Assembly (NCBI GenBank): GCA_965237675.1
Contig: OZ250150.1
Coordinates: 5,472,001-5,536,000 of the forward strand
Length of the DNA: 64,000 nt
Reading direction: 5' to 3'
Origin: Candidatus Latescibacterota bacterium
GTDB taxonomy: Bacteria > Latescibacterota > UBA2968 > GCA-2709665
Shown here: positions 1 through 64,000 of the stretch, in pieces
Layout: every line of letters begins with the position of its first letter
How positions within the stretch are numbered: the stretch's first letter is position 1
Made by a program: the position numbers and the translations under genes
The notes under the pieces: generated by a model
Told to the model about the DNA's origin: nothing
What the model saw: the letters and a program-made list of their open reading frames with translations, nothing else
Databases searched by the model: none

Positions 1-118
1 AGGGAACCAGTGTGAAACGTGAGATATCCGTCTTGTATTTTTCCAGCAGATGGCGCGCCAAACTGACGGCCTGGTCTTCATACCCTCACATCGAGCAGTA
101 AATGAGTTCGATGTCCAT
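1..118 (-). CDS. Rdx/SelW-family selenoprotein, N-terminal part (runs off the window)
   Basis: Manual translation MDIELIYCSM(TGA)GYEDQAVSLARHLLEKYKTDISRFTLVP: CxxU motif, in-frame TGA at 88-86, AGGAG RBS upstream. Confidence 0.75.
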
Positions 119-181
119 TGTCGATCTCCTTATGGTTTCTGTCATTGCCTATAAATCGTAGACGCATGAATCACGATGCCT

Positions 182-218
182 GTTTCAATCTGTCGGTCCA
201 GATGGGGAATTTCGTGCC
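182..218 (-). repeat. strongly degenerate solitary CRISPR-like repeat (family B)
   Basis: + strand gtttcaatctgtcggtccagatggggaatttc resembles consensus gtttcaatccttgttctgatggaagattc; about 60 nt upstream of the selenoprotein gene. Confidence 0.4.
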
Positions 219-864
219 ATAATCGACATGGGAACGAATAGATTCTCCCCCACCCCTAACGTCCCCTATTCCCTTGCCCTTTTTCTTGCTTCGCCCAAGA
301 AAAAGGGCGAAAAAGAAGGGCGCCACTCAAACGCCGCGGGGCTGCTTTTCCGCGAATCACGTCTGTGGAAGAAACGCGAAGTCGTTGGCCTGCGTCCTCC
401 GCTGGTATTCCTGGACCACGTTGCTGAACGGATTGGCGCGGAAAAGCCCCCACCTCACTACCGTCCGCCTGATAGCTCCTCAAGAGATACGGTTAGGTAG
501 TGCGGCACGTTTAAGGCCGCGAACAAAAACCCCCAACACCACCCAACGTGCGTGAGGTAGGCCGGCGATGACTACCGCGTGGATGTGCGGTTCTGCCGCG
601 CGTCGAAGGGGGCGGTTCGCGAACCGTCCCTACAAAGAGCAGCCATACGTGATATTGATGTCACCCGGTCCAGCTGACGGCTCTGTCTGAGGGGCCGAGG
701 GGAGAGGTCCCGGGATCGAGGGCATCCTGCCCTCGCCGCGACCCTCCTGTTGCGACCACGTCCCTGCGCAGACGTCGATTGATGTCGGTTCTGGCTGATA
801 GCTCTGTCTGCTGACAGCTGATCGTTGGCGGCCGGGTGGGGCGTGGCCTTCTTACGTCTCCCGT

Positions 865-1500
865 CTACCGTCTCACCTCTTTCAGAAAGTTCCTGCCGAG
901 GCGATGCGCTGTTGCCAGATTGCTGGCTCTCACCTCCGGCGCAGTCTGCACATCTGCCGCGCCTGACAGAATGACCACCTCGCAATGGGCAACGCCGGTT
1001 CCCGGCTGCAGGCGGTCGTTCTTGTAGATGCGCTTCATACTCTCGGCCAGGCCCGACTGTTCCAGAGCCTCTCCCGTGTTTCCGGCGGTGCAGAGGACAA
1101 GAGCCCTCGCGATCGACAGTCTCGGAAACGGATAGGTCTCGTCCGGAATTCCGTAATCATAGGCGTACCCGCAAACCCAGACGCGATCAAACCACCCCTT
1201 CAAATTGGCCGGGCAGTCGCTCCACCAGACGGGAAACACGAATCCCAGACCGTCGGCACGACAGATTTTTTCATGTTCCTCCCTGACATCAGCCGGAAGC
1301 GGACTGTGCGCCCGGTTGCCATGCACGTTTGTTTCGCGCCCATATTCGGCGAGCGACATGTCGGATCTGAACTCCATAGCGTACAAATCCCCAACCTCGC
1401 AGGTATGTCCTCCCTCTTCCAGACCCCGACATAGCTCCGCCAGTACAGCTCCCGTAAATGACTTCCTGGTCGGGTGCGCAAAGACGATATATGCGTGCAT
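865..1500 (-). CDS. NAD(P)H dehydrogenase (quinone), flavodoxin-like fold
   Basis: MHAYIVFAHP..SF, DLY, FPVWW..PANLKGWFDRV motifs; GGAGG RBS. Confidence 0.9.
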   Translation of the reverse strand: MHAYIVFAHPTRKSFTGAVLAELCRGLEEGGHTCEVGDLYAMEFRSDMSLAEYGRETNVHGNRAHSPLPADVREEHEKICRADGLGFVFPVWWSDCPANLKGWFDRVWVCGYAYDYGIPDETYPFPRLSIARALVLCTAGNTGEALEQSGLAESMKRIYKNDRLQPGTGVAHCEVVILSGAADVQTAPEVRASNLATAHRLGRNFLKEVRR

Positions 1501-1764
1501 GGGCGCCTCCAGGTTTATCTTCGACCAGCAATGGGGGCGGCTGACAGGGGTATTCCGCCATCCGACCGTGAGAACCCGGTCCGTCTCCAACTGTGGACCA
1601 TCGAGGGCCCGACTGCGGGGCAGTTTTGCCTCAATCGTGACTCTATATCCTCTGGACTCTCCAGTGTCATGCGATCAGTGCGGAAGACCATCTGTATTGT
1701 GTACCTCAACGGTGTACTAATGATGCGTTTCGATGCCATAATGAGTCATGTTCATTCTGTTTCA

Positions 1765-2139
1765 TCACGCCCGCAAATTATGAACCCAAACGAAGAGGCA
1801 CAGCACAATTGCGCCAATGGATATTCCATCTCGACTACCCTGCGAACAACGGATCCAGGCGTTTTCAAACCACGATGGAAACAATGCCATCCATATAGCC
1901 GATCCGACAATCAAAAAAGAGAATGGGTGGTACCGCCACGCGTCTTCGATATGTCCATGCGTCAGGCTAAGGCACGCTCGCGTCATCCCACACCCGGGAC
2001 ACGGAACATCTGTCGCAATAAAAAACACGCAAGGAATCGAAACAACCTCTGCCAGGGACACACCAGACACTGCGACGAAGATGCCCGCCGCACCCAACCC
2101 AATTAGAAAAAGACGCGCGATAGCCGCGTGGTTAAGCAT
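1765..2139 (-). CDS. DUF2752-family membrane protein
   Basis: PCPGCGMTRA motif, YHPFS, hydrophobic segments. Confidence 0.8.
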   Translation of the reverse strand: MLNHAAIARLFLIGLGAAGIFVAVSGVSLAEVVSIPCVFFIATDVPCPGCGMTRACLSLTHGHIEDAWRYHPFSFLIVGSAIWMALFPSWFENAWIRCSQGSRDGISIGAIVLCLFVWVHNLRA

Positions 2140-2146
2140 TGGACGT

Positions 2147-2518
2147 TTATCCGTAAAGTCTGTTAATCTGATACTGTTGAACGGCAAGGGAAGCGATACC
2201 AAGACCGAAGATCGCCAGCAGAACACAGATAACCGGTAGATCCGAATTGGATTCCAGATCATTGCCAGCCTGAACTTCATTGATACCGACTGCCATCTTA
2301 TACTCATAATAAATGCCGAAGATGCCGCAGGTGATAATGGATAGAAATAACCAGAGCCAGAAGGAATACTCATTTCTCCCAAGCCAGGCATTGAGCGTCA
2401 CCATCTGCTTATATTGCCAATAAAGCCCATAGATACCGAAGGTTACAAGAGACAGCAGGATTCCCGCCACTAAACTCCGCCTGGCCTGAAACTCTGGATA
2501 GGGATATCCATTAGGCAT
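2147..2518 (-). CDS. DUF4234-family membrane protein
   Basis: Repeated LSLVTFGIYGLYW / LSIITCGIFGIYY motifs, QYQIN C-terminus. Confidence 0.75.
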   Translation of the reverse strand: MPNGYPYPEFQARRSLVAGILLSLVTFGIYGLYWQYKQMVTLNAWLGRNEYSFWLWLFLSIITCGIFGIYYEYKMAVGINEVQAGNDLESNSDLPVICVLLAIFGLGIASLAVQQYQINRLYG

Positions 2519-2655
2519 GTAGACCTCCGTTTTGTTTTGACGGTACGAACCTGACCTGCAAGGAAATATCGACTTTAAACCCCACTGTTTTCACTGCAAG
2601 ATGCCGTCACGACGAGGCGGGACCTGTCCCGGTCGCCACGGCCTACTGTCACTAA

Positions 2656-2758
2656 CAGCCCGTTGAAAAAGTCCATCCGGGCTGCGGCCGGCTCTTGTGG
2701 CCGAATCATTGCGCTGCGCTCCCTCCCCGAATCCCCCGATTCGACTCGGTCGCGCGCC
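2656..2758. mobile_element. truncated MITE (family of 7573-7732)
   Basis: Starts CAGCCCGTTGAAAAAGTC, homologous to the 160-bp copies, ends just before the repeat at 2764. Confidence 0.75.
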
Positions 2759-2763
2759 GTGAG

Positions 2764-2799
2764 GTTTCAATCCACGTCTGATGGTTGATTCCTAACGGT
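2764..2799 (-). repeat. solitary CRISPR-like repeat (family B)
   Basis: gtttcaatccacgtctgatggttgattcctaacggt vs gtttcaatccttgttctgatggaagattcccgacggt (21544). Confidence 0.7.
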
Positions 2800-2990
2800 C
2801 ACGTCGTTGACGAGACTGAGGACGCCCCCCCGACGGCGCGGCGCGCCGACCGCGGTTCATGCCGACCCCGCCGAGCAGCTGATCGACGAGTCCGCGCAAG
2901 CGCCACATCCAGTCGCCGTAGTACCAGCCATTGGCGACGCCAATTCGCCCTATGGGGGCAAACGCGGTGTCGGGGGCGCCCACGAGGATT
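2800..2990 (-). pseudogene. fragment of a DUF2867/SDR-associated protein
   Basis: AFAPIGRIGVANGWYYGDWMWRLRGLVDQLLGGVGMNRGRR is an internal segment only. Confidence 0.6.
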
Positions 2991-3312
2991 GCGCCTACTA
3001 ACCCAACGGCGGCGCGGGCAGGGCTTAGACCTCAAGATGTAAACGTTGGCTTCTGAAAACCGCTATTTGGTGAGTCGACACGAACTCCCGTACCGATATG
3101 AATATACGAAAGGGGGGCGCGAGATTCAAACCGTCACGCCCCTTCATTCGGAAGTCAGGGAGAAGCGATCAGGACATCATCAGGGTCGTTATGTACATGG
3201 GCTTACCACACCGCCGGCTTTGCCCCAATCCGTCTCGATTAACAATCCAAAAACCCAAGGCATGCCGCACGGAAAACTTCACTGATTCTTGGGGATATTT
3301 ATCTCATTTAGT

Positions 3313-3341
3313 TTGACATATTCCGCCGAATGTCATATAAT
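3313..3341 (+). promoter_or_regulatory. consensus sigma70 promoter
   Basis: TTGACA-17 nt-TATAAT. Confidence 0.8.
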
Positions 3342-3621
3342 CGCGGAAATTGCGCATGCCGCACCCTGGCAACTGACGCAGCAAACGATCAGGCCTGTCG
3401 AAATAGGGGTTGTCCGGGAACTCGCTGAAAATGTCCGGGTTGATCTTGCGCTAATGGAACAGACGGATCTCAAGCGTAGTTTTGAATCCGAATACATCCG
3501 GAAGTACGGCGGACACCTCGTTACGGACCGCAAGCGTATGTTGGATAGCCCTTTCCGGCGTCCCGGTCCATTGTGGACTGTGGCTGGCTGTGATGTGAAC
3601 TAAACATATTGGAGGGATATA

Positions 3622-4287
3622 ATGCGTTTTTTTGTGGGTTTCTTGTCTATACTTGTTGCCTTTATTCAAACCGTACCGGCACAGACGGCAGATGTTGCAA
3701 GTCATGTTGCGGCGCTTAAAGGCAAGACGTTCTGGATCAAAATCGCTTTTGTAGAGGTAAATGACGGGATTCGAGGCATTGATGCTGCGAACGTCCTGGA
3801 GAATGGAGAGGTCTCATACCGCGCTACAATAGGCGGTTTTCGTCAGTCTCAATCTCAGTCGGCTGAGGATTTCGCCGAAGAGGTCCGGAATATCATTACG
3901 AGAGATGCGCTCTCGGGGTGGAGCGTGCGGGTTATTCAAAGGGGCGCGAAAGTCGTAATCCGAAAAGCCGAGGCAAGGGAAAAAGACGTATATATTGAAC
4001 TCGACAAACTGTCAGGTGCTCGCCATGCCGTTCGCCTTAAAGTCAATAGAGATAAGTACACAATCCCCGAAGTTGAACGCCTTTTCAATGTCGCCTTTGC
4101 AGCAAGCGAAGCGGAATTAGCAGGTCCCGAGGAAACCGTTTTGCTTAAATTGAACATGTCCATTGAAGAAGTGATCGCCCGGAAAGGCAAACCCAGGACG
4201 CGCGTTGAACTCGGCGACAAGACCATTCTCGCTTATGAAGACTTGAAGTTGATATTCAAGGACGGGAGGTTGGCGGATGCCGAGTAA
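3622..4287 (+). CDS. exported hypothetical protein
   Basis: 221-aa ORF, signal-peptide-like N-terminus, GGAGG RBS. Confidence 0.75.
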   Translation: MRFFVGFLSILVAFIQTVPAQTADVASHVAALKGKTFWIKIAFVEVNDGIRGIDAANVLENGEVSYRATIGGFRQSQSQSAEDFAEEVRNIITRDALSGWSVRVIQRGAKVVIRKAEAREKDVYIELDKLSGARHAVRLKVNRDKYTIPEVERLFNVAFAASEAELAGPEETVLLKLNMSIEEVIARKGKPRTRVELGDKTILAYEDLKLIFKDGRLADAE

Positions 4288-4596
4288 TTGAACACCTGTG
4301 ATCCCTGCACATTTTCCAGTACATACGTCATTACTCCACCCTCTTCGCGGAACCATTGCATCAAAACGCCCACATCGGTTCCCACACAAAGGAATTCCAC
4401 TCCCATATCCAAATATCGCTTCGCGCCTTTGGCTTCCCCGAATTCCGCTCGAGTCGGTATTTCAATCGCATATTTTCCCGCTACTCGGACGTTATCCCTG
4501 CCATAGCCGGCCTTGATAGGCCGGTAATTAAAGAATAATCCGACGGGTCGATTTGTATCAATCGGTTCCCCCCTTCATCCGCCAGTCCATCTTTTT

Positions 4597-4624
4597 GTAA
4601 GGGCGACCGGCCGGTCGCCCCTAC
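4597..4624. repeat. GTAG-family REP palindrome (relatives near 607, 5366, 5435, 36190, 38286, 39127, 39225, 42424, 43949)
   Basis: GTA(A/G)GGGCGACCGGCCGGTCGCCCCTAC and GTAGGGGCAACCCTTGTGGTTGCCC variants. Confidence 0.75.
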
Positions 4625-4639
4625 AGATCCCGTGCGTAG

Positions 4640-5230
4640 GTAGGAAGTCAGCGTTTCATCGGAAGATCCGCGCCACGATTTCGCTGCCGGGTGCGCGCTG
4701 TATCTCCTCCGGTGTCCCGCACTGTACGATACGGCCGCCTTGCAGCACCGCGATCCGGTCTGCGACCGCCAGGGCATCTGAGACGTCTCGCGTGGCATAA
4801 ATCACCGTGCGGTGCCGTCGGGGGAATGAATGGTCAGGGAGGGGTTGTCCGCGTGCTCGGATAAATCGCCGGGAGGTTCGCGGTGGGATCCGTCCAGCGC
4901 CATGTTCGGAAACGCATAGCGCCGGATCCACACCCCCCGCCATCTTTCCGACCGCCACTCGGGCGGGAAAGCGTCGACACCCCCGGAGAAACGCCAACCG
5001 CGGATTATGCCGGGACTGGTCTCGTCTTCGTACCCATCCGAACCGATATGCACGCCGCCCTGCCGGTCCGAGCGTTTGCCGACGTATCGCAGCAGCGTCG
5101 TCTTGCCGGCGCCAGCCTCCCCGACGATCGCGACAATCTCCCCCGACCGTACAAAAAGCGTCAGCCCGTCGAGGACGGGCGTCTTTGTGCCTTTGTATCG
5201 AAAGGTGATATTGTCGAGGAAAACGAACAT
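4640..5230 (-). pseudogene. degraded ABC transporter ATP-binding protein
   Basis: Walker A GEAGAGKTTLLR and ALAVADRIAVLQGGRIVQCGTPEEI lie in different frames; middle missing. Confidence 0.75.
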
Positions 5231-5266
5231 TTCGGATAATCCATCAGGGTGGATATAACTTTCAGT

Positions 5267-5285
5267 TGTGGCAATTACTGCGAAA
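5267..5285. promoter_or_regulatory. putative WYL operator (degenerate)
   Basis: TGTGGCAATTACTGCGAAA, variant of TGTCGCA-N5-TGCGACA. Confidence 0.5.
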
Positions 5286-5693
5286 AAGAATGCAGCGATC
5301 AGTCGACAGCGGTCAGCCAAAAAACGCAAAGGCGATCTATTCACGTCAGCGCATCTAGAGAATCTGTAGGGGCAACCCTTGTGGTTGGCCAGGTCGCGGG
5401 TGACTGCATGCAGCGGGCAGCGACATCGGGTCTTGTAGGGGCGACCGGCCGGTCGCCCTCGTTACGATCGAGCAGCGGTAAACAGTCAGCGTAACGCAAT
5501 CAGTCAAACAATCGAGGTCCGCGGGCCGCAACGCGAATCACTTCGATTTCTTCCAGGCGGAACAAGCGTTCACAGCAGGCCAAAATATGTAACACCATGA
5601 CGTTGAGGGAACGCATGGCGAGAGAATCAGTTGACAACGCGCATCAAATCTCGTAGTAATATTGCAGGTAATCAACCGAAACGGAGGCTTCCG

Positions 5694-5948
5694 GTGAAAA
5701 CCGCTCTCGTTCAAATCGGGAATTCGCGCGGCATCCGTATCCCCACGGAGTTCCTGGAACAGTGCCAACTTCGAGACGTCGTGGAACTCGAACTTCGCGG
5801 GGGTCACTTAATCATCCGTCCGACTACCCAAACCCGAAGCGGTTGGGAAGACGCCTTTCGCAACATGCGCATACACCAGGACGATACGCTTCCTGATGAA
5901 ACATATCGGTCTGCTACAGAATGGGACACTACGCAGTGGGAATGGTAG
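5694..5948 (+). CDS. mazE: AbrB/MazE-family antitoxin
   Basis: VQIGNSRGIRIP motif; overlaps toxin start. Confidence 0.9.
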   Translation: MKTALVQIGNSRGIRIPTEFLEQCQLRDVVELELRGGHLIIRPTTQTRSGWEDAFRNMRIHQDDTLPDETYRSATEWDTTQWEW

Positions 5949-6265
5949 TTGCGCGTTTCGACGTCTGCCAGGTGGGGCTCGATCTTGCACAAGGGCGGGA
6001 GATTCAGAAAACGCGCCCTTGTGTTGTAATATCTCCCGATGAGATGAACAGGCATATCGGAACCGTCATCGTTGCCCCGCTGACTACAAAAGGTCGCGCC
6101 TATCCCACCCGTATCCCTCTCCGTTTTCAGAGAAAAAGCGGACAGATCGTGCTCGATCAGGTACGCACGGTTGACAAAACCCGCCTGGTACGTCGTCTGG
6201 AAAAATCAGCGACAAGGCTGCCCTCGAAGTCCTGGCCGTGCTGAGGGAGATGTTCGCGCGAGTAG
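5942..6265 (+). pseudogene. mazF: PemK/MazF toxin, frameshifted near the C-terminus
   Basis: GREIQKTRPCVVISPDEMN..LDQVRTVDK; tail KISDKAALEVLAVLREMFA is in another frame after about 6200. Confidence 0.85.
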
Positions 6266-6406
6266 GTTTTGCGCGTTCGAGGACCTTAACCAGCATATTT
6301 GCGACGCGGCGCGGCACGGGTATCCCCAGGGCGTTCCTGGAACCGTGCCAACTTCTTACAGTAAGCGGAAGTTGAACAGTCACTCAAACCGGAAGGGAGA
6401 ACCTGA

Positions 6407-6628
6407 ATGAACGCAGCAAGCGAATTGTCCGAACGGCAGGCCCGGCTTGAAGGCATCATTGAGCAAATGGACCGCCGCTTTGAGTCCATTGATCGCCGCC
6501 TGGATTCCATCGACCGCCGCCTTACGGGCATCGAGTCCAGCATGCGTCAGGGCTTTTTCTGGATCGTCGGCATTCAGATTACCACCCTCTTGACGCTTGG
6601 CGCGTTGATTCTCATCAAGCTCGGATAG
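6407..6628 (+). CDS. small coiled-coil, membrane-anchored protein
   Basis: Heptad SIDRR repeats plus C-terminal TM helix; GGAG RBS. Confidence 0.7.
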   Translation: MNAASELSERQARLEGIIEQMDRRFESIDRRLDSIDRRLTGIESSMRQGFFWIVGIQITTLLTLGALILIKLG

Positions 6629-6714
6629 CCACCCGCCTCCCGAAAGAACACCCAAGTGAACGCCATCGCCCACACAAACGCCGACATCACCAACCTGTCT
6701 AGCAGACAGCCAGA

Positions 6715-6734
6715 CCACCGAAGTGAGGGGAGAT
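6715..6734 (-). CRISPR. orphan half copy of the type I-C array repeat
   Basis: CCACCGAAGTGAGGGGAGAT, 20/20 identical to positions 18-37 of the array repeat. Confidence 0.85.
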
Positions 6735-6771
6735 GGGGACGGCTTTGCCGCGGTCCTTCACGACGCGGTAT

Positions 6772-6808
6772 GAGTCGGTCCTTGTTCTGATGGAAGATTC
6801 TCGACGTG
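6772..6808 (-). repeat. solitary CRISPR-like repeat (family B)
   Basis: gagtcggtccttgttctgatggaagattctcgacgtg. Confidence 0.85.
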
Positions 6809-6836
6809 TCCGCCTTCGATTGTTCATTTAAGCCTC

Positions 6837-7160
6837 TCATGGGATGCCTGCCGCTGCTCCAAACGCCTCTTGTGCTTCCCGTATCTTGACGTCCAACAAC
6901 GCCTCTTGTATCTCCTCTTGTATGTCCTGCTCCGCTTGCGTAAAGACATCGGCGGACCGCCGCCGGTAAACTTCCGTTCGGAATTCTTGGTTGTCCTCCC
7001 TGATCTTGTCTTGAAAAGCTTCCCGTACCGCCACTTCCATATCCGTCGCTATCGACGGGTTTTCTAGCACGGCATTCTTTACCGCCTGCTTCAGTATTTC
7101 TCGCGGTTCCCCTTTTTGTGCCCCAGCGTCCCACAACACCCGTACCGCCTGCTTCAGCAT
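6837..7160 (-). CDS. small helical hypothetical protein (cassette cargo)
   Basis: 107-aa ORF between two family-B repeats. Confidence 0.55.
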   Translation of the reverse strand: MLKQAVRVLWDAGAQKGEPREILKQAVKNAVLENPSIATDMEVAVREAFQDKIREDNQEFRTEVYRRRSADVFTQAEQDIQEEIQEALLDVKIREAQEAFGAAAGIP

Positions 7161-7198
7161 TTCTCACCTTGGATTGCTCATTTAAGCCCTCCCAGATG

Positions 7199-7235
7199 GT
7201 TTAAATCCTTGTTCTGATAGAAGATCTTCACCGGG
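7199..7235 (-). repeat. solitary CRISPR-like repeat (family B)
   Basis: gtttaaatccttgttctgatagaagatcttcaccggg. Confidence 0.85.
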
Positions 7236-7236
7236 A

Positions 7237-7424
7237 TTAGCGGCGGCACCTGGCGGTGCGTTTTTCAGCCGCTCGTTCGGCGTCGGCTTTGGCCCACAGG
7301 GCCAACTGGGACAAGGTAGGAACCGGCAGGCCGCCTTGTAGTCGGCAGGAGCAAACGGCGTCCCGTCGGGATGCCAGCCGCGGCCGAATATCTTCGTGTA
7401 CTTTTCTTTAGGTAGGGTAGGCAT
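7237..7424 (-). pseudogene. small WHxDGTPF-motif protein, probably frameshifted (paralog of 15018-15227)
   Basis: WHPDGTPFAPADYKAA; homologous tail LPVPTLSQLALWAKADAERAAE is in another frame ending TAA at 7239-7237. Confidence 0.6.
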
Positions 7425-7427
7425 AGA

Positions 7428-7464
7428 GATTCAATCCTTGTACTGATGGAAAATTCTCGCCGGG
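7428..7464 (-). repeat. solitary CRISPR-like repeat (family B)
   Basis: gattcaatccttgtactgatggaaaattctcgccggg. Confidence 0.85.
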
Positions 7465-7470
7465 TCTATC

Positions 7471-7560
7471 TCAATCGAACCAATCCCGGGGCGTAAAGTA
7501 TTTGATTCCAATAACCACCACAAGAATGACAGCAAGCAAGAGTATAAATCCCAAAATCAT
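7471..7560 (-). CDS. 29-aa single-TM microprotein (cassette cargo)
   Basis: MILGFILLLAVILVVVIGIKYFTPRDWFD; stop 6 nt before a repeat. Confidence 0.45.
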   Translation of the reverse strand: MILGFILLLAVILVVVIGIKYFTPRDWFD

Positions 7561-7572
7561 AGCGGCCCGTAT

Positions 7573-7732
7573 CAGCCCGTTGATAAAGTCCATCCGGGCT
7601 GCGTCCGGTCCTTGTGGCCGAAATACTGCGTTGCACTCCCTCTCCGAATCCCCGGATTCGACGCGGTCGCGCGCCTTGTCTTCGGCCACAATGACTCGGC
7701 CTCGCCTGCAGAGCGACTTTTTCAACGGACTG
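7573..7732. mobile_element. 160-bp MITE
   Basis: Terminal inverted repeats CAGCCCGTTGATAAAGTC / GACTTTTTCAACGGACTG; four copies in the window. Confidence 0.85.
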
Positions 7733-7749
7733 CTATATACTTGTTTTCC

Positions 7750-7785
7750 GTTTCAGTCCTTGTTCTGGGGAAGATTCCGAGCGGG
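7750..7785 (-). repeat. solitary CRISPR-like repeat (family B)
   Basis: gtttcagtccttgttctggggaagattccgagcggg. Confidence 0.8.
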
Positions 7786-7810
7786 ACTGTGGGTTGGGCC
7801 ACGGCCGCTT

Positions 7811-8362
7811 TTATTCATCTCCGCGGATCCTGGCCAGCGCCTCGCTCGCAGCATCTGCCATGAAATCCAGAGAGTCCTTAAGATTCTCGCGTATCCATTC
7901 GAGATACCTGACCGCCCGTTGCTCTCGAAACTCACCGAGTTGCCGGATGATCGTCTCCCCCAGACCGGTGCCCAAAGGGTATCGGTCTCTGGCCATGTGC
8001 TCGAAAACGCTCTCGAGCAGATTCAGCAGGTGTTGGCGAATTTCCTCCGAATCCGGTGAGGGTCTCCAGACGTAACGCGGGTTTTCCCAGGACACCCACT
8101 CGTCGGGTCGACCGGCTTGCACGCGCCGTTCCTGTTCCCAGCCGCCATGGCGCATCACCGGCCCGATCGGGATGCGATCGCGATCGGGCCGGCGATGTGG
8201 ATGGTTCGCACAATAGGTGTAGAAGGGATTCTCTATCGCGATGTCCCTGATCTCGCAATAGGGCGGTATGCTCTTGTCAGCGTGCCGCGACCAGTCGCGC
8301 TCGCCCTGGTTCGTTCGATTGAACCAACAGGTTCCGCAACAGTCGGATCCTCCGTTGGGCAT
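7811..8362 (-). CDS. hypothetical protein with Cys-rich N-terminus
   Basis: 183-aa ORF, CCGTCWFN..YCEIR..YCANH, GGAGG RBS. Confidence 0.75.
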   Translation of the reverse strand: MPNGGSDCCGTCWFNRTNQGERDWSRHADKSIPPYCEIRDIAIENPFYTYCANHPHRRPDRDRIPIGPVMRHGGWEQERRVQAGRPDEWVSWENPRYVWRPSPDSEEIRQHLLNLLESVFEHMARDRYPLGTGLGETIIRQLGEFREQRAVRYLEWIRENLKDSLDFMADAASEALARIRGDE

Positions 8363-8424
8363 CGCTCAGCCCTCCTCCCGGTTGAAACTCCGCAACATCT
8401 CCCACAACCCGTCATGTAGTAGCG

Positions 8425-8506
8425 CTCGCACCGTCACATCGTTCGGTCCAATTGGAATCCTCCGCCAGGCATAACATAAAGTCCATTTGTCGCAAGTATT
8501 GCGACA
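8425..8506 (-). promoter_or_regulatory. WYL-gene promoter remnant with operator TGTCGCAAGTATTGCGACA (8488-8506)
   Basis: Homologous to 37320-37396: operator, GGAGGATTCCAA RBS, decayed first codons. Confidence 0.7.
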
Positions 8507-8699
8507 ACATTAAAAAAGCTATCGGCTGTTAGCGTGCAGCCGTCAGCCAGAAACAGTGAGAAAAGGAACCGGTGTGAAGGTGGGGCGGACATTCCTGTCT
8601 GCCCTTATCATTGTCCTTCTGTCGCGATACAGACAGAAGCAAGGCTTGCGCCGTCCTCTTTCCAGTGGGGGAGACGGCGGCGAGTCGCGGCGTGCCCAG

Positions 8700-9260
8700 A
8701 CACAGGATTCTATCGGTCTGTGACGGGATCTCCGACCACGGTGATTACTACCGGGTCGGTACGTGGGAAGTGCTGGACTTCGCAGGCCGAGCACTGGCGT
8801 ACCTGACCGCCGCGCCTGGCAACCGTGGGCTGTCCGCATGCGGAGCAGAAGCCGTTGCGCACATGCCAATGAACGAGCGACCGCGCCTGGGCCAGGATGC
8901 CGGTTTCCCGACCCGCAAGCACGGTCCCGGCGTTGCGGCAATCCTCGAAACGCCAGTCCTGAGCGTCTGCTACCCGGCTGGCTGCCTCGGGGAAGGGAGA
9001 CAGGTCTACGGCGAAGTGCGCGACGCGTCCAATAGGCCGAGGAATATCGGCGCCGCGTCAGGCGTCAGGGTCCGGATACGCTGCGTGTTCAGCCAACCAA
9101 GCCGCGGAGGAAGGCGGTCGTGGATAAACTCCTCCAGGTTTCGGAAGGCCAGAAACCTGCTACCGGCGGCGCGTCCGGCGCGCTCAATCCAGGTTTCATC
9201 CCGACGTTCCCGTTCGCCACGGTCGAGGCGATTGCCGGAGAATGGATATGGAACTCTCAT
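8700..9260 (-). pseudogene. nudC: NAD(+) diphosphatase NudC remnant
   Basis: FSGNRLDR N-terminus; ARSLVHWH..FCSACG..RQCSAC..HFPRTDPVVIT; broken frames, Nudix box missing. Confidence 0.8.
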
Positions 9261-9359
9261 CGTTTGGGGTTACCGAAGGAGGAAAGCGGAAGGGAGGCGA
9301 GGGTCTATCCAGCCCATAGACGGCGCGAGTTCACGTCCAACTCCCGCGGCGCGACCGCT

Positions 9360-9995
9360 CGAGAACAGCGATGATGCGGCCTATTGTGCCGACGGCTTTT
9401 TCAGGCAACCCAGTGTGCACATCTTTCGGAAATTATGCAAATCCGCACGCAACGCCAACGTGGAACCCGCGGTGGAAGCATGGGCGCGCTATTTCCTGGA
9501 AACTGGACACTTTCCATGAACAAAGGGCAGAAAGCGACGAGGGGAACCCAATGACAAGCGGCCATTGCAGGCAACCGGATTCCATGGAGAGATTCGCCCT
9601 TTAGAGGGTCCGCCAACGGACACGTTGATCGAAATAGCCATTGCAGGATAATTTACAGACATTGTTTTGAAATGGTAGGATCAGGAAACGACCCGCGCAG
9701 ACTATAGATGGGACCAGACCCCCGTCTTGTCACTTGAAATCGCCGAAATGTCTAAGGAAGAAGATCCGTATCGCGCCATAGAGATCTGAGAAATGATGGC
9801 CGAGTCTGCGAGCAGCCGCGTTGAAGATATCGGATACCGGGAAGCCGTCGATTAACTCCGCAAAGTCCGAGACACCTTTAGACATCTCAACGTCGAGGAC
9901 GATTTGAGCGCATCGAGAGTCGGAAACAAAATAAAATCGCGTTGTGTGGAAGTACCCGATGTTCTGGCAGGCAAGCGTTTTATCGATAGTGCATC
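9360..9995 (+). pseudogene. decayed C-terminus of a helical protein resembling SWIM zinc-finger family proteins
   Basis: FFRQPS..YFLETGHFP and EDPYRAIEI*..YREAVD*LRKVR with internal stops; family recognised from memory. Confidence 0.45.
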
Positions 9996-10262
9996 GGTTA
10001 TGCATGAACGATAGTCGGAATTTTCATTTTGTCCGGGTACCTATCCAATCCGACATGCACGTCACCCTGTCGATCCGAACGTCTGTCAACGAAACGCGGC
10101 AGCAAATGGTTGTGACCGCCAAACCCATTGCCGATGCTGACTTTACTCCAGGTCGGCAATGCCGCGTGCCGGGGCGTAGCAGGATTGCGCCGAGCGCCGT
10201 GTATCTGACTAAGATGGGGGCGAAGTTCCTGTGAGCCCCGGCCATGGCGTACCACTACCTGC

Positions 10263-13100
10263 TCACCTGAACAGCCCCGAGTACTTAAAGGTCATAATGT
10301 AGTCCTGCGAACCCTGCTTCCTGGCCAAGGGTCGATTGTCGTAAATGTCCCATCCCAAACCGAAGAGAAACTGATCCTTGAAAAAAGAAACGGCCACGCC
10401 CAGAGAAATGGCCAGCGATTTTTTGGTTGAAAGGGCTTCGAGGACGTTGCCGATAACGGTCAGATGGATGCCGGAAATCGACGGGTTATCCACGTTGTGC
10501 CAGCCGGCAAAAGCGAGTCCGGGCAGGCCAAGCAGGCGCTCAGTTCTGCCTTGGACCGCTTTGCCATCGGCGTCTGTATAATCGCGCCCAGGGCGAATCG
10601 TCAAAAAGGAAATCAGCGGCTTGGCCTCAAACTCCCACTTCCAGCCCCCGGCTTCCAGAATCTGCGATACGCTCTGAGACTCCGCACCCGGGTGACTTCG
10701 GGTTGTGATTCTGAGTCGCACTCGGCGATTGTCGTCTTCTGACAGCTGCAAATTGAGATCCTCGGCTAAGACCCGCCCGCCGCTCGATTCGTTGATTCTA
10801 ACCTTCAGCTTTCGGTTACTGCTATTGCCTTTGGGGGCGTAGTTTTCGTCAAGCCGCGTCCACTCGACGACCATCTCGCGACCGATTAGCGCCCGCCGCA
10901 GCGAGTCGGGAATCGCAAAGGACACATCCACTTTGGTGCCGTCTTTTTGCACGACGGGGACATTGTTCCAACTAACGGCCAAGGGTTGGGTCTTCTCGCC
11001 GCGGGTGACCCGGACCTCGACAATCTGCGCCAAGTCGATGTCTGCGAGTACCCCGTGCCCCTTGTATTCGAGCGGACGGGCGCGATCCTTGACGTTGTTG
11101 CTGACCAATAAAACGCGCCCTCGGCGATCGCCTAAAGCATCGGGCGCAAAAAAGAGCGTGACGTCCGCTGACTTGCCCGCGGCCAGCGCGAATTGCGCCG
11201 GTGCAACATGGGCTTCGTTGTTTAGGGGATGCGCCTCAACTCGCAGCACGGTATCGCCGACGTTGGTGACCACGAAGGTCCTTTCCGCCTGCTCTCCCAA
11301 GACCGCATAGCCAAAATCAATGATGCCCTCCGGATTCAACTCGATTTCCGCGGCCACGCCGTGGCCCTTGAGCAAGATGTCGAGCGCCAATTTCTCATTC
11401 GCGCCCCAGCCGTCCAAGCGCAAGGTCCCCGAAATCGCTCCACGGGTCGACGGGCTGAAGGTTACGTCTAGCGGCAAGGTGTGCTGGCTGTGGGCCGGCA
11501 GCAAGAACCTACTGTCGGCGTCGATTGAGGTGTGGGCTGTAAACTGGGCGCTCGTCGAGCGAAGCTGGTAAATCTCAAAATCGGCGTTGCCCACATTGGC
11601 TATTTCGACGACTCGGCTGCTGCTTTCGCCGACGGCAACGCGGCCGAAGTCTACGGTTGCCGGGCTGAGGGCAAAAAATCGGCCTACACCCTGCAAGTGC
11701 ACGGTCTGACGCTCGGCTTCGGCCTCGACATGGAGAATGGCTTTGTGAGTACCGGATTCCTTGGGCGAGAAACTCAGCGCCACCTGCGCGCTGGCTCCGG
11801 GCTGAATGAGGACGGAGTGCTGCGCGAGATCAAATTCAACGCCCTCGTCCGCGACTACAGAGACCTGCACCACGCCCGGCCGGCCACCCTTGTTCCACAA
11901 TAGCAAATGGCTGCGCGCGCTCCCGCCGATAGGCACGCTGCCGAAGTCAATGTCGCCATTAATGATCTCGATGCGCGGTGGTCTGATTTGGCCCCGACCC
12001 GCGAGGGGGATGGCGACGTTAGCAGCTTGCGGATCGTTGGTGTACAGGCGCAGGATGCCGCTTTGGTCGCCTTCGCTCTGCGGCACAAACGCTGCGCTCA
12101 GATCAAGTCGTCCCTCGGGAGCAATGGTCGCCGACGAGTCTCCTATTCCAAGGGTAAATGCTGCACCCTCGATGGCGACGTTTTCAACATGCAACTCGGC
12201 TTGGCCCTGATTGAGAACGGTCACGTGGCGCGTTAGGCGCTGACCCATTTCGACGGAGCCAAAATCGAGGCCCACTTGCGGGAGGGGAGAAAAAGCCGCT
12301 TGCGGTACCAAACCGCTCCCCTGCATGGGAATGGACCAATCCCCAAAGTCGGGTGCGGTGACGACGAATTCAGTCGCGACTAGCCCCGCGCCCGTCGGTG
12401 CAAACGCAACGTCTATCCGCGTTTCACCGCCGGGAGCGGGCCAAGGGCCGACATCGCCCTCAACGCTAAAGGGGCCTTGTAGGTCGGCTACTTCCATCTG
12501 CCCAACCGCCACGGGCACGGTTCCAGTATTTCTGAAGATAACAACCGCCATCGCCACTTGCCCGACGGGAACCGCGCCAAAATCCAGCCCCTCGGCTGGC
12601 AAAAGCACCAAGGTCGGAACGACGGCTGCCGCTTGGAGCGGCACGACTAAGCGCTGGTCTATGAACAAGGCGGCTACCTGCAACGTCAGTTCGCCCGAAT
12701 ACTCCCCAGCCGCAGTTGCGCTGAATCTCACTTCGACGCTACTGACGCCCTTGCCGTCCAAGCGCAGCGTATCTGAGAACGCGCGAAAGCCGTCGCCGCT
12801 AATACCGACGATCATCTCAAGCGCGTCGTCTTGCAGATTTTCTATGGAAACGGACGCCCGCGTCTCCACGCCGACGCCGACTACACCCAAGTCAAGCGCA
12901 TCTGGGTCAATGGCGAGGGGTTGCGCGCGCAGAAACACTGGCAGGCACAGGAGGGCGAGCAGAAGAACAAAAGAAAAGCAGACAACCCACCAGAATTTCG
13001 AACTCCATGGTTGTCGGAGATTCACGTCGCAGAGGTGCCGAAGATGACGCCTGACGTATTCTTTGCGCCGATTCATGTGACCCTCGTTTCGTCCATACAT
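10263..13100 (-). CDS. surface protein with tandem Ig-like (choice-of-anchor D / ASPM-SPD2-Hydin-like) domains
   Basis: About six LDFGxVxVG...N.G...F.P...G...G.L repeats; signal peptide. Confidence 0.8.
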   Translation of the reverse strand: MYGRNEGHMNRRKEYVRRHLRHLCDVNLRQPWSSKFWWVVCFSFVLLLALLCLPVFLRAQPLAIDPDALDLGVVGVGVETRASVSIENLQDDALEMIVGISGDGFRAFSDTLRLDGKGVSSVEVRFSATAAGEYSGELTLQVAALFIDQRLVVPLQAAAVVPTLVLLPAEGLDFGAVPVGQVAMAVVIFRNTGTVPVAVGQMEVADLQGPFSVEGDVGPWPAPGGETRIDVAFAPTGAGLVATEFVVTAPDFGDWSIPMQGSGLVPQAAFSPLPQVGLDFGSVEMGQRLTRHVTVLNQGQAELHVENVAIEGAAFTLGIGDSSATIAPEGRLDLSAAFVPQSEGDQSGILRLYTNDPQAANVAIPLAGRGQIRPPRIEIINGDIDFGSVPIGGSARSHLLLWNKGGRPGVVQVSVVADEGVEFDLAQHSVLIQPGASAQVALSFSPKESGTHKAILHVEAEAERQTVHLQGVGRFFALSPATVDFGRVAVGESSSRVVEIANVGNADFEIYQLRSTSAQFTAHTSIDADSRFLLPAHSQHTLPLDVTFSPSTRGAISGTLRLDGWGANEKLALDILLKGHGVAAEIELNPEGIIDFGYAVLGEQAERTFVVTNVGDTVLRVEAHPLNNEAHVAPAQFALAAGKSADVTLFFAPDALGDRRGRVLLVSNNVKDRARPLEYKGHGVLADIDLAQIVEVRVTRGEKTQPLAVSWNNVPVVQKDGTKVDVSFAIPDSLRRALIGREMVVEWTRLDENYAPKGNSSNRKLKVRINESSGGRVLAEDLNLQLSEDDNRRVRLRITTRSHPGAESQSVSQILEAGGWKWEFEAKPLISFLTIRPGRDYTDADGKAVQGRTERLLGLPGLAFAGWHNVDNPSISGIHLTVIGNVLEALSTKKSLAISLGVAVSFFKDQFLFGLGWDIYDNRPLARKQGSQDYIMTFKYSGLFR

Positions 13101-13339
13101 ACGTTCAAATTACCCACCGTGTATTGTGTAGAAGATCAGTTACAAGGCCCAGACGAGCCGAGGATAGCGGTTCGAACTATGACCAGCCGGTACGTGTTGG
13201 CCAACGAGGACGTCGGCAAACAGCTATTCGGCACGTCGACACACGCCTCCGCGTCGATAAGAATATACAGAGGAAAACGCGGGATTCAATCCCGACCTGG
13301 AATATTCACTGTTGTTGAACCGAATAATAGTTGAATCTA

Positions 13340-14975
13340 GGAGTCTGCGCCGCAGGAAAATTCATTTCAATGGACAGGTAAAGGTAGGTATAATGGGTCG
13401 TGTAGTTCGGAAATGTCAAGCAGTAAAGAGGTTGTGAGTTGTGTCAACGGAGGGAGCTATCGATGCCGACGACCTTTCGTGCGTATCACCCGGACCAGAT
13501 ATTGCTGTTGGCGCCTGATCTTCGGGAGTGGGTGCCTGAAGGGCATCTGTCGCACCAGGTGAGCGATCTGGTGGATTCACTGGATCTGGGGTCGTTCTAC
13601 GCGCCGTATGAAGGCGATGGGCGTCGCAACGCGCCTTATGAGCCATCGATGATGTTGAAGGTATTGATATATGGGTACGCGACGGGTGTGTATTCGTCTC
13701 GTGGGATCGCGCGGAAGCTGGAGGAGGACGTGGCGTTTCGTATGTTGGCGGCAGGCAATTTTCCACAACACCGGACGATCTGCGAGTTTCGTCGTCGTCA
13801 CCTAAAAGATTTCGGGCGTTTGTTCGTGGAGGTGGTTCGTGTGGCGCGGGAGATGGGTCTGGTACGTTTCGGGACGCTATCTTTGGACGGCACGAAGGTA
13901 CGAGCGAAGGCGAGCAAGCGCAAGGCCATGAGTTACGGGCGGATGTTGAAGGAACAGGCTCGTCTGGAGAAAGAGATCGGGGCGTTGCTGGCGGGGGCTG
14001 TGTCGATTGATGCCGAGGAGGACGCGCGTTACGGCGCGGATGTTCGTGGCGACGAGTTACCGGTCGAGTTGCAGCGCAGGCAGGTTCGTCTGGCGGCGAT
14101 CAGGGCGGCTCGGGAGCGTCTAAAAGCATCGCAACGAGCCGTCGACGATGCGCGCGGTCGCAAGCCCGGTCAGAAGTGCAACCCGAAGGGCGGGCGGCCA
14201 TACAAAAGGGCCTATGGCGAGCCCGACCCGAAGGCGCAGAGCAACTTCACGGACCCCCAGTCTCGGATCATGAAGACGAGCGCGGAGGGGTTCCAGCAGT
14301 GCTACAACGCCCAGACGGTGGTGGACGCCGAGCGTCAGATCATCGTGGCTGCGCATCTGGGGTCAGCGGCCACCGATCAGGGCTTTATGCTCCCTTTGCT
14401 GGATGGGGTGCAAGAGACATTCGGGGTCAAGCCGGCGGTGGTTCTGGCGGACGCGGGATACTGCAACGAGGAGGACCTGGCCACGCTTGAGGAACGTGGC
14501 ATCGACGGTCACGTGGCGCTGGGGCGGGAGGGCAGGGAAGGGGTGGACGTCGATTCGGAGACGCTTCCAGCGACGCATCGCATGGGCGAAAAACTGGCGA
14601 GCCCGGAAGGTCGGGGCCTGTATGCGATGCGCAAGTGGCTCTCCGAGGCGCCGAACGGATGGATCAAGGAGATACTGGGCTTCCGGCGCTTCAGCTTCCG
14701 GGGTCTGGAAAAGGTGCGGGGCGAGTGGGACCTGGTCTGCCTGGCGTTGAACGCCAAGCGGATGGCAGCGTTGACGATGTGTTGAGGCATGAGTTCGGGC
14801 GTCCTGTGCTTGTGGACTCGACATACGGGAAGCCACGATCCCTAATATCTCGTCCTCAACACGCCTGACTGCCACGATGCCCCCGCCCGAAACTCATCAT
14901 CCCACTCCCAACATAACACCGAACCCAACACAGACACATCTCGCCCTTTGCAAAAACTCCTGCGGCGCAGACTCC
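13340..14975 (+). mobile_element. IS1182-family insertion sequence
   Basis: 18-bp perfect TIR GGAGTCTGCGCCGCAGGA (13340-13357 / 14958-14975). Confidence 0.9.
13463..14785 (+). CDS. IS1182-family transposase
   Basis: G..PYEPSMMLKVLIYGYATGVYSSR, LDGTK, NFTDPQSRIMK, LADAGY, GFRRFSFRGL. Confidence 0.95.
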   Translation: MPTTFRAYHPDQILLLAPDLREWVPEGHLSHQVSDLVDSLDLGSFYAPYEGDGRRNAPYEPSMMLKVLIYGYATGVYSSRGIARKLEEDVAFRMLAAGNFPQHRTICEFRRRHLKDFGRLFVEVVRVAREMGLVRFGTLSLDGTKVRAKASKRKAMSYGRMLKEQARLEKEIGALLAGAVSIDAEEDARYGADVRGDELPVELQRRQVRLAAIRAARERLKASQRAVDDARGRKPGQKCNPKGGRPYKRAYGEPDPKAQSNFTDPQSRIMKTSAEGFQQCYNAQTVVDAERQIIVAAHLGSAATDQGFMLPLLDGVQETFGVKPAVVLADAGYCNEEDLATLEERGIDGHVALGREGREGVDVDSETLPATHRMGEKLASPEGRGLYAMRKWLSEAPNGWIKEILGFRRFSFRGLEKVRGEWDLVCLALNAKRMAALTMC

Positions 14976-15014
14976 CAGGGCAATATGAGCATTCACTGGG
15001 AACCCTACTTAAGC

Positions 15015-15051
15015 GTTTCAATCCTTGTTCTGGTGGAAGACGTTCGACGAT
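15015..15051 (-). repeat. solitary CRISPR-like repeat (family B)
   Basis: gtttcaatccttgttctggtggaagacgttcgacgat. Confidence 0.85.
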
Positions 15052-15227
15052 TCGGCCGCACGCTCAGCGTCGGCACGGGCCCACAGGGCCAATTTGGACA
15101 GGGTGGGGACAGGCAGGCAGGCCGCCTTGTAGTCAGCAGGTGAGAACGGCGTGCCGTCCTCGTGCCAGGCGGGGCCGTTAAAAGTGTCTGCCATCTTGTT
15201 GGGTTTGTTGGGCGTGTCGATAGTCAT
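15018..15227 (-). CDS. small WHxDGTPF-motif protein whose 3' end reads into the repeat
   Basis: WHEDGTPFSPADYKAACLPVPTLSKLALWARADAERAAE; GGAG RBS. Confidence 0.6.
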   Translation of the reverse strand: MTIDTPNKPNKMADTFNGPAWHEDGTPFSPADYKAACLPVPTLSKLALWARADAERAAESSNVFHQNKD

Positions 15228-15338
15228 CGTTCAGGTCTCCCATATAGTCCCACCGGATATCCCCAACGTGGTCCCCCGGCAGGTTTTCGCGAAAAGCCTC
15301 AATGGACCGCTCGCCACCCGGCAACTTCTGGGCGTCGG

Positions 15339-15375
15339 GTTTCGATCCTTGTTCTGGTGGATCTACATTTGCGGG
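15339..15375 (-). repeat. solitary CRISPR-like repeat (family B)
   Basis: gtttcgatccttgttctggtggatctacatttgcggg. Confidence 0.75.
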
Positions 15376-15548
15376 CGCTCAGGACCGCCACCACTGTCCC
15401 GATCTGGACAATAACCGCCTTGCAGCACCGCGACCCGGTCCGCGACCGCCAGGGCGTCGCAGACGTCTCGCGCGGCCCAAATCATCGTGCGGCACCGCAG
15501 TTTTGTACGTCGTGCGAAGAGATCGCGCGGATAAATATAGATTCGTGG

Positions 15549-15567
15549 TGTCGCAATTACTGCGACA
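15549..15567. promoter_or_regulatory. putative WYL operator
   Basis: TGTCGCAATTACTGCGACA palindrome. Confidence 0.65.
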
Positions 15568-15899
15568 AAAAGCAGCTTTCAGCAATCAGCCGACAGCAGT
15601 CAGCCAATAACGAAAAGGCGATCTATTCACGTCAGCGCATTTGGAGTATCTCCAGGGGCATCCCTTTCGGTTGCCCAAGTCGCGTCGAGTAACAGGCCAC
15701 AGGAGGCAATTGGGGGTTCCGTCGGGAGACCCCGCGGGGCGTCATCGTTTTTGTCGATCAGAGGGCATCAGTCGAGATAAGGAAGCGTCGTGTAACCGTA
15801 CGCCCAAATCGCCAACCGGCGGCGCTCGATGATTTTGGCTCTCTTCTCTCGAACCTCCTCATCGAGTAAATAAACGCAGGCAGACACGGGAACTCTATA

Positions 15900-15936
15900 G
15901 AGTAAATCGTTGTTCTGATGGAAGTTCTCATTGGGC
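15900..15936 (-). repeat. solitary CRISPR-like repeat (family B, degenerate)
   Basis: gagtaaatcgttgttctgatggaagttctc. Confidence 0.7.
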
Positions 15937-16174
15937 GAAGAGCCCTTTTGGGACTCGCGCCAGCGTCGGAACTCGTACTGCTTGGTGAAGACCAGCACTT
16001 CGGTTGCCGCCAGCAGGCCGTGCAGGGTCGCATAGAGGCACTCGGAAAAGCGGATCCGAAGGACGCTATGCTACTGATTTTGGCGACTATGTTAAAAACA
16101 ACGCGATCGAATTTCACCCGAGGCAAAAATGTCCAGAGGCAGTACCGGAATTTTTCGCAAACCCCTTGCTGCGT

Positions 16175-17929
16175 CTACGATGTTCCCCGGTCGCTCCGAT
16201 TCGTACTAAGCAGCCCTCGCAGCCTGTGATGCAGACGGTCGCGACGGGCTTCGTAGAACGCGTTGAACCCTGTGATTTCCGTTGGGATCTCACCCAAGTC
16301 ATTTCGAGAGACGAAATCGCTCGCCGCTTCGGAATCATAGGTATTAGCGATCCACTCGTGCGGCAACCTATCGCGCTTGCTTTCGTTGGCCTCCCCGGTG
16401 AGCAACTGCAGATTGGGGAGGCGGTTGACACGGTCGAGGTACTCCGGGATGTGGTCTTCAGCCACTCCGACCTGGCGTAGACGCCCACGCGTGAACCGGC
16501 TCTTCGGAAACACGTGATCGATATGGAACCTGTTGCTTTGCACATCCACGAAGGGGTATAAGACGGACAGTAGCGCGAACGTACGGTCCTTCGACTCCAC
16601 GAGATCCTCTATTTCTTCTTCCTCGAATGCCAGGCTCTTGCCGCGCACCCGCATCCCAGCTTCCAGTTTCGCCGACGGGAATGCCTCTGCGCCATGTGTA
16701 TCGATCAGGCTCCTGAGCGAGGTGAGCAGGGTGTCCAGACCGCTGCCCCAAATCCCTCGCTTGAGCAGTGATCGCAATAGCCAATCTCGGATATCATCTC
16801 GATCCTGGCGGTACAACGATTGAGACAAGAATCCCGTGGGTGTATCCTTGCAATACAGGTAGTGAGCAATGGGCAGAACTGCGTAGTTTGCGCTTAGACT
16901 GGCCTGGGAAAAACCAAACCTTGCCACCAATTCCACGGCTGTGCGTACTGCGCGCGTTATCGGGTCCCAGTTCTCTTCAAGGAGCTTCATGTTGTTCCGA
17001 TTGAAATTGGTCGCCCTGAAACGAACGTTCGCGACCCCTGCAAGCATAAGGCCTGCTTTGAGCAGGAAGTCCTGAGTGAACGCGAAGCCCGTCCCGATGC
17101 GGTTTATTTCGTCCACCGTGCCGTGTATTGCCTCGCGGGCATCCAGTTTCTCCCACTGTGCGGTGGCCATACTCATCAGCATGTCTGAATAGCTCAGCGT
17201 CGTACCACCACTGTTGGTACGGATAAAGATGTCAAGAACCTTGTCTATATTTTGGTCAGGTTCCTCGTAGTGCGCGATAACCGGATCCGTGTGCACAACC
17301 TTTTGTAGCTTCCCTAGGACGTTGCCTGGGCGGCGTTCATTGCCAAGTTGTCTGTTCACGAGAATTTCGTTGAGATCCTGCCACTCCTCAACCTGTAGGA
17401 TCTCGCCAACGGGGTACCAGCAGTGCGTTTCGTCCCGCCGTTCGGCCTCTTCGCTGGTCAGAAATCGAAAATCGTACTGCATGTTTTGCTCGTTCTCCTC
17501 CGCGTCCGCGAGAAGATTCAGGTATAGTTTCCGCTTTGGAAATGCGTCTGGGTTGTTCCACCATAGACGCGGCAGTTTGTAGGCGTAGGTACCCCGTAGC
17601 CCGATGTTCAAACCCGTTAGTCGTTGCTGGCCGTCGAGCACTGCGGTAACTTCATCTCGGGTGAGGGCTCCTATTGGATCGCAATGGGGGTTATCTCTCT
17701 CGTGATAGTTAAGCATTAAGTCGTAGAACTTGTACTTAGCGATGCTCTCTCGTTCGACGATCCAGAACAGGAACGACCCAATCGGGTACCCGCGCATCAG
17801 GCTGTCGAAGAGACATTGGATCTGTTCAGGCCGCCACACGAATTCCCGCTGAATCGCAGGAAGCACATACTGCCTACCTTCAATAGCCCCGAGGGCCTTG
17901 CTGATCGTGATAGGAGTCTGGAATCCCAT
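16175..17929 (-). CDS. GmrSD-like DUF262 + C-terminal HNH (DUF1524-like) restriction endonuclease
   Basis: LPAIQREFVW, LFDSLMRGYPIG, LDGQQRLT, FIRTNSGG, HIDHVFPK..NLQLL..N..K. Confidence 0.9.
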   Translation of the reverse strand: MGFQTPITISKALGAIEGRQYVLPAIQREFVWRPEQIQCLFDSLMRGYPIGSFLFWIVERESIAKYKFYDLMLNYHERDNPHCDPIGALTRDEVTAVLDGQQRLTGLNIGLRGTYAYKLPRLWWNNPDAFPKRKLYLNLLADAEENEQNMQYDFRFLTSEEAERRDETHCWYPVGEILQVEEWQDLNEILVNRQLGNERRPGNVLGKLQKVVHTDPVIAHYEEPDQNIDKVLDIFIRTNSGGTTLSYSDMLMSMATAQWEKLDAREAIHGTVDEINRIGTGFAFTQDFLLKAGLMLAGVANVRFRATNFNRNNMKLLEENWDPITRAVRTAVELVARFGFSQASLSANYAVLPIAHYLYCKDTPTGFLSQSLYRQDRDDIRDWLLRSLLKRGIWGSGLDTLLTSLRSLIDTHGAEAFPSAKLEAGMRVRGKSLAFEEEEIEDLVESKDRTFALLSVLYPFVDVQSNRFHIDHVFPKSRFTRGRLRQVGVAEDHIPEYLDRVNRLPNLQLLTGEANESKRDRLPHEWIANTYDSEAASDFVSRNDLGEIPTEITGFNAFYEARRDRLHHRLRGLLSTNRSDRGTS

Positions 17930-18641
17930 CAGTGAAAACCTCCTTCGAATCGGGTTTACAGCGGCGACAACGGAAAGTGCTAATACACGCACCACCGGTG
18001 GGTACGGGTGCGCCGTCTGGATTCTATGCCATGGACTTTGCGGCTAGGGCCAAAAGCCGGTACCGTGAGCGTTAATCTCCTTCTGGGCCTTGGCGGAGAC
18101 TCTGCGTCGCTTGTACGCGTTTCCTGGTAGCCTCGTAGACCTTCATTCGAAGAAAGCAAGGGGTGCCGAGATTGCTATGGTGCCCGATGTGCCACTGCCT
18201 GCGCCTATGCAGGAACCACATGAATGGATTGACTGTGACCGCCGAGCATTTCTGGGGGTATTCGCACACTCAGGGTTCGCGGTCCAAGTGTATGTTGCCG
18301 CGCAACAGGTGTGGGCTCAACATGCCGATGGACGCGTACGCAGTCGCTTGCACGGTACTGGGTACAGCGGTTGGTGGTACTTGTGGTCCGTCAATTCAGG
18401 GTCAAGATTGATGTTCCAGCGTGCCAGTCCAAAGATGCGCCCGAATAGGCTTTTGAGCCACCGGGTACAGAACGTGGTGCGATGCGAGAGTTGGTGCACC
18501 GCATCTATTGCACAAGTACCTCTCGGTAGATCCGCGACCGTTTCCGGTCCAACTTGACCGAGGTATAGGAGACAAATTCATTCGACTCGACAATATGACA
18601 ACGTGCAGAGCAAACGTCGCCTGATCGTCGGGTTCGTTCAC

Positions 18642-18670
18642 GTTTCGATTCCGGTTCCTGTGGAAAATGC
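18642..18670 (-). repeat. degenerate solitary CRISPR-like repeat (family B)
   Basis: gtttcgattccggttcctgtggaaaatgc, 20/29 matches to the consensus by eye. Confidence 0.45.
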
Positions 18671-18727
18671 ACTGCGGATTGTCGTGCGTACACAACGCAC
18701 CTCGGCCATTCGGTCTCTTGGCGCTGC

Positions 18728-19642
18728 TTAAGCAACCTCGAACAGGTAGCGCACCCACTTGTTTGCGACGTCGGAGATGCCATCCACGTCAATTACGAAT
18801 TCCTGCCCTGGGCCTTCCGAGGTGACATGGATCCACGGCGCGGCGCGCCGCCGCATTTTGACTTTACGCTTAAGGCGCCTGCAACCGTCGGCTGGCCAGA
18901 ACCATTCAGGCAGTCTCCAGTGTGAGCATCGGGATGATGCTCCCTTTTCAACTTCCTCCGGCTCGGTCAAGATGATACGGCAGTCTTCGTTCTGAAATAC
19001 GCCGCCTCCGGGTGCGTCGGTTCCAGCGATACTGAGCTTCGGAGTCGAAACGTAGACCGTGTTGTTCATCGGCCTCCGAGGATTGTCGCCCGGTTCCCGG
19101 AATGATCCGTTCAGATGTGGGTGGTCCGATAGCCACGGATACTTGCCCAGAGCGCGGTCGTAGTCCGCAACTGTATGAAGTGCCAAAACTTCATGTACCT
19201 GAAGCCAACCGAAAATCAGATGGACTCTCGGTGCGGTTCTGACGAAACACCAACCGCCGCTGCCATCTTCCTCGACCCGCCGGAACGTTCCGAAGAACAG
19301 GAAAAGGTCACCCTGACAGACGCCCTGATTGGCCAGGTGGGTTTGAGATTCATCTACCAGTCCGAATGCTGGCCGCCATCCGGATTGCCGTGGGATCGCT
19401 TCGTCTCGAAGGTCTGGATCCAGGTGGCACCAACAGTCTTGCCTAACTTTACTCAGGCACTCCACAATCGGCGCGAGCGAGCGACCAACCCACAGAACAT
19501 CGCTAAACCGTTTCGAAGATTGAGGATAACGCTGGGGCGTCGGAATAGGGAGGGAGAGGATTCTCCCGTCTGGGAAAATCGGGCTATGGCTCTTTCCAGT
19601 TTTCGAGTCGAATCCCTTGCGGCTGAGCACGATTCTCTTCAT
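18728..19642 (-). CDS. Nucleotide modification associated domain 3 (Nmad3) protein
   Basis: MKRIVLSRKGFDS..SPIFPDG..SLPIP, CHLDPDL, GDLFLFFG, GPGQEFV. Confidence 0.8.
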   Translation of the reverse strand: MKRIVLSRKGFDSKTGKSHSPIFPDGRILSLPIPTPQRYPQSSKRFSDVLWVGRSLAPIVECLSKVRQDCWCHLDPDLRDEAIPRQSGWRPAFGLVDESQTHLANQGVCQGDLFLFFGTFRRVEEDGSGGWCFVRTAPRVHLIFGWLQVHEVLALHTVADYDRALGKYPWLSDHPHLNGSFREPGDNPRRPMNNTVYVSTPKLSIAGTDAPGGGVFQNEDCRIILTEPEEVEKGASSRCSHWRLPEWFWPADGCRRLKRKVKMRRRAAPWIHVTSEGPGQEFVIDVDGISDVANKWVRYLFEVA

Positions 19643-19645
19643 CGG

Positions 19646-19682
19646 TAAAGTCCTCGTTGTTCTGATGGAAAATTCCCTGTCT
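19646..19682 (-). repeat. solitary CRISPR-like repeat (family B), 3' end remodelled into the Nmad3 RBS
   Basis: Core ttgttctgatggaaaattc (19657-19675); minus strand reads TTCCATCAGAACAACGAGGACTTTACCG-ATG. Confidence 0.7.
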
Positions 19683-19785
19683 ACAATCTCCTCAAGTCCG
19701 GCGCCTAATGGGCCGGCCGGCACGATTCGACTCGAACCCACAACGTGCATCCGGACAAAGCGGCGGCTTGTCGCGTGAGGTGGAT

Positions 19786-20424
19786 CTAACGCATCTCCAA
19801 CCGTTCGCCGCGCCGAAGCAGCCCGAGGCTCTCGGCGATGCGCCGCTCCCGAGTTGCCTCGCGTTTGGCCGTCCCTATCCACGTGATGAACTGGCGCTGG
19901 TACGAAGGCGCCAGGGTGTTCCAAAAGGCTTGAGCATTGGGATCGGCTTCCAAGGCGGCTGAGAACGCGTGCGCCATCTCGAACCGAGCCGCCTCAGGCT
20001 TCCAACCCCAGGTTCCGCTACGCTTCGCTTCGTCGATCAGGCGCTGGCCGGCGGCCGTCATCTTGCCGGACGCGCGCAGCCGGTCGACGCGCTTACGGTT
20101 CGTTTCCGACCACCGGCTCCCCGGCCTTCTCGGCGTGAAGCGGTGCATGTAGCGCTCGTCGTCGATCCGCTGCTTCGTCCCGTCGATCCAGCCAAAACAC
20201 AGCGCTTCCTCGACCGCGTCGTTGTACGTCGCTGTCGGTTTGTCCACGTGTTTCTTGTAGAACACCACCCAGACCGCGTCGACGCGATCGTGGTTCGCGC
20301 ACAGCCAGCGTCGCCAACAGGACCGGCTTCTCGGGGTGAAGCGCCGCTCCGGCGTGGACCTCGCCGCCTGCCTCGACCTGCCGGGAAGGGAAACATCGAC
20401 TGCTTTCTTGTCCGAATCAGGCAT
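19786..20424 (-). CDS. YdeI/OmpD-associated family protein
   Basis: AVEEALCFGWIDG, FTPRRPGSRWSETN, AKREATRERRI. Confidence 0.9.
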   Translation of the reverse strand: MPDSDKKAVDVSLPGRSRQAARSTPERRFTPRSRSCWRRWLCANHDRVDAVWVVFYKKHVDKPTATYNDAVEEALCFGWIDGTKQRIDDERYMHRFTPRRPGSRWSETNRKRVDRLRASGKMTAAGQRLIDEAKRSGTWGWKPEAARFEMAHAFSAALEADPNAQAFWNTLAPSYQRQFITWIGTAKREATRERRIAESLGLLRRGERLEMR

Positions 20425-20941
20425 GAGGATCTCCGTTATTCCCATTTGGAAGCGCAACGCTACAGGCACGCGAAGGCCAGCGCGGTAAAGCCACGACCGA
20501 TCGACAGCTGTATGGCGCCGGGATGCCCCACGTATCTGGGCGTCGCTTCAACTCGCTCAGCAACCCCACTGGGCACCAATTCCACCTCTTTGAACTCGAA
20601 CAGTTACACATTGCTGTTGAAGCGTACCGCCATGTCCGGACGACCCGGGTGGCGCAGAAACCCTTTTCACGTCAGCTTACGGAGCCCGTGGACGACATTG
20701 AACGCCGACGGTATATCCGGTAACTGGTCTACCCGCTCCCCAGGGCGTGCCCGGGGAAAATCGCCCGAACCTGCGAGAATCGGTTCAGTAGTGGCACCGC
20801 TGATCGGCGCTGCCCATATCGGTATTAACTATTGGGGCTTGAAACAGATGGACAAAGCTGCAAACATCCGTAGCCTCCACGTCGATGCGTCTCGAAAAAA
20901 CGTAAGCCCCTGCTCACTGGTGAAGACATGGCCTGCCGTGG

Positions 20942-21190
20942 TTAGAAAATGCCTCCGCCGAGCGCAAGGCGTATGATGCCAAAAAACAGCGCCACAATGC
21001 AGCATACTAAGCCCGCGATACCGCAGCTCTTGGAGTTGCTGCCCGCCGTAACCAGCGCGATGCCGCAGACGATGACGCCCAAGCCTGCAAAAGGGATATT
21101 GAGCCAGTTTAGCGAGCCGAGACAAGGAAAAAAGCCCACCACCATTCCAACAATAGCCAGAATTCCCCAAAGCAAACTAAGCACCCGCAT
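20942..21190 (-). CDS. small membrane protein
   Basis: 82 aa, three hydrophobic segments, GGAGG RBS. Confidence 0.75.
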   Translation of the reverse strand: MRVLSLLWGILAIVGMVVGFFPCLGSLNWLNIPFAGLGVIVCGIALVTAGSNSKSCGIAGLVCCIVALFFGIIRLALGGGIF

Positions 21191-21194
21191 GATG

Positions 21195-21512
21195 TTACCT
21201 CCTTTTGTGCATCCGGCGCATCATGAAAACGGCGACCACTAGCTGATTGGCGAGCAAAGCTCCAAGAATGGCGACCGACCCTCGATTGTAGATAAGAGCT
21301 GCCGAGAAGTCGCCACGTGCAGTGGCCGCGAATGCGCGCGTCATGCCGCACAAAGCGCAGGTTTCCCCGTTGCGATGCGGCACCTTAAGAGCCTCGCTCG
21401 TGGAAAAAAGCGTTTCCTCCGGCACAAGGTAGGGCAAGATCAATATGAAAAGCAGCACAGTTGACGCCACCAACCACGCCGCCAAAAGGGTCCTCCTGGC
21501 ATAGCGGTCCAT
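21195..21512 (-). CDS. DUF2752-like membrane protein
   Basis: CALCGMTRAF motif. Confidence 0.7.
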   Translation of the reverse strand: MDRYARRTLLAAWLVASTVLLFILILPYLVPEETLFSTSEALKVPHRNGETCALCGMTRAFAATARGDFSAALIYNRGSVAILGALLANQLVVAVFMMRRMHKRR

Positions 21513-21543
21513 TGCGTCGGCTCCGTCGTGAAATACGAGGATT

Positions 21544-21580
21544 GTTTCAATCCTTGTTCTGATGGAAGATTCCCGACGGT
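21544..21580 (-). repeat. solitary CRISPR-like repeat (family B, best-conserved copy)
   Basis: Minus strand ACCGTCGGGAATCTTCCATCAGAACAAGGATTGAAAC, 37 nt, ATTGAAAC end. Confidence 0.9.
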
Positions 21581-21661
21581 GTGTGGAGCGCACGCGAGGC
21601 ACTGCTGTTCTGTGGGGTGCGTCTCATGTACGGTTAAGGCGCGGGGACGCACTATCCGCGG

Positions 21662-22744
21662 TCATGCCAGGTTGGCGACGCGGCGTTCGGCGGCGGCGAT
21701 GTCGGCGGCGCCGTCGAGCACGGTGATCTCCAGGTGGAACTCGCGTGTGGCGCCGGGTTCCAGGTACTCCAGGAAGTCGTGCCTGCGGTTCCAGGCGCGC
21801 CCGAGGGGCGAGCAGTTGCCCGGCTCCACGCCGGTCACGTAGCCGGCGGCGGCGAAGTGCTGCCACTGGGTGACCAGCGGCAGCTCGGCAGCCGGCATGC
21901 GCCACTGCAGGCCGTACGCAAGCCGGTCGTTGATCAACGCAACGGTCACGTTGCCGTTGGCGTCCGGTACCGGCCGGTGCACGTAGACGTCGTCGCCGGC
22001 GCCCGGCTCCGGGGCGCGCGCCCGCTCGTACTCCGCGGCATCGACCGGGCGGTCCTGCAGCCACTCGGTGCTGAACTGGCTGTTGACCACGAACCGGGTA
22101 CCCTCGTCGAGCAGCGGGAAGCCGGGATTGGTGTGGTACAGCAGCATCAACGGCGAGCGCAACCCGCCTAGGTTCTCCACTCGGTCGTGGATGCTGATGC
22201 GGCGCTCGCCCAGCGTAGTGGTGATTTCGCGGCGTAGCTCGAGGGTGGTGCCAAGTGCCACCGCTTCGCGCATGGTGCCGGCGATGCGCAGGCGGTATTG
22301 GTCTCCCTGCCAGCTTCCGCCGGCGCTCACGTCGCGCGCCGGGATGGCGGACAGCCGCCCGTGCAGGCCCAGCTCCTCGCCTTCCTCCTCCGGGTCGGTT
22401 TCGGGATGGCCGACGAAGGTCAGGCCGCAACTGATGAGCAGGCCGCCGAAGAAACTGCGCATCCAGCCGTAACCGCCGGGCTCGAAGAATGCCGGGCCGA
22501 CGTCACCGGTGGCGCTGCGGAAACACAGCGACCGCCCCCGGTAGGTGGCGGCAGCGATGTCGAGCGCCCGTCCGGGCAGCACCGAGAAGCTCAGTCCGGA
22601 GGCGTTGCTCACCTCGATCAATCCGGCGCCGCGCTCGTTGCCCTCGGTCAGCTCGGCGCGGCGAACGGCGGCGAGCTGGCTCATATCGCCGACCAACCGC
22701 AGCAGCTCCGCCTTCGTGTAGTCACGTCCAAACAGATGCGCCAT
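21662..22744 (-). CDS. DUF4432 / aldose 1-epimerase-like protein
   Basis: PGRALDI, GLLISCGL, GLHGR, MLLYHTNPGFPLL, YVTGVEP. Confidence 0.9.
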   Translation of the reverse strand: MAHLFGRDYTKAELLRLVGDMSQLAAVRRAELTEGNERGAGLIEVSNASGLSFSVLPGRALDIAAATYRGRSLCFRSATGDVGPAFFEPGGYGWMRSFFGGLLISCGLTFVGHPETDPEEEGEELGLHGRLSAIPARDVSAGGSWQGDQYRLRIAGTMREAVALGTTLELRREITTTLGERRISIHDRVENLGGLRSPLMLLYHTNPGFPLLDEGTRFVVNSQFSTEWLQDRPVDAAEYERARAPEPGAGDDVYVHRPVPDANGNVTVALINDRLAYGLQWRMPAAELPLVTQWQHFAAAGYVTGVEPGNCSPLGRAWNRRHDFLEYLEPGATREFHLEITVLDGAADIAAAERRVANLA

Positions 22745-22856
22745 GCTCGCTCTCTCCTCTCGTGGACGGGCGGCGCCCGGTCAGCGGTCGTGCCAGCGGG
22801 TGTTGCTGCCGGTGCCGCCGGTGAGGCCGATCACCCGCCCCATGATCGCCGCGCCG

Positions 22857-23002
22857 TTACGCCGGGTGCCTCGCCGGGGCAACGTGAGCGCGGCCGATCT
22901 GTCCTACCGAGGTACAGCCGATGAGCGCCATGGTGCGGCTCATCTCCTCGGCCAGCAGGCTTACCGCGTAGTCGACCCCCGCTTCGCCGCCGTTGCCAGA
23001 CT
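22857..23002 (-). pseudogene. C-terminal fragment of an FMN-dependent alpha-hydroxy acid dehydrogenase
   Basis: GGEAGVDYAVSLLAEEMSRTMALIGCTSVGQI begins immediately after the last CRISPR repeat. Confidence 0.8.
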
Positions 23003-25672
23003 GTTTCAATCCGCTCCCCCCACCGAAGTGAGGGGAGATGTCATCTCGGGCGCGTGCGCGAAGTCCTTCCACGAGTTTCAATCCGCTCCCCCCACCGAAG
23101 TGAGGGGAGATATTCAGGATGTTTCCGCGTCTATCGTTCCGTCTCCGGTTTCAATCCGCTCCCCCCACCGAAGTGAGGGGAGATATGGACGAAGAAGTCA
23201 TACACTACGACTCCCGGATAGGTTTCAATCCGCTCCCCCCACCGAAGTGAGGGGAGATTTTTATGATGGACTGGATAGACGCCGAAAGAAACAGTTTCAA
23301 TCCGCTCCCCCCACCGAAGTGAGGGGAGATCTGTATCCGTGCGCCTCATCGCCCTCGACCTCTCACAAGTTTCAATCCGCTCCCCCCACCGAAGTGAGGG
23401 GAGATCAGCGCGGGTATGCCTTCCTCGCGCACGACATCCAAAGTTTCAATCCGCTCCCCCCACCGAAGTGAGGGGAGATGAATCTGACGGGTATCGTACC
23501 CGCCGTCCCACTCGAGTTTCAATCCGCTCCCCCCACCGAAGTGAGGGGAGATCCTTCGCGTATGACGAGGGCCTTGATCCTTTCATGAGACAGTTTCAAT
23601 CCGCTCCCCCCACCGAAGTGAGGGGAGATCGCTTGCTCGGTGGCTGAGAGTTGCGATACTTACGTGTTTCAATCCGCTCCCCCCACCGAAGTGAGGGGAG
23701 ATCTCCCAGGCGGCACAATGGCGGTTAGTGGGAACCAGGTTTCAATCCGCTCCCCCCACCGAAGTGAGGGGAGATCGCCGGGCGGCGACCTGTGGGAAGC
23801 GTCGGGGATGGTCGTTTCAATCCGCTCCCCCCACCGAAGTGAGGGGAGATGCCGTGGGCGTTTTCATTCCGGGAAAGGCTGACATGTTTCAATCCGCTCC
23901 CCCCACCGAAGTGAGGGGAGATCAGGGGCCGCTTGCCGGGGTTACCATCAAGGATCCGCGTTTCAATCCGCTCCCCCCACCGAAGTGAGGGGAGATCTCT
24001 GTCGGGCATGGCGAAAAGAACCAACAAAAGCAAGTTTCAATCCGCTCCCCCCACCGAAGTGAGGGGAGATATCCTTATCTCGCGCCGGCACTGTTGGGTA
24101 CGACGAGTTTCAATCCGCTCCCCCCACCGAAGTGAGGGGAGATTTAAACCGGGGCCACAATACAGGAGGGTAAATAATGGTTTCAATCCGCTCCCCCCAC
24201 CGAAGTGAGGGGAGATGTCGGCCGGAATTCTTGCCGAACACGATAGCGCAGTTTCAATCCGCTCCCCCCACCGAAGTGAGGGGAGATTAATGCCTGATTT
24301 TACTGGCGAACAAAAGAAAAAGTTTCAATCCGCTCCCCCCACCGAAGTGAGGGGAGATGGGCGCACAGATCGCCTCTGAGCGTTCCTTTTGTGGTTTCAA
24401 TCCGCTCCCCCCACCGAAGTGAGGGGAGATTCCTGTCTTCATCCGTGAATACATATCCTTCAGGCATGTTTCAATCCGCTCCCCCCACCGAAGTGAGGGG
24501 AGATCTACGATGCGGTATCGGATGTCGGTGCCTGCAATGTTTCAATCCGCTCCCCCCACCGAAGTGAGGGGAGATAGACAGCGGGTGGGCATTGACGACT
24601 GACGCGATAGGTTTCAATCCGCTCCCCCCACCGAAGTGAGGGGAGATTTGTCTGCCGGACGCGGCGCAATGCCGTCGCCATAAGTTTCAATCCGCTCCCC
24701 CCACCGAAGTGAGGGGAGATCCCGAAATGCAAGGGTGGTGGGACAAGTGCACTCAGGACGTTTCAATCCGCTCCCCCCACCGAAGTGAGGGGAGATGCGC
24801 GATGACGCCAAGACAAAAGTCATTCACAATGTTTCAATCCGCTCCCCCCACCGAAGTGAGGGGAGATTCGTAACCGTGCACGAACTGCTCAAAAGCGTCG
24901 ATGGTTTCAATCCGCTCCCCCCACCGAAGTGAGGGGAGATCCACGCCCCGCGCGGGTTCGCGCAACTCGTAGGAATGTTTCAATCCGCTCCCCCCACCGA
25001 AGTGAGGGGAGATTGCCTGTCTCCTCTTGAATCAGTGACGCGCTCAGGTTTCAATCCGCTCCCCCCACCGAAGTGAGGGGAGATTCATTTTCGTGCCTAC
25101 CTGCACAGCGAAAGACACGGTGTTTCAATCCGCTCCCCCCACCGAAGTGAGGGGAGATTCCCCGACCCCTCCCCTCCCACGGCCGTTCCTCCACGTTTCA
25201 ATCCGCTCCCCCCACCGAAGTGAGGGGAGATCAGGTTGCTCGACAAGGCCGTCCCAGGGGCTACGTGTTTCAATCCGCTCCCCCCACCGAAGTGAGGGGA
25301 GATGTGTCGCCTGTGGCCCTGGGGGTTTTGACCCGTACAGGTTTCAATCCGCTCCCCCCACCGAAGTGAGGGGAGATCCGTGGTGTCCTGGGCCTTGCCC
25401 TGGGTCTATACTGGTTTCAATCCGCTCCCCCCACCGAAGTGAGGGGAGATGTGCCGTCGCGGGCGTACGTCACCTCGGAACCAAAGGTTTCAATCCGCTC
25501 CCCCCACCGAAGTGAGGGGAGATCCAGGGGCGTCCGTGGGAGAGGCGGGTGGTGGGTCCGGGTTTCAATCCGCTCCCCCCACCGAAGTGAGGGGAGATGT
25601 ACGTGGTCGCGGCGGCTTACGCCGCGCTGGGTACGGTTTCAATCCGCTCCCCCCACCGAAGTGAGGGGAGAT
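23003..25672 (-). CRISPR. type I-C CRISPR array, 37 repeats / 36 spacers
   Basis: 37-nt repeat ATCTCCCCTCACTTCGGTGGGGGGAGCGGATTGAAAC (minus strand), period about 73 nt, counted by eye. Confidence 0.98.
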
Positions 25673-25852
25673 GCTGGTTGCTACAACCAGCAGAATACCA
25701 AAGGTTTACACAGGCGGATGCGCGATTCCATCGAATCGGTAACAAACAATCCTGAATTCAACATCGATGAGCCCTCCAACCTGTTATTAAACAAAAGGTT
25801 TCGCAACCCGCGAAACCCCAGGCAAAATTCCGTCACTCTACGTTCGCGCAAC
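25673..25852 (-). promoter_or_regulatory. CRISPR leader
   Basis: Between cas2 and the first repeat; GCGCGAAC...GGGTTTCGCG motifs, AT-richer. Confidence 0.8.
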
Positions 25853-26140
25853 CTATAAAACCAGCGGACCCGATAGGTCCACGGGTTTACTGATACCGTG
25901 ATGCTCTGTCTCCTTTCCGGTGTCTTCGTCCAGGTGATAGATTCGAAGGGAGTCTTGCTCATGATCGATTTCCTTTAACAAACGATTTCGGAGCACGGCC
26001 CATTCCGTTTTTCCGACCTTACATTCAAACAGCGACTTTTGTACTCGTACGCCGAAATCCTCACAGGCTCTTGCGACGCGCCGCAGTCGCTTTTGTCCAG
26101 CCCGGTCAATCGTCGAGACGTCGTACGCGATCAGTTTCAA
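25853..26140 (-). CDS. cas2: CRISPR-associated endonuclease Cas2
   Basis: IAYDVST..RLRRVARACEDFGVRVQKSLFEC..DSLRIY; probable TTG start. Confidence 0.95.
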   Translation of the reverse strand: MKLIAYDVSTIDRAGQKRLRRVARACEDFGVRVQKSLFECKVGKTEWAVLRNRLLKEIDHEQDSLRIYHLDEDTGKETEHHGISKPVDLSGPLVL

Positions 26141-26170
26141 TCCGCTCTCCTGCAATAGAACAGGTGAAAT
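26134..26170 (-). repeat. 37-nt array-repeat mimic over the cas2 RBS/start
   Basis: ATTTCACCTGTTCTATTGCAGGAGAGCGGATTGAAAC; 16/17 match at the 3' end, 7/9 at the 5' end. Confidence 0.75.
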
Positions 26171-26176
26171 CCTACT

Positions 26177-27238
26177 TCATTTGGGTATGTACGGGATATA
26201 GTCGGGAATATCGCCACGGAGCTTTCGCGCCAGCAACCTGGCTTGAATGCTGAACACCTGCCCTAAACGGATATTTTCCTTGAACAGCGCGTGCTTTACC
26301 TCGGTTTGCTTCCGGCGTTGCCAGGCCTGGATAACCTCTTTCCTGCCCCGGTCGGTAAACTCCACTGCGCCGCCTTCGCGCTCGAGGAAGTGTCCAGGTT
26401 CAATCTGGCGACGATTGATCAGGGTCAATGCCAGCCGCTCAGCCAAACAGGGTCGGAACTCTTCCATCAGATCCAGCGCACAAGCCGGCCTACCAGCCCT
26501 TGTGGCATGGAGCCAGCCGACGTACGGGTCCAGCCCAGCGGTCGTCAACGCGGCCAAACAGTCGTGCCGCACCAGTGCGTAGATGAAGGAAAGCAGGCAG
26601 TTTACCCGGTCACGGGGCGGACGCCGCGAGCGCGTAATAAATCTGAAGTCTTCCCGCTGTTGTTTAAGCATGTACTGGAAGGCCGAGAAATATTTCCTGG
26701 CGCCCAGACCTTCCATACCCCTGATCGGATCGAGTGCCTCCCGAAGCCCGCAATTCGTTGCAACGGGTGGAGCATTGCCGAGTTGATCGATCAGCCGGGC
26801 TAATTCATCTGCGGCACCCACCAACTCCCTGCGGTCCGAATCCGTCTCGGCTTCGCGGCCGGACCGCAATAGATTGGAACGCGAATTCTGCAGCTTTCCG
26901 GCGACGAACTGCCGGGCAATGCGAGCAGCAACCTCCGGGCTGTCCGCCGCCGCGTATTGAGCCCGGCGGAGCAGATACCGGGTGTCTCCGCTTCCCAGAA
27001 CCTGCGCCAGCAGATGTCCGTTCTCGGTATGGTAATGGACGGCAACCTGATGCTGCCAGCACAGGGACATTGCAGGTGGCGTAACCACGACCCGACCGAA
27101 CGCGCAGATACTTTCCAGGTGATGAATCGGCACGGTCAATCGTGTTTGTTTTTCGATTTCGACCCGGAGCGTCAAATGATCCCTGTGGACAACAGTGCCC
27201 GGAGTCGTCAGATACAGGGTGTTCTGGATGATAGCCAT
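26177..27238 (-). CDS. cas1: type I-C Cas1
   Basis: NTLYLTT, RGMEG..A..YF, RSRRPPRDRVNCLLSF, ALDLMEEFR. Confidence 0.97.
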   Translation of the reverse strand: MAIIQNTLYLTTPGTVVHRDHLTLRVEIEKQTRLTVPIHHLESICAFGRVVVTPPAMSLCWQHQVAVHYHTENGHLLAQVLGSGDTRYLLRRAQYAAADSPEVAARIARQFVAGKLQNSRSNLLRSGREAETDSDRRELVGAADELARLIDQLGNAPPVATNCGLREALDPIRGMEGLGARKYFSAFQYMLKQQREDFRFITRSRRPPRDRVNCLLSFIYALVRHDCLAALTTAGLDPYVGWLHATRAGRPACALDLMEEFRPCLAERLALTLINRRQIEPGHFLEREGGAVEFTDRGRKEVIQAWQRRKQTEVKHALFKENIRLGQVFSIQARLLARKLRGDIPDYIPYIPK

Positions 27239-27281
27239 AACAGGTCCGTAAGCCAGGTTTGGCCTGTGGAACCAGGCAAAT

Positions 27282-27983
27282 TTAGTCTGAGGTGTCGAAC
27301 ACCTCCCGGCCGGCTTGAAGAAGGATGGGCGGAGCGCTGGTTATTTCGGGAAGGCAGTAATGAAAAAGCGAGCACTCCGAACATTGTGGCTTATGGACGG
27401 CTTGGGGGACCACTTCCTCTTCGATAAGCCGATGCACGGCTTCGATGGCGTGTTCTGTGAGTCGGCGCAGATCGCCGTCAAACTCAACTTCTCGCCGGCG
27501 CCTGCTCGTGGCGTGGTAGATAGCCCCTCGGGGAATCTCCAATTCGAACATTTCTTCGAGGCACAACGCTTGTGCGCAAAGCTGGGCGTCATCGTTGTCG
27601 AACTTGCGGCGTTTGCCCTTCTTATATTCAACTGGATAGACGCTTTCGACATTATCCGGCAAATATCGGGTTTTTTTTCGCTTAGAAGAACGTTTGAGTT
27701 TCACCTCAACAATATCGCATTTTCCAGAGAGCCCCAGCCTTTGGGACCATACCGGCAATGCCCGAAGCACTTCTGTATGTGCCGCCTTCTCGTACCCTGG
27801 TACATCGGCCTGCTCGTGAAATTGACTGCCGATTAGCGTGTGCTCGTTTTCGGTGAAAGTACCCTCGACATGGATCAAGCCCGCCCGCCGAGGGCAATAG
27901 AGGTACTGGTTGATAGCGGAGAGCGGAATGATCCGCTCTCCGCTATCGTACGGGTGGATCGGCTGGAAAACGGATTCATTCAT
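27282..27983 (-). CDS. cas4: Cas4
   Basis: YCPRR, GKCDIVE, PVEYKKG, QLCAQALCLEEM, CSECSL..C. Confidence 0.95.
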   Translation of the reverse strand: MNESVFQPIHPYDSGERIIPLSAINQYLYCPRRAGLIHVEGTFTENEHTLIGSQFHEQADVPGYEKAAHTEVLRALPVWSQRLGLSGKCDIVEVKLKRSSKRKKTRYLPDNVESVYPVEYKKGKRRKFDNDDAQLCAQALCLEEMFELEIPRGAIYHATSRRRREVEFDGDLRRLTEHAIEAVHRLIEEEVVPQAVHKPQCSECSLFHYCLPEITSAPPILLQAGREVFDTSD

Positions 27984-28929
27984 GACGCCTATTTAAGCAA
28001 ATGCCGGCGGGCAGATCGACACTGTCCCATCCGCAGCCAACCTCATAATCGGCGAAGGATTGCGGGAATTCCACGCTGTCCTTCAGTTTTACCTCTATTC
28101 CCTCAAAAAGCTTGTGGGCATGGGCACAGCCGAGGCGGGCTTCGCGTTTTTTTTGTTCGGCATTATTTTCATGTTGGGTGCCAACGTGCTCAAAGTCGTA
28201 AATCCCTCGCACCACCATTTCACCGCGAGCAGCGGAGCGGTCATGCTCGAACATCTGGTTGAGCGCATCGAAGAGGACATCGAGGTCGGCGTTAGTGAAC
28301 CCGGTGCGTTCGGCAAAAGCAGGCGAGACGTAAACCTTGGCGGCGAAGAGGGCATAGGGTACGATGTGCTTATTGCCCATGGTGCGTTCCTTGTCTGCGT
28401 CCTCCTCTTTTGTGACGGCACCGCGAGTAATGGAGATCTCCAGTGGCGTGATAGGATGGTACGACTGGCCAAAGGTGAACTGCACCGGACCGCGCACCTG
28501 ACCCCAAGCGGAGCCTTTCATGATGCTTTCCCCTACGCCGAGTACACCGCCGAACGCACGCACATCAAAGAACTCACGGCACAGCCATTTCATGGCAGCT
28601 TCTTGCTTCTCGTTCTTGGAAGCACCCGAGTCCAAACTCTCGGCACTTTTCTCAACGCCATTGTCGATCTCGTTATTGATTATGGCACCCTGCCTTATCA
28701 ACAGATTATAGCCGTTGGCATCATCTTCAGCCCGTTCGGGCGAGAACATTTCAACGAAGTTGCGCACCTTACGCTTGAGGCACACGTCGGAGACGAGACC
28801 CCGATTGGTGTTGTGATCTTGACGCGGCATGTTACCAGCATCGGGATCGCCATTGGGATTTCCGTTGGTGACCTCGAAGAGCAGCAAAACGTCGTGCCGA
28901 TTGGTGAGAATATCGTTGTTTCGATTCAT
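27976..28929 (-). CDS. cas7: Cas7/Csd2
   Basis: NGNPNGDPDAGNMPR, SDVCLKRKVRN, FDVRAFG, GQVRGPVQ, FEHDRSAARG. Confidence 0.97.
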   Translation of the reverse strand: MNRNNDILTNRHDVLLLFEVTNGNPNGDPDAGNMPRQDHNTNRGLVSDVCLKRKVRNFVEMFSPERAEDDANGYNLLIRQGAIINNEIDNGVEKSAESLDSGASKNEKQEAAMKWLCREFFDVRAFGGVLGVGESIMKGSAWGQVRGPVQFTFGQSYHPITPLEISITRGAVTKEEDADKERTMGNKHIVPYALFAAKVYVSPAFAERTGFTNADLDVLFDALNQMFEHDRSAARGEMVVRGIYDFEHVGTQHENNAEQKKREARLGCAHAHKLFEGIEVKLKDSVEFPQSFADYEVGCGWDSVDLPAGICLNRRHE

Positions 28930-28954
28930 TGATGAATTCCTTTCTGTGAAAGAT

Positions 28955-30802
28955 TTATTGGTTGCTTTCCTTTTTTTCTTGTGCTGCCTCGCGGGCGACG
29001 CGGTCGGCGGCTTTTTGCTGGTAAAAACCGAGGGCGAAACGCCCCTGCGCGTGCAAATCCAACGTACGGGGGAATGGGTAGATTTTGGTTGACACTTCTT
29101 GAATAGCCTCGTCCAAGAAGCGGTCATGTCCTTTGTACTTATCGGACTTGCGGATATTGTTGAGATGGTGGCGGTTGAGCTTGAGGAGGACCGGAAACAC
29201 CGAGGCTGGCGAGGCCATGGCAGTACCAAAATAACGCTCGGCGACTCCGGCTCCTTCGAGCTGATAATCATGTGCCTTGGCTTGGGCCTCGGTGAGCACA
29301 GCGAGCAACCGTCCGCATTGATAGGCGGCATCTTCCGCCTTTGCGTCCTGTTGTTCAGTAATTTCCATGGTGTTTCCCTTTCGGTTTCGATTGAGAACGA
29401 GCTTTGCCAAGGCTAACCGGGAATGGTTCAACAATGCCGTGCTTCCATCGCGTGCCATATCAACGCGCAGGCGGTTCAACAGGGGATGCAAAAGAGCAAG
29501 TGAGGGCGCGGTCCCTTCCAGCGCGGCGCGAAATAACTGAGCGGTCACTTCCGTCTGCAAATCTTTTGCGTCGCGTACTGTAGTGCAAGCCAGTCGGAAC
29601 AGGGCTAATGGCGGCATCTTTTCTTTGCCAGTGGGCAGGCGCACCGGCTCCAGATCGAGATCGCGGAACCAGCGCCGCAGATTTTCCGTGGCGGTTTCCA
29701 GCGTCGTTTGCATCCAGTGGCGCACAACGATGCGGCCACTATTGCCCGCGAGAGTGACGGCATGGAACTGCTCCTGCCGCATTGCATCGCGTTCCTGTCC
29801 GACCCACGGGGACTTCAAAAAATGCGCCACTGCCATGGGATCGGCTTGGTTGAGTAAAACACCCCAATCGCTGGTGGCGTCCGTTTCATTCCGAGTCCAA
29901 AAACAGCATGATGCCTGCCCTAAGCGGATGGAATGATCTTTGCGGCCAAGCATCGCGTTGAGCGCGGTGCAATAGGCGGTGGCCGCCCGGGTGGAGGTGG
30001 AAGCATTTAGACTTTGCTCAAAACCGTAGGAGGCGAAGGCATCCTTATCAAACGAGACAATCGACGCGCCGAAGGCTTGGGTGTTGGGCACGCCTTGGAC
30101 TTTGGGGTTGTGGGTCATCGCAATAGGCTGATCGCTCTCCCCGGTGACCAAACAGAGTCCGTGGGGCGCATCCGCCTCGTGGTCTTCATTTTCCTTCTCG
30201 AATTGATTCCGCCAAAAGGGCCGGATGTGAATTTCATCCTCCAGAAGCAATTGCTCCTCCACGCGGAATGAAAAGTTGTCCGGCCCTAGTTTAACCTCTC
30301 CGCCATCGGCTTTGGTGATCCACCAAGCAGGTTTCTCCTTGGGCTTGGCGTCAGAACTGATACCCCAGCGCATAAAGGACAGCATCTGTCCCGGTTCGGG
30401 CTTGAACGCCAACAGGGTCTTGAGCGTCAGACTGAGTGTGTGCTCCTGCGCCTTTTCAATCTGCGCCCAAAAGTCATTGTACTTACGCAAATTGTTCTCA
30501 TTACGGTCCTTCCGCTTCTTTTCGGACATAGGTTGTTCCGGGTTCGCGTCAAATCCGAACACGGCCGTAATGCCATCCGCCATGAACTCGGCCACCCCGC
30601 CAGCCACCTTGGGCCGAGTTGTCTTTGGACAATCGAACTCCTTGCCTCGGTTCCTTTCCCCCTCGGTTTCCACCGGCCCTTGGCCCACGAGATTGCCCAT
30701 CGTGTCCAAAGTAACGATCCATCGCACTGCCTTTGGTTTGAAAGCTAGGTTATTCAGCAGTTTTCGAGATTTCGCGAAATCGTTCAAATGTTGCAGCAGC
30801 AT
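28955..30802 (-). CDS. cas8c: Cas8c/Csd1
   Basis: CLVTG, IVSFDKDAFASYG, NSGRIVVR, AYQCGRLLA, QGRFALGFYQQ. Confidence 0.95.
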   Translation of the reverse strand: MLLQHLNDFAKSRKLLNNLAFKPKAVRWIVTLDTMGNLVGQGPVETEGERNRGKEFDCPKTTRPKVAGGVAEFMADGITAVFGFDANPEQPMSEKKRKDRNENNLRKYNDFWAQIEKAQEHTLSLTLKTLLAFKPEPGQMLSFMRWGISSDAKPKEKPAWWITKADGGEVKLGPDNFSFRVEEQLLLEDEIHIRPFWRNQFEKENEDHEADAPHGLCLVTGESDQPIAMTHNPKVQGVPNTQAFGASIVSFDKDAFASYGFEQSLNASTSTRAATAYCTALNAMLGRKDHSIRLGQASCCFWTRNETDATSDWGVLLNQADPMAVAHFLKSPWVGQERDAMRQEQFHAVTLAGNSGRIVVRHWMQTTLETATENLRRWFRDLDLEPVRLPTGKEKMPPLALFRLACTTVRDAKDLQTEVTAQLFRAALEGTAPSLALLHPLLNRLRVDMARDGSTALLNHSRLALAKLVLNRNRKGNTMEITEQQDAKAEDAAYQCGRLLAVLTEAQAKAHDYQLEGAGVAERYFGTAMASPASVFPVLLKLNRHHLNNIRKSDKYKGHDRFLDEAIQEVSTKIYPFPRTLDLHAQGRFALGFYQQKAADRVAREAAQEKKESNQ

Positions 30803-30804
30803 TA

Positions 30805-31602
30805 TCAAATCCCTTTTGGTTCGAGAATTTCAACTTCGTCGGGATGACAAACCAAGGTGGAATCCTTCATCTTGGCGCGGAAGAAACAGGCTTCGGGTCG
30901 AGCCAATTCGCCGACAAAACGTGCGGTATTCTTCTTGGGTCCCAGTTCATCGGGGCGTTTCCAGCGAAAGCCCTGAGCACGTGCCGTGGGCGGAAAAACA
31001 TCATAGAGCATCAAGCCCAAGTCCTCCACGGGCTGTCGCCAACTGATGCCCAGCTCAGTAGCTCGCCCTTCCAGCGCGGCCTGGGGATCATCAACCCACT
31101 CGAAATCCGCCGCGAATTCACGCATACCCAAGGCGGGCCGGTGGAAGCACTTGCCCTGCTGAGCGCGGCGCTTGAACTCGACGAAATACTTCACCGGTGT
31201 GTCGTTCGGGCGATTCGCCAACGGTGTGGTACGCAGTTCGGCACTGATGATGTATTCCACCTCTTGGAGAGCCAACATATTGCGCTGAGTGCCGTCAGGT
31301 GCGCCGCCCCCAGCCTCAATGGGCGATACCTTCTCCGGCTGAGCCATCCATTGGCCGACATTGCGCAGGCTGATGACTGACTGCACTTCATTGCGCCGAA
31401 TCGAGGCCCAGCGTCCTCGCCGAACCACCCGGACGACAGCGACGCAATAACAAACTTGAGGTTCCCAAAACACGGCTTCCAAAATGCCACGTGCGGCAGA
31501 GGGCGTCATCACCGAATAGCTGACGCGCTCCACTTTCATTTCGGGGCGAGTGAAACAAGCCCAATCGCCCCATACTCTGAGATGTACATGATTGTTTTTC
31601 AT
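30805..31602 (-). CDS. cas5: Cas5c (Cas5d)
   Basis: VWGDWACFTRPEMKVERVSYSVMTPSAARGILEA. Confidence 0.97.
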   Translation of the reverse strand: MKNNHVHLRVWGDWACFTRPEMKVERVSYSVMTPSAARGILEAVFWEPQVCYCVAVVRVVRRGRWASIRRNEVQSVISLRNVGQWMAQPEKVSPIEAGGGAPDGTQRNMLALQEVEYIISAELRTTPLANRPNDTPVKYFVEFKRRAQQGKCFHRPALGMREFAADFEWVDDPQAALEGRATELGISWRQPVEDLGLMLYDVFPPTARAQGFRWKRPDELGPKKNTARFVGELARPEACFFRAKMKDSTLVCHPDEVEILEPKGI

Positions 31603-31640
31603 GTTTCAATCCATTCCTCATACTGATGGAAAGGGGAAAC
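31603..31640 (-). repeat. repeat mimic directly abutting the cas5 ATG
   Basis: GTTTCCCCTTTCCATCAGTATGAGGAATGGATTGAAAC-ATG. Confidence 0.7.
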
Positions 31641-31682
31641 CTTCCTGCGGTGTGCGGATGCTAAACACAATTCGACCTCGCT

Positions 31683-31866
31683 TCATAACAAGAAATCCTC
31701 GGTCGGACGTTGGTCGATAACTACGCCGAGATGTTCGTGATAGGCTGCTTCATCCAGTACGCTCAACTCCATACCGGGCAACACCGGACGAAGCAGTCCC
31801 ATTTTATCAGCTTTCTGAAAGTCGCGCAAATGAAGATTCACCATAAAACGTTGGAGGTCGCGCAAA
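31683..31866 (-). pseudogene. cas3: Cas3 C-terminal fragment separated by IS256
   Basis: LRDLQRFMVNL... rejoins in frame with ...RKDLR when the IS and one TSD are removed. Confidence 0.85.
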
Positions 31867-33291
31867 GGGCAAGTACTATTATTAGTTGAAATAGCAGAGG
31901 CGTTCAATCAGCGGCGAAAGCGTTTTGCGTGTCATGATCGAGCGCGAGATGATTGCGTAGGGCAAGTCTGAGTACGGGAAGAAAGCGGTATCCTTTGATC
32001 CTCCGCAATCGGGGCTCGATATCCAACAGCGCGGCTGCCAACCACCGATATCGCTGATCGGAGTTGTTCCATCGTTTCACATTACGGGTGCGCTGTGCGA
32101 TCATGGCGTTGAGGGATTCGATGCAGTTGGTGGTGCGAAACGATTGCTTGAGTTGTGGCATCAGTCCCAGGCGATGGAGGGTGAGGGTTTCTTCGAGCCC
32201 TTCCTCCAGGCTGTTGAGGGCCGATGCATTCATCAGGGTCAGGGAGGGCTTGAGGGCATACAGCGCGGCTTTGGCTTCTTTGTAGGTGTCCATGTCGTAG
32301 GCACTTTGAAGCGCTTTCTTGACCTCACTCTGCTGTGTCTTGGGCAAATAGGCGATCACGTTCTCCCGTTTGTGCCACTGACAGCGTTGAATGGCGACAT
32401 AACCGGAAAGGGCTTTTGTGAGGGCACTATACAAGCCCTTTGAGCCGTCGATGAGGCAAAGCAGCCCTTGGTGATACTGCAATCCGCGATCGATGAGCGA
32501 ATCGACAAACTGGCGGCACACGCGCTCATTTTCGCTGGCGGCCTGCACGAACCCCAGCGGGATCTTGTGCCCGTCGATGGTCACGCCAAGGGCGATGATC
32601 ATTTCCTGATCGGCAAAGGTCTTGCCATCCATAAACAGCCCCACCAGGTCATAGCCCGAAAGAAACCGTTCTTGAAACTGTCTCAGCTTGGCCGCCGATG
32701 CCCTGATGAACCGCCTCGAGACACTCGATGAAGACAAGCCAAACGCCTCGGGTATCGCCTCTGCGCAACTGGCGTAAGAACGCGTCGCAATGCCGCTGAC
32801 CACGCGCAGCAGCAACCCTCCGTCCATGTTTCTGGGTCGCTGCAAGTGGTGATATACCTCCAGAGGAACTTCCTCATTGGCTTCCACGTCACGCACCCTG
32901 GGCACCGTAATGGGCACTTTTTGATCCGACAGATACACCGATCCCGGTTGAGCGCCCCACCGACGATTCGGGGTCTTGCCCGCTTTACGACTGTGTTTCT
33001 TGCCCGTCAACCCGGCAACCTCTTGCTGCAAGATTTCTGCCACAGCGTCCAGACCAAGCGGGATCAGCGCTTGGATCAATGCCACACGGACGTCAACATC
33101 CTCCAGGGCTTCTCCCAGGAAGGCGCCAGACGTCACCCCGGCATCCCTATTCGACTTGACTTCACGGAGGTTCGACGGTACTTTTTTCATCACAGGCTCC
33201 TTTGGTTGAGGATACGGTCTTCTTCGTCGAGACTGCCGTATCCAATTTACATCGGAGCCTCTTCTATTTCAACTAAGATAGGCACAATCCC
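31867..33291 (-). mobile_element. IS256-family insertion sequence
   Basis: 8-bp TSD CGCGCAAA (31859-31866, 33292-33299); about 34-bp imperfect TIR GGG...TTAGTTGAAATAG.AGAGG. Confidence 0.93.
31904..33193 (-). CDS. IS256-family transposase
   Basis: FMDG, LIDGSKGL, QRCQWHKRENV, RTTNCIES. Confidence 0.95.
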   Translation of the reverse strand: MMKKVPSNLREVKSNRDAGVTSGAFLGEALEDVDVRVALIQALIPLGLDAVAEILQQEVAGLTGKKHSRKAGKTPNRRWGAQPGSVYLSDQKVPITVPRVRDVEANEEVPLEVYHHLQRPRNMDGGLLLRVVSGIATRSYASCAEAIPEAFGLSSSSVSRRFIRASAAKLRQFQERFLSGYDLVGLFMDGKTFADQEMIIALGVTIDGHKIPLGFVQAASENERVCRQFVDSLIDRGLQYHQGLLCLIDGSKGLYSALTKALSGYVAIQRCQWHKRENVIAYLPKTQQSEVKKALQSAYDMDTYKEAKAALYALKPSLTLMNASALNSLEEGLEETLTLHRLGLMPQLKQSFRTTNCIESLNAMIAQRTRNVKRWNNSDQRYRWLAAALLDIEPRLRRIKGYRFLPVLRLALRNHLALDHDTQNAFAAD

Positions 33292-35368
33292 CGCGCAAAT
33301 CCTTGCGAGTAAAGCGCAGACCCTCTATTTGAGGGCGGCTTCGGATAGCGGCTACCTTTTCCAAGGCTTTCTCCCTTGGCGCAATTACGGCCTGGGTGTC
33401 GTCAGAAATTACCTTTGCCTTGCGGGCTACTTCACGGAAACGCAATGCCTCCCGATCCTCCTGAATGGAGCATTCCCGTTGGCGATGATGATCCGTGGGC
33501 ACGTATTGAAAAAGCTCGCCAAAGTAACGACTGAACAGATCCGGCTCGTTGGTCAAGTCATCCGCAGACAACTGATCCAGCAACCGCACCGCAATGTCCG
33601 TGGCTACCCGATACACGCCGCCGGGCAGCTTGGCGTCCGTTGGCCGGAAAACCACCACGCGCCCCTTGCCCGGTAGGCGGCCTTCCCGATTGCACCGTCC
33701 AGCTGCCTGCACAATCGAATCCAGCGGCCCCAATGCGCGGTAAACCAACGGGAAATCAATATCCACCCCGGCCTCTACCACCTGAGTAGATACCAACCAG
33801 CAGAACCTGCCTTCCCTCAAACGCCGATGGACTTTTTTTAACACCTGGGTTCGATGTTCTGCACACATTGAGGAAGAAAGATGGAATACGCTTCTCAGTT
33901 TCGCTACCAACGCTTCTCTGCTCAATTCCCCCTCGTTTAGAGAAACCCGCAGCCGTTCCCACCATTCGGTAGCCTGTCTGCGCGTATTCACGACGCCCAA
34001 GGCTTGAGGCTCGCTCGCCCATTCCGCAGCCAATTCTGACCAATCGCTCTCCGTGGTTCGCACCTCGTACACTACCCGGCCCAACTTCTGAAACAACTCG
34101 CCATGCTGTGACGCGACTTCCTTCATTTCATCCGCATCAAACCCATTCGACAACGACGTGCTGCGCCTAAAGGCCGGTTGGGTAGCGGTAGAGAAAACGA
34201 AACTCGTGCGATAGTGTTTCTCAAGATCGCGTAGCACGTGCAGGAGCGGATTGAGCAGATACGAAGGCAGGGTCTGCACCTCATCCAGCAATACCACGGC
34301 ATTCGCGATGTTGTGCAGTTTCCGGCACTTGGAGGTACGGTTGGCGAAGAGTGACTCGATGAACTGCACCGAGGTAGTGACGACAATTGGCGCATCCCAG
34401 TTCTCCGCCGCCAGTTCCCCTGGGGATCGGACTTGCTCCTCATCGTCATCCTTTGCGACCACGGCCGAATGGTGTTCAATCACGATGCCTTCGTCTTGGG
34501 GATCGAGTATGTTGCGGTATTCGGCGGCGTTCTGCTCAATAATTGACAGGTAAGGTATCACCACTATAACCCGCTGCATTCCATGCGCCCGCGCATGTTC
34601 CAAGGCAAAGGCCATGCTCGATAGTGTTTTGCCCCCACCCGTCGGCACGGTCAAAGAAAAGAAGCCTGCTGGCTCCGCCGCCTTCGCCAAGCAGTCTTCA
34701 AACACTCTGTTGCGCAACTTATTGAGTTCGCCGGACGCATCAAACTTGCTCCGGTGCGCTTGCAGTCGCTCCAGCAACAACGCGGCATCCATCTTAACTG
34801 GATGTCGTTGCCGACGGATGTTGAATTGTTCCGTATCCAGAAAATCCGCATCAACCAGGCAGGAAAACAACATCCGCACGTATAATTCCGTGGTGGCCTT
34901 GTCTTTCGCGGGATTGGCAAATTCCGGATCGACTATCTCGTCCCGAATTTCCCCCAGTTCTGCTTCAAATCGCTTTACCAGAGTATCGAGCCGACTGATG
35001 GCATCGTACTTCTTTCCGCAAACCAATGCCTGCAAATCACTCACGTCATGTAGTCCCGCGTGATGCCCCGCGATGGCAAAGGCTGGGCCGAGCCAGTTCT
35101 GCCGAAAAGCCAGCGCGGCACCATACATCGCATGATGAGTTTCAACTGATCCCGGGCGCTCGCCTGCCAGATATTCCTGGAATGGATCCCGATACTTACC
35201 TAAGTCGTGGAGCAGCCCGGTCCATTTCGCAGCCAGACCGAACGGTTCGCCGAATTCACGAGCCTTGTCCGCCACGTTGCGCAGATGCTCGGATAACGGT
35301 TGCCAGCGCGATCTGTCGGAATCGCGTTCCCTCATAGCTGTTTCGGCTGTGTGGGCGTAATAGTTCAT
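33292..35368 (-). pseudogene. cas3: Cas3 HD nuclease-helicase, truncated by IS256
   Basis: YYAH, LLHDLGK, HHAGL, LVDADFLDT, PTGGGKT, DEVQ, QAAGRCNREG. Confidence 0.95.
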
Positions 35369-35489
35369 GGTTGACCATCCAAGAGTATGCCAAATTCACG
35401 ATGCCAATGAGGGCGTCAGACACTTTTTCTTTTCTTCACATCTACCAGCCTGCCTTCAACAGAACGGCCGGCAGCCGCTTCATTTCTTC

Positions 35490-35614
35490 GTTGCGCGGCT
35501 CGCCCGTGGCACGAGCGAATCGAACGCGCCGGTATCGACCAGGAATTTCCCGGTCCGGCTTCACCTCGGATCCGCGGGGTTGCGGATGGTTACGTCAACG
35601 TACGTCGCACCCAT
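35490..35614 (-). pseudogene. clan AA aspartic protease remnant
   Basis: MGATYVDVTIRNPADPR*SRTGKFLVDTGAFDSLVP; second remnant at about 39400-39494. Confidence 0.7.
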
Positions 35615-35658
35615 TTTGCTTTTCCTTAGGGGTTTGGGTCCGTCCCTACGGTACGCAT

Positions 35659-35687
35659 ATTATAGTGAAATTTTGTGCACTACGCAA
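35659..35687 (-). promoter_or_regulatory. sigma70 promoter upstream of cas3
   Basis: TTGCGT-17-TATAAT; related copy at 39538-39565 with 16-nt spacing. Confidence 0.7.
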
Positions 35688-36372
35688 GGTACTGTCGCGC
35701 TGCGCCTGATTTTCCAAACCATTTTTCAAAGGCGATTGGGCGTTCGGGCCCATTGCCCGTGCCGTTTGAAACGACATCCGCCCAATATACCACAGAGGGC
35801 ACATACGATGTCTCGAACCAGGTCAAGCGCAACGCCGCCCAGACCGAGCAGGAACAGAATCACCAGCGCCGCGACGTTGCGGGCAAGATGCCCGCGCTCC
35901 CAGGAGTCGCAAGCAGCTTACAGCTATCAGCGGTCAGCGTACAGCCAGAAGCAAAAAGCCCATCAGACCACCCAACCAAACCCCATCCACCGGCAAGTAG
36001 TGAGACCTCAGAAGCAATAGGCCATTCAGTTGATGTCAGCGCCGTGACGTTGCGGGCAAGATGCCCGCGCTCCCAGGTGTTGCAAAATGCGACAGCGGCG
36101 TGGGAAAACAGCTGGCAGCGGATAGCAATCAGCCGTAAGGCATAAAGCAAACAGCGGCGATTTCATTTGAACCCCGTCGGCGCCAAATAGAGGGCAACCA
36201 CAAGGGTTGCCCCTACAAACGCAACGACAGCGCTTTCGGGTGTTGCAAAATGCAACAGCAGTGGAAGATGCAAGAGCACCACTCACTATCCGTCTCGTTT
36301 CTCACGATTCCATGTGATTCGACCGCCAGAGTAAATATTTCGGATGCGGAAGATTTTGGGGAGCTCCCTGAT

Positions 36373-37341
36373 TCACATCCTCTCCTCATACATCTCCCCG
36401 GCCGCAATCATGTCCGCCGCGATCTCACGTCTCAGGTCCACTGGCGCCAGCACCTCGCACTCCGGCCCCCATCCTCGAATCCACGGTTTCATCTCCAGCG
36501 TGTGCTTCACCCTGAGCCGCAGCCGACACCCGCCGTCAGGCTCATCCGCCACCTCTACGACGCCAGGCCAGTCCGATTCCCGCACGCGGTACGCCACCCT
36601 CGCTGAAAACCGCAGTGCCACCTCCACAACTTCCTCCCCACCCATAATGCCCCAAGAGTGCTGCAGAAAGTCATACGGATCGAATCCATTCCGCGCACCA
36701 AACGCCGTCTCCAGCAGCGTTGCCCGTTTGATGCGCTCCACCTTGAACTCCCGAATATCCCTCCGCAGATGGTCATATCCGATGACATAGCAGGCGTATC
36801 CCACGGGTGACGGCTCGATGAAGTAGGGATCAATGGTGCGCTCCGTGGTTTCGCCGGTCTGCGGGTTGTGATAGATCAGACGCACCTGCCTGCGTTCGGA
36901 CCAGGCGCTCGTGAGGGTTTCCAGAACGCGCATATGATCGGGATCGGGTCTGCGTTTGTCGGCAACCTCAGCGGTTCGATTGATGTGTTCGCCAATGGAC
37001 TCCGGCATAGCGCTTGCAAGTTTCTCGAGGGCAGACACTACGTGCGGATTGTGTTCGTCGCTGTGCGCGGAGAGCAGGCGCGCGGCCAGATACAGTGCCA
37101 GGGCCTCGTGCAAATTGACCCGGACGGTGGTCAGATAACGGTCTTTCAGCACACCGAACCGGCCGTCATCCTCCCATATCGGTGATCCCGCCTCCTCCAG
37201 CGACCGAAGATCCCGATACACCGTACTCCGATGCACGCCGAATCGGGTGGCGATATCCGTCGCTTTCCTCCCACCCGCGGATCGATACAGAAACGTCTCG
37301 ATCGCCTTGAGGCGTTCGGCGCGGGTCATCGTTCGTTCCAT
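36373..37341 (-). CDS. HTH-WYL-WCX transcriptional regulator (copy 1)
   Basis: HTH (VHRSTVYRDLRSL), RTIDPY..YVIGYDH..REFKVERI, WIRGWG..CEVLAP. Confidence 0.95.
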   Translation of the reverse strand: MERTMTRAERLKAIETFLYRSAGGRKATDIATRFGVHRSTVYRDLRSLEEAGSPIWEDDGRFGVLKDRYLTTVRVNLHEALALYLAARLLSAHSDEHNPHVVSALEKLASAMPESIGEHINRTAEVADKRRPDPDHMRVLETLTSAWSERRQVRLIYHNPQTGETTERTIDPYFIEPSPVGYACYVIGYDHLRRDIREFKVERIKRATLLETAFGARNGFDPYDFLQHSWGIMGGEEVVEVALRFSARVAYRVRESDWPGVVEVADEPDGGCRLRLRVKHTLEMKPWIRGWGPECEVLAPVDLRREIAADMIAAGEMYEERM

Positions 37342-37377
37342 TTGGAATCCTCCACCTGCGATAAAATAAACATCAGT

Positions 37378-37396
37378 TGTCGCAACTATTGCGACA
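37378..37396. promoter_or_regulatory. putative WYL autoregulatory operator
   Basis: TGTCGCAACTATTGCGACA palindrome 36 nt upstream of the WYL ATG; same at 41362-41380. Confidence 0.7.
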
Positions 37397-37528
37397 GTCC
37401 GCAAAAAAAAATCGCGGACAGCAATCAGTTCACAGCAGTCAGCCAGAAGAAAACAGCGAGAAGCCAACCAGGCGAACGTCACCGCCGTGACGTGGCGATT
37501 GGCTAACCAGGTACTTAAAGGGGATTAA

Positions 37529-37688
37529 CAGTCCGTTGATAAAGTCGCTCTGCAGGCGAGGCCGAGTCATTGTGGCCGAAGATAAGGCGCGCGACCGCGT
37601 CGAATCGGGGGATTCGGGGAGGGAGTGCAACGCAGTAATTCGGCCACAAGGGCCGGCCGCAGCCCGGATGGACTTTTTCAACGGGCTG
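37529..37688. mobile_element. 160-bp MITE (also 41666-41825)
   Basis: Reverse-oriented homolog of 7573-7732. Confidence 0.85.
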
Positions 37689-37768
37689 TTAAGGGCGCAC
37701 CAGAACAAAGCCTGCCAATAGGTAATACTGGCAGGCGAGTTGTTGACGGGATTGTCGGGCGGATGTTT

Positions 37769-38017
37769 TTACTCTTTGGCGTTTATTTTTGCTTCGTTCG
37801 CGGCAACGCGCTCCCCGAAGGAATCCAAACGTAAATCAATTGCATCAAACTTGGTTTCCATTTTATTTTCTAATTCGCCTATTCTTTGAGTCAGTCGATC
37901 TTCCAATCTATCTATTCTTTGATTGATTCCAGATGAGAAACTCCATAGAGATCCCCATAAGGCCAGTAGAAAAATGGCGAATCGAAGATTGTCTTCATTG
38001 AAGATTTTACCGTTCAT
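37769..38017 (-). CDS. small TM + coiled-coil protein (copy 1)
   Basis: 82-aa ORF, identical to 41906-42154. Confidence 0.65.
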   Translation of the reverse strand: MNGKIFNEDNLRFAIFLLALWGSLWSFSSGINQRIDRLEDRLTQRIGELENKMETKFDAIDLRLDSFGERVAANEAKINAKE

Positions 38018-38416
38018 GTTACACCCCGGAGGATGGATTTGCCGTGTGCTCCGTTACAGTAGAAATCTAACATATCCGGGGGTCTTGTCAAGCCGAAATG
38101 TTTCACGGGAGATTGCTATGAGTTCTACGGATGAAGGTCGGGAAAAGCCGGTTGTGGAGGTTGCGGACAGTCCGTATCAACCGACGAAGGCGGAGATGGA
38201 AGAGGATTCATTAAATCATAGAGAATTTCTGCAACCTATGCAAGACGTTGACGTAGCGGGACGGTATTTCCAGACCACGGACTGGTGGCGACCGGCCGGT
38301 CGCCCCTACGGATACCGCGTAGCGATCAGCCGTTTGCTAACAACGTAAGGCAGACTGCGCGGGAGCCCGGGATTCTGGTTGCCAGATTGTTTGTTATAAC
38401 GTACAATACATCTCTG

Positions 38417-38739
38417 ATGGGATTCACCGTTGAAATCTACGTCGCTCAAAACGGCAGAAAACCGGTCGCTGAATGGTTCGGCGCTCTCCGCGATATCCGG
38501 ACACAGGCTCGCATAGAAGCCCGTCTCCGCCGATTGAGTCTGGGCCTTTTCGGCGATCACCGGCCGCTTGGTAGAGGTGTCTTGAGATGCGACTCGATTT
38601 CGGTCCGGGTTTTCAAATCTATTTCACACGTTTCACTGCAGACTATTTACTCCTGCTCTGTGGCGGAGACAAGAGCACGCAGCAGAGAGATATCCAGCGG
38701 GCAATATCGTACCTGACTGACTACAAGGAGCGCTCCTGA
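38417..38739 (+). pseudogene. RelE/ParE (HigB-like) toxin with a 1-nt frameshift
   Basis: ARIEARLRRLSLGLFGD then EMRLDFGPGFQIYF..LLLCGGDKSTQQRDI in another frame after about 38582. Confidence 0.85.
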
Positions 38740-39050
38740 TGAAGCCTTCCGTCCCGTTTAAAAAACACCATTTCGAATTCCTGAGTGATCCGGAACGCGC
38801 TCGCGCCTACCTCGAGGTCGCCCTGGAGGATTACGCCAGAGACAAGGACAGATCGATCCTTCTGCTTGCGCTCAAGGACGTAGCCACGGTACAGGGCGGG
38901 ATGGGACGATTGGCCCGGCAGGCGAACCTGAACCGAGCCCACGTATACAAGGCGCTTTCCGAAAAGGGCAATCCTCGTCTGGACACAATGGAGAAAATAC
39001 TCAACAGCCTCGGCTTCAGGCTATCTATCGAACCGCTGGCGAAGCAGTAA
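38739..39050 (+). CDS. addiction-module antidote (HTH) protein
   Basis: AYLEVALE..GGM..LA..YKALSEKGNPRLDT. Confidence 0.9.
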   Translation: MKPSVPFKKHHFEFLSDPERARAYLEVALEDYARDKDRSILLLALKDVATVQGGMGRLARQANLNRAHVYKALSEKGNPRLDTMEKILNSLGFRLSIEPLAKQ

Positions 39051-39850
39051 CAAGCAACGGACAGCGAATAGCGGTCAGCGTACAGCCAAAAGCCAAAACG
39101 TCAACGTCCGCGCACATTGTGTATTCGTAGGGGCAACCCTTGTGGTTGCCCACCTCGCGACGAGCAGCCAACAACGGTTAGCGGTACGGCCTGGCGATGT
39201 CAATTCGCGGATGCCTGGTTTGTCGTAGGGGCGACCGGCCGGTCGCCCCTACGGAAACGGCGCATCGATAGGCGGACCGTTATTAAGAAAAATCAGTCGT
39301 TGGACCTCACCGCCGTGACGCGACAGGACAATAAAGGGCGCGACGATGCGGGCGAGACGCCCGCGTTCCCAGGTGTCGCAAAATGTGACAACGGTCCGAG
39401 AACAGCCGCGGGAATCGACCGGGAATTTGCCGGTCCAACTGCGTTCCGTATCCGCGGGGTTGAGGATGGTTGCGTCAACACAGGGGGTGCCCATTGTGCT
39501 TCTCCGCTCGGATCGGTTCCAACGCTTCCATACGCACATTATAGTCAAATTTGTGCACTACGCAAGACATCGCCATGCCCGCGTGCGAAATCTCGACCGT
39601 AGACTTAATCGTCTCAAAACAGTTGCTTTTCGCTGGGAAGTTGGCTATCTCTTGCTCAGCGCCCCAAACGCGCCGCCGCCAACCTGACGACACCGTAATG
39701 CGTCTGTGTCGGCTGCCCGCGCATAGCGTTTCGGTGGAGCATTTCGACCGATTGAAAACAACCCCGAACATCCACCGCAACCACCACAACATCGAAAACA
39801 CGTTGGAATTCGAATGCCGCTAGCACGTGAAAAATTCAAAAGGGGTTTTC

Positions 39851-40051
39851 ATGCTCAGCACGACTCTGGGGATAGTGAAAGACGGCAAAATCGAAACTCT
39901 AGAACGCATCCCGTTGCCCGAAGGAAAGAGGGTATTGGTAACGATCTTACCCGATGATGATATGTTCTGGCAGGAAGCCAGCCGGGAAACCCTGAAGCAG
40001 ATTTGGGACAATAATGAGGACGACGTTTATGTCCGTTTACTTGACGAATGA
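39851..40051 (+). CDS. putative antitoxin
   Basis: IPLPEGKRVLVTIL..IWDNNEDDVY; overlaps the toxin. Confidence 0.7.
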   Translation: MLSTTLGIVKDGKIETLERIPLPEGKRVLVTILPDDDMFWQEASRETLKQIWDNNEDDVYVRLLDE

Positions 40052-40361
40052 TATCGTGCTCGTCCGATATCCGTTTTCTGACTTGCAGGTATCCAAAGTG
40101 CGTCCGGCCATTATTGTGAGTGCGCTCCATATTTCTCAGGATGTCTTTATTGTCCCACTAACCAGCAGAATAACAAATCTCCTGTCGGGCGAGTTCGTGT
40201 TAGAGAATTGGAAGGAATCGGGACTCAATGTTGCGTCTACCGTTAAACGAGGCATATATACGATTCATCAGAGCTTGATTTTCAAGAAACTTGGATGCCT
40301 CGCACAAAACGATCAAACGACCTTGATTGCATCTTTGCGACGTTGGCTGAACCTCAAATAG
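40029..40361 (+). CDS. PemK/MazF-family toxin
   Basis: DIVLVRYPFSD..KVRPAIIV..PLTS..SGL..S. Confidence 0.9.
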   Translation: MSVYLTNDIVLVRYPFSDLQVSKVRPAIIVSALHISQDVFIVPLTSRITNLLSGEFVLENWKESGLNVASTVKRGIYTIHQSLIFKKLGCLAQNDQTTLIASLRRWLNLK

Positions 40362-41325
40362 ATTTCGATTCATACACCTCCCCAGCCGCGATCATGTCCG
40401 CCGCGATGTCACGCCTCAGGTCCTCCGGGGCCAGCACCTCGCAGTCCGGGCCCCACCCTCGAATCCACGGTTTCATCTCCAGCGTGTGCTTCACCCTGAG
40501 CCGCAGCCGACACCCGCCGTCAGGCTCATCCGCCACCTCTACGACGCCAGGCCAGTCCGATTCCCGCACGCGGTACGCCACCCTCGCTGAAAACCGCAGT
40601 GCCACCTCCACAACTTCCTCCCCACCCATAATGCCCCAAGAGTGCTGCAGAAAGTCATACGGATCGAATCCATTCCGCGCACCAAACGCCGTCTCCAGCA
40701 GCGTTGCCCGTTTGATGCGCTCCACCTTGAACTCCCGAATATCCCTCCGCAGATGGTCATATCCGATGACATAGCAGGCGTATCCCACGGGTGACGGCTC
40801 GATGAAGTAGGGATCAATGGTGCGCTCCGTGGTTTCGCCGGTCTGCGGGTTGTGATAGATCAGACGCACCTGCCTGCGTTCGGACCAGGCGCTCGTGAGG
40901 GTTTCCAGAACGCGCATATGATCGGGATCGGGTCTGCGTTTGTCGGCAACCTCAGCGGTTCGATTGATGTGTTCGCCAATGGACTCCGGCATAGCGCTTG
41001 CAAGTTTCTCGAGGGCAGACACTACGTGCGGATTGTGTTCGTCGCTGTGCGCGGAGAGCAGGCGCGCGGCCAGATACAGTGCCAGGGCCTCGTGCAAATT
41101 GACCCGGACGGTGGTCAGATAACGGTCTTTCAGCACACCGAACCGGCCGTCATCCTCCCATATCGGTGATCCCGCCTCCTCCAGCGACCGAAGATCCCGA
41201 TACACCGTACTCCGATGCACGCCGAATCGGGTGGCGATATCCGTCGCTTTCCTCCCACCCGCGGATCGATACAGAAACGTCTCGATCGCCTTGAGGCGTT
41301 CGGCGCGGGTCATCGTTCGTTCCAT
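40354..41325 (-). CDS. HTH-WYL-WCX regulator (copy 2)
   Basis: Identical to copy 1 except the last ~30 codons. Confidence 0.95.
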   Translation of the reverse strand: MERTMTRAERLKAIETFLYRSAGGRKATDIATRFGVHRSTVYRDLRSLEEAGSPIWEDDGRFGVLKDRYLTTVRVNLHEALALYLAARLLSAHSDEHNPHVVSALEKLASAMPESIGEHINRTAEVADKRRPDPDHMRVLETLTSAWSERRQVRLIYHNPQTGETTERTIDPYFIEPSPVGYACYVIGYDHLRRDIREFKVERIKRATLLETAFGARNGFDPYDFLQHSWGIMGGEEVVEVALRFSARVAYRVRESDWPGVVEVADEPDGGCRLRLRVKHTLEMKPWIRGWGPDCEVLAPEDLRRDIAADMIAAGEVYESKSI

Positions 41326-41905
41326 TTGGAATCCTCCACCTGCGATAAAATAAACATCAGTTGTCGCAACTATTGCGACAGTCCGCAAAAAAAAATCGCG
41401 GACAGCAATCAGTTCACAGCAGTCAGCCAGAAGAAAACAGCCAAAAGCAGATAGCGAAAAGCCAATTAATCGATGTGAGCGCCGCGACGTGGCCGGATCG
41501 GAAAAGACGCTGCGAGGGCAGGATGCCCTCGATCCCAGGAGTCAAAAGCATCGGTCAGCAATCAGTTCACAGCAGTCAGCCAGAAGCAAACAGCGAGAAG
41601 CCAACCAGGCGAACGTCACCGCCGTGACGTGGCGATTGGCTAACCAGGTACTTAAAGGGGATTAACAGTCCGTTGATAAAGTCGCTCTGCAGGCGAGGCC
41701 GAGTCATTGTGGCCGAAGATAAGGCGCGCGACCGCGTCGAATCGGGGGATTCGGGGAGGGAGTGCAACGCAGTAATTCGGCCACAAGGGCCGGCCGCAGC
41801 CCGGATGGACTTTTTCAACGGGCTGTTAAGGGCGCACCAGAACAAAGCCTGCCAATAGGTAATACTGGCAGGCGAGTTGTTGACGGGATTGTCGGGCGGA
41901 TGTTT

Positions 41906-42154
41906 TTACTCTTTGGCGTTTATTTTTGCTTCGTTCGCGGCAACGCGCTCCCCGAAGGAATCCAAACGTAAATCAATTGCATCAAACTTGGTTTCCATTT
42001 TATTTTCTAATTCGCCTATTCTTTGAGTCAGTCGATCTTCCAATCTATCTATTCTTTGATTGATTCCAGATGAGAAACTCCATAGAGATCCCCATAAGGC
42101 CAGTAGAAAAATGGCGAATCGAAGATTGTCTTCATTGAAGATTTTACCGTTCAT
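41906..42154 (-). CDS. small TM + coiled-coil protein (copy 2)
   Basis: Duplicate of 37769-38017. Confidence 0.65.
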   Translation of the reverse strand: MNGKIFNEDNLRFAIFLLALWGSLWSFSSGINQRIDRLEDRLTQRIGELENKMETKFDAIDLRLDSFGERVAANEAKINAKE

Positions 42155-42484
42155 GTTACACCCCGGAGGATGGATTTGCCGTGTGCTCCGTTACAGTAGA
42201 AATCTAACATATCCGGGGGTCTTGTCAAGCCGAAATGTTTCACGGGAGATTGCTATGAGTTCTACGGATGAAGGTCGGGAAAAGCCGGTTGTGGAGGTTG
42301 CGGACAGTCCGTATCAACCGACGAAGGCGGAGATGGAAGAGGATTCATTAAATCATAGAGAATTTCTGCAACCTATGCAAGACGTTGACGTAGCGGGACG
42401 GTATTTCCAGACCACGGACTGGTGGCGACCGGCCGGTCGCCCCTACGGTCATCGATAGGCGGACAGCGGACGGCGCGATGCGCG

Positions 42485-42802
42485 TCAGTCGATCAATACC
42501 GCCGTGCCGCTTACCGAGACCATCAGCATGCTGCCGCCTCCGACGACTTCGTAGTCCAGGTCGATGCCCACGACGGCGTTGGCGCCCGCCAGACGTGCAA
42601 CTTCCTCCATTTCCCCGAACGCGATCTCGCGGGCTCGCTTCAGTTCCTTTTCATAAGCGGCCGAACGCCCGCCCACGATGTCCCGGATTCCTGCGAAAAA
42701 GTCCTTGAAAATGTTCGCGCCGAGAATCGCCTCCCCGGTCACGATGCCCCTGTAGTCGCGGATGGGTTTGCCTTCGATACCGGGTGTGGTGGTCATTATC
42801 AT
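42485..42802 (-). CDS. ybjQ: YbjQ/UPF0145 family protein
   Basis: [42 protein letters not shown]. Confidence 0.95.
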
Positions 42803-42880
42803 GGGTGTGCCTCCTCAGATTGGTTGGACGTTTGACGGCATGTGAGCCTTCCGCCGGTGCACGGCGCCGGTCTGCCATCA

Positions 42881-43042
42881 GAAGCTGTTTTAAAACCCCC
42901 GGCGGTCTCCGCGCGGCTGCAAAAGCGTCGGTCTGCGTTGGTCAAATCCACCCGTATCTATAGATACGGGCGCCTTCGCCCGCCTGGACCGACACCTTTT
43001 CGCTCGCGCTCGGGAACGCACCAGGAATTTTGAAACAGCTTC
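42881..43042. mobile_element. second MITE family (shorter copy 51597-51681)
   Basis: TIR GAAGCTGTTTTAAAA / TTTTGAAACAGCTTC and shared internal sequence. Confidence 0.7.
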
Positions 43043-43051
43043 TCGCGCAGC

Positions 43052-43915
43052 CTATTTGTAGCTGTTGCAGACGATGGCGAGCCAGCGGTCCGTACTCATC
43101 CAGCCCTGGCCCCAGGACTGCCATTTCTCCGGCACCCCGGCGGCCTGGATTTCCTCGAGTGTCTTGCCGGCCGCGATGGCTTTCTGAACGAGGTCCGCGC
43201 TCATTTCCAGCATGTCCAGCGCCGTCTTCAGGTCTTCCCGACCGGCAAGCGGGCCGTGCCCCGGGATGATTTGCGCGTCGGCCGGAATTCGCTTCAGGAG
43301 GGACCTCGTGGCCTCAATATAGCCCTGAACGCTCCCCCCGCCGCCGAGGTCCACGTACGGAAATCTGCCGTTGAAAAAAAGGTCCCCGGTGTGAACGACG
43401 TTGGATTCAGTAAAGAAAACGACGCCGTCGCCGTCGGTGTGGGCGTTCGGAAAGTGGACGACGCCCAATTCTTCGCCGTTGAAGTGAATCGACAGTCCTT
43501 CGTTGAACGTGATTTCCGGGAGGGCGGCTTCAGGCAGGGGTTTGTCGTCGACACGCCTGGCCGCAAGGCGGGTTCGGACGTTCCGGTGCGCGACAATGAC
43601 GCCTTTCCCGCCGAAATGCGCGTTTCCACCGGTGTGGTCGCCGTGGTAGTGCGTATTCAGGATAAAGGTCGGATCGCCACCCCCCAACTCACCGATGGCG
43701 GCCCTGATCTTCTCCGCCAGCGGCGCGAACTGGTCGTCGATGATCAGCACGCCGTCCGCGCCAACGGACACGCCGATGTTTCCGCCGCTCCCCTCAAGCA
43801 TATAGACGCGGTCCGTAAGTTGGGTGGCGTTGATCTCGACCGCGGAAAAATCCCTCTGCGCGAATGCCGTGCCGGAAACGGCCAGCAACACGGCCAACGG
43901 TATCCATCTGGACAT
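43052..43915 (-). CDS. MBL-fold metallo-hydrolase
   Basis: THYHGDHTGGN, AHTDGD, HTGD, IPGHG. Confidence 0.95.
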   Translation of the reverse strand: MSRWIPLAVLLAVSGTAFAQRDFSAVEINATQLTDRVYMLEGSGGNIGVSVGADGVLIIDDQFAPLAEKIRAAIGELGGGDPTFILNTHYHGDHTGGNAHFGGKGVIVAHRNVRTRLAARRVDDKPLPEAALPEITFNEGLSIHFNGEELGVVHFPNAHTDGDGVVFFTESNVVHTGDLFFNGRFPYVDLGGGGSVQGYIEATRSLLKRIPADAQIIPGHGPLAGREDLKTALDMLEMSADLVQKAIAAGKTLEEIQAAGVPEKWQSWGQGWMSTDRWLAIVCNSYK

Positions 43916-44249
43916 GGCAAAGATCCTCCAAAAACACGTATGCGGTTTGTAGGGGCAACCCTTGTGGTTGCCCGCGTCGCGGCGAGCAGCAAAAAACCGT
44001 CAGCGTACGGCAACTGGCATACAGCATAAAGCCTATCAATCGACGTCTGCGCCGTGACGTGGCAGGGGCAACAAGGGCGCGCAGCGGGGGGGCCCTCTTA
44101 CTTCTAACGTCTTGCTTCTCACCGGCGTATGGGCTTCTCGCGGAATCAAAAAGGCCCCGGAGCCGAGCTCCCGGACCTTCTGATACCATTCTCGCCAGCA
44201 ACTCAGCGCAGGGCTCGAATTGACCGCCGTTTAGCGCTCAAAAATTCTC

Positions 44250-44978
44250 CTATGCCGTCTGTCCGTCGATGGTCCCCACCTTGATCTTCAACTCATCCCG
44301 ATTCACAACGCGGTCGATGCGCCCGTCGCGCACCCACACCACCCGATCGGATACGTTCAGCATCTTATGATCGTGGGTTGCCGACACCACCGTGACGCCG
44401 GAGTCCTTGTTCATCTGACGCAGCAGTTCGATAATTTCCGTACCGGTGCGCAAGTCCAGGTTTCCGGTGGGTTCGTCGGCCAGAATCAGCGCCGGATCGT
44501 TTGCGAACGCCCGGGCTACGGCCACGCGCTGTTGCTGTCCGCCCGAAAGCTCGAACGGCTTATGCGACACCCGGTCACCCAAGCCCACCTTCTCCAATAG
44601 ACCCACCCCTTTATCCCGTGCCTCGTCGCTGGTCAACCCCGCAAAAACCATGGGCAACGTCACGTTCTCCAATGCCGTCATCACCGGAATCAGATTGAAC
44701 GTCTGGAAAATATACCCGATTTTCCGGCAGCGCAACCATGCCAGTTCATAAGCGTCGAGTTGCGCAACGTCCACGTCGTCAATGTACACCTTGCCGCCGC
44801 TAGGTTTGTCAAGCCCGCCGACCATATTGAACAAGGTGGTTTTTCCCGAGCCCGAAGGTCCCATAATAGAGATGTACTCGCCCTGTTCAATTTCGATATC
44901 CACCCCTTTGAGCGCGGCGACCTCCACGTCACCCATCTTATAGATCTTTTTCACACCCTGCGTCCGTACGACGGCCAT
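44250..44978 (-). CDS. ABC transporter ATP-binding protein (LolD/MacB-like)
   Basis: [30 protein letters not shown]. Confidence 0.95.
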
Positions 44979-45052
44979 CGTCGCCCTCCAGGAAAGTTGT
45001 CGCGTTACAGAGGGGTCACTACCCCCGGATGGATGGTCTCACGACTTAAAGG

Positions 45053-45742
45053 CTACACTTCCAACCGCATGGCGTCGACGGGCTCCATTTTGGCGGCGCG
45101 ATAGGCGGGCAGAATTCCGCCCATCAGAGAAAGGAACGAACCCAGCACAATCGCCCACACCCCGCGTTCCAGAATGCTGGGCCACGGTACGTAATCGATG
45201 ACGGGGTTGCCATAGCCGATCCACGACGTCAGAATGGAAAGCAGAAAACCCACAACCACGCCCAGAACGGTTCCGGCCATGCCCATAAACGAGGACTCCA
45301 GAATAAATAGCTTGATAATAAATCCATCCAGCGCTCCCATGCACTTCATGGTGCCGATCTCCCGGAAGCGCTCGGTGACGGACATCAGCATCGCGTTCGT
45401 GATCCCCACGAGGCAAACCAGCAGGGACAGCACAACAAGCCAGGTGTTCTTGGCCTCCTCCTGTCGGTTGGCCTCGCTCTCCTGGCTGATGTCAATCCCT
45501 TTCTGCTGGAGAATCAGGTTCATCTTTGGATCGTTGGCGTCCCGCAGGCTGTTTACGATAGAGCTGGTTGTCCAGATGGACATCAGGAAGGCGATGGCCA
45601 GAACAATGCTGCTCACGGTAATCAAGGACCGCCCGAACCGGATCTTCACGCTGTTGAAACTGATCTCGACGGCCTTTCTGATTGGCAGTTTGACCTGCGT
45701 GCCGATTTCCCGGCGGACAGGCGAAGTAGAACTTTGCGCCAT
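45053..45742 (-). CDS. FtsX-like ABC permease
   Basis: GITNAMLMSVTERFREIGTMKCMGA, PAYRAAKMEPVDAMR. Confidence 0.92.
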   Translation of the reverse strand: MAQSSTSPVRREIGTQVKLPIRKAVEISFNSVKIRFGRSLITVSSIVLAIAFLMSIWTTSSIVNSLRDANDPKMNLILQQKGIDISQESEANRQEEAKNTWLVVLSLLVCLVGITNAMLMSVTERFREIGTMKCMGALDGFIIKLFILESSFMGMAGTVLGVVVGFLLSILTSWIGYGNPVIDYVPWPSILERGVWAIVLGSFLSLMGGILPAYRAAKMEPVDAMRLEV

Positions 45743-45814
45743 AAACTCCTCCAACAACAAACTGAACAAACGCCGGGACGCGGACCCCGGTTGCCGCCGA
45801 TGCGGCGGCCAGCT

Positions 45815-47491
45815 CTATCTGACTTCCGTGTCGGGCATCGCCGGGACGGACGTGCGCCCCTGGCGTTTCGAATAATACGCCCGGTCCGCCAACAGCTTTC
45901 TTGCCCGGTTGAACAATGCCGTCGTCTGAACGATTTCCGGATCCTGACTCACCGCGACCCGGCCCGCCTCCCGGTCTCCCCAGCGGAATTTCGCGAAATA
46001 TCTTTTAACCTGCCGTTTTATCAGATCGACGCCCGATTCGAAATCTCCATCTGTAAACGTCAGATCGTTATCCCACGCCTTCAGGAAAGCCTTGAATTCG
46101 GATATCTCGCGTGCGCCCGGTGTATAATGTTGAAGATAGACCCCAAAATCCGAATACCCGCGGGTGAAGTCCGACCCGTGCCGGCTGGCAAATTCGAAAA
46201 AGTGCCGCGGGGTCAACCGCTGTTCAAAATCGCCCGGCCGCACCGATTCCAATTCCACGTCGGGTGTGATTCCGCCGCTGCCGTACACCTTCCGGTGCAA
46301 TATCTGCGTAAAATAGACCGGTCGTGAGCGCACGCTGTCCGGATCGGCATTCGGATCGTAACCGTCGTGCGCCTCAAACAGATATGCCCGCCTGTCGTTG
46401 GAATACGGCCGCTGGATCGGGCGCTCGCTGGGCGTGAAATAACGCGCAACGGTGAGCAGAACCGCGCCGCCGTTTTTGAGCGAATACTGCTTTTGGACCA
46501 GCCCTTTACCAAACGTGGTTCGCCCTACGATAAGTCCGCGATCGTAGTCCTGAACAGCGCCCGCCACAATTTCCGAAGCGCTGGCGCTGTAGTTGTCGAC
46601 GAGCACCATCAGCGGCATGTCGAGGGGAACAACGGGGTCACGGTCCGTAAAATGATCTTCACGGGAACCCTTTCTGCGGCCCTCTGTATACACCAGGAGT
46701 TGGTCCTTTTCGAGGAACTGATCCGCCACTGCCACGGCCTGTTCCAGGTACCCGCCACTGTTGCCGCGCAAATCGAGAATCAGCTTTTGCATGCCCTGCG
46801 CGATCAGGCCGTCGAGAGCGACCCGCAACTCTCGGGACGTACGACTCGCGAACCGGTCGATCTTCACATAACCCACGTCGGAATTCAGTTTGAACACATA
46901 CGGCACGCTGGGCACTTCAATTTTGTCTCGAATGATTTCAAACGCGAGGGGGTCGGCCACGCCCGGCCGGTGAACCAGAACATTCACCCGGCTGCCCTTC
47001 GGGCCCTTGAGCCGCTTTTTCACCTCATCGGTCTTCCGCACGCCAACCACCGACACCCCATCGATTTTCACAATACGGTCGCCCGCCTGAAGGCCGGCCT
47101 TATAGGCCGGCGCTCCGACAATTGGAGACAGGACCGTCAGCTGGCTCCCGATAATATCGAAATAAATCCCGATCCCCTCAAAGGAGCCCTGCATCCGTTC
47201 CTGAGTATCCTGGAGTTCCTCCGGCGAAATATAGGTTGAATGGGGGTCCAGCCGGGAGAGATAGCCTTCGATTGCGCCGTGATACAGCTCGACCGGATCG
47301 GTCGTTTCATAGTACTGCCGCCGTACCAGGGCGGCCAGCTGATCCAGTGTATGCGCCTGCATCGCCGTATTCACGCGCGGCGCGGGGTCCGCGACGGCCA
47401 TGCCTGGACGACCCGCTGTCCACACCAGGATCAGGAGGAGAATAACCCGACGTATGACCGACATACAACCCTTTCGGAAGTCTCGCGACAT
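45815..47491 (-). CDS. S41 carboxyl-terminal processing protease
   Basis: LDPHSTY, PDZ domain, LDLRGNSGG, SASASEIVAG, TFGKG. Confidence 0.95.
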   Translation of the reverse strand: MSRDFRKGCMSVIRRVILLLILVWTAGRPGMAVADPAPRVNTAMQAHTLDQLAALVRRQYYETTDPVELYHGAIEGYLSRLDPHSTYISPEELQDTQERMQGSFEGIGIYFDIIGSQLTVLSPIVGAPAYKAGLQAGDRIVKIDGVSVVGVRKTDEVKKRLKGPKGSRVNVLVHRPGVADPLAFEIIRDKIEVPSVPYVFKLNSDVGYVKIDRFASRTSRELRVALDGLIAQGMQKLILDLRGNSGGYLEQAVAVADQFLEKDQLLVYTEGRRKGSREDHFTDRDPVVPLDMPLMVLVDNYSASASEIVAGAVQDYDRGLIVGRTTFGKGLVQKQYSLKNGGAVLLTVARYFTPSERPIQRPYSNDRRAYLFEAHDGYDPNADPDSVRSRPVYFTQILHRKVYGSGGITPDVELESVRPGDFEQRLTPRHFFEFASRHGSDFTRGYSDFGVYLQHYTPGAREISEFKAFLKAWDNDLTFTDGDFESGVDLIKRQVKRYFAKFRWGDREAGRVAVSQDPEIVQTTALFNRARKLLADRAYYSKRQGRTSVPAMPDTEVR

Positions 47492-47599
47492 CTGGTTCTA
47501 ATCGCCAAAAAACGCGATTCAACATAATGACGGCGACCGGAGATGTCAAGGAGAAACCGCATCCACCGGGGGTTGACGGGACCGGATCGGCGGTCGTTT

Positions 47600-48304
47600 C
47601 TATTTTTTCAGCTTATACATCGAAAACACCAGAAGCTGCTTGGAGAAAAGGTAGTATTCTTTGAAATTCAGCTTGCTGGTGCTGTACTGCCGGTTGCGGA
47701 ACACATAGGGCACCTCGGCAAATGTCGAATAGGTTCCCTTGACCAGAATCTCCAGCAAAATCTTGTACCCCGGCGAAGTCAGCGTCACACCCTGCAGCAC
47801 CCGGCGATGAAGGAAAAAATATCCGCTGAGCGGATCCTGCACACCGGTCAGCTGCCGCGCGGCGAGGACGCCGACCTGCGAGATCATCTTTCGATACCAC
47901 GGCCACCTTTCCACGCGGCTGCCGGGATTGTAGCGGCTGCCCAGCGCAAGATCGTATTTCCGCAGCTCGAGAATCAACCGCGGCAGTACCATCGGATCGT
48001 GGCTCAGGTCCGCGTCGATTACACCCAGATAGTCGCGGCTTGACTTCTGAAACCCCTCCATCACGGCGCTGCCCAGACCAAGCTTGCCGGCTCTGTGTAC
48101 CACCTTAACGGGATATCGGTCACGGAGCGCTTCCGCTTCCTCGCCGGTGCCATCCGGTGAATCATCGTCCACCACAATCAACTCCAGGTCGATTTCCGGG
48201 TGCTGCCCGACCGCCGAAAAGACCTCGTCCGCCAGAAGTGAAATGTTCGCCCGCTCGTTGTAGGTCGGCGTAATCAGAGACACGCGCAACGGGGTTTCAC
48301 CCAT
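47600..48304 (-). CDS. polyprenol monophosphomannose synthase (GT2)
   Basis: PTYNE, VDDDSPDGT, DADLSHDP, DPLSG. Confidence 0.92.
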   Translation of the reverse strand: MGETPLRVSLITPTYNERANISLLADEVFSAVGQHPEIDLELIVVDDDSPDGTGEEAEALRDRYPVKVVHRAGKLGLGSAVMEGFQKSSRDYLGVIDADLSHDPMVLPRLILELRKYDLALGSRYNPGSRVERWPWYRKMISQVGVLAARQLTGVQDPLSGYFFLHRRVLQGVTLTSPGYKILLEILVKGTYSTFAEVPYVFRNRQYSTSKLNFKEYYLFSKQLLVFSMYKLKK

Positions 48305-48402
48305 ACCAATCACCTCACGAGATGAGGCCAAGTGGGTTGACAACGTCGATGGCGTCACAGGCGGGGATTGGAAACAACCGAATCCTGTGCGAGAGGTGTC
48401 GA

Positions 48403-49314
48403 TTACCGGCCGTCGACTCCCATTTCCCTGCCAAGCCGCTCCAGATTATCGGAAAAAGATCGGAACACCGGATTGAAAAGCCTGCGGGCGCGATCCAGCT
48501 TAAGGCCCGCCCCGGGGGGTCTGAGAGCGATTTGCCCCAATTCCCCGGAAGTTACCGGAACAACCAGATCTGCGTCCAGATCGAAACAGCGGCAAATTCG
48601 TTCCACCATTTCATACCTGCTCAGAAATTCAGGCCCCGCAAAGTGGACCACACCACGGAATTCCTGGTTGCACAGTCCAAGGAGGAACACCGCAAGTTCA
48701 TCCACACAGGTCGGGTTTGACCATTCGTCGGTAACAACCCGGATGGTTTCGCCCCCAAGCAGGGACTCCAGCGCCCACGTCACGAAATTGGGCCGGCAAC
48801 CCGAACGGTACCCATATAGTACTGCCGTCCGGACCACAAGTCCCTGACACGAGGACGCCAGCACGCCCGCCTCGGCTTCCAACTTGGTCCGGCCGTAAAC
48901 GTTTACCGGATTGGTGGGGTCGGTCTCGGCGTAAGGACCGGCCAGACCGTCGAATACATAGTTCGTCGAAACGGTCACCAGACCGCTGCCGGCGTGTTCG
49001 CACGCCCGGATCAGGTTCCCGGTGCCGCACACGTTGACGCGGTACGCCAGGTCCGGATCACGCTCGCACCGGTCCACGCCGGCCTCGGCAGCCGCATTGA
49101 TGACCCAATCGGGGTGCGCGCGTGCAATCGCCTCCTCCACCGCCTCCGCATCCGTGACGTCCATCCGCAGACAATCCGACCCCGAAAACGTCGGTCCAGG
49201 CGCGCGGGCGGCCGGCACCCGGCGTACCCCCTCAAACGGTACGTCACAAAGCGCCCGGCCCAGAAAACCTGAAGCGCCCACAATCAAAACGGTCTGTAAA
49301 GACCCATCGTTCAT
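48403..49314 (-). CDS. dTDP-4-dehydrorhamnose reductase-like SDR
   Basis: GASGFLG, STNYVFDG, YGRTK. Confidence 0.9.
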   Translation of the reverse strand: MNDGSLQTVLIVGASGFLGRALCDVPFEGVRRVPAARAPGPTFSGSDCLRMDVTDAEAVEEAIARAHPDWVINAAAEAGVDRCERDPDLAYRVNVCGTGNLIRACEHAGSGLVTVSTNYVFDGLAGPYAETDPTNPVNVYGRTKLEAEAGVLASSCQGLVVRTAVLYGYRSGCRPNFVTWALESLLGGETIRVVTDEWSNPTCVDELAVFLLGLCNQEFRGVVHFAGPEFLSRYEMVERICRCFDLDADLVVPVTSGELGQIALRPPGAGLKLDRARRLFNPVFRSFSDNLERLGREMGVDGR

Positions 49315-49332
49315 TGGTACCACCCGGCTACG

Positions 49333-50940
49333 TTAGGGACGCCCCGGTTCCTTTTCTCGTTTTCTCAGTGTGGACGGCGCCACCTGCCCCTTACCCAGGC
49401 GCAGGTACATTTCCATCCCCCTGTATAGCGCGCCCGCACTGGCCGCACGATCGAGATGGGGGCTCGCCAGCGCCGTGAGAATACCACCGGCCGCTTCCCT
49501 ATAGGGCGAATGCCCTGTCTGTGCGAACAACCTTGAAAGCACCTGAACGGCCACACCGTTTCCAGATGGAACCAGACGGTCCACCGCCGGGGTAACAGCC
49601 GCGCCCCGCTCCGGCCAACGGTCGCAAAGCGCACCCGAGGTATCTCGAAATCGCTCCAGTATCACATCCGCGAGTTCCGTGGCAAACTCCAGTAAACCGG
49701 GGTTTCCCCCCGCGTTGTAGAGATCCAGTGCGGCCCGCGCGACCAGGGCCTGGTCAGACAGCAGGAAGAGCGGCCCTTCAGGCGGTTCCAGTACGTGCCG
49801 CATACCGCCGTCCGGATGGGTAAGTCGAGTGCGGAGGGTCGCCATAACCCGGCGTCCAAGATCCAGATAGGCGGCTCTTCCTGAAGCCTGATGAAGCGCG
49901 ACAAACCCGGTAACGGCCAGGGCGTTCCACGACGTGTATACAGCGGGGTCTCTGGCGGGCGGGCGCCCCGCCTCCAGCAGGACCTCGCTTCCGGATTGCC
50001 CGGAAAACCCCGCGAGGCCGGCAACAAACACGTCCTTCCGCGACTCAAATAAGCCCGCCAGAAGCGCATCGCCCAAACGTACCGCCGCCGCGGTGTCCAC
50101 CCGCGCCAGAACCGCCAGCCATCCCGCATTCGAGGCAAGCGTCTTCTCACGATCGAGCACGGCCCCGTCCGGTGTGAGCAGGCGCTGGAAGAAAGTCCCG
50201 TCGGAATCGCGCAACGGGCTTGAGACCATCAATTTCAGCCGCTCCAGCGCAAGCGTCCGCGCCGCAACGTCAGCGGTATCCAGAAGCGTGAGAAAAGCCT
50301 CCGCACCCAGTTCCTCGCCTCGTTCCATCGCAGCCACGGTGCTGTCCGTAAACTGGTGAAACAGGCCCGGCGAAGGCGTCGCGGGCGGGCGACGGGGCGC
50401 TTCTGCTGCCGACCAACGCGCCAGGTTCCGCCGTGCACGGTCAAAATCCGCCCATCGCTTCGGGTTATTGAAATAGACTCGTACCCGGCGCAACAGTTCC
50501 CGCAAATCTTCCGGATCCGGATACGTGGACCCGGTCATCCAGTCACCATCGGGGGTCAGGATCGCCGTTGAAGGCCAGCCGCCCAGGCCGAATCGCTCCG
50601 CCAGATCGGGCCGCCGGTCCACGTCCACCCGTACCGGCCACGTGCCCTGCCCGATCGCCCGTACCAGTTCCGGGTCTTCGAAACAGCGTCTGACCATTTC
50701 CCGGCACCAGTAGGACCGGGTGGAATAAAGGTAAAGAAACAGAGGCCGATTGAGAACACGCGCGGAATCCCTCGCTGACCACGCGCGCCAGTTTACCCCG
50801 CCGGGCGGCGGCGCGGACAGGCCGGATATCGCGGCCGTTTCCGGGACCCGTTCGCATGCGGCGAACCCGGAACCCAGAGTCGCGCAAAGGCACGCGGGAA
50901 GCAACCGCCGGAACGCGGTTTTTCTGCTTATGCATTCCAT
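49333..50940 (-). CDS. DUF255/YyaL-like thioredoxin-domain protein
   Basis: VNWRAW, RVDVDRRPDL, GGWPST, PSGN. Confidence 0.85.
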   Translation of the reverse strand: MECISRKTAFRRLLPACLCATLGSGFAACERVPETAAISGLSAPPPGGVNWRAWSARDSARVLNRPLFLYLYSTRSYWCREMVRRCFEDPELVRAIGQGTWPVRVDVDRRPDLAERFGLGGWPSTAILTPDGDWMTGSTYPDPEDLRELLRRVRVYFNNPKRWADFDRARRNLARWSAAEAPRRPPATPSPGLFHQFTDSTVAAMERGEELGAEAFLTLLDTADVAARTLALERLKLMVSSPLRDSDGTFFQRLLTPDGAVLDREKTLASNAGWLAVLARVDTAAAVRLGDALLAGLFESRKDVFVAGLAGFSGQSGSEVLLEAGRPPARDPAVYTSWNALAVTGFVALHQASGRAAYLDLGRRVMATLRTRLTHPDGGMRHVLEPPEGPLFLLSDQALVARAALDLYNAGGNPGLLEFATELADVILERFRDTSGALCDRWPERGAAVTPAVDRLVPSGNGVAVQVLSRLFAQTGHSPYREAAGGILTALASPHLDRAASAGALYRGMEMYLRLGKGQVAPSTLRKREKEPGRP

Positions 50941-51162
50941 GTCCGCTCAGCAAAAACCCCCGCGCCGCGCGCCGGTCCATGAGCCAGCAGCAATGAGCCA
51001 ATGGGAACGGCCGTCTATCTTCCCTGTACCGCAGCACCGGCCGGGAAAATTGTGACGGCCGAACGGAAAAGTCGGGAACCACCCTGCGCCAGATGCGTCT
51101 ATATCTTGAAATCGACAAAAAGACTTGACATGTTTACGGCGATTATCGTAATTTTCCCGCTT

Positions 51163-51284
51163 GGCGAGATCGGAGGACGTCCGATCCCCGGAAGCCCGAG
51201 GGAATGGTCTCCGGCGTCCGAGACTCCGGTTCCGCAAAGGCTCTAACGTCCCGCACCAATGGAGGACGCCTTCGAATCCTCACC
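51163..51284 (+). ncRNA. candidate structured small RNA (rod-like, possibly 6S-like)
   Basis: TTGACA at 51125; complementary ends and nested stems AGCCC/GGGCT, GGAA/TTCC, GTCTC/GAGAC. Confidence 0.35.
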
Positions 51285-51537
51285 GGATCTTCGCAAGCGG
51301 TATCGCCTCTTCGATCAGCATAATGGGGATGTTGTCTTCAATCGGATACAGATATGCGCCGTCCTCCCGAACGAGGCCTCCGTCAACCGGGTTCTCGACA
51401 GGGGTTCCCCCCCGATTGCACACCTCGCCCTTTTCAATTAGCCCGTTGATTCTTTCAATCAGTTCCCGACCTGCCAGACTGACGGGTGTTTTGTTCTCCG
51501 GGCAGGCCAGAATATCGAGCAGTTCCTTGTCGATCAC
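51280..51537 (-). CDS. Trm112-family protein
   Basis: LLDILACPE..YPIEDNIPIMLIEEA. Confidence 0.9.
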   Translation of the reverse strand: MIDKELLDILACPENKTPVSLAGRELIERINGLIEKGEVCNRGGTPVENPVDGGLVREDGAYLYPIEDNIPIMLIEEAIPLAKIR

Positions 51538-52069
51538 CCCGAGCCCCTTTCAAATACAGACATTCAAATCACGGATTTCGTCCTCGTCAACGCACGGAAG
51601 CTGTCTTAAAACCCCCGGCGGTCTTCGCGCGGCTGCAAAAGCGTCGGGCGGGGACTCACTCAGGAATCTTAAAGCAGCTTCTCATGTTGAGAGAAAATAT
51701 ACAACAAGGGGTTGTCGAACAAGCATTTTTCCGGCAGGAGCGCCTATTCTGAACATTCGCTGACGAGTTTTGCCCGTTGTTCCGCTGTGCCGTTCCACAA
51801 TCGACCTCGCCGCCAAGGCGGGGATTCCGCTGACGATCACCGCCCCCTCATCCGGGGCGTACGGCGCTTTGTGGACGTGTTGTCAAAACCCCTGGCGAGT
51901 GGAGTGCCTGTGCCGTTACAGAGATTACCCGGGTCGCCGGACAAGAAAAGGGGCGCACACCGTTCAACCCCTCTCCGCACCCGGTTTTTTGTGTCCTATC
52001 GCCCACGGAATTTACGTCCGGAGCAATCGCATGATTAAGACACCGCCACACCTCAAGGAGCCGAACCCA

Positions 52070-53116
52070 ATGAAAAACAACCCGTTGTGCGTGTGCCTGA
52101 TCGGCATCTTTCTCTCCGTCGCGTTCGTATCTCCGGGCCCGTCGTGGGCGACGCCTGAGAGCCAGGCCGCCGCGCCGTTTCTTCTGTTCCAGCCCAGCGC
52201 GCGTTCCGCGGGGATGGGTGAAGCCTATATTGCGATTGCCGACGGCGCCAACGCGACCTATTACAATCCTGCCGCCCTTGCCGACGACATTAGCAGGCAC
52301 ATGAGCACCACGATGTACAAACCCGTTCCATCCCTGGCCAGCGATATATTCACCTCTTTCGGCGCCTACACGCAGCCGGTCGACGGCGTGGGCAACCTGG
52401 GCTTCAGCCTGATCTACACGTCCCTGGGATCCCAGCACCGTACCGACTCCCAGGGGCAGGACCTGGGCAAATTTACGAGCTTCGGCCTGGCCGTGGCGGT
52501 TTCGTACGGCACGTTTGTCGTGAGAGACGTCTCAGTGGGCGCTACCATGAAATTTATACACGAGAAACTGGCCAGTCAGGGCGCGGGCATTGAAAAGGGC
52601 AAAGGTGCCGGCACGTCTTTCGCGGGCGACCTGGGATTCATGTGGAAAGCCACCGATCGGTTCACCCTGGCATGGGTGCTGCGCAACGTGGGGCCGAACA
52701 TTACGTTTATCGATGCGGATCAGGCCGACCCGCTTCCACAGAATTTCACCATTGGCATTGCCAATACGGTGCTCCAGCGCGGGAACTCAACGCTCGTGTT
52801 CGCCGCGGATATCTATAAGCCCTTGGCCGACAAAGGCGTTTTTTCCTTTGTCACCGGCTGGAACGACCGCAACGTCAGCGAGGAACTCCAGGATATCGAC
52901 TACCATACCGGCATCGAATGGAAATACAACCTGTCCGAAGAATCCGCCTTCGCCCTGCGGACGGGATATTTCCACGATCAGGATGGCGACAGGAAAAGCC
53001 CCACCTTCGGTCTGGGCCTCAAATACAACTGGGCGTCGTTCGATCTCTCCTACTTCGCCAGGAGCAACTCCGCCCTCCGGAACGTCTTTCGCTTTACGGG
53101 CGGATTCTCTTTCTAG
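52070..53116 (+). CDS. PorV/PorQ-family outer-membrane barrel
   Basis: FLLFQPSARSAGMGEA, YYNPA, ADPLP, C-terminal Phe. Confidence 0.88.
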   Translation: MKNNPLCVCLIGIFLSVAFVSPGPSWATPESQAAAPFLLFQPSARSAGMGEAYIAIADGANATYYNPAALADDISRHMSTTMYKPVPSLASDIFTSFGAYTQPVDGVGNLGFSLIYTSLGSQHRTDSQGQDLGKFTSFGLAVAVSYGTFVVRDVSVGATMKFIHEKLASQGAGIEKGKGAGTSFAGDLGFMWKATDRFTLAWVLRNVGPNITFIDADQADPLPQNFTIGIANTVLQRGNSTLVFAADIYKPLADKGVFSFVTGWNDRNVSEELQDIDYHTGIEWKYNLSEESAFALRTGYFHDQDGDRKSPTFGLGLKYNWASFDLSYFARSNSALRNVFRFTGGFSF

Positions 53117-53188
53117 AACGATGGAACGGCAGGACGGCTTTCCCGTCTGCCGTTTTTCGTTTGACTTCTCAAAGGGTCGAAAACCATC

Positions 53189-56100
53189 GTGTGGTTGCGG
53201 CGGGTTGAACCCATTCGCAGATTGCAAATAGCGCAGAGGAAAACGACATCGACGTTCCTTCTCGCCGTTTGCTTTTTTTGTCTCGTTCTTCCTCCGTTTG
53301 TCGTTCAGGGCGCAGAGGAAACCTGGCGCATCCTTGCGGTTCGGGTCTCCTTTTCCGTGGAAGACCCCGACGACGGGACCACCAGCGGAGACGGCGCCTT
53401 CGATCTCCGGACTTTCGATACGGTCCGCGATGGTTATATCTTCCCGTTCGACGCCCCCCCGCACGACAAATCCTATTTTGAAGCGCACCTTCAGGCCCTG
53501 CGCAACTATTACCGGGAAGTCTCCGGGGGGCGGCTTGAAATCGAATTCGAGGTCTTTCCGGAGGATCCGAACGGCAGCTACGTCATAGACGGACCCCTGA
53601 AGGAATACGGCAACGGGCGCACGCGGACCGAAATCGCCCAGCGCATCACGCAGCTGTTTCGGGACGGCATCGCGGCTGCGGACACGGCCGAGGGTGAGGG
53701 CTTGGACTTTTCCGGTTTCCAGGCCTTCGTCGTCTTTCATGCCGGGCTGGGAGCGGAAGCCGGCGGGCAGGCCATCAACGATATCCCGTCCGCTTTTGTC
53801 TCCGGTAACGACCTCGACCGGTTTGCGAACGGACCCATCGTTGTGGACGACGGCGGGGCGGTCGTCCGTAACGGCATGTTACTTCCCGAAGCCGTCAGTA
53901 CGGATGGACGGGGCGGTCTGAATGGCACCGTCGTTCGTTTCTTCGCGCATCAACTCGGCCTCCCGGGGCTGTCCAATTTTGAAGATGAACTCCCCGCCGT
54001 GGGAGACTGGAGCCCGTTGGATACGGGGGGTCCCGGCGCCTTGGCCTCCGCCGCCCGCCTGAACCTGCAGCCGCTTACCGGAGACCCGGCGGACAGCCTG
54101 CTCATCGGCTTCGTCCCGAGCCGCCTCCTCGCGTGGTCCCGTATCCGCCTCGGATGGCTGGAGCCGAGGGTCGTCACGCATAACGCCACGCTGCGGCTGG
54201 TTGCGCCGCACGTTGTCGGTTCCGACCTGCCCCAGGCCCTGAAAGTCCCACTCAGCGCCACCGAGTACTTTCTCCTGGAAAACCGCATCTCCCGCCTGGG
54301 CGTATACGGGCGGAAGCCGAGGATTGAATTTTCACCAGGGGACCGCGTGTGGCTCTCCGTGGACGATTACGACGCCTTTATTCCAGGTTCCGGCATTCTG
54401 ATCTGGCACGTGGACGACGCCGTCATCCAGGCCAGCGGCGAGGGCGTTGCCATCAACAGCAATCCGCAGTACCTCATCGCCCGGGGGCAATATCGGCGCG
54501 GTATCTCGCTGGAGGAGGCGGACGGCCTGGAAGACATCGGCAACAACGCCGCGGATCGCATCGTGCAGGCCGGCATCATCAGCCTGCAGACGATTGAAGG
54601 CGGACCCCGGGATCCGTTCTACGCGGGCAACGCCACACGCTTCGGGCCGGATACCGTGCCCGGCACAAACAGCAACCTGAACTATCCCACCGGCATCACG
54701 GTCCGGATCCTCAGCCCTCCTGCCGATACCATGGTCGTGTCCATCACGTTCGACTACCACCAGGACGCGTGGCCGGCAACCGGGCTGGCGCACGTCGGTC
54801 TGCAGGCCCCCCGGGCCATCGACCTGAACGGCGACGGCGTCAAGGAAATCCTCCGCAGCGGGGGCGACATCGGCTCCGTCCCGGTCGATCCCCCTCCCGC
54901 GGGTCCGAACGGCCTGCCGCTGTCCCTATCCGGACACCCTGCCGTGCTGGAGCCGGGCGCCGCGTTTCCGTTCCACACCGCTTATACCCCCGCCGTGGGG
55001 GATGTCGATGGAGATGGCGAAGACGATTTCATCTACGCACGCGGCGGAACGCCAGTCCTCTGGCGGCACACGAACGCCGGCGCCCCGCCCGCAGACCCCA
55101 CGCCGGGGCCCGAGGCCGAGATCTCCTGCCCTCCGCTCATCGCACCGTTTCCGGACGACCCCGTGGATATCTGGGGCTGGGCGAACGGCGCCGTCACCTG
55201 GGGAAACCTGCAGGGGGCGAATGAGGGGCTCGCGGACACGGGCGACGGGCCCGTCGTGGGCCTGGCATCCGGTAACGTAGACGGCGACCCTGCCAACGAG
55301 CTGGTTGCCCTCGACGGCACCGGCGGTCTCTTCATCGTGGAAGCAAACGGACAGGTACAACAGTTGGCCGTCCTTTCCAAACCTGTTCTTGGCGGACCCG
55401 TGCTGGGCGACCTGGACCGGGACGGACGGGATGAGATCGTAACGCTGGATGCGGACGGTGTGGTATCCATTTTTTCCAACGGAGAAATGACGGCGCAAAG
55501 TGTGCCTGTCCCGGGGGGCGCCGGATCGGCGCCGGTGCTGGGCGACCTGGACGAAGACGGTTACATCGAGGTGCTCTTCGGCGGCGAGGGGCGCCTGTGG
55601 GTGGTACGCTTCAACGGGGTGCATCAGACGGATACCCCGCTTGCCTTTCCGCTCAAGGACGAAACCGGCCCGATATCCGCGCCGCCCGTCCTGGCCGACA
55701 TCAACCTGGACGGCGACCTGGACATCTTCGCGGCCACACAGGGCGGCCTGGTGTACGGGCTTGGCGCCGATGGCTCCAGCCTTCCGTCGTTTCCTCTTCC
55801 CGTTTCGGGCCCGGTTCACGCCTCGCCCCTGGTTGACGACCTGGACGGCGACGGGACCCTCGAACTGGCCGTCTTTACGGCGGACGGCGCGGCGTATCTC
55901 TGGCACCTGGAAACCTTCGATGCCCACTTTACGGGCAATCGTCTGGTCTGGAGCCAGGCCGGGGGCGGGCCGGGCAACGCGAATCGGCTTCTCCGGCTGC
56001 CCGGCGACCCGCCGTTGGAAACCACCTCGCTGCTTCTGCCCCCGGACCAGATCTACTGCTATCCCAACCCCATACGAGGGACGTCGGCCACGCTTCGGTT

Positions 56101-56317
56101 TTTCCTCGGGAAAAGCGCCCGCATCCAGGTGGCCGTGCTCAACGCGCTGGGAGAAATCGTGGACCGGATGACCATGGAGAATCCGACGCCCCGTACGGAC
56201 AACGAACTCCGCTGGAACACCGGCGACTATGCCAGCGGTTTCTACGTGTGCCGGGTGGAAGCCATCTCGGAAGACCGATCCGAAGTCCGATTCGTCAAAA
56301 CCGCCGTCATCAAATAA
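53189..56317 (+). CDS. M6-like domain + FG-GAP repeats + T9SS-like C-terminal domain protein
   Basis: HAG, EYFLLENR, GILIWHVD, many GDLDxDG repeats, YPNP. Confidence 0.85.
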   Translation: MWLRRVEPIRRLQIAQRKTTSTFLLAVCFFCLVLPPFVVQGAEETWRILAVRVSFSVEDPDDGTTSGDGAFDLRTFDTVRDGYIFPFDAPPHDKSYFEAHLQALRNYYREVSGGRLEIEFEVFPEDPNGSYVIDGPLKEYGNGRTRTEIAQRITQLFRDGIAAADTAEGEGLDFSGFQAFVVFHAGLGAEAGGQAINDIPSAFVSGNDLDRFANGPIVVDDGGAVVRNGMLLPEAVSTDGRGGLNGTVVRFFAHQLGLPGLSNFEDELPAVGDWSPLDTGGPGALASAARLNLQPLTGDPADSLLIGFVPSRLLAWSRIRLGWLEPRVVTHNATLRLVAPHVVGSDLPQALKVPLSATEYFLLENRISRLGVYGRKPRIEFSPGDRVWLSVDDYDAFIPGSGILIWHVDDAVIQASGEGVAINSNPQYLIARGQYRRGISLEEADGLEDIGNNAADRIVQAGIISLQTIEGGPRDPFYAGNATRFGPDTVPGTNSNLNYPTGITVRILSPPADTMVVSITFDYHQDAWPATGLAHVGLQAPRAIDLNGDGVKEILRSGGDIGSVPVDPPPAGPNGLPLSLSGHPAVLEPGAAFPFHTAYTPAVGDVDGDGEDDFIYARGGTPVLWRHTNAGAPPADPTPGPEAEISCPPLIAPFPDDPVDIWGWANGAVTWGNLQGANEGLADTGDGPVVGLASGNVDGDPANELVALDGTGGLFIVEANGQVQQLAVLSKPVLGGPVLGDLDRDGRDEIVTLDADGVVSIFSNGEMTAQSVPVPGGAGSAPVLGDLDEDGYIEVLFGGEGRLWVVRFNGVHQTDTPLAFPLKDETGPISAPPVLADINLDGDLDIFAATQGGLVYGLGADGSSLPSFPLPVSGPVHASPLVDDLDGDGTLELAVFTADGAAYLWHLETFDAHFTGNRLVWSQAGGGPGNANRLLRLPGDPPLETTSLLLPPDQIYCYPNPIRGTSATLRFFLGKSARIQVAVLNALGEIVDRMTMENPTPRTDNELRWNTGDYASGFYVCRVEAISEDRSEVRFVKTAVIK

Positions 56318-56324
56318 CCGTCCG

Positions 56325-59300
56325 ATGCTTACGATGGATATCCCGGAAATACTTTGCAGACGGCAGACCTACAAGAACGGCCATGCGCGTGGTTCATCGG
56401 GCATGATCCTCACGATCTGCCTTGCCCTCGCGTTGTCAGCGACGCCGCCCGCCGGCGCCCAGTTCGACGCCAACCATCCCGAACTGCGCTGGGAGGTCCT
56501 GGAGACCGCGCACTTTAAAATTTACTTCCATCAGGGTCTCGGCGACTATGCCAGGCGCGCCGCGGCGGCCGCTGAAACCGTGTACGGCCCCGTCACGGAG
56601 TTCTACAAGTTCACACCGGACGAAAAGATTCGCCTGATTGTCAAGGACACCGACGACTACGCCAACGGCGCGGCCCTCTATTACCACAACACCATGGAAA
56701 TCTGGGCATCCAACCTGGACTTCGAACTGCGCGGCGACACCGACTGGCTCCGGAATGTGATCGCCCACGAATTCACCCACATCATCGCCCTGCAGACCGC
56801 CCGCAAGGGTCCACGGCGTCTACCGGCCGTCTACTTCCACTATCTGGGCTACCAGAACGAAGAGCGGCGGGATGATATTCTTACGGGGTATCCGGACGTC
56901 TTTGCATCTTACGCCATCCCCCTCACCATTGTGCCGCCATGGTTCGCCGAGGGTACCGCCCAGTACATGGCGCCGGGCGTGCGTTTCGACCGCTGGGACT
57001 CCCACCGCGACATGATCCTGCGCATGGCCACGTTGAACAACCGACTGCTCACTTACGATGAAATGGGGGTGTTCGGCTCCAAGACCGGCCTGGGGCTTGA
57101 AAAAGTGTACGACCACGGCTACGCCCTGACCCTGTTTATCGTCAACACCTTCGGCGAGGACAAACTGCCGAGGATCTATCGCAATATGACCACGCTCTGG
57201 CGGACCGACTTTGAATCCGCCATCCACGGCGCGATCGGCATTTCCGGCCGCGAACTCCACCGTCGGTGGGTCACCGCCCTGGAAGAGCGGTACGAAGTCC
57301 GGAAGGCCGAACTTGAAGGACGCCTTGCCGAGGGCGAAATCCTGCACGACAAGGGTTATTTCAACCTCCACCCCCGCTGGTCGCCGGATGGGAAACATCT
57401 GGCTTATCTGTCCAATCAGGGGAACGACTTCGGCCGTACCGCGCTGGTTGTGCAGACCCTTTCCGACAGTACGTCCGAGACACTCGCCGGCGGCGCCAAC
57501 ACGGCGCCGGACTGGTCGCCGAACGGCCCCCGCCTGATTTTTGCGCGCCGAAGCCCACCAGACAGACACGGTTCCCGGTTCTGGGATCTCTACACCGTTG
57601 ACCCGACCGCGCCGCGGGCCGGCGGCCTGTTTCAAAAGACCAGAGCGACGCTCGGTCTGTCTCTGGAATTGCCACCCAACCAGAATCGTCTGACTCGCGG
57701 CCTCCGGGCCAGCCATCCGGCCTATTCGCCCGATGGAAGACAGATCGCATTCGTCGTTAACGGCAGCGGCTCCACCAACCTGGCCGTGATGGACCTCGCC
57801 GGTGGCAACGTTCGCCGGCTCACGTCGTTCGACGATGGCTCACAGGTTTACACGCCGCGCTGGTCGCCCGACGGTTCGCAGATCGCCTGCTCGGTCTTCC
57901 GTCCAACGGATACCAGGCATATCGCCGTTATTCCCGTGGATGGCGGCCGGTTGGCCCCCGTCATCTCCTCCGCCGGCACGGACCGTGATCCGTGCTGGAC
58001 TCCCGATGGGGCGGGTCTGGTTTTTTCCTCGGATCAGGACGGTATCTTCAATCTCTACCATTTAAACCTGATCGACGGGTCCGTGCACCGCATCACCCGC
58101 GTTCTGGGCGGCGCCCTGCAGCCTCACGTCAATCCGAAAGACCATCGTATCGCCTTCTCCCATTACGGCGCGCCTGGTTACGAGATCCGGGTCATTTCCG
58201 GCAAAGGCGCCTGGGAGCCGATGACTTCCGGTATCTTCGAGCCCGACGCCAGGCCCTCTCCCGCCGCCGTGGCGGGCGATGAGGCCGGTCCGAAGGCCCG
58301 GTCCTACGGCAACGAATTCTCAACATGCTCGATCTATCCCCGCATCGCCGTGGACGCGGGAAAGATCAAACTGGGTATCTTCGCCGGTTCCAACGACATT
58401 CTCAACAAGCAGTCCCTCCTTGTGGGAGCCATGGTCGCCCGTGACAGGGACCTGGATCTCTTCGCCATCTACGAATATCGGCGGTGGCGTCCCACGGTCT
58501 TCCTGGAAGCCTATCGAGCCGTCCGTCATGAAGAAGGCGACGTACTCAACCGGGACGAAAACTTCCGCATCTTCAGCCAGACATTCACACTTTCAGGCGC
58601 TGAACTTGGCGCCAGGCGCAGGTTCGGCACCGGCAGCCGCCTGGACGCCCGTTTCATCTACAACCTGTCGTCCACAGGCCAGGACGTGGCCCGTTTCAAC
58701 GGCATGGATCAAGTCAGCGTGGGCGCCACCACCCTTCATGGCTTCAATTTTGCATTCACGTATTCTCTGCGCAACATCAGCCGGACAAGAGACAGGGAGA
58801 TCAATCCGCGGGCCGGCCGGGAGATGATGTTCCGCTACGACCGGCAATTCAACTTCTTCATCAGCGGGTTTAAAGAGAACACGTCCCTCCTGATCGAAAC
58901 GTTCGACCGCTACTTTTACAACCGGTTTACGCTGAGCTGGAACGAATACCTGCCGGTGGGTCCCGGTCGCGGCACGCTGGGGCTGCGCTTCTACGGCGGG
59001 CTGATCGACAGAGAAGTGGACGACTACTTCGATTACTTCCTCGGCGGCTTGCCGTATATGAAGGGTTATACGTTTTATAGCCTGGAAGGGCGCAGGGCCG
59101 CCATGTTCCGAGCCGCGTACCGCTTCCCGATCCGGACCGGGATGGATCGTCAGACCGGCCCCATCTACTCCGACCAGCTCTTCGGATCCATCTTCGCCGG
59201 CATCGGTCGCGCCTGGGACGGCGACGGCATGGACAACGCCCTCAACCGCGGCTGGAAGCGGGATGTCGGTGTCCAGATCCGCTACGACGCCACTTCCTTT

Positions 59301-59450
59301 TACACGTTTCCTACACGCGCCAGCCTCGACTTCGCATACGGCATTGATACGTTACCAAGGGTTGTCCCAGGCGAGCAATTGGAAAGAAGCGGTCTCAAAA
59401 TCTACTTCGCCCTGCTCTTCGGCTACCTTCAAAGCGTCGGAGGAAGATAG
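56325..59450 (+). CDS. zinc-peptidase-like + TolB/PD40 propeller + outer-membrane barrel protein
   Basis: HEFTH, WFAEG, WSPDG repeats, aromatic-rich barrel-like C-terminus. Confidence 0.85.
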   Translation: MLTMDIPEILCRRQTYKNGHARGSSGMILTICLALALSATPPAGAQFDANHPELRWEVLETAHFKIYFHQGLGDYARRAAAAAETVYGPVTEFYKFTPDEKIRLIVKDTDDYANGAALYYHNTMEIWASNLDFELRGDTDWLRNVIAHEFTHIIALQTARKGPRRLPAVYFHYLGYQNEERRDDILTGYPDVFASYAIPLTIVPPWFAEGTAQYMAPGVRFDRWDSHRDMILRMATLNNRLLTYDEMGVFGSKTGLGLEKVYDHGYALTLFIVNTFGEDKLPRIYRNMTTLWRTDFESAIHGAIGISGRELHRRWVTALEERYEVRKAELEGRLAEGEILHDKGYFNLHPRWSPDGKHLAYLSNQGNDFGRTALVVQTLSDSTSETLAGGANTAPDWSPNGPRLIFARRSPPDRHGSRFWDLYTVDPTAPRAGGLFQKTRATLGLSLELPPNQNRLTRGLRASHPAYSPDGRQIAFVVNGSGSTNLAVMDLAGGNVRRLTSFDDGSQVYTPRWSPDGSQIACSVFRPTDTRHIAVIPVDGGRLAPVISSAGTDRDPCWTPDGAGLVFSSDQDGIFNLYHLNLIDGSVHRITRVLGGALQPHVNPKDHRIAFSHYGAPGYEIRVISGKGAWEPMTSGIFEPDARPSPAAVAGDEAGPKARSYGNEFSTCSIYPRIAVDAGKIKLGIFAGSNDILNKQSLLVGAMVARDRDLDLFAIYEYRRWRPTVFLEAYRAVRHEEGDVLNRDENFRIFSQTFTLSGAELGARRRFGTGSRLDARFIYNLSSTGQDVARFNGMDQVSVGATTLHGFNFAFTYSLRNISRTRDREINPRAGREMMFRYDRQFNFFISGFKENTSLLIETFDRYFYNRFTLSWNEYLPVGPGRGTLGLRFYGGLIDREVDDYFDYFLGGLPYMKGYTFYSLEGRRAAMFRAAYRFPIRTGMDRQTGPIYSDQLFGSIFAGIGRAWDGDGMDNALNRGWKRDVGVQIRYDATSFYTFPTRASLDFAYGIDTLPRVVPGEQLERSGLKIYFALLFGYLQSVGGR

Positions 59451-59460
59451 ACGAAAAGCG

Positions 59461-59759
59461 GGGAGACGGGAGAGGGAAGACGTGAGAAGACGTCCGTGCC
59501 CGATTGGTTCTTCCTTTATGCCCTTGGCAAGAAATGAAACCGCACGGGGCAGACAATCTCTCCCCTCTAACGTCTACGTCTAACTTCGGTAAGACGTGAG
59601 TCGGGAGACGGGAGAGGGAAGACGTGAGAAGACGTCCGTGCCCGATTGGTTCTTCCTTTATGCCCTTGGCAAGAAATGAAACCGCACGGGGCAGACAATC
59701 TCTCCCCTCTAACGTCTACGTCTAACTTCGGTAAGACGTGAGTCGGGAGACGGGAGAGG
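59461..59759. repeat. 142-bp tandem direct repeat (two copies plus a partial)
   Basis: 59461-59602 equals 59603-59744. Confidence 0.85.
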
Positions 59760-60098
59760 AATACCTTAACGCCTGATGCGGCGCCACGTCAAAAAGGGAT
59801 AGATCCAATACACAATGATGAATCTTGCCGACCATATCCCTGATATTGACAAAACGCGTACCCACATAAACCGTGCCAGTTTCTTTGCCGCTATCGTAAC
59901 GATCAGAAAAACCATACGGCACTCATATCTTCTCCCGTCTAACGTCTAACGTCTTACCTCGGAATGAGATTGACATAACAGCGTTTCCACGTAATCCGTG
60001 CCGATTCTTCAGGCATTGGTTACGGCAAATCCAGGCACTCATATCCTCTCCCCTCTTCCGTCTCACGTCTTCCCGTTTCTTTCAAACAGGAGTTCGCC

Positions 60099-60830
60099 GT
60101 GCGCCGCCTCTTTCCCATGCTGATCCTTTTGGCCGCCCTCCCGGTCCATGCCGCGGACATGCGCGACCCCGGTCCCTCTCGTGCGAATCGATGGCTTCAG
60201 GATGACGAACCGCTCCGACCCAGCGGCAAATCGCCCAAACTGGCCTTCGCGATGTCTCTCGTGATTCCCGGGCTGGGTGAACTCTACGCGGGCGAGCCGA
60301 AACGGGCGGCAGTTTTCCTGGGCATCGAAGCGTTCACGTGGTTAAACTACTTCCGATGGCGGAGCAAGGGCAACGACCTCAAGGCGGAATTTCGCGCCTT
60401 TGCGGACCGGAATTGGGACGAGATCCGATATCGCGCGTGGCACGAATACAACAGGTCCAAGGGCTCGCCTTATATTGAAACCGAAACCCTGCCCTGCAAA
60501 CAGAACCGGGCCGAATGCGCAACCGTGGACGCCCAGCAATACTACGAGATGATCGGTAAGTACGACCAGTTTGTGTTCGGCTGGAGCGACGTCCGCGACG
60601 AGGGCTTTGAAACCGGAAACGGCGATGTGACCTCCAACCTGCGAATCGATTACGAGAACCAGCGCAACGAAAGCAACAAACTGCTCAAACGCGCCTCGGT
60701 CATTGTTGGCCTGACGGTCGTCAACCGCATTGCGAGTTCCATCCATGCCGCGTCACGGGCACGGTCCGTGCGAATCTCCGTATCGCCCGGCCCCGAACGG
60801 ACCGACGTGGCGATCCACCTCCCGTTCTGA
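60099..60830 (+). CDS. DUF5683-like protein
   Basis: KSPKLAFAMSLVIPGLGELYAG, YYEMIGKYDQF. Confidence 0.8.
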   Translation: MRRLFPMLILLAALPVHAADMRDPGPSRANRWLQDDEPLRPSGKSPKLAFAMSLVIPGLGELYAGEPKRAAVFLGIEAFTWLNYFRWRSKGNDLKAEFRAFADRNWDEIRYRAWHEYNRSKGSPYIETETLPCKQNRAECATVDAQQYYEMIGKYDQFVFGWSDVRDEGFETGNGDVTSNLRIDYENQRNESNKLLKRASVIVGLTVVNRIASSIHAASRARSVRISVSPGPERTDVAIHLPF

Positions 60831-60864
60831 TCGCCAGGTCAACGCGTTTTCCAAGAAAACTTGC

Positions 60865-61512
60865 ATGGCAAACCCATTCTCAAGATCCTTTGTCTTTCGC
60901 GCGGTCATTTCGTTCGTCCTGATCGGCGGGCCGTCCGCCGGATACGCGAAGGGTAAGTCCCCCGCCAAAGCCGCGGTGCTATCGCTCGTTCTTCCCGGTC
61001 TGGGCGAGTTCTACGCCGGCGGCCACCGATCCGCCCGCTTCTTTGTGGTCACGGAAGGGGTCTTCTGGACCGGCATGGCCACCTTCCGGGTCCTGGAATC
61101 CTACCGCGTCGACGCGTATCGCGCCCACGCTTCCGCCCATGCCGGCATTCGTCTGGAGATCCTGCCCGAGTCCTTCATCAAGGAAGTGGGAACCTACGAC
61201 AGCATTTACGAGCGAAACCTCCGCGAACGTTTCCTTGCCGGCGAACACGCGAATTTGCGGCCCCAGACCCGGGATCGGATCTGGGAGTGGGATGCCGAAA
61301 CCTCCCGCATCAAGTTTCAGGAACTGCGCAGCAAGGCCACTTCCGCGGAGCAGAAAGCCTTCCTCTTTGTCGGCGGCCTGATATTCAACCGCTTCGCCAG
61401 TGCGCTCAACGCCGCGTCCATTGCGCGCAAGACCCGCCCGCGGGCAAGCGGCGTGAAGCTTCGCGTGGATCCCCGTGGCGGCCTATATGCAAGTCTCAGA
61501 CACGGCTTCTGA
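60865..61512 (+). CDS. DUF5683-like protein (paralog)
   Basis: KSPAKAAVLSLVLPGLGEFYAG. Confidence 0.8.
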   Translation: MANPFSRSFVFRAVISFVLIGGPSAGYAKGKSPAKAAVLSLVLPGLGEFYAGGHRSARFFVVTEGVFWTGMATFRVLESYRVDAYRAHASAHAGIRLEILPESFIKEVGTYDSIYERNLRERFLAGEHANLRPQTRDRIWEWDAETSRIKFQELRSKATSAEQKAFLFVGGLIFNRFASALNAASIARKTRPRASGVKLRVDPRGGLYASLRHGF

Positions 61513-61573
61513 TTCCCATCCCTCGCAGAGTGCCCGCGCAATCCGGCCGCAGCCGTGAAAGGGCAGAAACGAC

Positions 61574-63175
61574 TTGACTGACTTGACTTCCCCGCTATCT
61601 AATCCGGCGGCTTACGCCTGGCGTCCTGTGTCAGCAGGGGTGATGCTTTGCCTGCTTCTCAAGACCGCAGCGTTCGCCGATCCCGAAGGGCGCTGCGGGA
61701 CGCCCTTCCTTTCCGGACGTGCACATCCCGGTGTCGCGGAAAAAAAATCGGCCGCCGATTCCTTTAGCGTCGGCGACCCCCTGACCGTTCGTGCGTTCAA
61801 TTTCGGCGCGGTTGCGGGTTCCGATCATTACTATCTGACCACAACCACCTGCCGTTTGAGAGGCGAACACTGCTACATTTTCGTCGAGGACGATATCTGG
61901 AACGGCCCGGACGTCACGCCCGGCGCCGTCGCATCCCTCGCCCGGGCGTTCGACCGGTCCACCCCCCGGTATCGCGAACGCGGCATTTACTCCATCGATA
62001 CCGAAATCTTCGGCCCCCCGCCCGACGCGGACGGCGATCCCCGGGTCCTGATCGTTGTACTGGATATTATGGACAACATCCGGAGCGGCACCTTCGTGGG
62101 GTACTACGATACCGGGAACCAGGCGGCGCCGGTCGGCCGGGAAATCCTCTACATCGACAGCAATCCCCTGGACCTCGACAGCAACCTGGCGCGCGCCACC
62201 CTTGCCCACGAATTCCAGCACCTGCTGCACTGGAACGCCGATCCCGACGAACACAGATGGGTGGACGAGGGCTGTTCAGAATACGCCGAACTGGCCTGTG
62301 GTTACAAGAACACCACCGGCGCGGCAGCACAGAACTTCCTCGGTGTTCCCAACCTCCTCAAATCGCCGGACCCCGCACTTTTTGTACCACCCAATACCGG
62401 CCTGACAGATGGCGCCAGCTGGTCCGACGGCGACTTCCTGCCTTTCCTCTTCGACCAGGCCTTTCTTCTCACGACCTATTTCGCCCAGCGTTACGGCAAT
62501 ACGGCCGTCGCCCGCCTGGTCGCCGAGCCGGCAAACGGCCTTGACGGGTTCAACCTTACGCTGGAAGCGCTCGACGTGGCCGAGCGCTTCGGACAATTCT
62601 GGGCCAACTGGGCGGCAGCCCTGTACGTGAACGCAGAGGGCGGCCCGGGATATCGCGGAATCACCCTCAACCCGGTCCGGCGGGATACGGTCGAGGTTCC
62701 GGCCGACGACCTCGGCGGCGGCCTCCAGCTCTGGGGCATCGACTATTTCGTGCCTCGAATATCGGGTTTCCCGGGCCTCTCGCTGGATGTCAGAAGCGAC
62801 AGCGACCTGCTGGTGACGCTGGTTTCCAATCGAGACGACACACACGACGTCGCCGCCGTCGCCGTCCCGCGCGGCGCCCCACGCCGCCTTGGCCTCTACG
62901 GGGGCTCGCCATCCGTATTGGCCGTCACACGCACGTCCGCAGGCCCCCCGTCCTACACCCTCTCCCTCACGTTGCGCGAAGGCCACGCCCCGGGTGCCGC
63001 GGACTTCAACGCCAGCGGAACGGTCGATTTTCCTGATTTCGTCGCCTTTGCCGCCGGCTTCGGTAAATCCGCAGGCAGTCGGGGATTCGATCCCTCCTTC
63101 GATCTCGACGGGGACCGCTCCGTCTCATTTGCGGACTTCATCATCTTCGCGCGGAACTTCGGCAACTCACCGTGA
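61574..63175 (+). CDS. secreted zinc metallopeptidase (M30-like) with EF-hand/dockerin-like tail
   Basis: TLAHEFQH, WVDEG; DFNASGTVDFPDF..DLDGDRSVSFADF. Confidence 0.85.
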   Translation: MTDLTSPLSNPAAYAWRPVSAGVMLCLLLKTAAFADPEGRCGTPFLSGRAHPGVAEKKSAADSFSVGDPLTVRAFNFGAVAGSDHYYLTTTTCRLRGEHCYIFVEDDIWNGPDVTPGAVASLARAFDRSTPRYRERGIYSIDTEIFGPPPDADGDPRVLIVVLDIMDNIRSGTFVGYYDTGNQAAPVGREILYIDSNPLDLDSNLARATLAHEFQHLLHWNADPDEHRWVDEGCSEYAELACGYKNTTGAAAQNFLGVPNLLKSPDPALFVPPNTGLTDGASWSDGDFLPFLFDQAFLLTTYFAQRYGNTAVARLVAEPANGLDGFNLTLEALDVAERFGQFWANWAAALYVNAEGGPGYRGITLNPVRRDTVEVPADDLGGGLQLWGIDYFVPRISGFPGLSLDVRSDSDLLVTLVSNRDDTHDVAAVAVPRGAPRRLGLYGGSPSVLAVTRTSAGPPSYTLSLTLREGHAPGAADFNASGTVDFPDFVAFAAGFGKSAGSRGFDPSFDLDGDRSVSFADFIIFARNFGNSP

Positions 63176-63232
63176 ATCATGACCGGGGTTTTTCCCTTCC
63201 TGCTATTGAGCCCCTCCGAGAGAACCGCCACT

Positions 63233-63967
63233 CTACTCCGCAAGCGCCGCACGACGCCAGTACCCGGCAAAGTGACCCTTCAGCCACGTTAGCGGCACCC
63301 TCAGCAACGCGTTGTATCCACCCCACGTCCAGCGTGTAACACGCTTCAGCCCGGACGCCGACGCCAGCACGGCCGCGCGCGCGTCGTCCAGCGGCGGCGC
63401 CTCGAGACCCAGCGTCAGCAACTCCCTTTCGTAGGTGAATCGAACCCTATTCTGAGCGTGGGCGGCCAGCTTTTCAGGAGCCGGAATCCGGGTATGGGGG
63501 CAGACCGTTTGGCGCTCCGTAAACAGAAAAGACGAAATCCACTGCGAAGAGACCTTACCACGGGCGCCGCTTGCCGTCTCTTCCACCGTTTCCCGGCTCA
63601 ATACCCCATAGGTACGGCAGACCAACGGCCGGACGGGATAGATTGAACATGCCCCCGCGCCGGTCAGAAACGGACATCGCACCGGCCGTTCCTCCGTCAT
63701 GCCCAGTACCGCGTCGCGTGTTTCGGCCTCGAAGTGATCCTGCACATAGTCCACGATGTTGAAATACTCAATTGAATATAGCGGATACATGGTGGCGAAA
63801 TCCGCTTCCATCTCCTCCTTTGTGAGCTCACAACACTGCCCCAACCGGTCACAGTGGCACGAAACGGCCGGCACCTGGTCGTAAACCGCCTGAAGGCGCC
63901 GGCGGTCGTTTTCCGAAAGCCGACGCCGCTCCTCGGAGGGCGCGATCTGCAGCAGATTTGTGGTCAC
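63233..63967 (-). CDS. YkgJ-family cysteine-cluster protein
   Basis: C..CC, CPFL..CSIYPVRPLVCRTYG. Confidence 0.85.
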   Translation of the reverse strand: MTTNLLQIAPSEERRRLSENDRRRLQAVYDQVPAVSCHCDRLGQCCELTKEEMEADFATMYPLYSIEYFNIVDYVQDHFEAETRDAVLGMTEERPVRCPFLTGAGACSIYPVRPLVCRTYGVLSRETVEETASGARGKVSSQWISSFLFTERQTVCPHTRIPAPEKLAAHAQNRVRFTYERELLTLGLEAPPLDDARAAVLASASGLKRVTRWTWGGYNALLRVPLTWLKGHFAGYWRRAALAE

Positions 63968-64000
63968 AGTGTAGCTGCCTATGCAGGGTGCAGGTCAATA

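What the first reader, a model, noticed from the sequence alone, without database searches (positions are those of the whole stretch)
21581..23002. 1.4-kb 'mega-spacer' fused to the intact terminal CRISPR repeat
Seen: the trailer repeat is not degenerate and is followed with no gap by a 5'-truncated alpha-hydroxy acid dehydrogenase fragment and a full DUF4432 gene. This DNA is visibly more GC-rich than its neighbours and ends at the best family-B repeat. Inference: a chromosomal piece from another organism was joined at the repeat end, as a spacer would be, and could be co-transcribed with the pre-crRNA.
Basis: partly seen in the sequence, partly recalled or inferred. Interest (0 to 1): 0.75.

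Follow-up and report, generated by a model that had tools for sequence, protein, structure and literature searches.

The report
Foreign gene lodged between CRISPR repeats
A 1.4-kb piece of another bacterium's DNA, carrying one working gene, sits where a CRISPR spacer would sit, but it is an old inherited insert in a decayed array, not a fresh spacer-like capture.

Summary
Window 21579-23002 (1,424 bp, 69.8% GC against a 58% genome) lies between a solo family-B repeat (21544-21578) and the last, perfect repeat (23003-23039) of a 37-repeat type I-C array read on the minus strand. It holds the last 47 codons of an FMN-dependent dehydrogenase, a 20-codon coaE'/cupin' fusion scar, an intact DUF4432 gene and a 49-nt scrap of an MFS gene. 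These are the eroded remains of an operon seen whole in Spirochaetia MAGs (92% nt identity, matching tetranucleotide profile).

It is not a recent event at this repeat. The same piece is in 5 of 15 genomes of the genus. In two of them, and on one short unplaced contig, family-B repeats flank it on both sides. B is a genuine type I-B repeat whose cas genes this genome has lost. dS between copies is 0.05-0.27, and DUF4432 is intact in 7 of 7 copies (dN/dS 0.06-0.18). A relative keeps a B repeat plus a 189-nt cassette between the piece and the I-C array, so the junction here is a secondary deletion.

The piece belongs to a wider trailer zone of single-gene cassettes between degenerate repeats. 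How the DNA first entered is unresolved. Co-transcription is plausible but not shown.

The parts
25853..37482 (-). Type I-C cas operon. Members: WYL regulator 36373-37482, cas3 33269-35368, cas5c 30805-31602, cas8c 28955-30808, cas7 within 27976-29331, cas4 27282-27983, cas1 26177-27238, cas2 25853-26155. An IS256-like element (transposase 31904-33193) sits between cas3 and cas5c.
   Evidence: Pfam hits. The IS has 5 further copies at 99.9-100% identity in the genome.
23003..25672 (-). CRISPR array A (type I-C): 37 identical 37-nt repeats and 34-40-nt spacers. The leader side is at 25673 and the trailer repeat is 23003-23039.
   Evidence: The repeat's reverse complement ends in GGATTGAAAC.
22993..23002 (-). 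10-nt junction stretch that differs from the relatives' junction (5 extra bases plus 2 changes). It is possibly the tail of a lost spacer.
   Evidence: Junction alignments.
22857..23000 (-). 5'-truncated FMN-dependent alpha-hydroxy-acid dehydrogenase: last 47 codons plus stop.
   Evidence: Pfam FMN_dh positions 312-349 of 350, E 2.5e-8. 92% nt identity to L006 4810-4998.
22781..22843 (-). Deletion scar. The first ~12 codons of coaE are fused to the last ~7 codons of a cupin gene, which means ~950 bp of the donor-type operon are missing. The junction is near 22809-22816.
   Evidence: L006 genes were named by NCBIfam.
21662..22744 (-). Intact DUF4432 gene (360 aa, aldose-1-epimerase-like superfamily). 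A GGAG-type ribosome-binding site lies at 22745-22761.
   Evidence: Pfam E 1.2e-90. Intact in 7 of 7 copies, dN/dS 0.06-0.18.
21595..21643 (-). 49-nt scrap homologous to the inside of the MFS-type gene that lies 0.3-3.2 kb downstream of DUF4432 in four Spirochaetia loci.
   Evidence: 74-78% identity to L006-L009.
21579..21594 (-). 16 nt of unassigned origin next to the B repeat. It could be diverged donor sequence or the remnant of an old spacer.
21544..21578 (-). Solo family-B (type I-B) CRISPR repeat. It is identical to the copy that follows the same piece in G008 and G012.
19645..19680 (-). Degenerate B-like repeat, 2 nt upstream of the Nmad3 gene start (19642).
   Evidence: Nmad3 Pfam hit.
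18642..18676 (-). Degenerate B-like repeat. In G003 and G007 this repeat type directly precedes DUF4432.
15015..15934 (-). Three B or B-like repeats (15015-15049, 15339-15373, 15900-15934). They enclose a small-ORF cassette (ORF 15018-15227).
6772..7462 (-). Three degenerate B repeats (6772-6806, 7199-7233, 7428-7462). They enclose a 107-aa ORF and a frameshifted small-ORF copy.

Best explanation
The 1,424-bp stretch is a horizontally acquired gene cassette lodged in the decayed trailer of a CRISPR locus.

Origin. A fragment of at least ~2.7 kb of a Spirochaetia-type operon (lldD-like FMN dehydrogenase, coaE, cupin, DUF4432, start of an MFS gene) entered an ancestral type I-B array of this genus. 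Relatives' record titles place the genus in Candidatus Latescibacterota. The fragment's leader-side end lies exactly at a repeat edge.

Erosion. Only DUF4432 was kept by selection. The rest was whittled down by deletions: ~950 bp and ~320 bp in this genome, and more in relatives.

Rearrangement. Recombination at or near repeats then moved the cassette into several contexts. In this genome the I-B cas genes are gone and a type I-C module with its own array sits upstream. A later deletion removed a B repeat plus a 189-nt small-ORF cassette (still present in G012), bringing a perfect I-C repeat to within 10 nt of the piece.

Expression. DUF4432 has no room for a promoter of its own and points the same way as the array. 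It is therefore most likely expressed by read-through from the array or cas promoter.

What is shown: foreign origin, age, erosion, selection on DUF4432, and the secondary nature of the junction.
What is inferred: that the first insertion was illegitimate (microhomology) joining rather than Cas1-Cas2 integration, and that transcription is by read-through.
For: Donor and direction.
- L006 (Spirochaetia, locus GC 70%) carries FMN_dh-coaE-cupin-DUF4432 in a row. The window matches three separated parts of that stretch at 92%, 92% and 78% identity.
- The cassette copies plus L006 form a 100/100 clade nested among other Spirochaetia sequences.
- Tetranucleotide correlation is r 0.94 with Spirochaetia flanks and 0.77 with the host. 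None of 400 random host windows lie as close to those flanks.
- Contigs in run X1 continue past 22992 into full-length dehydrogenase sequence. Donor-like organisms therefore share the sample.

Age and inheritance.
- 5 of 15 genus genomes hold the cassette at 90% identity or more.
- dS between the window's copy and the others is 0.08-0.21; flanking host genes give 0.07-0.40.

B is a true CRISPR repeat.
- Relatives hold regular arrays of 33 and 37 copies. Cas6b, cas8b, cas7, cas5, cas3, cas1 and cas4 lie beside the array in G003.
- G000 has no cas6b or cas8b.

Same leader-side junction. 6 copies have a repeat directly upstream. Donor-like sequence starts at base 1 in 4 of them (G012 x2, G008 x2). 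One base differs in L003, and the window has 5 extra bases.

Secondary junction. In G012 the order is piece, B repeat, 189 nt, I-C array.

Selection. DUF4432 is intact in 7 of 7 copies. dN/dS is 0.063-0.183 over 21 pairs.

Not a split resident gene. No other FMN_dh is found in the genome.

Not a transposon. There is no transposase and no terminal inverted repeats.

Orientation. All 6 Pfam-supported non-IS genes between B repeats in the window, and 4 of 4 tested in relatives, point in the crRNA direction.
Against: - A junction exactly at a repeat edge is not what random illegitimate insertion into a 36-40-nt spacer predicts. It is what Cas1-Cas2 chemistry would give.
- G012 has a second exact-edge junction, where a B'-array repeat abuts the interior of DUF4432.
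- The GGATTG that precedes the breakpoint in L006 matches part of the repeat's 3' end but is offset by 4 nt. Simple microhomology joining therefore does not reproduce the observed junction.
- dS of the cassette is about half that of host flanks for G008 and G003, and the cassette is absent from 10 of 15 genus genomes. Spread between species, rather than pure vertical descent, is therefore possible.
- The tree does not resolve whether the recipient copies are one clade apart from L006.
- No contig listed bridges 23002/23003.
- No RNA contig links the array to the piece, and the RNA-library contigs over DUF4432 come from a 95-97% relative and could be DNA carry-over.
- The promoter and terminator scan found no more sites than shuffles do, so it says nothing either way.
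Confidence: 0.58

Rival explanations
1. Oversize spacer. The adaptation integrase (Cas1-Cas2, with Cas4) of the ancestral I-B or I-C system joined the 3' ends of a kb-sized foreign fragment to the two edges of a repeat, as it does for 35-40-bp prespacers. This produced repeat - 2.7 kb - repeat. The later history is as in the best explanation.
For: - Donor-like sequence starts at the first base after the repeat in 4 of 6 copies.
- In G012 and on contig L003 the piece is flanked by B repeats on both sides, with at most 16 unassigned bases at the far end.
- A second exact-edge junction exists in G012.
- Many other inter-repeat stretches in relatives hold exactly one gene. Small-ORF cassettes start 3-5 nt after one repeat and stop within a few nt of the next.
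- In G011, two perfect solo I-C repeats flank a 1,613-nt single-ORF stretch.
Against: - To my recollection, no Cas1-Cas2 is known to integrate kb-sized DNA in vivo. Only casposases do so. I ran no literature search aimed at this.
- Cas1, Cas2 and Cas4 here are of ordinary size and domain make-up.
- The breakpoint in the closest donor-like sequence is preceded by TTG, not the I-C PAM TTC (the PAM is as stated in the preprint sections read). The I-B PAM of this genus is unknown.
- The piece sits at the trailer end, not at the leader end where integration normally occurs.
Confidence: 0.2
2. Spacer-guided capture. Two neighbouring spacers of the old array matched two sites about 2.7 kb apart in the donor DNA, for example after primed adaptation. 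Incoming donor DNA then recombined with both spacers and replaced what lay between them. This leaves donor sequence flush with the repeats.
For: - It explains flush junctions without new enzymology.
- Donor-like organisms share the sample with the host.
- Recombination at homologous CRISPR arrays is discussed in PMC4524480 (passages read).
Against: - None of 317 spacers collected from 12 loci matches the four Spirochaetia loci (L006-L009) or L011/L012. They gave only six 17-21-nt chance-level hits in G000.
- 36-40 nt is at the lower limit for homologous recombination (recalled).
- The donor region is chromosomal, not a usual CRISPR target.
- There is no TTC at the leader-side site.
Confidence: 0.07
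3. Regulatory solitary repeats. The solo repeats are crRNA-like RNA genes (as in CreTA/CRISIS systems). Their pseudo-spacers guide Cascade to repress neighbouring defence genes, and the 'mega-spacer' is simply the regulated cargo.
For: - Defence-type genes lie between the repeats: a GmrSD-like HEC-05 protein at E 1e-223, and a NucS-like PDC-S11 protein in a relative.
- The published I-C cases place a solitary repeat directly after the regulated genes (preprint 10.1101/2024.12.27.630466, sections 4-5 read).
Against: - No pseudo-spacer behind any of 10 solo repeats has a seed match of more than 12 of 14 positions in the window, and none of the three 12/14 matches has a TTC PAM.
- B repeats belong to I-B, whose Cascade and Cas6b are absent from G000.
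- DUF4432 has no PADLOC hit.
Confidence: 0.05
4. Assembly chimera. Reads of a co-resident GC-rich Spirochaete were wrongly joined into the host contig at CRISPR repeats.
For: - Donor-like sequence is present in the same runs.
- Repeats are classic misassembly points.
- No listed contig bridges 23002/23003.
Against: - The same piece, with the same leader-side and B-repeat junctions and with deletions not seen in any Spirochaetia locus, occurs in separate assemblies: G008, G012, G003, G007 and L003.
- A 370-nt contig of X1 spans the left junction with 0 differences.
- Depth of the junction bins matches host contigs.
Confidence: 0.02

Closest known systems
'Long spacers' (100 nt or more) in CRISPR arrays, reported for E. 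coli, P. aeruginosa and S. thermophilus (PMC4524480, passages read)
   Same: A stretch far longer than a spacer lies between two repeats of an array. It is treated as an insertion into the array.
   Different: The majority of the published long spacers resemble transposons. This one has no transposase and no terminal inverted repeats. It carries a selected metabolic-type gene of cross-phylum origin, and its leader-side end is flush with the repeat. In the relative G003 the 1.6-kb and 5.5-kb gaps in the I-B array do hold IS genes, so both kinds occur in this genus.
Solitary repeat units / crRNA-like RNAs that regulate neighbouring genes (CRISIS, CreTA; preprint 10.1101/2024.12.27.630466, sections 4-5 read)
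   Same: Single CRISPR-like repeats stand next to non-cas genes, some of them defence genes, beside a type I-C locus.
   Different: No pseudo-spacer/promoter match with a PAM was found. The solo repeats are of another subtype (I-B) whose effector genes are absent. They also form a string of 9 or more in one orientation, which looks like the wreck of an array.
Integron gene-cassette arrays (recalled; not looked up)
   Same: A row of mostly single, promoterless genes in one orientation. Each is bounded by a copy of a repeat, downstream of a possible common promoter, with different cassette orders in related genomes.
   Different: No tyrosine recombinase lies in the window; the nearest is ~103 kb away. 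The boundaries are CRISPR repeats, not attC hairpins. At least this cassette began as a random multi-gene fragment that was later trimmed.
Casposons / Cas1-family integration of long DNA (recalled; not looked up)
   Same: If the rival is right, a Cas1-family enzyme would have inserted kb-sized DNA with duplication of the target (here, the repeat).
   Different: No casposon features are present: there are no terminal inverted repeats and no polB or Cas1 inside the insert.

Membership tests
Canonical CRISPR spacer | Length within the array's narrow range (34-40 nt here) | tested here: not met
   1,424 nt, against start-to-start spacings of 71-77 nt in array A.
Canonical CRISPR spacer | Bounded on both sides by repeats of one array | tested here: inconclusive
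   In the window the two repeats are of different families: A (I-C) and B (I-B). In G012 and on contig L003 both flanking repeats are B.
Canonical CRISPR spacer | Protospacer in the source flanked by the system's PAM | tested here: not met
   The closest donor-like sequence (L006) has TTG before the breakpoint. The I-C PAM is TTC according to the preprint read. The I-B PAM of this genus is unknown, and the true donor is not in hand.
Canonical CRISPR spacer | Added at the leader end by Cas1-Cas2 | not testable with these tools
   The piece lies at the trailer end. Its history can only be inferred.
Type I-C CRISPR-Cas locus (array A) | cas3, cas5c, cas8c (Csd1), cas7 (Csd2), cas4, cas1 and cas2 next to the array | tested here: met
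   Pfam hits for all seven. An IS256-like element splits cas3 from cas5c.
Type I-B CRISPR repeat (family B) | Forms regular arrays beside cas6b and cas8b | tested here: met
   Met in relatives: G003 and G006 hold arrays of 37 and 33 copies, and G003 has cas6b/cas8b/cas7/cas5/cas3/cas1/cas4. Not met in G000, which has no cas6b or cas8b, so its B copies are orphans.
IS / transposon insertion in an array | Transposase gene and terminal inverted repeats | tested here: not met
   The only genes are an FMN_dh fragment and DUF4432. No end-to-end inverted repeat was found.
Integron cassette | IntI-type tyrosine recombinase next to the cassette row | tested here: not met
   PF00589 gives 5 matches in G000, none inside the window.
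crRNA-like regulatory solitary repeat (CRISIS/CreTA type) | Pseudo-spacer partly complementary to a nearby promoter, with a PAM | tested here: not met
   10 solo repeats were tested. The best seed matches are 12 of 14 positions, without TTC.
DUF4432 (PF14486) | Full-length match above Pfam's gathering score | tested here: met
   303.8 bits against a cut-off of 32.5, covering profile positions 2-304 of 304.

The most novel reading that the evidence does not exclude
In this genus the CRISPR locus doubles as a gene-capture and expression platform. A repeat-edge-specific activity, most simply Cas1-Cas2-Cas4, inserts kb-sized foreign DNA at repeat edges. Deletion then trims each insert to one useful gene. 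The cassettes are shuffled by recombination at repeats, transcribed with the pre-crRNA, and cut into single-gene mRNAs at the repeats by Cas6b or Cas5c. This would be an integron-like system built from CRISPR parts. The DUF4432 piece would be one cassette caught half-trimmed, and the small-ORF family a resident of the system.
Probability: 0.15. Interest if true: 0.9.

Novelty: new variant of a known kind. Interest (0 to 1): 0.6.

Why it matters
Long inserts in CRISPR arrays are known mostly as transposon hits. Here a non-mobile gene from another phylum sits flush against a repeat, is kept by selection, and lies in a trailer zone where most inter-repeat stretches hold one gene pointing the way the array is read.

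If this reflects only decay and recombination, it still documents two things. It is a clear case of cross-phylum gene transfer between organisms found in the same samples; two of the RNA runs are labelled sponge metagenome. It also shows that CRISPR trailers can act as sinks and recombination hot spots for accessory and defence genes.

If a Cas enzyme put the DNA there, that would change the view of what the adaptation machinery can integrate. It would also give a natural precedent for Cas6-type processing of operon mRNAs.

The locus offers a ready test bed: several species hold the same cassette at different stages of erosion.

Tried and rejected
tblastn with the L006 dehydrogenase finds only the 39-aa fragment in G000.

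**Transposon: rejected.** There is no transposase and no terminal inverted repeats.

**Plasmid or phage origin: no support.**
- The plasmid collection gave only 46-61-nt chance-size matches in 3 records.
- The phage collection gave nothing.
- The B repeat has no exact match in viral contigs or in JGI metagenome contigs.
- The small-ORF family has no viral relative: 16 pattern matches, none confirmed.

**Spacer matches to the donor: none.** 317 spacers were searched against L006-L009, L011, L012 and G000. The only hits were six chance-level 17-21-nt hits, all in G000. Only 13-kb pieces of the Spirochaetia genomes were searched, not whole genomes.

**Regulatory pseudo-spacers:** no target found.

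**Integron-type integrase:** none in the window.

**Rfam:** no family at gathering score in 5000-27000.

**Promoter and terminator scan:** counts equal to shuffles (2 against 2.0, 9 against 8.0), so uninformative. It lists no minus-strand terminator-like site between 23003 and 21662.

**Reads:**
- All four runs are kept as short contigs.
- No listed contig bridges 23002/23003, and 272 records were not shown.
- RNA run X18 gave no cover at 20900-21508 or 22901-23074. RNA run X22 gave sparse cover.
- One X2 contig joins 21566 to 23146 with only 21 nt on the shorter side. I discount it as a repeat artefact.
- One X2 contig shows A repeat - 37 nt - B repeat. This is the arrangement of G012-like strains in the same sample.

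**Mechanical ORF-strand count.** Of 48 inter-repeat stretches, I used the 42 that are 100-3500 nt long. They fall into 23 homology clusters: 11 sense, 3 antisense, 9 ambiguous. A control of 600 random genome pieces gave 151, 183 and 266. In 70%-GC DNA the antisense strand also has long open frames, so this count is weak. The annotation-based count is in the report.

**Other searches.**
- ESM Atlas for the small ORF: no usable hit.
- Literature: the searches returned no paper describing non-transposon genes bounded by CRISPR repeats. These were five word searches of the held library, not proof of absence.
- Supplementary files were not consulted. Supplementary table S4 of PMC4524480 and Supplementary Data 1 of the preprint may hold relevant cases.

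**Not used.** No structure or complex prediction was run. I did not determine the I-B PAM.
Full report
**What is there**

On the minus strand the window carries a complete type I-C cas operon. Its members are a WYL regulator, cas3, cas5c, cas8c, cas7, cas4, cas1 and cas2. An IS256-like element sits between cas3 and cas5c.

Downstream of cas2 lies array A. It has 37 identical 37-nt repeats at 23003-25672, found nowhere else in the genome. Read on the minus strand, the repeat ends in GGATTGAAAC. The leader is therefore at the 25.7-kb end, and 23003-23039 is the trailer repeat.

After 2 spare bases, the frame from 23000 down to 22860 gives the last 47 residues of an FMN-dependent alpha-hydroxy-acid dehydrogenase (Pfam positions 312-349 of 350, E 2.5e-8). 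Coordinates 21662-22744 encode a full DUF4432 protein (E 1.2e-90). A 35-nt family-B repeat follows at 21544-21578.

GC is 0.69-0.705 across the stretch, against 0.54-0.62 beside it. Only 3 of 7,870 genome windows of the same size reach 69.8%.

**What family B is**

B copies lie only in this part of the genome, all in one orientation. They are at about 6772, 7199, 7428, 15015, 15339, 15900, 18642, 19645 and 21544, spaced 0.2 to 7.6 kb apart.

With up to 3 mismatches, B occurs in 9 of 61 related genomes, G000 included. Two of these hold regular arrays of 33 and 37 copies. In G003 the array adjoins cas6b, cas8b, cas7, cas5, cas3, cas1 and cas4. B is therefore a genuine type I-B repeat.

G000 has no cas6b or cas8b. 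Its B copies are the orphaned wreck of an I-B array.

A and B share their first 10 nt, GTTTCAATCC, which are the last 10 nt of the crRNA-sense repeat.

**Where the DNA came from**

A search of species-representative genomes with the DUF4432 protein returned 12 loci. There are 93-98% identical copies in records titled Candidatus Latescibacterota, which overlap same-genus handles. One further copy lies on a 2.7-kb contig labelled Tectimicrobiota. Copies 84-93% identical lie in four Spirochaetia or Spirochaetales records.

In the Spirochaetia locus L006 (locus GC 70%) the genes stand in a row:
- an lldD-like FMN dehydrogenase;
- coaE;
- a cupin;
- DUF4432;
- an oppositely oriented transporter-like (MFS-type) ORF, which I did not run through a family search.

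The window matches three separated parts of that stretch:
- 22997-22809, the dehydrogenase end, at 92% identity;
- 22757-21667, DUF4432, at 92%;
- 21643-21595, the inside of the transporter gene, at 78%. This scrap is also found in L007-L009.

Between the first two parts lies a 20-codon scar. The first ~12 codons of coaE run into the last ~7 codons of the cupin. About 950 bp and about 320 bp of a donor-type fragment of at least 2.7 kb have therefore been lost.

Three further results fix the direction of transfer.
- The tetranucleotide profile correlates r 0.94 and 0.94 with the flanks of L006 and L007, against 0.77 with the host. None of 400 random host windows come as close to the L006 flanks.
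- In a maximum-likelihood tree the cassette copies plus L006 form a 100/100 clade nested among the other Spirochaetia sequences. The order inside that clade is unresolved.
- Contigs of run X1 leave the window's sequence at 22992 and continue as full-length dehydrogenase. Donor-like organisms therefore live in the same sample.

**It is old and inherited, not a fresh capture**

The 1,424-bp query matches at 90% or more in 5 of 15 genomes of the genus: G000, G003, G007, G008 (two copies) and G012 (one full copy and one partial). The other 10 have no match. Five of 7 genomes of other genera in the family show only 64-70% matches, at other places where I compared positions (G015).

Synonymous divergence of DUF4432 between the window and the other copies is 0.079-0.214 (0.05-0.27 over all pairs of copies). 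To L006 it is 0.233.

Flanking host genes give dS of 0.067-0.095 to G012, 0.133-0.168 to G008 and 0.398 to G003. The corresponding cassette values are 0.112, 0.079/0.087 and 0.214. The cassette is thus of the same order of age as the species splits. For two species it is about half as diverged, which leaves room for exchange between species.

DUF4432 is intact in 7 of 7 copies. dN/dS is 0.063-0.183 over all 21 pairs. GC3 stays at 0.83-0.89.

**The junctions**

In crRNA sense, six copies have a repeat directly upstream of the piece.
- In G012 (both copies) and G008 (both copies) the repeat is a B variant, and donor-like sequence begins at the first base after GGATTGAAAC.
- In L003 the first base differs.
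- In the window the repeat is A, and 5 extra bases (plus two changes) intervene.

Downstream, four of the five full-length copies (the window, G012 copy 1, L003, G008 copy 1) end with the same ~16 unassigned bases and the identical B repeat. The second G008 copy and the G003/G007 copies lose homology about 25 nt after the stop codon. The partial G012 copy is cut off inside DUF4432.

Erosion differs between copies.
- G008 copy 1 keeps 48 nt of the dehydrogenase scrap.
- G008 copy 2 keeps about 36 nt.
- G003 and G007 keep none. There the gene follows the 18642-type repeat, which in the window precedes a different gene.

G012 shows how the window's junction arose. Its order there is: piece, B repeat, 189-nt small-ORF cassette, I-C array, I-C cas genes. 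The window lacks exactly the B repeat and the 189 nt. The deletion ends at, or within 10 nt of, the shared GTTTCAATCC starts. The 'intact terminal repeat fused to the mega-spacer' is therefore a secondary product.

In G011 the terminal I-C repeats are degenerate, as is usual.

**The wider pattern**

In eight same-genus loci the stretch downstream of the active array is a zone where degenerate B repeats, and some solo A repeats, are separated by 0.1-7 kb. The contents are as follows.

| Location | Contents | Strand relative to crRNA |
|---|---|---|
| Window | DUF4432, DUF2752, OmdA/YdeI, Nmad3, a GmrSD-like protein (PADLOC HEC-05, E 1e-223), an Ig-repeat protein | 6 of 6 sense |
| Window | One IS4-like transposase | antisense |
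| Relatives | Two EEP-family nucleases, a NucS-like protein (PDC-S11), a DUF4126 protein | 4 of 4 sense |
| G003 | Two array gaps holding IS genes | mixed |

A family of 55-70-aa proteins (motif W-H-x-D-G-T-P ... Y ... L-P-V-P-T ... W-A) fills 184-290-nt inter-repeat stretches.
- I found 14 copies in 7 loci, several of them frameshifted.
- The start codon is often 3-5 nt after the repeat, and the stop lies at or inside the next repeat.
- 39 database proteins match. None has a Pfam domain, and there is no viral relative.

Homology blocks between genomes often begin within a few bases of a repeat, for example at 21543, 15014, 7796 and 18629. This fits recombination at or near repeats.

A purely mechanical ORF-strand count is weaker: 11 sense, 3 antisense and 9 ambiguous among 23 clusters.

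**How it most likely works**

*Shown:*
- foreign origin;
- position between CRISPR repeats;
- age and progressive erosion;
- purifying selection on DUF4432;
- secondary origin of the A junction;
- absence of I-B cas genes in G000;
- absence of transposon or integron hallmarks.

*Inferred:*
1. The first insertion. I lean to illegitimate joining of foreign DNA into the old I-B array. L006 has GGATTG just before the breakpoint, the same hexamer as in the repeat's end but offset by 4 nt. I estimate the chance of such a match at about 0.002, judged after the fact, and it remains unexplained. The flush junction, and a second one in G012 where a B'-array repeat abuts the interior of DUF4432, are better predicted by Cas1-Cas2 chemistry. 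I give that rival 0.2.
2. Expression. The donor-type operon has only 14 nt between the cupin and DUF4432. Relatives have 40-60 nt between the repeat and the start codon. The gene points the way the array is read. No terminator-like site is listed between them, although that scan was no better than shuffles. RNA-library contigs of a 95-97% relative cover 21543-22893, and one runs from DUF4432 across the B repeat. That fits read-through but could be DNA carry-over. No RNA contig links array A to the piece.

**Comparison with what is known**

- *Long spacers.* Published long spacers are mostly transposons (PMC4524480, passages read). This one is not.
- *Regulatory solitary repeats.* Solitary repeats that regulate neighbouring defence genes are described beside I-C loci (preprint 10.1101/2024.12.27.630466, sections 4-5 read). 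No matching pseudo-spacer target exists here.
- *Integrons.* The resemblance to integron cassette rows is one of architecture only.

Five literature searches returned no description of non-transposon genes bounded by CRISPR repeats. That is not proof that none exists, and supplements were closed.

**Verdict**

This is a real and unusual feature, and its interpretation is only partly as proposed. It is best filed as a new variant of 'long inserts in CRISPR arrays': a selected, cross-phylum gene cassette in a decayed I-B trailer, secondarily abutting an I-C array.

The bolder reading, a CRISPR-based gene-capture platform, is not excluded (about 0.15) and is directly testable.

Noticed in passing
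window 15018-15227 (-), 7234-7427 (frameshifted); L024:2869-3036, L025:2708-2896, L028:9548-9739, 9782-9958, 10592-10768, 10811-11014: A family of 55-70-aa proteins (W-H-x-D-G-T-P ... Y ... L-P-V-P-T ... W-A) is encoded exactly between CRISPR repeats. I found 14 copies in 7 loci. The start codon often lies 3-5 nt after the repeat. It has 39 database homologues with no Pfam domain, no viral relative and no Atlas hit. Function unknown.
   Followed up: partly
L023:16457 to L024:2055 (G012), with L024:2056-2866 and L023:14816-16456: G012 carries a 76-repeat array of a B variant, yet no Cas6b was detected in that genome (95% complete). The array's leader-side repeat abuts the interior of a second, truncated DUF4432 copy (window position ~22162). 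The array is bracketed by a ~1-kb direct duplication made of piece end + B repeat + small-ORF cassette.
   Followed up: partly
L028:11080-12766 (G011 contig C12): Two perfect solo I-C repeats flank a 1,613-nt stretch with one 307-aa ORF of no known family, set among degenerate B repeats. B-26 nt-A and A-8 nt-B composites recur nearby.
   Followed up: partly
window 31867-33291: An IS256-like element (Mutator-family transposase) lies between cas3 and cas5c. Five further copies at 99.9-100% identity occur elsewhere in the genome, so this is a recent insertion that may split the I-C operon.
   Followed up: partly
window 16175-17995 (-) and 18728-19642 (-): A GmrSD-like protein matches the PADLOC candidate HEC-05 (E 1e-223), and there is an Nmad3-domain protein. 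Each lies between degenerate B repeats. The Nmad3 start codon is 2 nt from a B-like copy.
   Followed up: partly
L006:4801-4812 versus the repeat end at window 23003-23012: The donor-like sequence has GGATTG immediately before the breakpoint. This is the same hexamer as in the repeat's GGATTGAAAC, but it is offset by 4 nt. It could be chance or a trace of the joining mechanism.
   Followed up: no
L003 (2,667-nt contig titled Candidatus Tectimicrobiota): This contig has the same B repeat - piece - B repeat arrangement as G012, at 95-97% identity to the window's and G012's copies. It looks like a contig of the window's genus binned into another phylum's MAG.
   Followed up: no
G000:C1:4510917 (outside the window): This is the only exact copy of the 14-nt B core outside the CRISPR region. 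It is preceded by GTTTC but lacks the rest of the repeat.
   Followed up: no
window 19786-20469 (-): The OmdA/YdeI gene sits in a local GC peak (0.66), also between B-like repeats. It is possibly another foreign cassette.
   Followed up: no

Follow-up and report, generated by a model that had tools for sequence, protein, structure and literature searches.

A decayed solitary CRISPR repeat at the cas1-cas2 junction of a type I-C locus and its probable co-option as the start region of cas2

The short gap between cas1 and cas2 in a type I-C CRISPR-Cas locus of a Candidatus Latescibacterota bacterium holds a full-length but degenerate, solitary copy of the repeat of its own CRISPR array. This element can be classed as a variant solitary repeat unit; such units, and repeat-like sequences in cas loci in general, are already known. 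Its 3′ half has probably been recruited as the region where translation of cas2 starts, while the rest of the repeat decayed, a reading to which we give a probability of about 0.6. A CRISPR repeat would thus have been recycled to provide a cas gene with its ribosome-binding site (RBS) and start codon, the GGAG...UUG of the repeat being turned into a gene start. The functions assigned so far to repeat-like sequences in cas loci, as described in the accessible parts of the sources cited below, are those of guide RNAs acting on promoters.

The window, i.e., the whole stretch of 64,000 nucleotides that was analysed, carries on its minus strand the series cas3-IS256-cas5c-cas8c-cas7-cas4-cas1-cas2-leader-array (Table 1). 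NCBIfam matches for Cas1c, Cas5c, Cas7/Csd2 and Cas8c confirm the type I-C assignment that had been made from the sequence in a first-pass annotation. The insertion of an IS256-family element splits cas3 (35368..31686, minus strand) and cuts cas5-cas2 off from promoters upstream of cas3; interference may be disabled by the split. A promoter scan of positions 25600-27400 found no promoter.

Table 1. Positions of the features discussed, in the window and in the loci of relatives (L numbers; positions are those of each locus)
Feature	Sequence	Position	Strand	Evidence or remark
cas3, 5′ part	window	33293..35368	minus	amino acids 1-680 of the 738 in a relative
IS256-family transposase gene, inserted in cas3	window	31904..33193	minus	
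cas3, 3′ remnant	window	31686..31865	minus	amino acids 679-738; 98% identical to L030 Cas3
Second repeat-like unit; handle-like end GGATTGAAAC abuts cas5c ATG (31602)	window	31603..31640	minus	18.7 bits, E 3.2e-4
cas5c	window	30805..31602	minus	TIGR01876, 114.9 bits
cas8c	window	28955..30808	minus	profile match
cas7 (Csd2)	window	27976..28926	minus	profile match
cas4	window	27282..27983	minus	profile match
cas1 (type I-C)	window	26177..27238	minus	TIGR03640, 415.6 bits (cut-off 385)
Solitary degenerate CRISPR repeat, full length, 37 nt	window	26134..26170	minus	covariance model positions 1-37, 23.9 bits; exact 14-mer
AGGAG, likely Shine-Dalgarno sequence of cas2, derived from repeat 3′ stem arm GGGGAG	window	26147..26151	minus	sequence; invariant 8/8
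11 nt identical to repeat 3′ tag (crRNA 5′ handle), CGGATTGAAAC	window	26134..26144	minus	sequence; array-repeat fold (10-bp stem, then 11 nt)
TTG, likely cas2 start codon, in former handle	window	26138..26140	minus	Cas2 profile alignment; orthologue starts
cas2, 95 aa plus stop	window	25853..26140	minus	TIGR01573, E 2.2e-15
Leader, 180 nt, cas2 to first repeat	window	25673..25852	minus	
CRISPR array, 37 repeats of 37 nt	window	23003..25672	minus	transcribed on minus strand
cas7-cas4 unit	L016	6226-6262	sense	covariance model, 35.8 bits
cas7-cas4 unit	L022	6278-6314	sense	covariance model, 25.3 bits
cas7-cas4 unit	L030	6201-6237	sense	covariance model, 21.9 bits
cas7-cas4 unit	L021	6259-6295	sense	covariance model, 19.9 bits
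cas7-cas4 unit	L028	6186-6232	sense	covariance model, 16.2 bits
cas4-cas1 unit with tandem second handle or half-unit	L028	6947-7001	sense	covariance model, 32.4 bits
cas4-cas1 unit with tandem second handle or half-unit	L021	6941-6990	sense	covariance model, 29.8 bits
cas4-cas1 unit with tandem second handle or half-unit	L024	6956-7000	sense	
cas4-cas1 unit	L022		sense	covariance model, 25.6 bits
cas4-cas1 unit	L018		sense	covariance model, 19.8 bits
cas4-cas1 units	L016, L027, L031, L032		sense	

Read on the minus strand from 26170 to 26134, the element is ATTTCACCTGTTCTATTGCAGGAGAGCGGATTGAAAC, and the array repeat is ATCTCCCCTCACTTCGGTGGGGGGAGCGGATTGAAAC. The two agree at 24 of 37 positions, as counted by eye, with identity at all of the last 14 positions and at 7 of the first 9. 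Exact copies of the 14-mer at the 3′ end of the repeat number 38 in the window, of which 37 belong to the array and one to the element; when up to two mismatches are allowed, 39 are seen where 0.79 are expected by chance. The 5.6-Mb genome as a whole holds no exact copies beyond these 38, the one in the element being the sole copy outside the array; six sites are one base off, and the reversed 14-mer, which served as control pattern, has no match at all. To model the covariance of the repeat, 24 distinct array repeats taken from relatives were used; the resulting model matches the element end to end (23.9 bits, E 7.4e-6; 10.8 kb, both strands, filters off), and the best unrelated match in this search scored 8.9 bits. 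A chance match of the element to the repeat is ruled out by the 14-mer counts in window and genome and by the covariance model. The first array repeat lies 462 nt downstream, and within 5 kb of the element the covariance model found no other match with E < 0.4. Since there is no second unit at spacer distance, the element is not a mini-array. It combines significant similarity to the repeat, a position outside the array and conservation in related loci, which defines it as a solitary repeat unit. The observation of the first-pass annotation that the 37-mer resembles the repeat at both ends around a different, but still pairable, core (CCTG/CAGG) is thereby confirmed, the core being predicted to form an inner 5-bp hairpin with a pairing probability of about 0.8 when folded in context.

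The element lies in the gap of 36 nt between the cas1 stop (26177) and cas2. It carries an AGGAG motif, a likely Shine-Dalgarno sequence, which is separated by 6 nt from the TTG that is the likely start codon of cas2. Position 3 of the Cas2 family profile aligns to K7 of the long open reading frame; the profile therefore begins two residues earlier, which fits a start at this TTG. The Cas2 proteins of orthologues, as derived from tblastn, start with MKLIAYDV or MFILIAYDV, and the N-terminus in the window was placed at MKLIAYDVS. With TTG as start codon, Cas2 thus begins with M-K-L-I-A-Y-D and not with M-F-I-L-I-A-Y-D; in the relatives with the latter N-terminus, the ATG overlaps the cas1 stop. 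A Shine-Dalgarno sequence located 5-9 nt before a start that fits the family, and conserved in orthologues, marks the region as a probable translation initiation region. No alternative start with a Shine-Dalgarno sequence was found that fits the Cas2 N-terminus, the TTG further upstream in the same frame, at 26155, being without an RBS. The proposal that the repeat-like element carries the RBS and probable start codon of cas2 has thus gained support from the profile alignment, from the starts of the orthologues and from the invariance of these motifs in eight of eight elements of this form (see below). We infer that cas2 is indeed translated from these two motifs and that the present role of the element needs no Cas protein.

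The following scenario may account for these features. A single repeat copy would have come to lie between cas1 and cas2 in an ancestor of this clade of I-C adaptation modules, and cas2 would then have recruited the 3′ half of this copy for the initiation of its translation. GGGGAG, once the 3′ arm of the stem, would now serve as the Shine-Dalgarno sequence AGGAG, and the TTG within the former handle (AUUGAAAC) as the start codon. The repeat already holds GGGGAG-N4-UUG, which two substitutions would turn into AGGAG-N6-UUG. An intact hairpin would bury the Shine-Dalgarno sequence; decay of the old 5′ arm would have weakened the hairpin and freed AGGAG, part of which is probably still covered by the residual 5-bp hairpin. 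The frame in which cas2 starts inside the handle, referred to below as the fused form, would be obtained by a 10-nt deletion from a non-fused form (handle, ATG TTT ATC C, TG ATC...). The 3′ half would have been kept because it became the start region of cas2. In two relatives, L024 and L028, cas1 seems to start at a handle TTG (TTG AAA CAA AAC), M-K-Q-N replacing M-A-I-I-Q-N. In L028, this TTG is preceded by a half-unit without hairpin, AGGGAGA plus handle. Thus, the same co-option seems to have taken place at another junction.

A protein-guided scan with one genome per species returned 50 loci. The Cas1 proteins encoded in 31 of them (L009-L039), from genomes recorded under many phyla, are 75-92% identical to that of the window. 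Together with the window, these make up 32 close loci, of which seven have the fused TTG form (the window, L009, L010, L011, L012, L015 and L017), four a repeat-like unit at cas1-cas2 that is followed by a normal ATG or GTG (L021, L022, L030 and L032) and 21 no unit at this junction, where mostly the cas1 stop overlaps the cas2 ATG (TAATG). The unit of L022 is an intermediate form, in which the 5′ part is identical to its own repeat at 9 of 12 positions. No unit was present in the 19 of 19 cas1-cas2 junctions read in the distant canonical I-C loci (L040-L058), and a scan for the 14-mer in 15 distant I-C loci with a clear array found none at cas1-cas2. One further fused copy, on the contig L059, was the only one returned by a scan of metagenomes with a pattern in which only AGGAG, its spacing and the initial codons of cas2 were fixed and the spacer and the 5′ half were left free, which brings the total of fused elements to eight. 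In a tree of cas1 plus cas2, the window groups with L009-L012 (support 100), and 16 of the 18 members of the wider clade carry at least one repeat-like unit at a cas gene junction, whereas outside that clade only L031 does. This distribution implies that the junction units are largely inherited. The effector modules that adjoin the cas4-cas1-cas2 module of L009-L039 are I-C-like and of at least three different kinds, one of them ordered cas5-cas8-cas7-cas3; the presence of one module across many phyla and with various effectors points to frequent horizontal transfer and to shuffling of modules.

All eight fused elements have AGGAG and ATTGAAA unchanged. The 6 nt that separate these motifs vary (AGCGGA, CGCGGA, AGCGAA, TGCGAA, AAAAAA or AGAACA), and with them the handle bases that are dispensable for translation, CGGA being replaced by CGAA, AAAA or AACA. 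In the part upstream of AGGAG, 11 of 34 (L010), 15 of 35 (L012), 16 of 33 (L009) and 16 of 33 (L011) positions differ from the window, i.e., a fraction of 0.32-0.48, and four-fold degenerate sites of the same pairs differ at 0.36-0.52 in cas2 and 0.48-0.55 in cas1. Thus, the 5′ half drifts about like four-fold sites in four of five comparisons with the window. In the fifth, that with L059, it is better kept than neutral (5/35 differences vs. 16/40 at four-fold sites; P about 0.001). It is better kept also between L009 and L011 (3/35 vs. 13/33), but less conserved than four-fold sites between L010 and L012 (12/34 vs. 7/42). As judged from these substitution counts, the fused elements give no consistent sign of constraint beyond the RBS and the start codon. 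Conservation of the repeat mimic across related I-C loci, which had been put forward as a check on its function, was therefore found in part: the mimic is kept in a subset (7 of 32 close loci, plus L059), but what is conserved in it are the needs of translation.

The first-pass annotation had proposed another function for the element, in which cleavage by the processing enzyme, Cas5c, would strip the RBS from cas2 and so give feedback control of adaptation. The geometry for this is right, as AGGAG and the start codon lie on opposite sides of the would-be cut, between 26145 and 26144. More generally, Cas5c may still recognise the element, and either the cut would remove AGGAG, or Cas5c, followed by Cas7, would stay on the handle that contains the TTG, both resulting in feedback. 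The abundance of the effector would then gate the synthesis of Cas2, and the units at cas4, cas1 and cas5 described below would work in the same way. We consider such recognition of the element by Cas5c possible, but doubtful. In its favor, the handle CGGATTGAAAC is identical to that of the array repeat at 11 of 11 positions, including the 3 nt after the cut, and is preceded by three further identical bases. The determinants described for BhaCas5c are the base of the stem, the 3 nt after the cut and the 3′ overhang, and not the loop or the 5′ tail (PMC8524198, accessible part), and the parts which this enzyme reportedly needs are the best-preserved ones of the element. The fold, however, argues against it. 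The array repeat, as RNA AUCUCCCCUCACUUCGGUGGGGGGAGCGGAUUGAAAC, folds into a stem of 10 bp with a UUCG loop (-19.1 kcal/mol) and a tail of 11 nt, CGGAUUGAAAC, whereas a free energy of only -5.4 kcal/mol is predicted for the hairpin of the element in the same register. In context, the inner 5-bp hairpin is predicted to cover the first three bases of AGGAG, and the pairs next to the would-be cut (3-26, 4-25 and 5-24) have probabilities of 0.02-0.11 and are predicted to be open, although these three stem positions can still pair in the covariance-model alignment (U-G, U-A and C-G). Thus, according to the fold prediction, the element has no stable stem that abuts the cut site. It shares with the canonical Cas5c (Cas5d) substrate, described as a hairpin with an 11-nt 3′ tail ending in ATTGAAAC (PMC8524198, accessible part), a tail identical to that of the array, but its stem has 5 inner bp instead of 10 bp, and the Cas5c of the clade departs from the canonical triad.

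The canonical catalytic triad of Cas5c consists of Tyr (or His), Lys and His, and the solved Cas5c proteins show (Y/H)-W-K and K-H at the corresponding positions, those of D. vulgaris and M. succiniciproducens having H-W-K and K-H. In the Cas5c of the window, F-W-E (F45) and K-Y are found instead; two of the three canonical residues are missing, and only the Lys is canonical. The same residues occur in all 21 relatives with a Cas5c that is at least 68% identical, except L036 (Y-W-E) and L023 (K-H). The RNase chemistry is therefore not to be taken for granted; from the residues, it would seem that either the catalytic positions have moved in this clade or crRNA processing works differently. No Cas6 gene was detected in the genome (99.9% complete), which leaves Cas5c as the only candidate for a repeat RNase. 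Comparison with the relatives is likewise divided. While L059, the closest relative, and the pair L009/L011 keep the 5′ half better than neutral, it evolves like four-fold sites in the other comparisons with the window; handle bases outside the start codon (CGG after the cut) decay in L010, L012, L015 and L017, and 21 of the 32 close loci manage without a cas1-cas2 unit. Of the proposed stripping of the RBS, the geometry thus stands, but the open base of the stem, the drifting handle and the incomplete triad speak against it.

Some weight is added to recognition by Cas5c by the placement of units at the starts of cas genes throughout the clade. They are found on the sense strand at the cas7-cas4, cas4-cas1 and cas1-cas2 junctions, in many cases with no base left between their 3′ end and the start codon: the ATG directly follows the last base of the handle in 11 of the 16 non-fused units listed. 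Searches of the operons of L016, L022 and L028 with the covariance model (8.5 kb each, both strands, filters off) gave five matches with E < 0.01, all five being sense-strand units at gene junctions. Compensating stem changes occurred in L016, where a C-G pair became U-A, and in L022, of which the unit has an 8-bp stem (CUUCUCUC/GAGGGAAG, -19.2 kcal/mol); the cas4-cas1 unit of L028 has lost the base of its stem. Stems were judged from folds of single sequences and model alignments, as a MAFFT alignment of 14 units shifted the arms between rows. The non-fused units before cas4 and cas1 in relatives have strong hairpins and near-perfect handles, neither of which is needed for translation, suggesting that the element family has a function beyond the supply of an RBS. 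Handles seem better kept than arms (156/176 vs. 92/160 for the 3′ arm and 124/192; Fisher P 9e-11 and 5e-8), but since the units were found through their handles, this comparison is biased and provides no evidence of selection.

In the cas7-cas4 units, the handle abuts the ATG of cas4, and the units are flanked by a duplication of 12-13 nt of the former overlap between the cas7 stop and the cas4 start (ATGAGTGAAYTG in L016 and L030, ATGAGTAAAGCAA in L021 and L022). Recombination with self-spacers was considered as the origin of the exact joints between handle and ATG but gained no support, as the pre-insertion sequences end in GAA, GTC and TAA and not in the protospacer-adjacent motif (PAM) TTC. 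At the cas4-cas1 junction of L028, L024 and L021, a full unit is followed in tandem by a second handle or half-unit, and it is the TTG of this second handle that forms the apparent cas1 start of L024 and L028. The second unit of the window, before cas5c, lies in an insert of 67 nt that is absent from L023 and L030; its TTCCATCAG core, shared with a second repeat family, is more like that family than like the local array.

It is unlikely that the units of the clade are working Cas5c sites, with 11-nt handles that end at the starts of cas4, cas1, cas2 and, in the window, cas5. If they were, cutting or binding would produce crRNA-like mRNAs, each consisting of a handle and an open reading frame and ending in the next hairpin, and the subunit of the effector with RNase and handle-binding activity would set the amount of adaptation machinery. 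In synthetic operons, engineered cleavage sites of Csy4 (Cas6f) separate cistrons. That device was designed, whereas here, if Cas5c cuts the units, a natural operon would likewise be split at repeat hairpins; no natural counterpart of such cistron separation was found in the literature searched. The units would then be the natural equivalent of the Csy4 operon insulators, a post-transcriptional autoregulation undescribed for any CRISPR type, and would constitute a new link at the RNA level between interference and adaptation in a type I system. If Cas5c does not read them, the units mark how adaptation modules splice onto different effector modules.

Alternatively, the element could be a neutral scar, left by recombination or ectopic repeat duplication during module shuffling, with cas2 being translated from another signal. 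In line with this, many single repeat units are judged to be spurious duplications or recombination substrates by Shmakov et al. (PMC10120712, accessible part), the same cas4-cas1-cas2 module is found beside three different I-C effector variants, and most of the element drifts. However, AGGAG and TTGAAA are invariant in eight of eight elements across lineages in which four-fold sites differ by up to 0.67, and no other start codon with a Shine-Dalgarno sequence fits the N-terminus of Cas2, the one at 26155 having no RBS. A neutral scar is thus improbable. Still less probable is a guide of the CreR/crlRNA type, in which the handle and a downstream "spacer", bound in Cascade, would repress a partially matching promoter: degenerate repeats are described to regulate cas genes in types I-B, I-E, I-F and V-A, and a candidate of such appearance, consisting of a hairpin and handle in antisense orientation, ~30 nt and a terminator, is present upstream of cas5 in L010, L014 and L027, but the element has no second repeat within spacer distance, its "spacer" is cas2 coding sequence, and within the window only the self site matches the seed at 9 or more of 10 positions, flanked by AAC and not by TTC, the reported PAM (PMC8406640, accessible part). 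A PAM-flanked promoter target, as in CreR/CreA systems, is thus lacking within the window.

The co-option of a solitary repeat as the cas2 start region can be set against several known systems. In the survey of Shmakov et al. (2023), repeat-like sequences are reported in 34% of 1206 I-C loci, 7% having mini-arrays, and single repeat units are viewed as mostly spurious and possibly as recombination substrates or Cas-titrating RNAs (PMC10120712, accessible part). The element resembles these units in being one repeat-like copy outside the array and inside the cas locus that is kept in related loci, but the accessible part of that survey makes no mention of units at cas1-cas2, of abutment to start codons or of the supply of an RBS or start. 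The CreR, CreA and crlRNA mini-arrays, described as guides that act on DNA promoters (10.1101/2023.03.10.532045; PMC9458426; accessible parts), likewise involve degenerate repeats in cas loci and use the effector for self-regulation. However, their spacer is usually flanked by two repeats and matches its target in part, whereas here one unit is found in an mRNA leader, with no target in the window. The Racr RNA anti-CRISPRs of phages are also solitary repeat mimics, which can bind repeat-processing and backbone Cas proteins according to the accessible part of the source (PMC10651486), but they are phage-encoded inhibitors, whereas the present unit is chromosomal, lies in a cas operon and overlaps a gene start. 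No report was found of a repeat unit that supplies the start of a cas gene or of Cas5c acting on cas mRNA, which does not prove that none exists.

Several further repeat-like elements were observed. The antisense elements of L010 (2738-2764), L014 (2799-2825) and L027 (740-766), all on the minus strand of loci with a divergent I-C effector, consist of a small hairpin plus CGGATTGAAAC, are antisense to the cas genes and are followed, after ~30 nt, by a terminator-like hairpin. They are located just upstream of a promoter-like site (TTGACA...TATATT) before cas5 and look like regulatory genes of the CreR/crlRNA type. Lone copies of the second 37-nt repeat family (...CTTCCATCAGAACAAGGATTGAAAC) are found on the minus strand of the window at about 21530-21564 and about 2750-2783; this family forms an array of 33 copies in L009 (11880-15017). 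Finally, the leader of L022 contains a degenerate, handle-bearing repeat fragment (8525-8550), ~70 nt before the first array repeat.

What the first reader, a model, noticed from the sequence alone, without database searches (positions are those of the whole stretch)
31603..31640. Repeat mimic directly abutting the cas5 ATG, with features of both repeat families
Seen: GTTTCCCCTTTCCATCAGTATGAGGAATGGATTGAAAC-ATG shares TTCCATCAG and GGATTGAAAC with family B. It can fold TTCC(A)TCA/TGAGGAA followed by exactly 11 nt, the geometry of the I-C repeat. Inference: Cas5 autoregulation or cas3/Cascade mRNA segmentation; the Cascade genes would then be arranged like another repeat-headed cassette.
Basis: partly seen in the sequence, partly recalled or inferred. 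Interest (0 to 1): 0.72.

Follow-up and report, generated by a model that had tools for sequence, protein, structure and literature searches.

The report
Lone CRISPR repeat copy heading cas5
A single worn copy of this bacterium's own CRISPR repeat sits directly in front of the cas5 start codon, on a recent 84-base insertion, and related loci carry similar copies in front of other cas genes, so the repeat-cutting enzyme Cas5 may control its own operon's messenger RNA.

Summary
Window 31603-31640 (minus strand) is a full-length, degenerate copy of the locus's type I-C repeat. It has a hairpin plus an 11-nt handle and ends on the base before the cas5c ATG (covariance model 24.1 bits, E 7.5e-5).

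It lies on an 84-nt insertion that split the ancestral cas3-stop/cas5-start overlap (ATGA) and duplicated ATGAA. In the same Cas5c clade, 17 other loci lack it and one keeps a 13-nt remnant. Contigs without it occur in two metagenome studies.

The resemblance to "family B" is not significant beyond the handle. Family B is the coding 3' end of small paralogous genes.

No PAM-flanked DNA target exists for a guide starting here, so it is not a CreR/CRISIS-type crlRNA.

In eight related complete loci, similar repeat copies, all in sense, end 0-10 nt before or overlap the start codons of cas4, cas1 and cas2. None occurs at cas8 or cas7.

Best reading (about 0.5): Cas5c binds or cuts here, separating a Shine-Dalgarno (SD)-like GAGGA and a 22-codon uORF from the cas5 AUG, which gives feedback or mRNA segmentation. 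Main rival: a tolerated neutral insertion. No RNA data exist. I class it as a new variant of known solitary repeat units.

The parts
31603..31640 (-). Solitary degenerate type I-C repeat (psiR, the 'mimic'): a hairpin followed by the 11-nt handle TGGATTGAAAC, ending on the base before the cas5c ATG. The predicted Cas5c cut lies between 31614 and 31613.
   Evidence: sequence; fold; R1 24.1 bits, E 7.5e-5, 7 of 10 pairs; alignment statistics. The cut site is inferred from the geometry.
31598..31681 (-). 84-nt insertion (28 codons) that carries the psiR at its 3' end. It is flanked by a duplicated ATGAA, so its borders are ambiguous by 5 nt.
   Evidence: Comparison with relatives that read ..TTGTT ATGA... 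Contigs of runs X4 and X5 skip exactly 31598-31681 with 5 shared letters.
31618..31686 (-). 22-codon uORF plus stop. It starts at the ancestral cas5 ATG (which overlaps the cas3 TGA), is preceded by the ancestral SD-like GAGGA, and ends at the UGA in the 3' arm of the psiR, 15 nt before the cas5 AUG.
   Evidence: translation MKRGRIVFSIRTPQEGFPFPSV*.
30805..31602 (-). cas5c (265 aa), the pre-crRNA endonuclease of type I-C.
   Evidence: PF09704, E 1e-26; solved Cas5c and I-C Cascade chains, E down to 2.4e-39.
31683..31866 (-). Displaced 3' end of cas3 (last 58 codons and stop), cut off from the rest of the gene by the IS.
   Evidence: read-through gives a 750-aa Cas3 ending TGA at 31685-31683.
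31867..33291 (-). IS256-family insertion sequence (Mutator-type transposase 31904-33193) with an 8-bp target duplication CGCGCAAA. An outward promoter-like TTGAAC-18-AATAAT lies at 31907-31878.
   Evidence: five other 100% identical copies in the genome; duplication and terminal inverted repeats; consensus match only.
33269..35368 (-). cas3 5' part (HD nuclease and helicase). It is truncated after residue 692 and runs 7 codons into the IS.
26134..26171 (-). Second solitary psiR, at the cas1|cas2 junction. Its handle holds the probable cas2 start (TTG at 26140-26138, then AAA CTG ATC GCG).
   Evidence: (31.3 bits, E 4.9e-7).
25853..30808 (-). Rest of the I-C operon: cas8c 28955-30808, cas7 within 27976-29331, cas4 27282-27983, cas1 26177-27238, cas2 25853-26155.
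23003..25672 (-). CRISPR array of 37 repeats of 37 nt (crRNA sense on the minus strand).

Best explanation
What it is (shown): a solitary, degenerate copy of the clade's type I-C CRISPR repeat (a psiR or solitary repeat unit). It lies in sense orientation on an 84-nt insertion that split the ancestral cas3-stop/cas5-start overlap and duplicated ATGAA. Its 11-nt handle therefore abuts the cas5c AUG.

How it most likely works (inferred): the element is transcribed as part of the cas RNA. Cas5c, the only repeat endonuclease found in this genome, recognises the hairpin plus handle and cuts at the 3' base of the stem, between 31614 and 31613.

That cut would remove the upstream RNA from the cas5 AUG. 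The upstream RNA comprises the cas3 remnant and IS read-through, the 22-codon uORF, and the SD-like GAGGA in the 3' arm of the stem. What remains is a cas5-cas8-cas7 message that begins with the handle, which is the site where Cas5c and Cas7 nucleate.

The net effect would be negative feedback of free Cas5c/Cascade on its own synthesis, and physical separation of the Cascade message from cas3. It would be the cas5 instance of a habit of this I-C lineage, in which repeat copies sit at the start codons of cas4, cas1 and cas2.
For: - Identity as a repeat copy: R1 24.1 bits, E 7.5e-5, full length. The first 28 nt against a sister repeat are reached by 0 of 2000 shuffles. BLAST against that sister array gives 80% identity, E 4e-4.
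- Geometry: hairpin then 11 nt then AUG.
- Cas5c cuts psiRs in front of cas5c 3' of the hairpin and leaves an 11-nt handle (passages read).
- No Cas6 was found with two Pfam families.
- No TTC/TTA-flanked target exists for a guide starting at the AUG. In the window the best is 12 of 17 with a seed run of 1. Genome-wide the top is 12 of 15, against 11-13 for 20 shuffled guides.
- Recurrence in eight complete related loci. R1 hits or handle-like 10-mers end 0-10 nt before, or contain, the start codon at three junctions. cas7|cas4: 5 of 8 by R1. cas4|cas1: 4 of 8 by R1, plus 3 by eye (two of these, G111 and G048, also reach at least 8 of 10; G107 scores 6 of 10). cas1|cas2: 1 of 8 by R1, plus 4 by eye. 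None occurs at cas5|cas8 or cas8|cas7, and all are in sense.
- 14 of 48 start windows have at least 8 of 10 handle matches, against 3.15% of random operon windows.
- The cas4 copies carry the same insertion signature: the old stop/start overlap is duplicated upstream of the psiR.
- In six psiRs the handle is better kept than the body (61 of 66 against 104 of 138). The model that found them weights the handle, so this comparison is biased.
Against: - No RNA run holds the stretch, so no 5' end could be mapped.
- The element is lineage-specific. 17 homologous cas3|cas5 junctions lack it and G107 keeps only 13 nt. Contigs without the 84 nt occur beside those with it in two studies.
- The hairpin is weak (-10.1 kcal/mol, z -1.8, three non-standard pairs). 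Its GUUUC 5' end can pair with the GAAAC of the handle.
- psiRs at other junctions decay: there are remnants in G022 at cas2 and in G107 at cas5.
- Covariation gives no support. The RNAalifold covariation term is +1.16 for five cas4 psiRs. For paired cells, 23 of 500 shuffles reach the observed value.
- Related loci are not independent.
- The uORF could keep translational coupling alive without any role for Cas5c.
Confidence: 0.5

Rival explanations
1. Neutral passenger. The 84-nt piece, a repeat copy with 41 nt of unknown origin, was captured by an illegitimate insertion at the ATGA overlap. It persists only because the ATGAA duplication kept both the cas3 stop and the cas5 start, and because the uORF and GAGGA keep cas5 translated. 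Cas5c binding, if any, would have no consequence.
For: - The element is polymorphic in metagenome contigs.
- It is absent from 17 homologous junctions and reduced to a remnant in G107.
- The stem is degenerate.
- The uORF ends 15 nt before the AUG.
- psiRs at other junctions decay.
- There is no covariation signal.
Against: - Repeat copies recur at start codons of three other cas genes, always in sense and never at cas8 or cas7.
- The element is too diverged from the resident repeat (26 of 38 identical) to be a fresh copy of it, yet its handle is 10 of 11.
Confidence: 0.3
2. Portable ribosome-binding cassette. The purine-rich 3' arm (GAGGAA here, GAGGGGAG in true repeats) serves as a Shine-Dalgarno sequence, and the A-rich handle serves as the spacer. 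On this view repeat copies are fixed in front of start codons for translation initiation, independently of Cas5c.
For: - GAGGA lies 13 nt before the AUG.
- Native junctions use similar purine tracts, for example GAGGA-N9-ATG in relatives.
- In four cases the start codon is the TTG inside the handle: cas2 of G000 and G048, and cas1 of G134 and G150.
Against: - The SD-like tract is locked in the stem.
- The spacing of 13 nt is long.
- Relatives already have a good GAGGA-N9-ATG without the insertion, so nothing is gained.
Confidence: 0.1
3. Trans-acting crRNA-like guide (CreR/CRISIS type). The processed RNA (handle plus the first 31 nt of cas5 plus the GGGGCGA/TCGCCCC hairpin at +32 to +60, about 49 nt) would load into Cascade and repress a partly matching promoter.
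For: - SRUs directly preceding cas5c make 48-50-nt crlRNAs with an 11-nt handle and a 3' end in a hairpin loop.
- The lengths fit here (sequence).
- In the 80 loci, solitary psiR hits at E 1 or better lie within about 1.1 kb upstream of cas5 in 11 loci, in either orientation.
Against: - No TTC/TTA-flanked partial match rises above shuffled guides in the window or the genome.
- The 'spacer' is cas5 coding sequence.
- The +32 to +60 hairpin comes from the conserved WGD...TRP codons and is also present in relatives without the insertion.
- In those other loci the nearest sense psiR ends 46 nt before the start, not 0.
Confidence: 0.07
4. Chance resemblance, or a scar of off-target spacer integration by Cas1-Cas2.
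For: The 10-mer handle occurs 25 times outside the array in the genome, and 20 of these look random.
Against: - The full-length model match has E 7.5e-5 and the body alignment is significant.
- Off-target integration duplicates a repeat-length target around a spacer-size insert. Here only 5 nt are duplicated, and the target in relatives has no repeat-like sequence.
Confidence: 0.03

Closest known systems
Type I-C solitary repeat units (SRUs) directly preceding cas5c that give crRNA-like RNAs (crlRNAs) supervising Nezha, Gabija and 'CRISIS' genes (bioRxiv 10.1101/2024.12.27.630466; passages read)
   Same: A lone repeat-like sequence in sense, between cas3 and cas5c, with a hairpin followed by an 11-nt handle that Cas5c cuts.
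   Different: Those SRUs carry a non-coding spacer-like part that matches a TTC/TTA-flanked promoter site, and they follow inserted non-cas genes. Here the handle abuts the AUG, the 'spacer' is cas5 itself, no target was found, and the only inserted gene is an IS.
CreR/CreA degenerated mini-CRISPRs that make Cascade repress cas or toxin promoters (bioRxiv 10.1101/2023.03.10.532045; abstract start, one passage)
   Same: A degenerate repeat inside a cas operon that could couple Cas protein level to cas expression. That preprint mentions I-C examples.
   Different: CreR acts on DNA through partial guide-target pairing. The proposal here is action in cis on the mRNA. The preprint's Figure S7 and supplements could not be seen.
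Viral RNA anti-CRISPRs (Racr, including RacrIC1; PMC10651486, passages read)
   Same: A solitary repeat mimic that engages the repeat-binding Cas proteins.
   Different: Racrs are encoded by phages or plasmids and inhibit the system. This element is chromosomal, lies inside the cas operon, and has no match in the viral collections searched.
Autogenous control by substrate mimicry or self-cleavage (thrS operator, rnc and rne leaders) and synthetic Csy4 cleavage sites used as 5'-UTR insulators (all recalled, no call)
   Same: An RNA-binding or RNA-cutting protein acts on a copy of its normal substrate placed in its own message.
   Different: Different proteins are involved, and nothing is shown here experimentally.

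Membership tests
Solitary repeat unit / psiR derived from the cognate type I-C repeat | Sequence and structure similarity to the system's own repeat | tested here: met
   R1 24.1 bits, E 7.5e-5, model positions 1-37. Shuffles reaching the body alignment: 0 of 2000 (sister repeat) and 0.002 (resident repeat).
Solitary repeat unit / psiR derived from the cognate type I-C repeat | Hairpin followed by the 11-nt handle ending ATTGAAAC | tested here: met
   The handle is 10 of 11, 7 of 10 stem pairs are standard, and the stem is weak (-10.1 kcal/mol).
Solitary repeat unit / psiR derived from the cognate type I-C repeat | Stands alone, outside an array, within or beside the cas operon | tested here: met
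   The nearest other repeat-like hit is 5.4 kb away at 26134, and the array starts at 25672.
crlRNA regulators (CreR, CreA, CRISIS SRUs) | Spacer-like part with partial, PAM-flanked complementarity to a promoter | tested here: not met
   the best hits equal those of shuffled guides. The sister psiRs also have none within 18 kb.
crlRNA regulators (CreR, CreA, CRISIS SRUs) | Second repeat-like sequence or 3' hairpin that defines a roughly 49-nt RNA | tested here: inconclusive
   A 7-bp hairpin lies at +32 to +60 of cas5, but the same codons give it in relatives that lack the insertion.
crlRNA regulators (CreR, CreA, CRISIS SRUs) | Cas-dependent processed small RNA | not testable with these tools
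   No RNA holder was listed.
Viral RNA anti-CRISPR (Racr) | Encoded on a virus or other mobile element, often behind a promoter or beside acr genes | tested here: not met
   The element lies between cas3 and cas5 of a chromosomal operon. The pattern gave 0 hits in viral contigs, and the phage search gave only one 25-nt match at E 0.8.
Off-target spacer integration scar (neo-CRISPR) | Repeat-length target duplication flanking a spacer-size insert | tested here: not met
   Only ATGAA (5 nt) is duplicated, and the uninterrupted junction in relatives has no repeat-like target.
'Family B' as a CRISPR repeat family | Repeat-like fold and a regular array | tested here: not met
   R1 gives only 12-17 bits. 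The fold is -3.2 kcal/mol, z +1.15. There is no array anywhere in the genome. The unit is the ..FHQN[K/G]D-stop end of small ORFs that are 50% identical between two genomes.

The most novel reading that the evidence does not exclude
In this host lineage the type I-C cas operon is punctuated by cis-acting crRNA-repeat mimics placed at, or fused to, start codons: cas4, cas1 and cas2 in most loci, and cas5 here. Cas5c cleavage, and Cascade nucleation on the handle-headed messages, would then form a post-transcriptional circuit. That circuit would set the ratio of effector to adaptation proteins and feed Cascade abundance back on translation. It would be an RNA-level counterpart of CreR that needs no DNA target.
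Probability: 0.3. Interest if true: 0.8.

Novelty: new variant of a known kind. Interest (0 to 1): 0.58.

Why it matters
Solitary repeats in cas operons are known so far as genes for guide-like RNAs that repress promoters, or as phage decoys. If a repeat copy fused to a start codon is cut or bound by Cas5c, it would show a second, cis-acting way for a CRISPR system to sense its own protein level. It would also explain how one operon delivers very different amounts of Cascade and adaptation proteins.

The natural pair of alleles, with and without the 84 nt, makes a ready-made experiment. The repeated appearance of such copies at cas4, cas1 and cas2 gives independent test cases.

If the element is neutral, it still documents a recurrent and unexplained kind of insertion: a repeat copy together with a duplicated stop/start overlap.

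Tried and rejected
- RNA evidence: no RNA holder was listed for 30805-31866, so nothing can be said on expression or 5' ends.
- Source of the 84 nt: nothing was found.
  - Two pattern scans of metagenome contigs gave 0 hits.
  - One scan of viral contigs gave 0 hits.
  - The phage BLAST gave only a 25-nt match at E 0.8.
  - The order-wide BLAST gave only array repeats of two sister genomes plus short noise.
- DNA target for a guide: none in the window, the genome or the sister loci.
- A partial match of cas5 nucleotides 4-12 to the reverse strand of the insertion (9 of 10) was seen by eye. It was dropped because the first three positions and the PAM do not fit.
- Genome-wide 'handle regulon': the 20 other GGATTGAAAC sites look random.
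- Covariation in the psiR stems: uninformative.
- Promoter inside the insertion: none was flagged.
- Terminal inverted repeats of the insertion: none seen by eye.
- A compensatory change I first read in the cas4 psiRs of G034 and G022 depends on a shifted pairing that includes part of the handle. The model alignment does not show it, so it is not used as evidence.
- Earlier notes of this scan: none for this genome.
- Literature: four searches found no description of repeat copies abutting cas start codons. Supplements of the two preprints could not be opened and may list such cases.

Full report
**1. The locus**

The window carries a type I-C system on the minus strand (Pfam):
- cas3 (33269-35368)
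- cas5c (30805-31602)
- cas8c (28955-30808)
- cas7 (within 27976-29331)
- cas4 (27282-27983)
- cas1 (26177-27238)
- cas2 (25853-26155)
- an array of 37 repeats of 37 nt (23003-25672)

An IS256-family element (31867-33291) sits inside the 3' end of cas3. It has a Mutator-type transposase and an 8-bp target duplication CGCGCAAA, and five other 100% identical copies lie elsewhere in the genome. With the IS and one duplication copy removed in a script, cas3 reads on to 750 aa and stops at TGA 31685-31683.

The true cas3-cas5 gap is therefore 80 nt (31603-31682). The finding is its last 38 nt.

**2. The observation**

The quoted sequence is there, on the minus strand, and the next three bases are the cas5c ATG. 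An in-frame TGA two codons upstream rules out a longer ORF.

The proposed hairpin followed by 11 nt is part of the minimum-free-energy fold. The fold is weak: -10.1 kcal/mol, z -1.8, against -19.1 kcal/mol for the array repeat.

I built a covariance model (R1) from the repeats of seven arrays of this I-C clade. Run over the whole window without filters, it gave these hits:

| Hit | Score | E-value |
|---|---|---|
| 37 array repeats | 57.2 bits each | |
| Second solitary copy, 26134-26170 | 31.3 bits | 4.9e-7 |
| This element, matched end to end | 24.1 bits | 7.5e-5 |

In this element, 7 of 10 stem pairs are standard and 10 of 11 handle bases match. Working I-C repeats of other arrays score 23-29 bits with the same model.

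**3. Which repeat family**

Without the last 10 nt, the element aligns with the repeat of a sister genome better than any of 2000 shuffles. Against the resident repeat, 0.002 of shuffles do as well. Against 'family B', 0.45 do as well. An order-wide BLAST found the element's best matches in that sister array (80% identity, E 4e-4).

The shared TTCCATCAG is 8 of 9 in the sister I-C repeat at the same distance from the handle.

'Family B' is not a CRISPR repeat:
- It has no array anywhere in the genome.
- It does not fold.
- It scores only 12-17 bits with R1.
- It is the coding end ..FHQN[K/G]D-stop of small paralogous genes. These genes also stand in tandem behind the I-C array of a genome of the same genus, and copies from the two genomes are 50% identical, E 2e-18.

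**4. A derived, recent insertion**

In the Cas5c clade to which this gene belongs, 17 other loci read from the cas3 end straight into the cas5 start, or have at most a short gap with no repeat copy:
- L012 and L013.
- L022-L029, L031, L033 and L034 (11 of the 80 loci examined).
- G111, G048, G134 and G150. L136 has the same layout as L023 and is counted once.

The closest locus, G107 (Cas5 92% identical), has 13 nt there (TTCGGGGATCGAA) that resemble the first 12 nt of our insertion.

In the window the ancestral ..TTGTT ATGA A.. is followed by 79 nt and a second ATGAA. Contigs of two public runs from two studies skip exactly 31598-31681 with 5 shared letters. In X4 the depth is 24.6 for the skipping contig beside 47.9 for the contig that holds the insertion. 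In X5 the figures are 5 beside 7.

Caveat: these contigs have only 30 letters on the short side and were laid at 90% likeness, so they may come from a close relative rather than the same strain.

Where the element is present, no run shows a difference inside 31603-31640. I could not find the source of the 84 nt.

**5. What the insertion did to the message**

The insertion is 28 codons long and in frame. The old cas5 ATG still overlaps the cas3 stop and is still preceded by GAGGA-N9. It now opens a 22-codon uORF that runs through the hairpin and stops at the UGA in its 3' arm, 15 nt before the new AUG.

The 3' arm itself reads GAGGAA. A Cas5c cut at the canonical place (3' base of the stem, leaving 11 nt) would fall between this SD-like tract and the AUG.

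**6. Not a guide RNA of the known kind**

SRUs in front of cas5c are known to be cut by Cas5c and to give 48-50-nt crlRNAs that repress TTC/TTA-flanked promoter sites. CreR works likewise in other subtypes.

R1 hits at E 1 or better that stand alone within about 1.1 kb upstream of cas5 occur in 11 of the 80 loci, in either orientation (L037, L038, L043, L044, L053, L069, L078, L079, L081, L087, L089). The nearest sense one ends 46 nt before the start, which leaves room for a guide.

Here the guide would be cas5 coding sequence, and no PAM-flanked partial match exceeds shuffled controls:
- In the window the best is 12 of 17 with a seed run of 1.
- Genome-wide the top is 12 of 15, against 11-13 for 20 shuffles.

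A hairpin at +32 to +60 of cas5 would give the right RNA length. However, it follows from conserved codons and is also present in loci without the insertion.

**7. The wider pattern**

A phylum-level search (168 genomes) found nine genomes with this I-C clade, eight of them with complete operons. Repeat copies sit at gene starts in most of them, all in sense.

| Junction | Found by R1 | Further handle-like cases seen by eye | Position relative to the start codon |
|---|---|---|---|
| cas7\|cas4 | 5 of 8 | none | 0-2 nt before the ATG; each lies behind a duplicated copy of the old stop/start overlap (ATGAGTGA or ATGAGTAAAGCAA) |
| cas4\|cas1 | 4 of 8 | 3 remnants | 0-10 nt before the start; in two loci the TTG inside a handle copy is the start |
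| cas1\|cas2 | 1 of 8 (this window) | 4 | In this window and in G048 the handle's TTG AAA C.. is the start of cas2 |
| cas5\|cas8 | none | none | |
| cas8\|cas7 | none | none | |

Of 48 start windows, 14 have at least 8 of 10 handle matches, against 3.15% of random windows in the same operons. The loci are related, so this is not a test across independent cases.

Three loci of the same clade from other phyla (cas1 84% identical) have no such copies.

In six psiRs the handle is better kept than the body (92% against 75%). The model that found them weights the handle, so this comparison is biased. Stem covariation is uninformative.

**8. Reading**

The identity of the element is secure: a solitary I-C repeat copy on a derived insertion. 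Its action is inferred.

I favour Cas5c binding or cleavage in cis, giving feedback on Cascade synthesis and separating the Cascade message from cas3. No Cas6 was found with the two Pfam families searched.

The main rival is a neutral insertion kept alive by the uORF and the duplicated start. A Cas-independent role as a ribosome-binding cassette, and a trans-acting guide, rank lower.

The IS that truncates cas3, with its outward promoter-like site, may change which RNA reaches the element. That could not be tested.

**9. Sources and limits**

Of the papers, I saw search listings and abstract starts and passages found by term. I saw no figures and no supplements.

Nam 2012 and Garside 2012 appear in the reference list shown. 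Their details, and the thrS, rnc, rne and Csy4 analogies, are recalled rather than read.

Earlier notes of this scan describe I-C SRUs between cas3 and cas5 with a self-match in other genomes. Here that self-match is absent.

Noticed in passing
window 31867-33291: An IS256-family element with an 8-bp target duplication cuts off the last 58 codons of cas3. Five other identical copies lie in the genome, so the interference nuclease may be disabled in this strain while the Cascade genes stay intact.
   Followed up: partly
window 26134-26171: A second solitary repeat copy lies between cas1 and cas2 (R1 31.3 bits). Its handle supplies the probable cas2 start (TTG AAA CTG ATC..), and GGAGAG in its 3' arm sits where a Shine-Dalgarno sequence would be.
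   Followed up: partly
window 2764, 6772, 7199, 7428, 15015, 15339, 15900, 21544 (all minus strand); L020 1755, 2110, 2338: 'Family B' units are the conserved coding ends (..GIFHQN[K/G]D-stop, with the stop inside GGATTGAAAC) of small genes with a WHxDGTPF..DY motif and no Pfam match. The next gene often starts 4 nt later. In a genome of the same genus they form a tandem directly behind the I-C array, in the same orientation. Why their ends copy the I-C handle is unexplained.
   Followed up: partly
L019 8613-8640, L020 10088-10115, L021 8980-9013: Three loci of a second I-C type in the same order have TATAAT, then a repeat-like hairpin ending ATTGAAAC, then 30 nt holding AAAGGAG, then the cas5 ATG. 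No TTC/TTA-flanked target was found within 18 kb, so here too the 'spacer' is the ribosome-binding region.
   Followed up: partly
window 36373-37482 and 40354-41388: Two copies of a WYL/HTH regulator gene lie upstream of cas3. The segments are 96-99% identical and about 4 kb apart. An HI1420-type antidote gene lies between them (38739-39050).
   Followed up: no
window 59461-59815: A tandem repeat of a 142-nt unit. The first 2.1 copies are 100% identical.
   Followed up: no
window 13439-14785, 16175-17995, 18728-19924: A DDE transposase gene, a GmrSD-type restriction gene and an Nmad3 gene lie among the family B units downstream of the array. The area looks like a defence island.
   Followed up: no
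L023 4745-4996 (same layout in L136): In one relative the array starts 744 nt after the cas5 start. cas8, cas7 and the adaptation genes are missing, so the locus is truncated.
   Followed up: no
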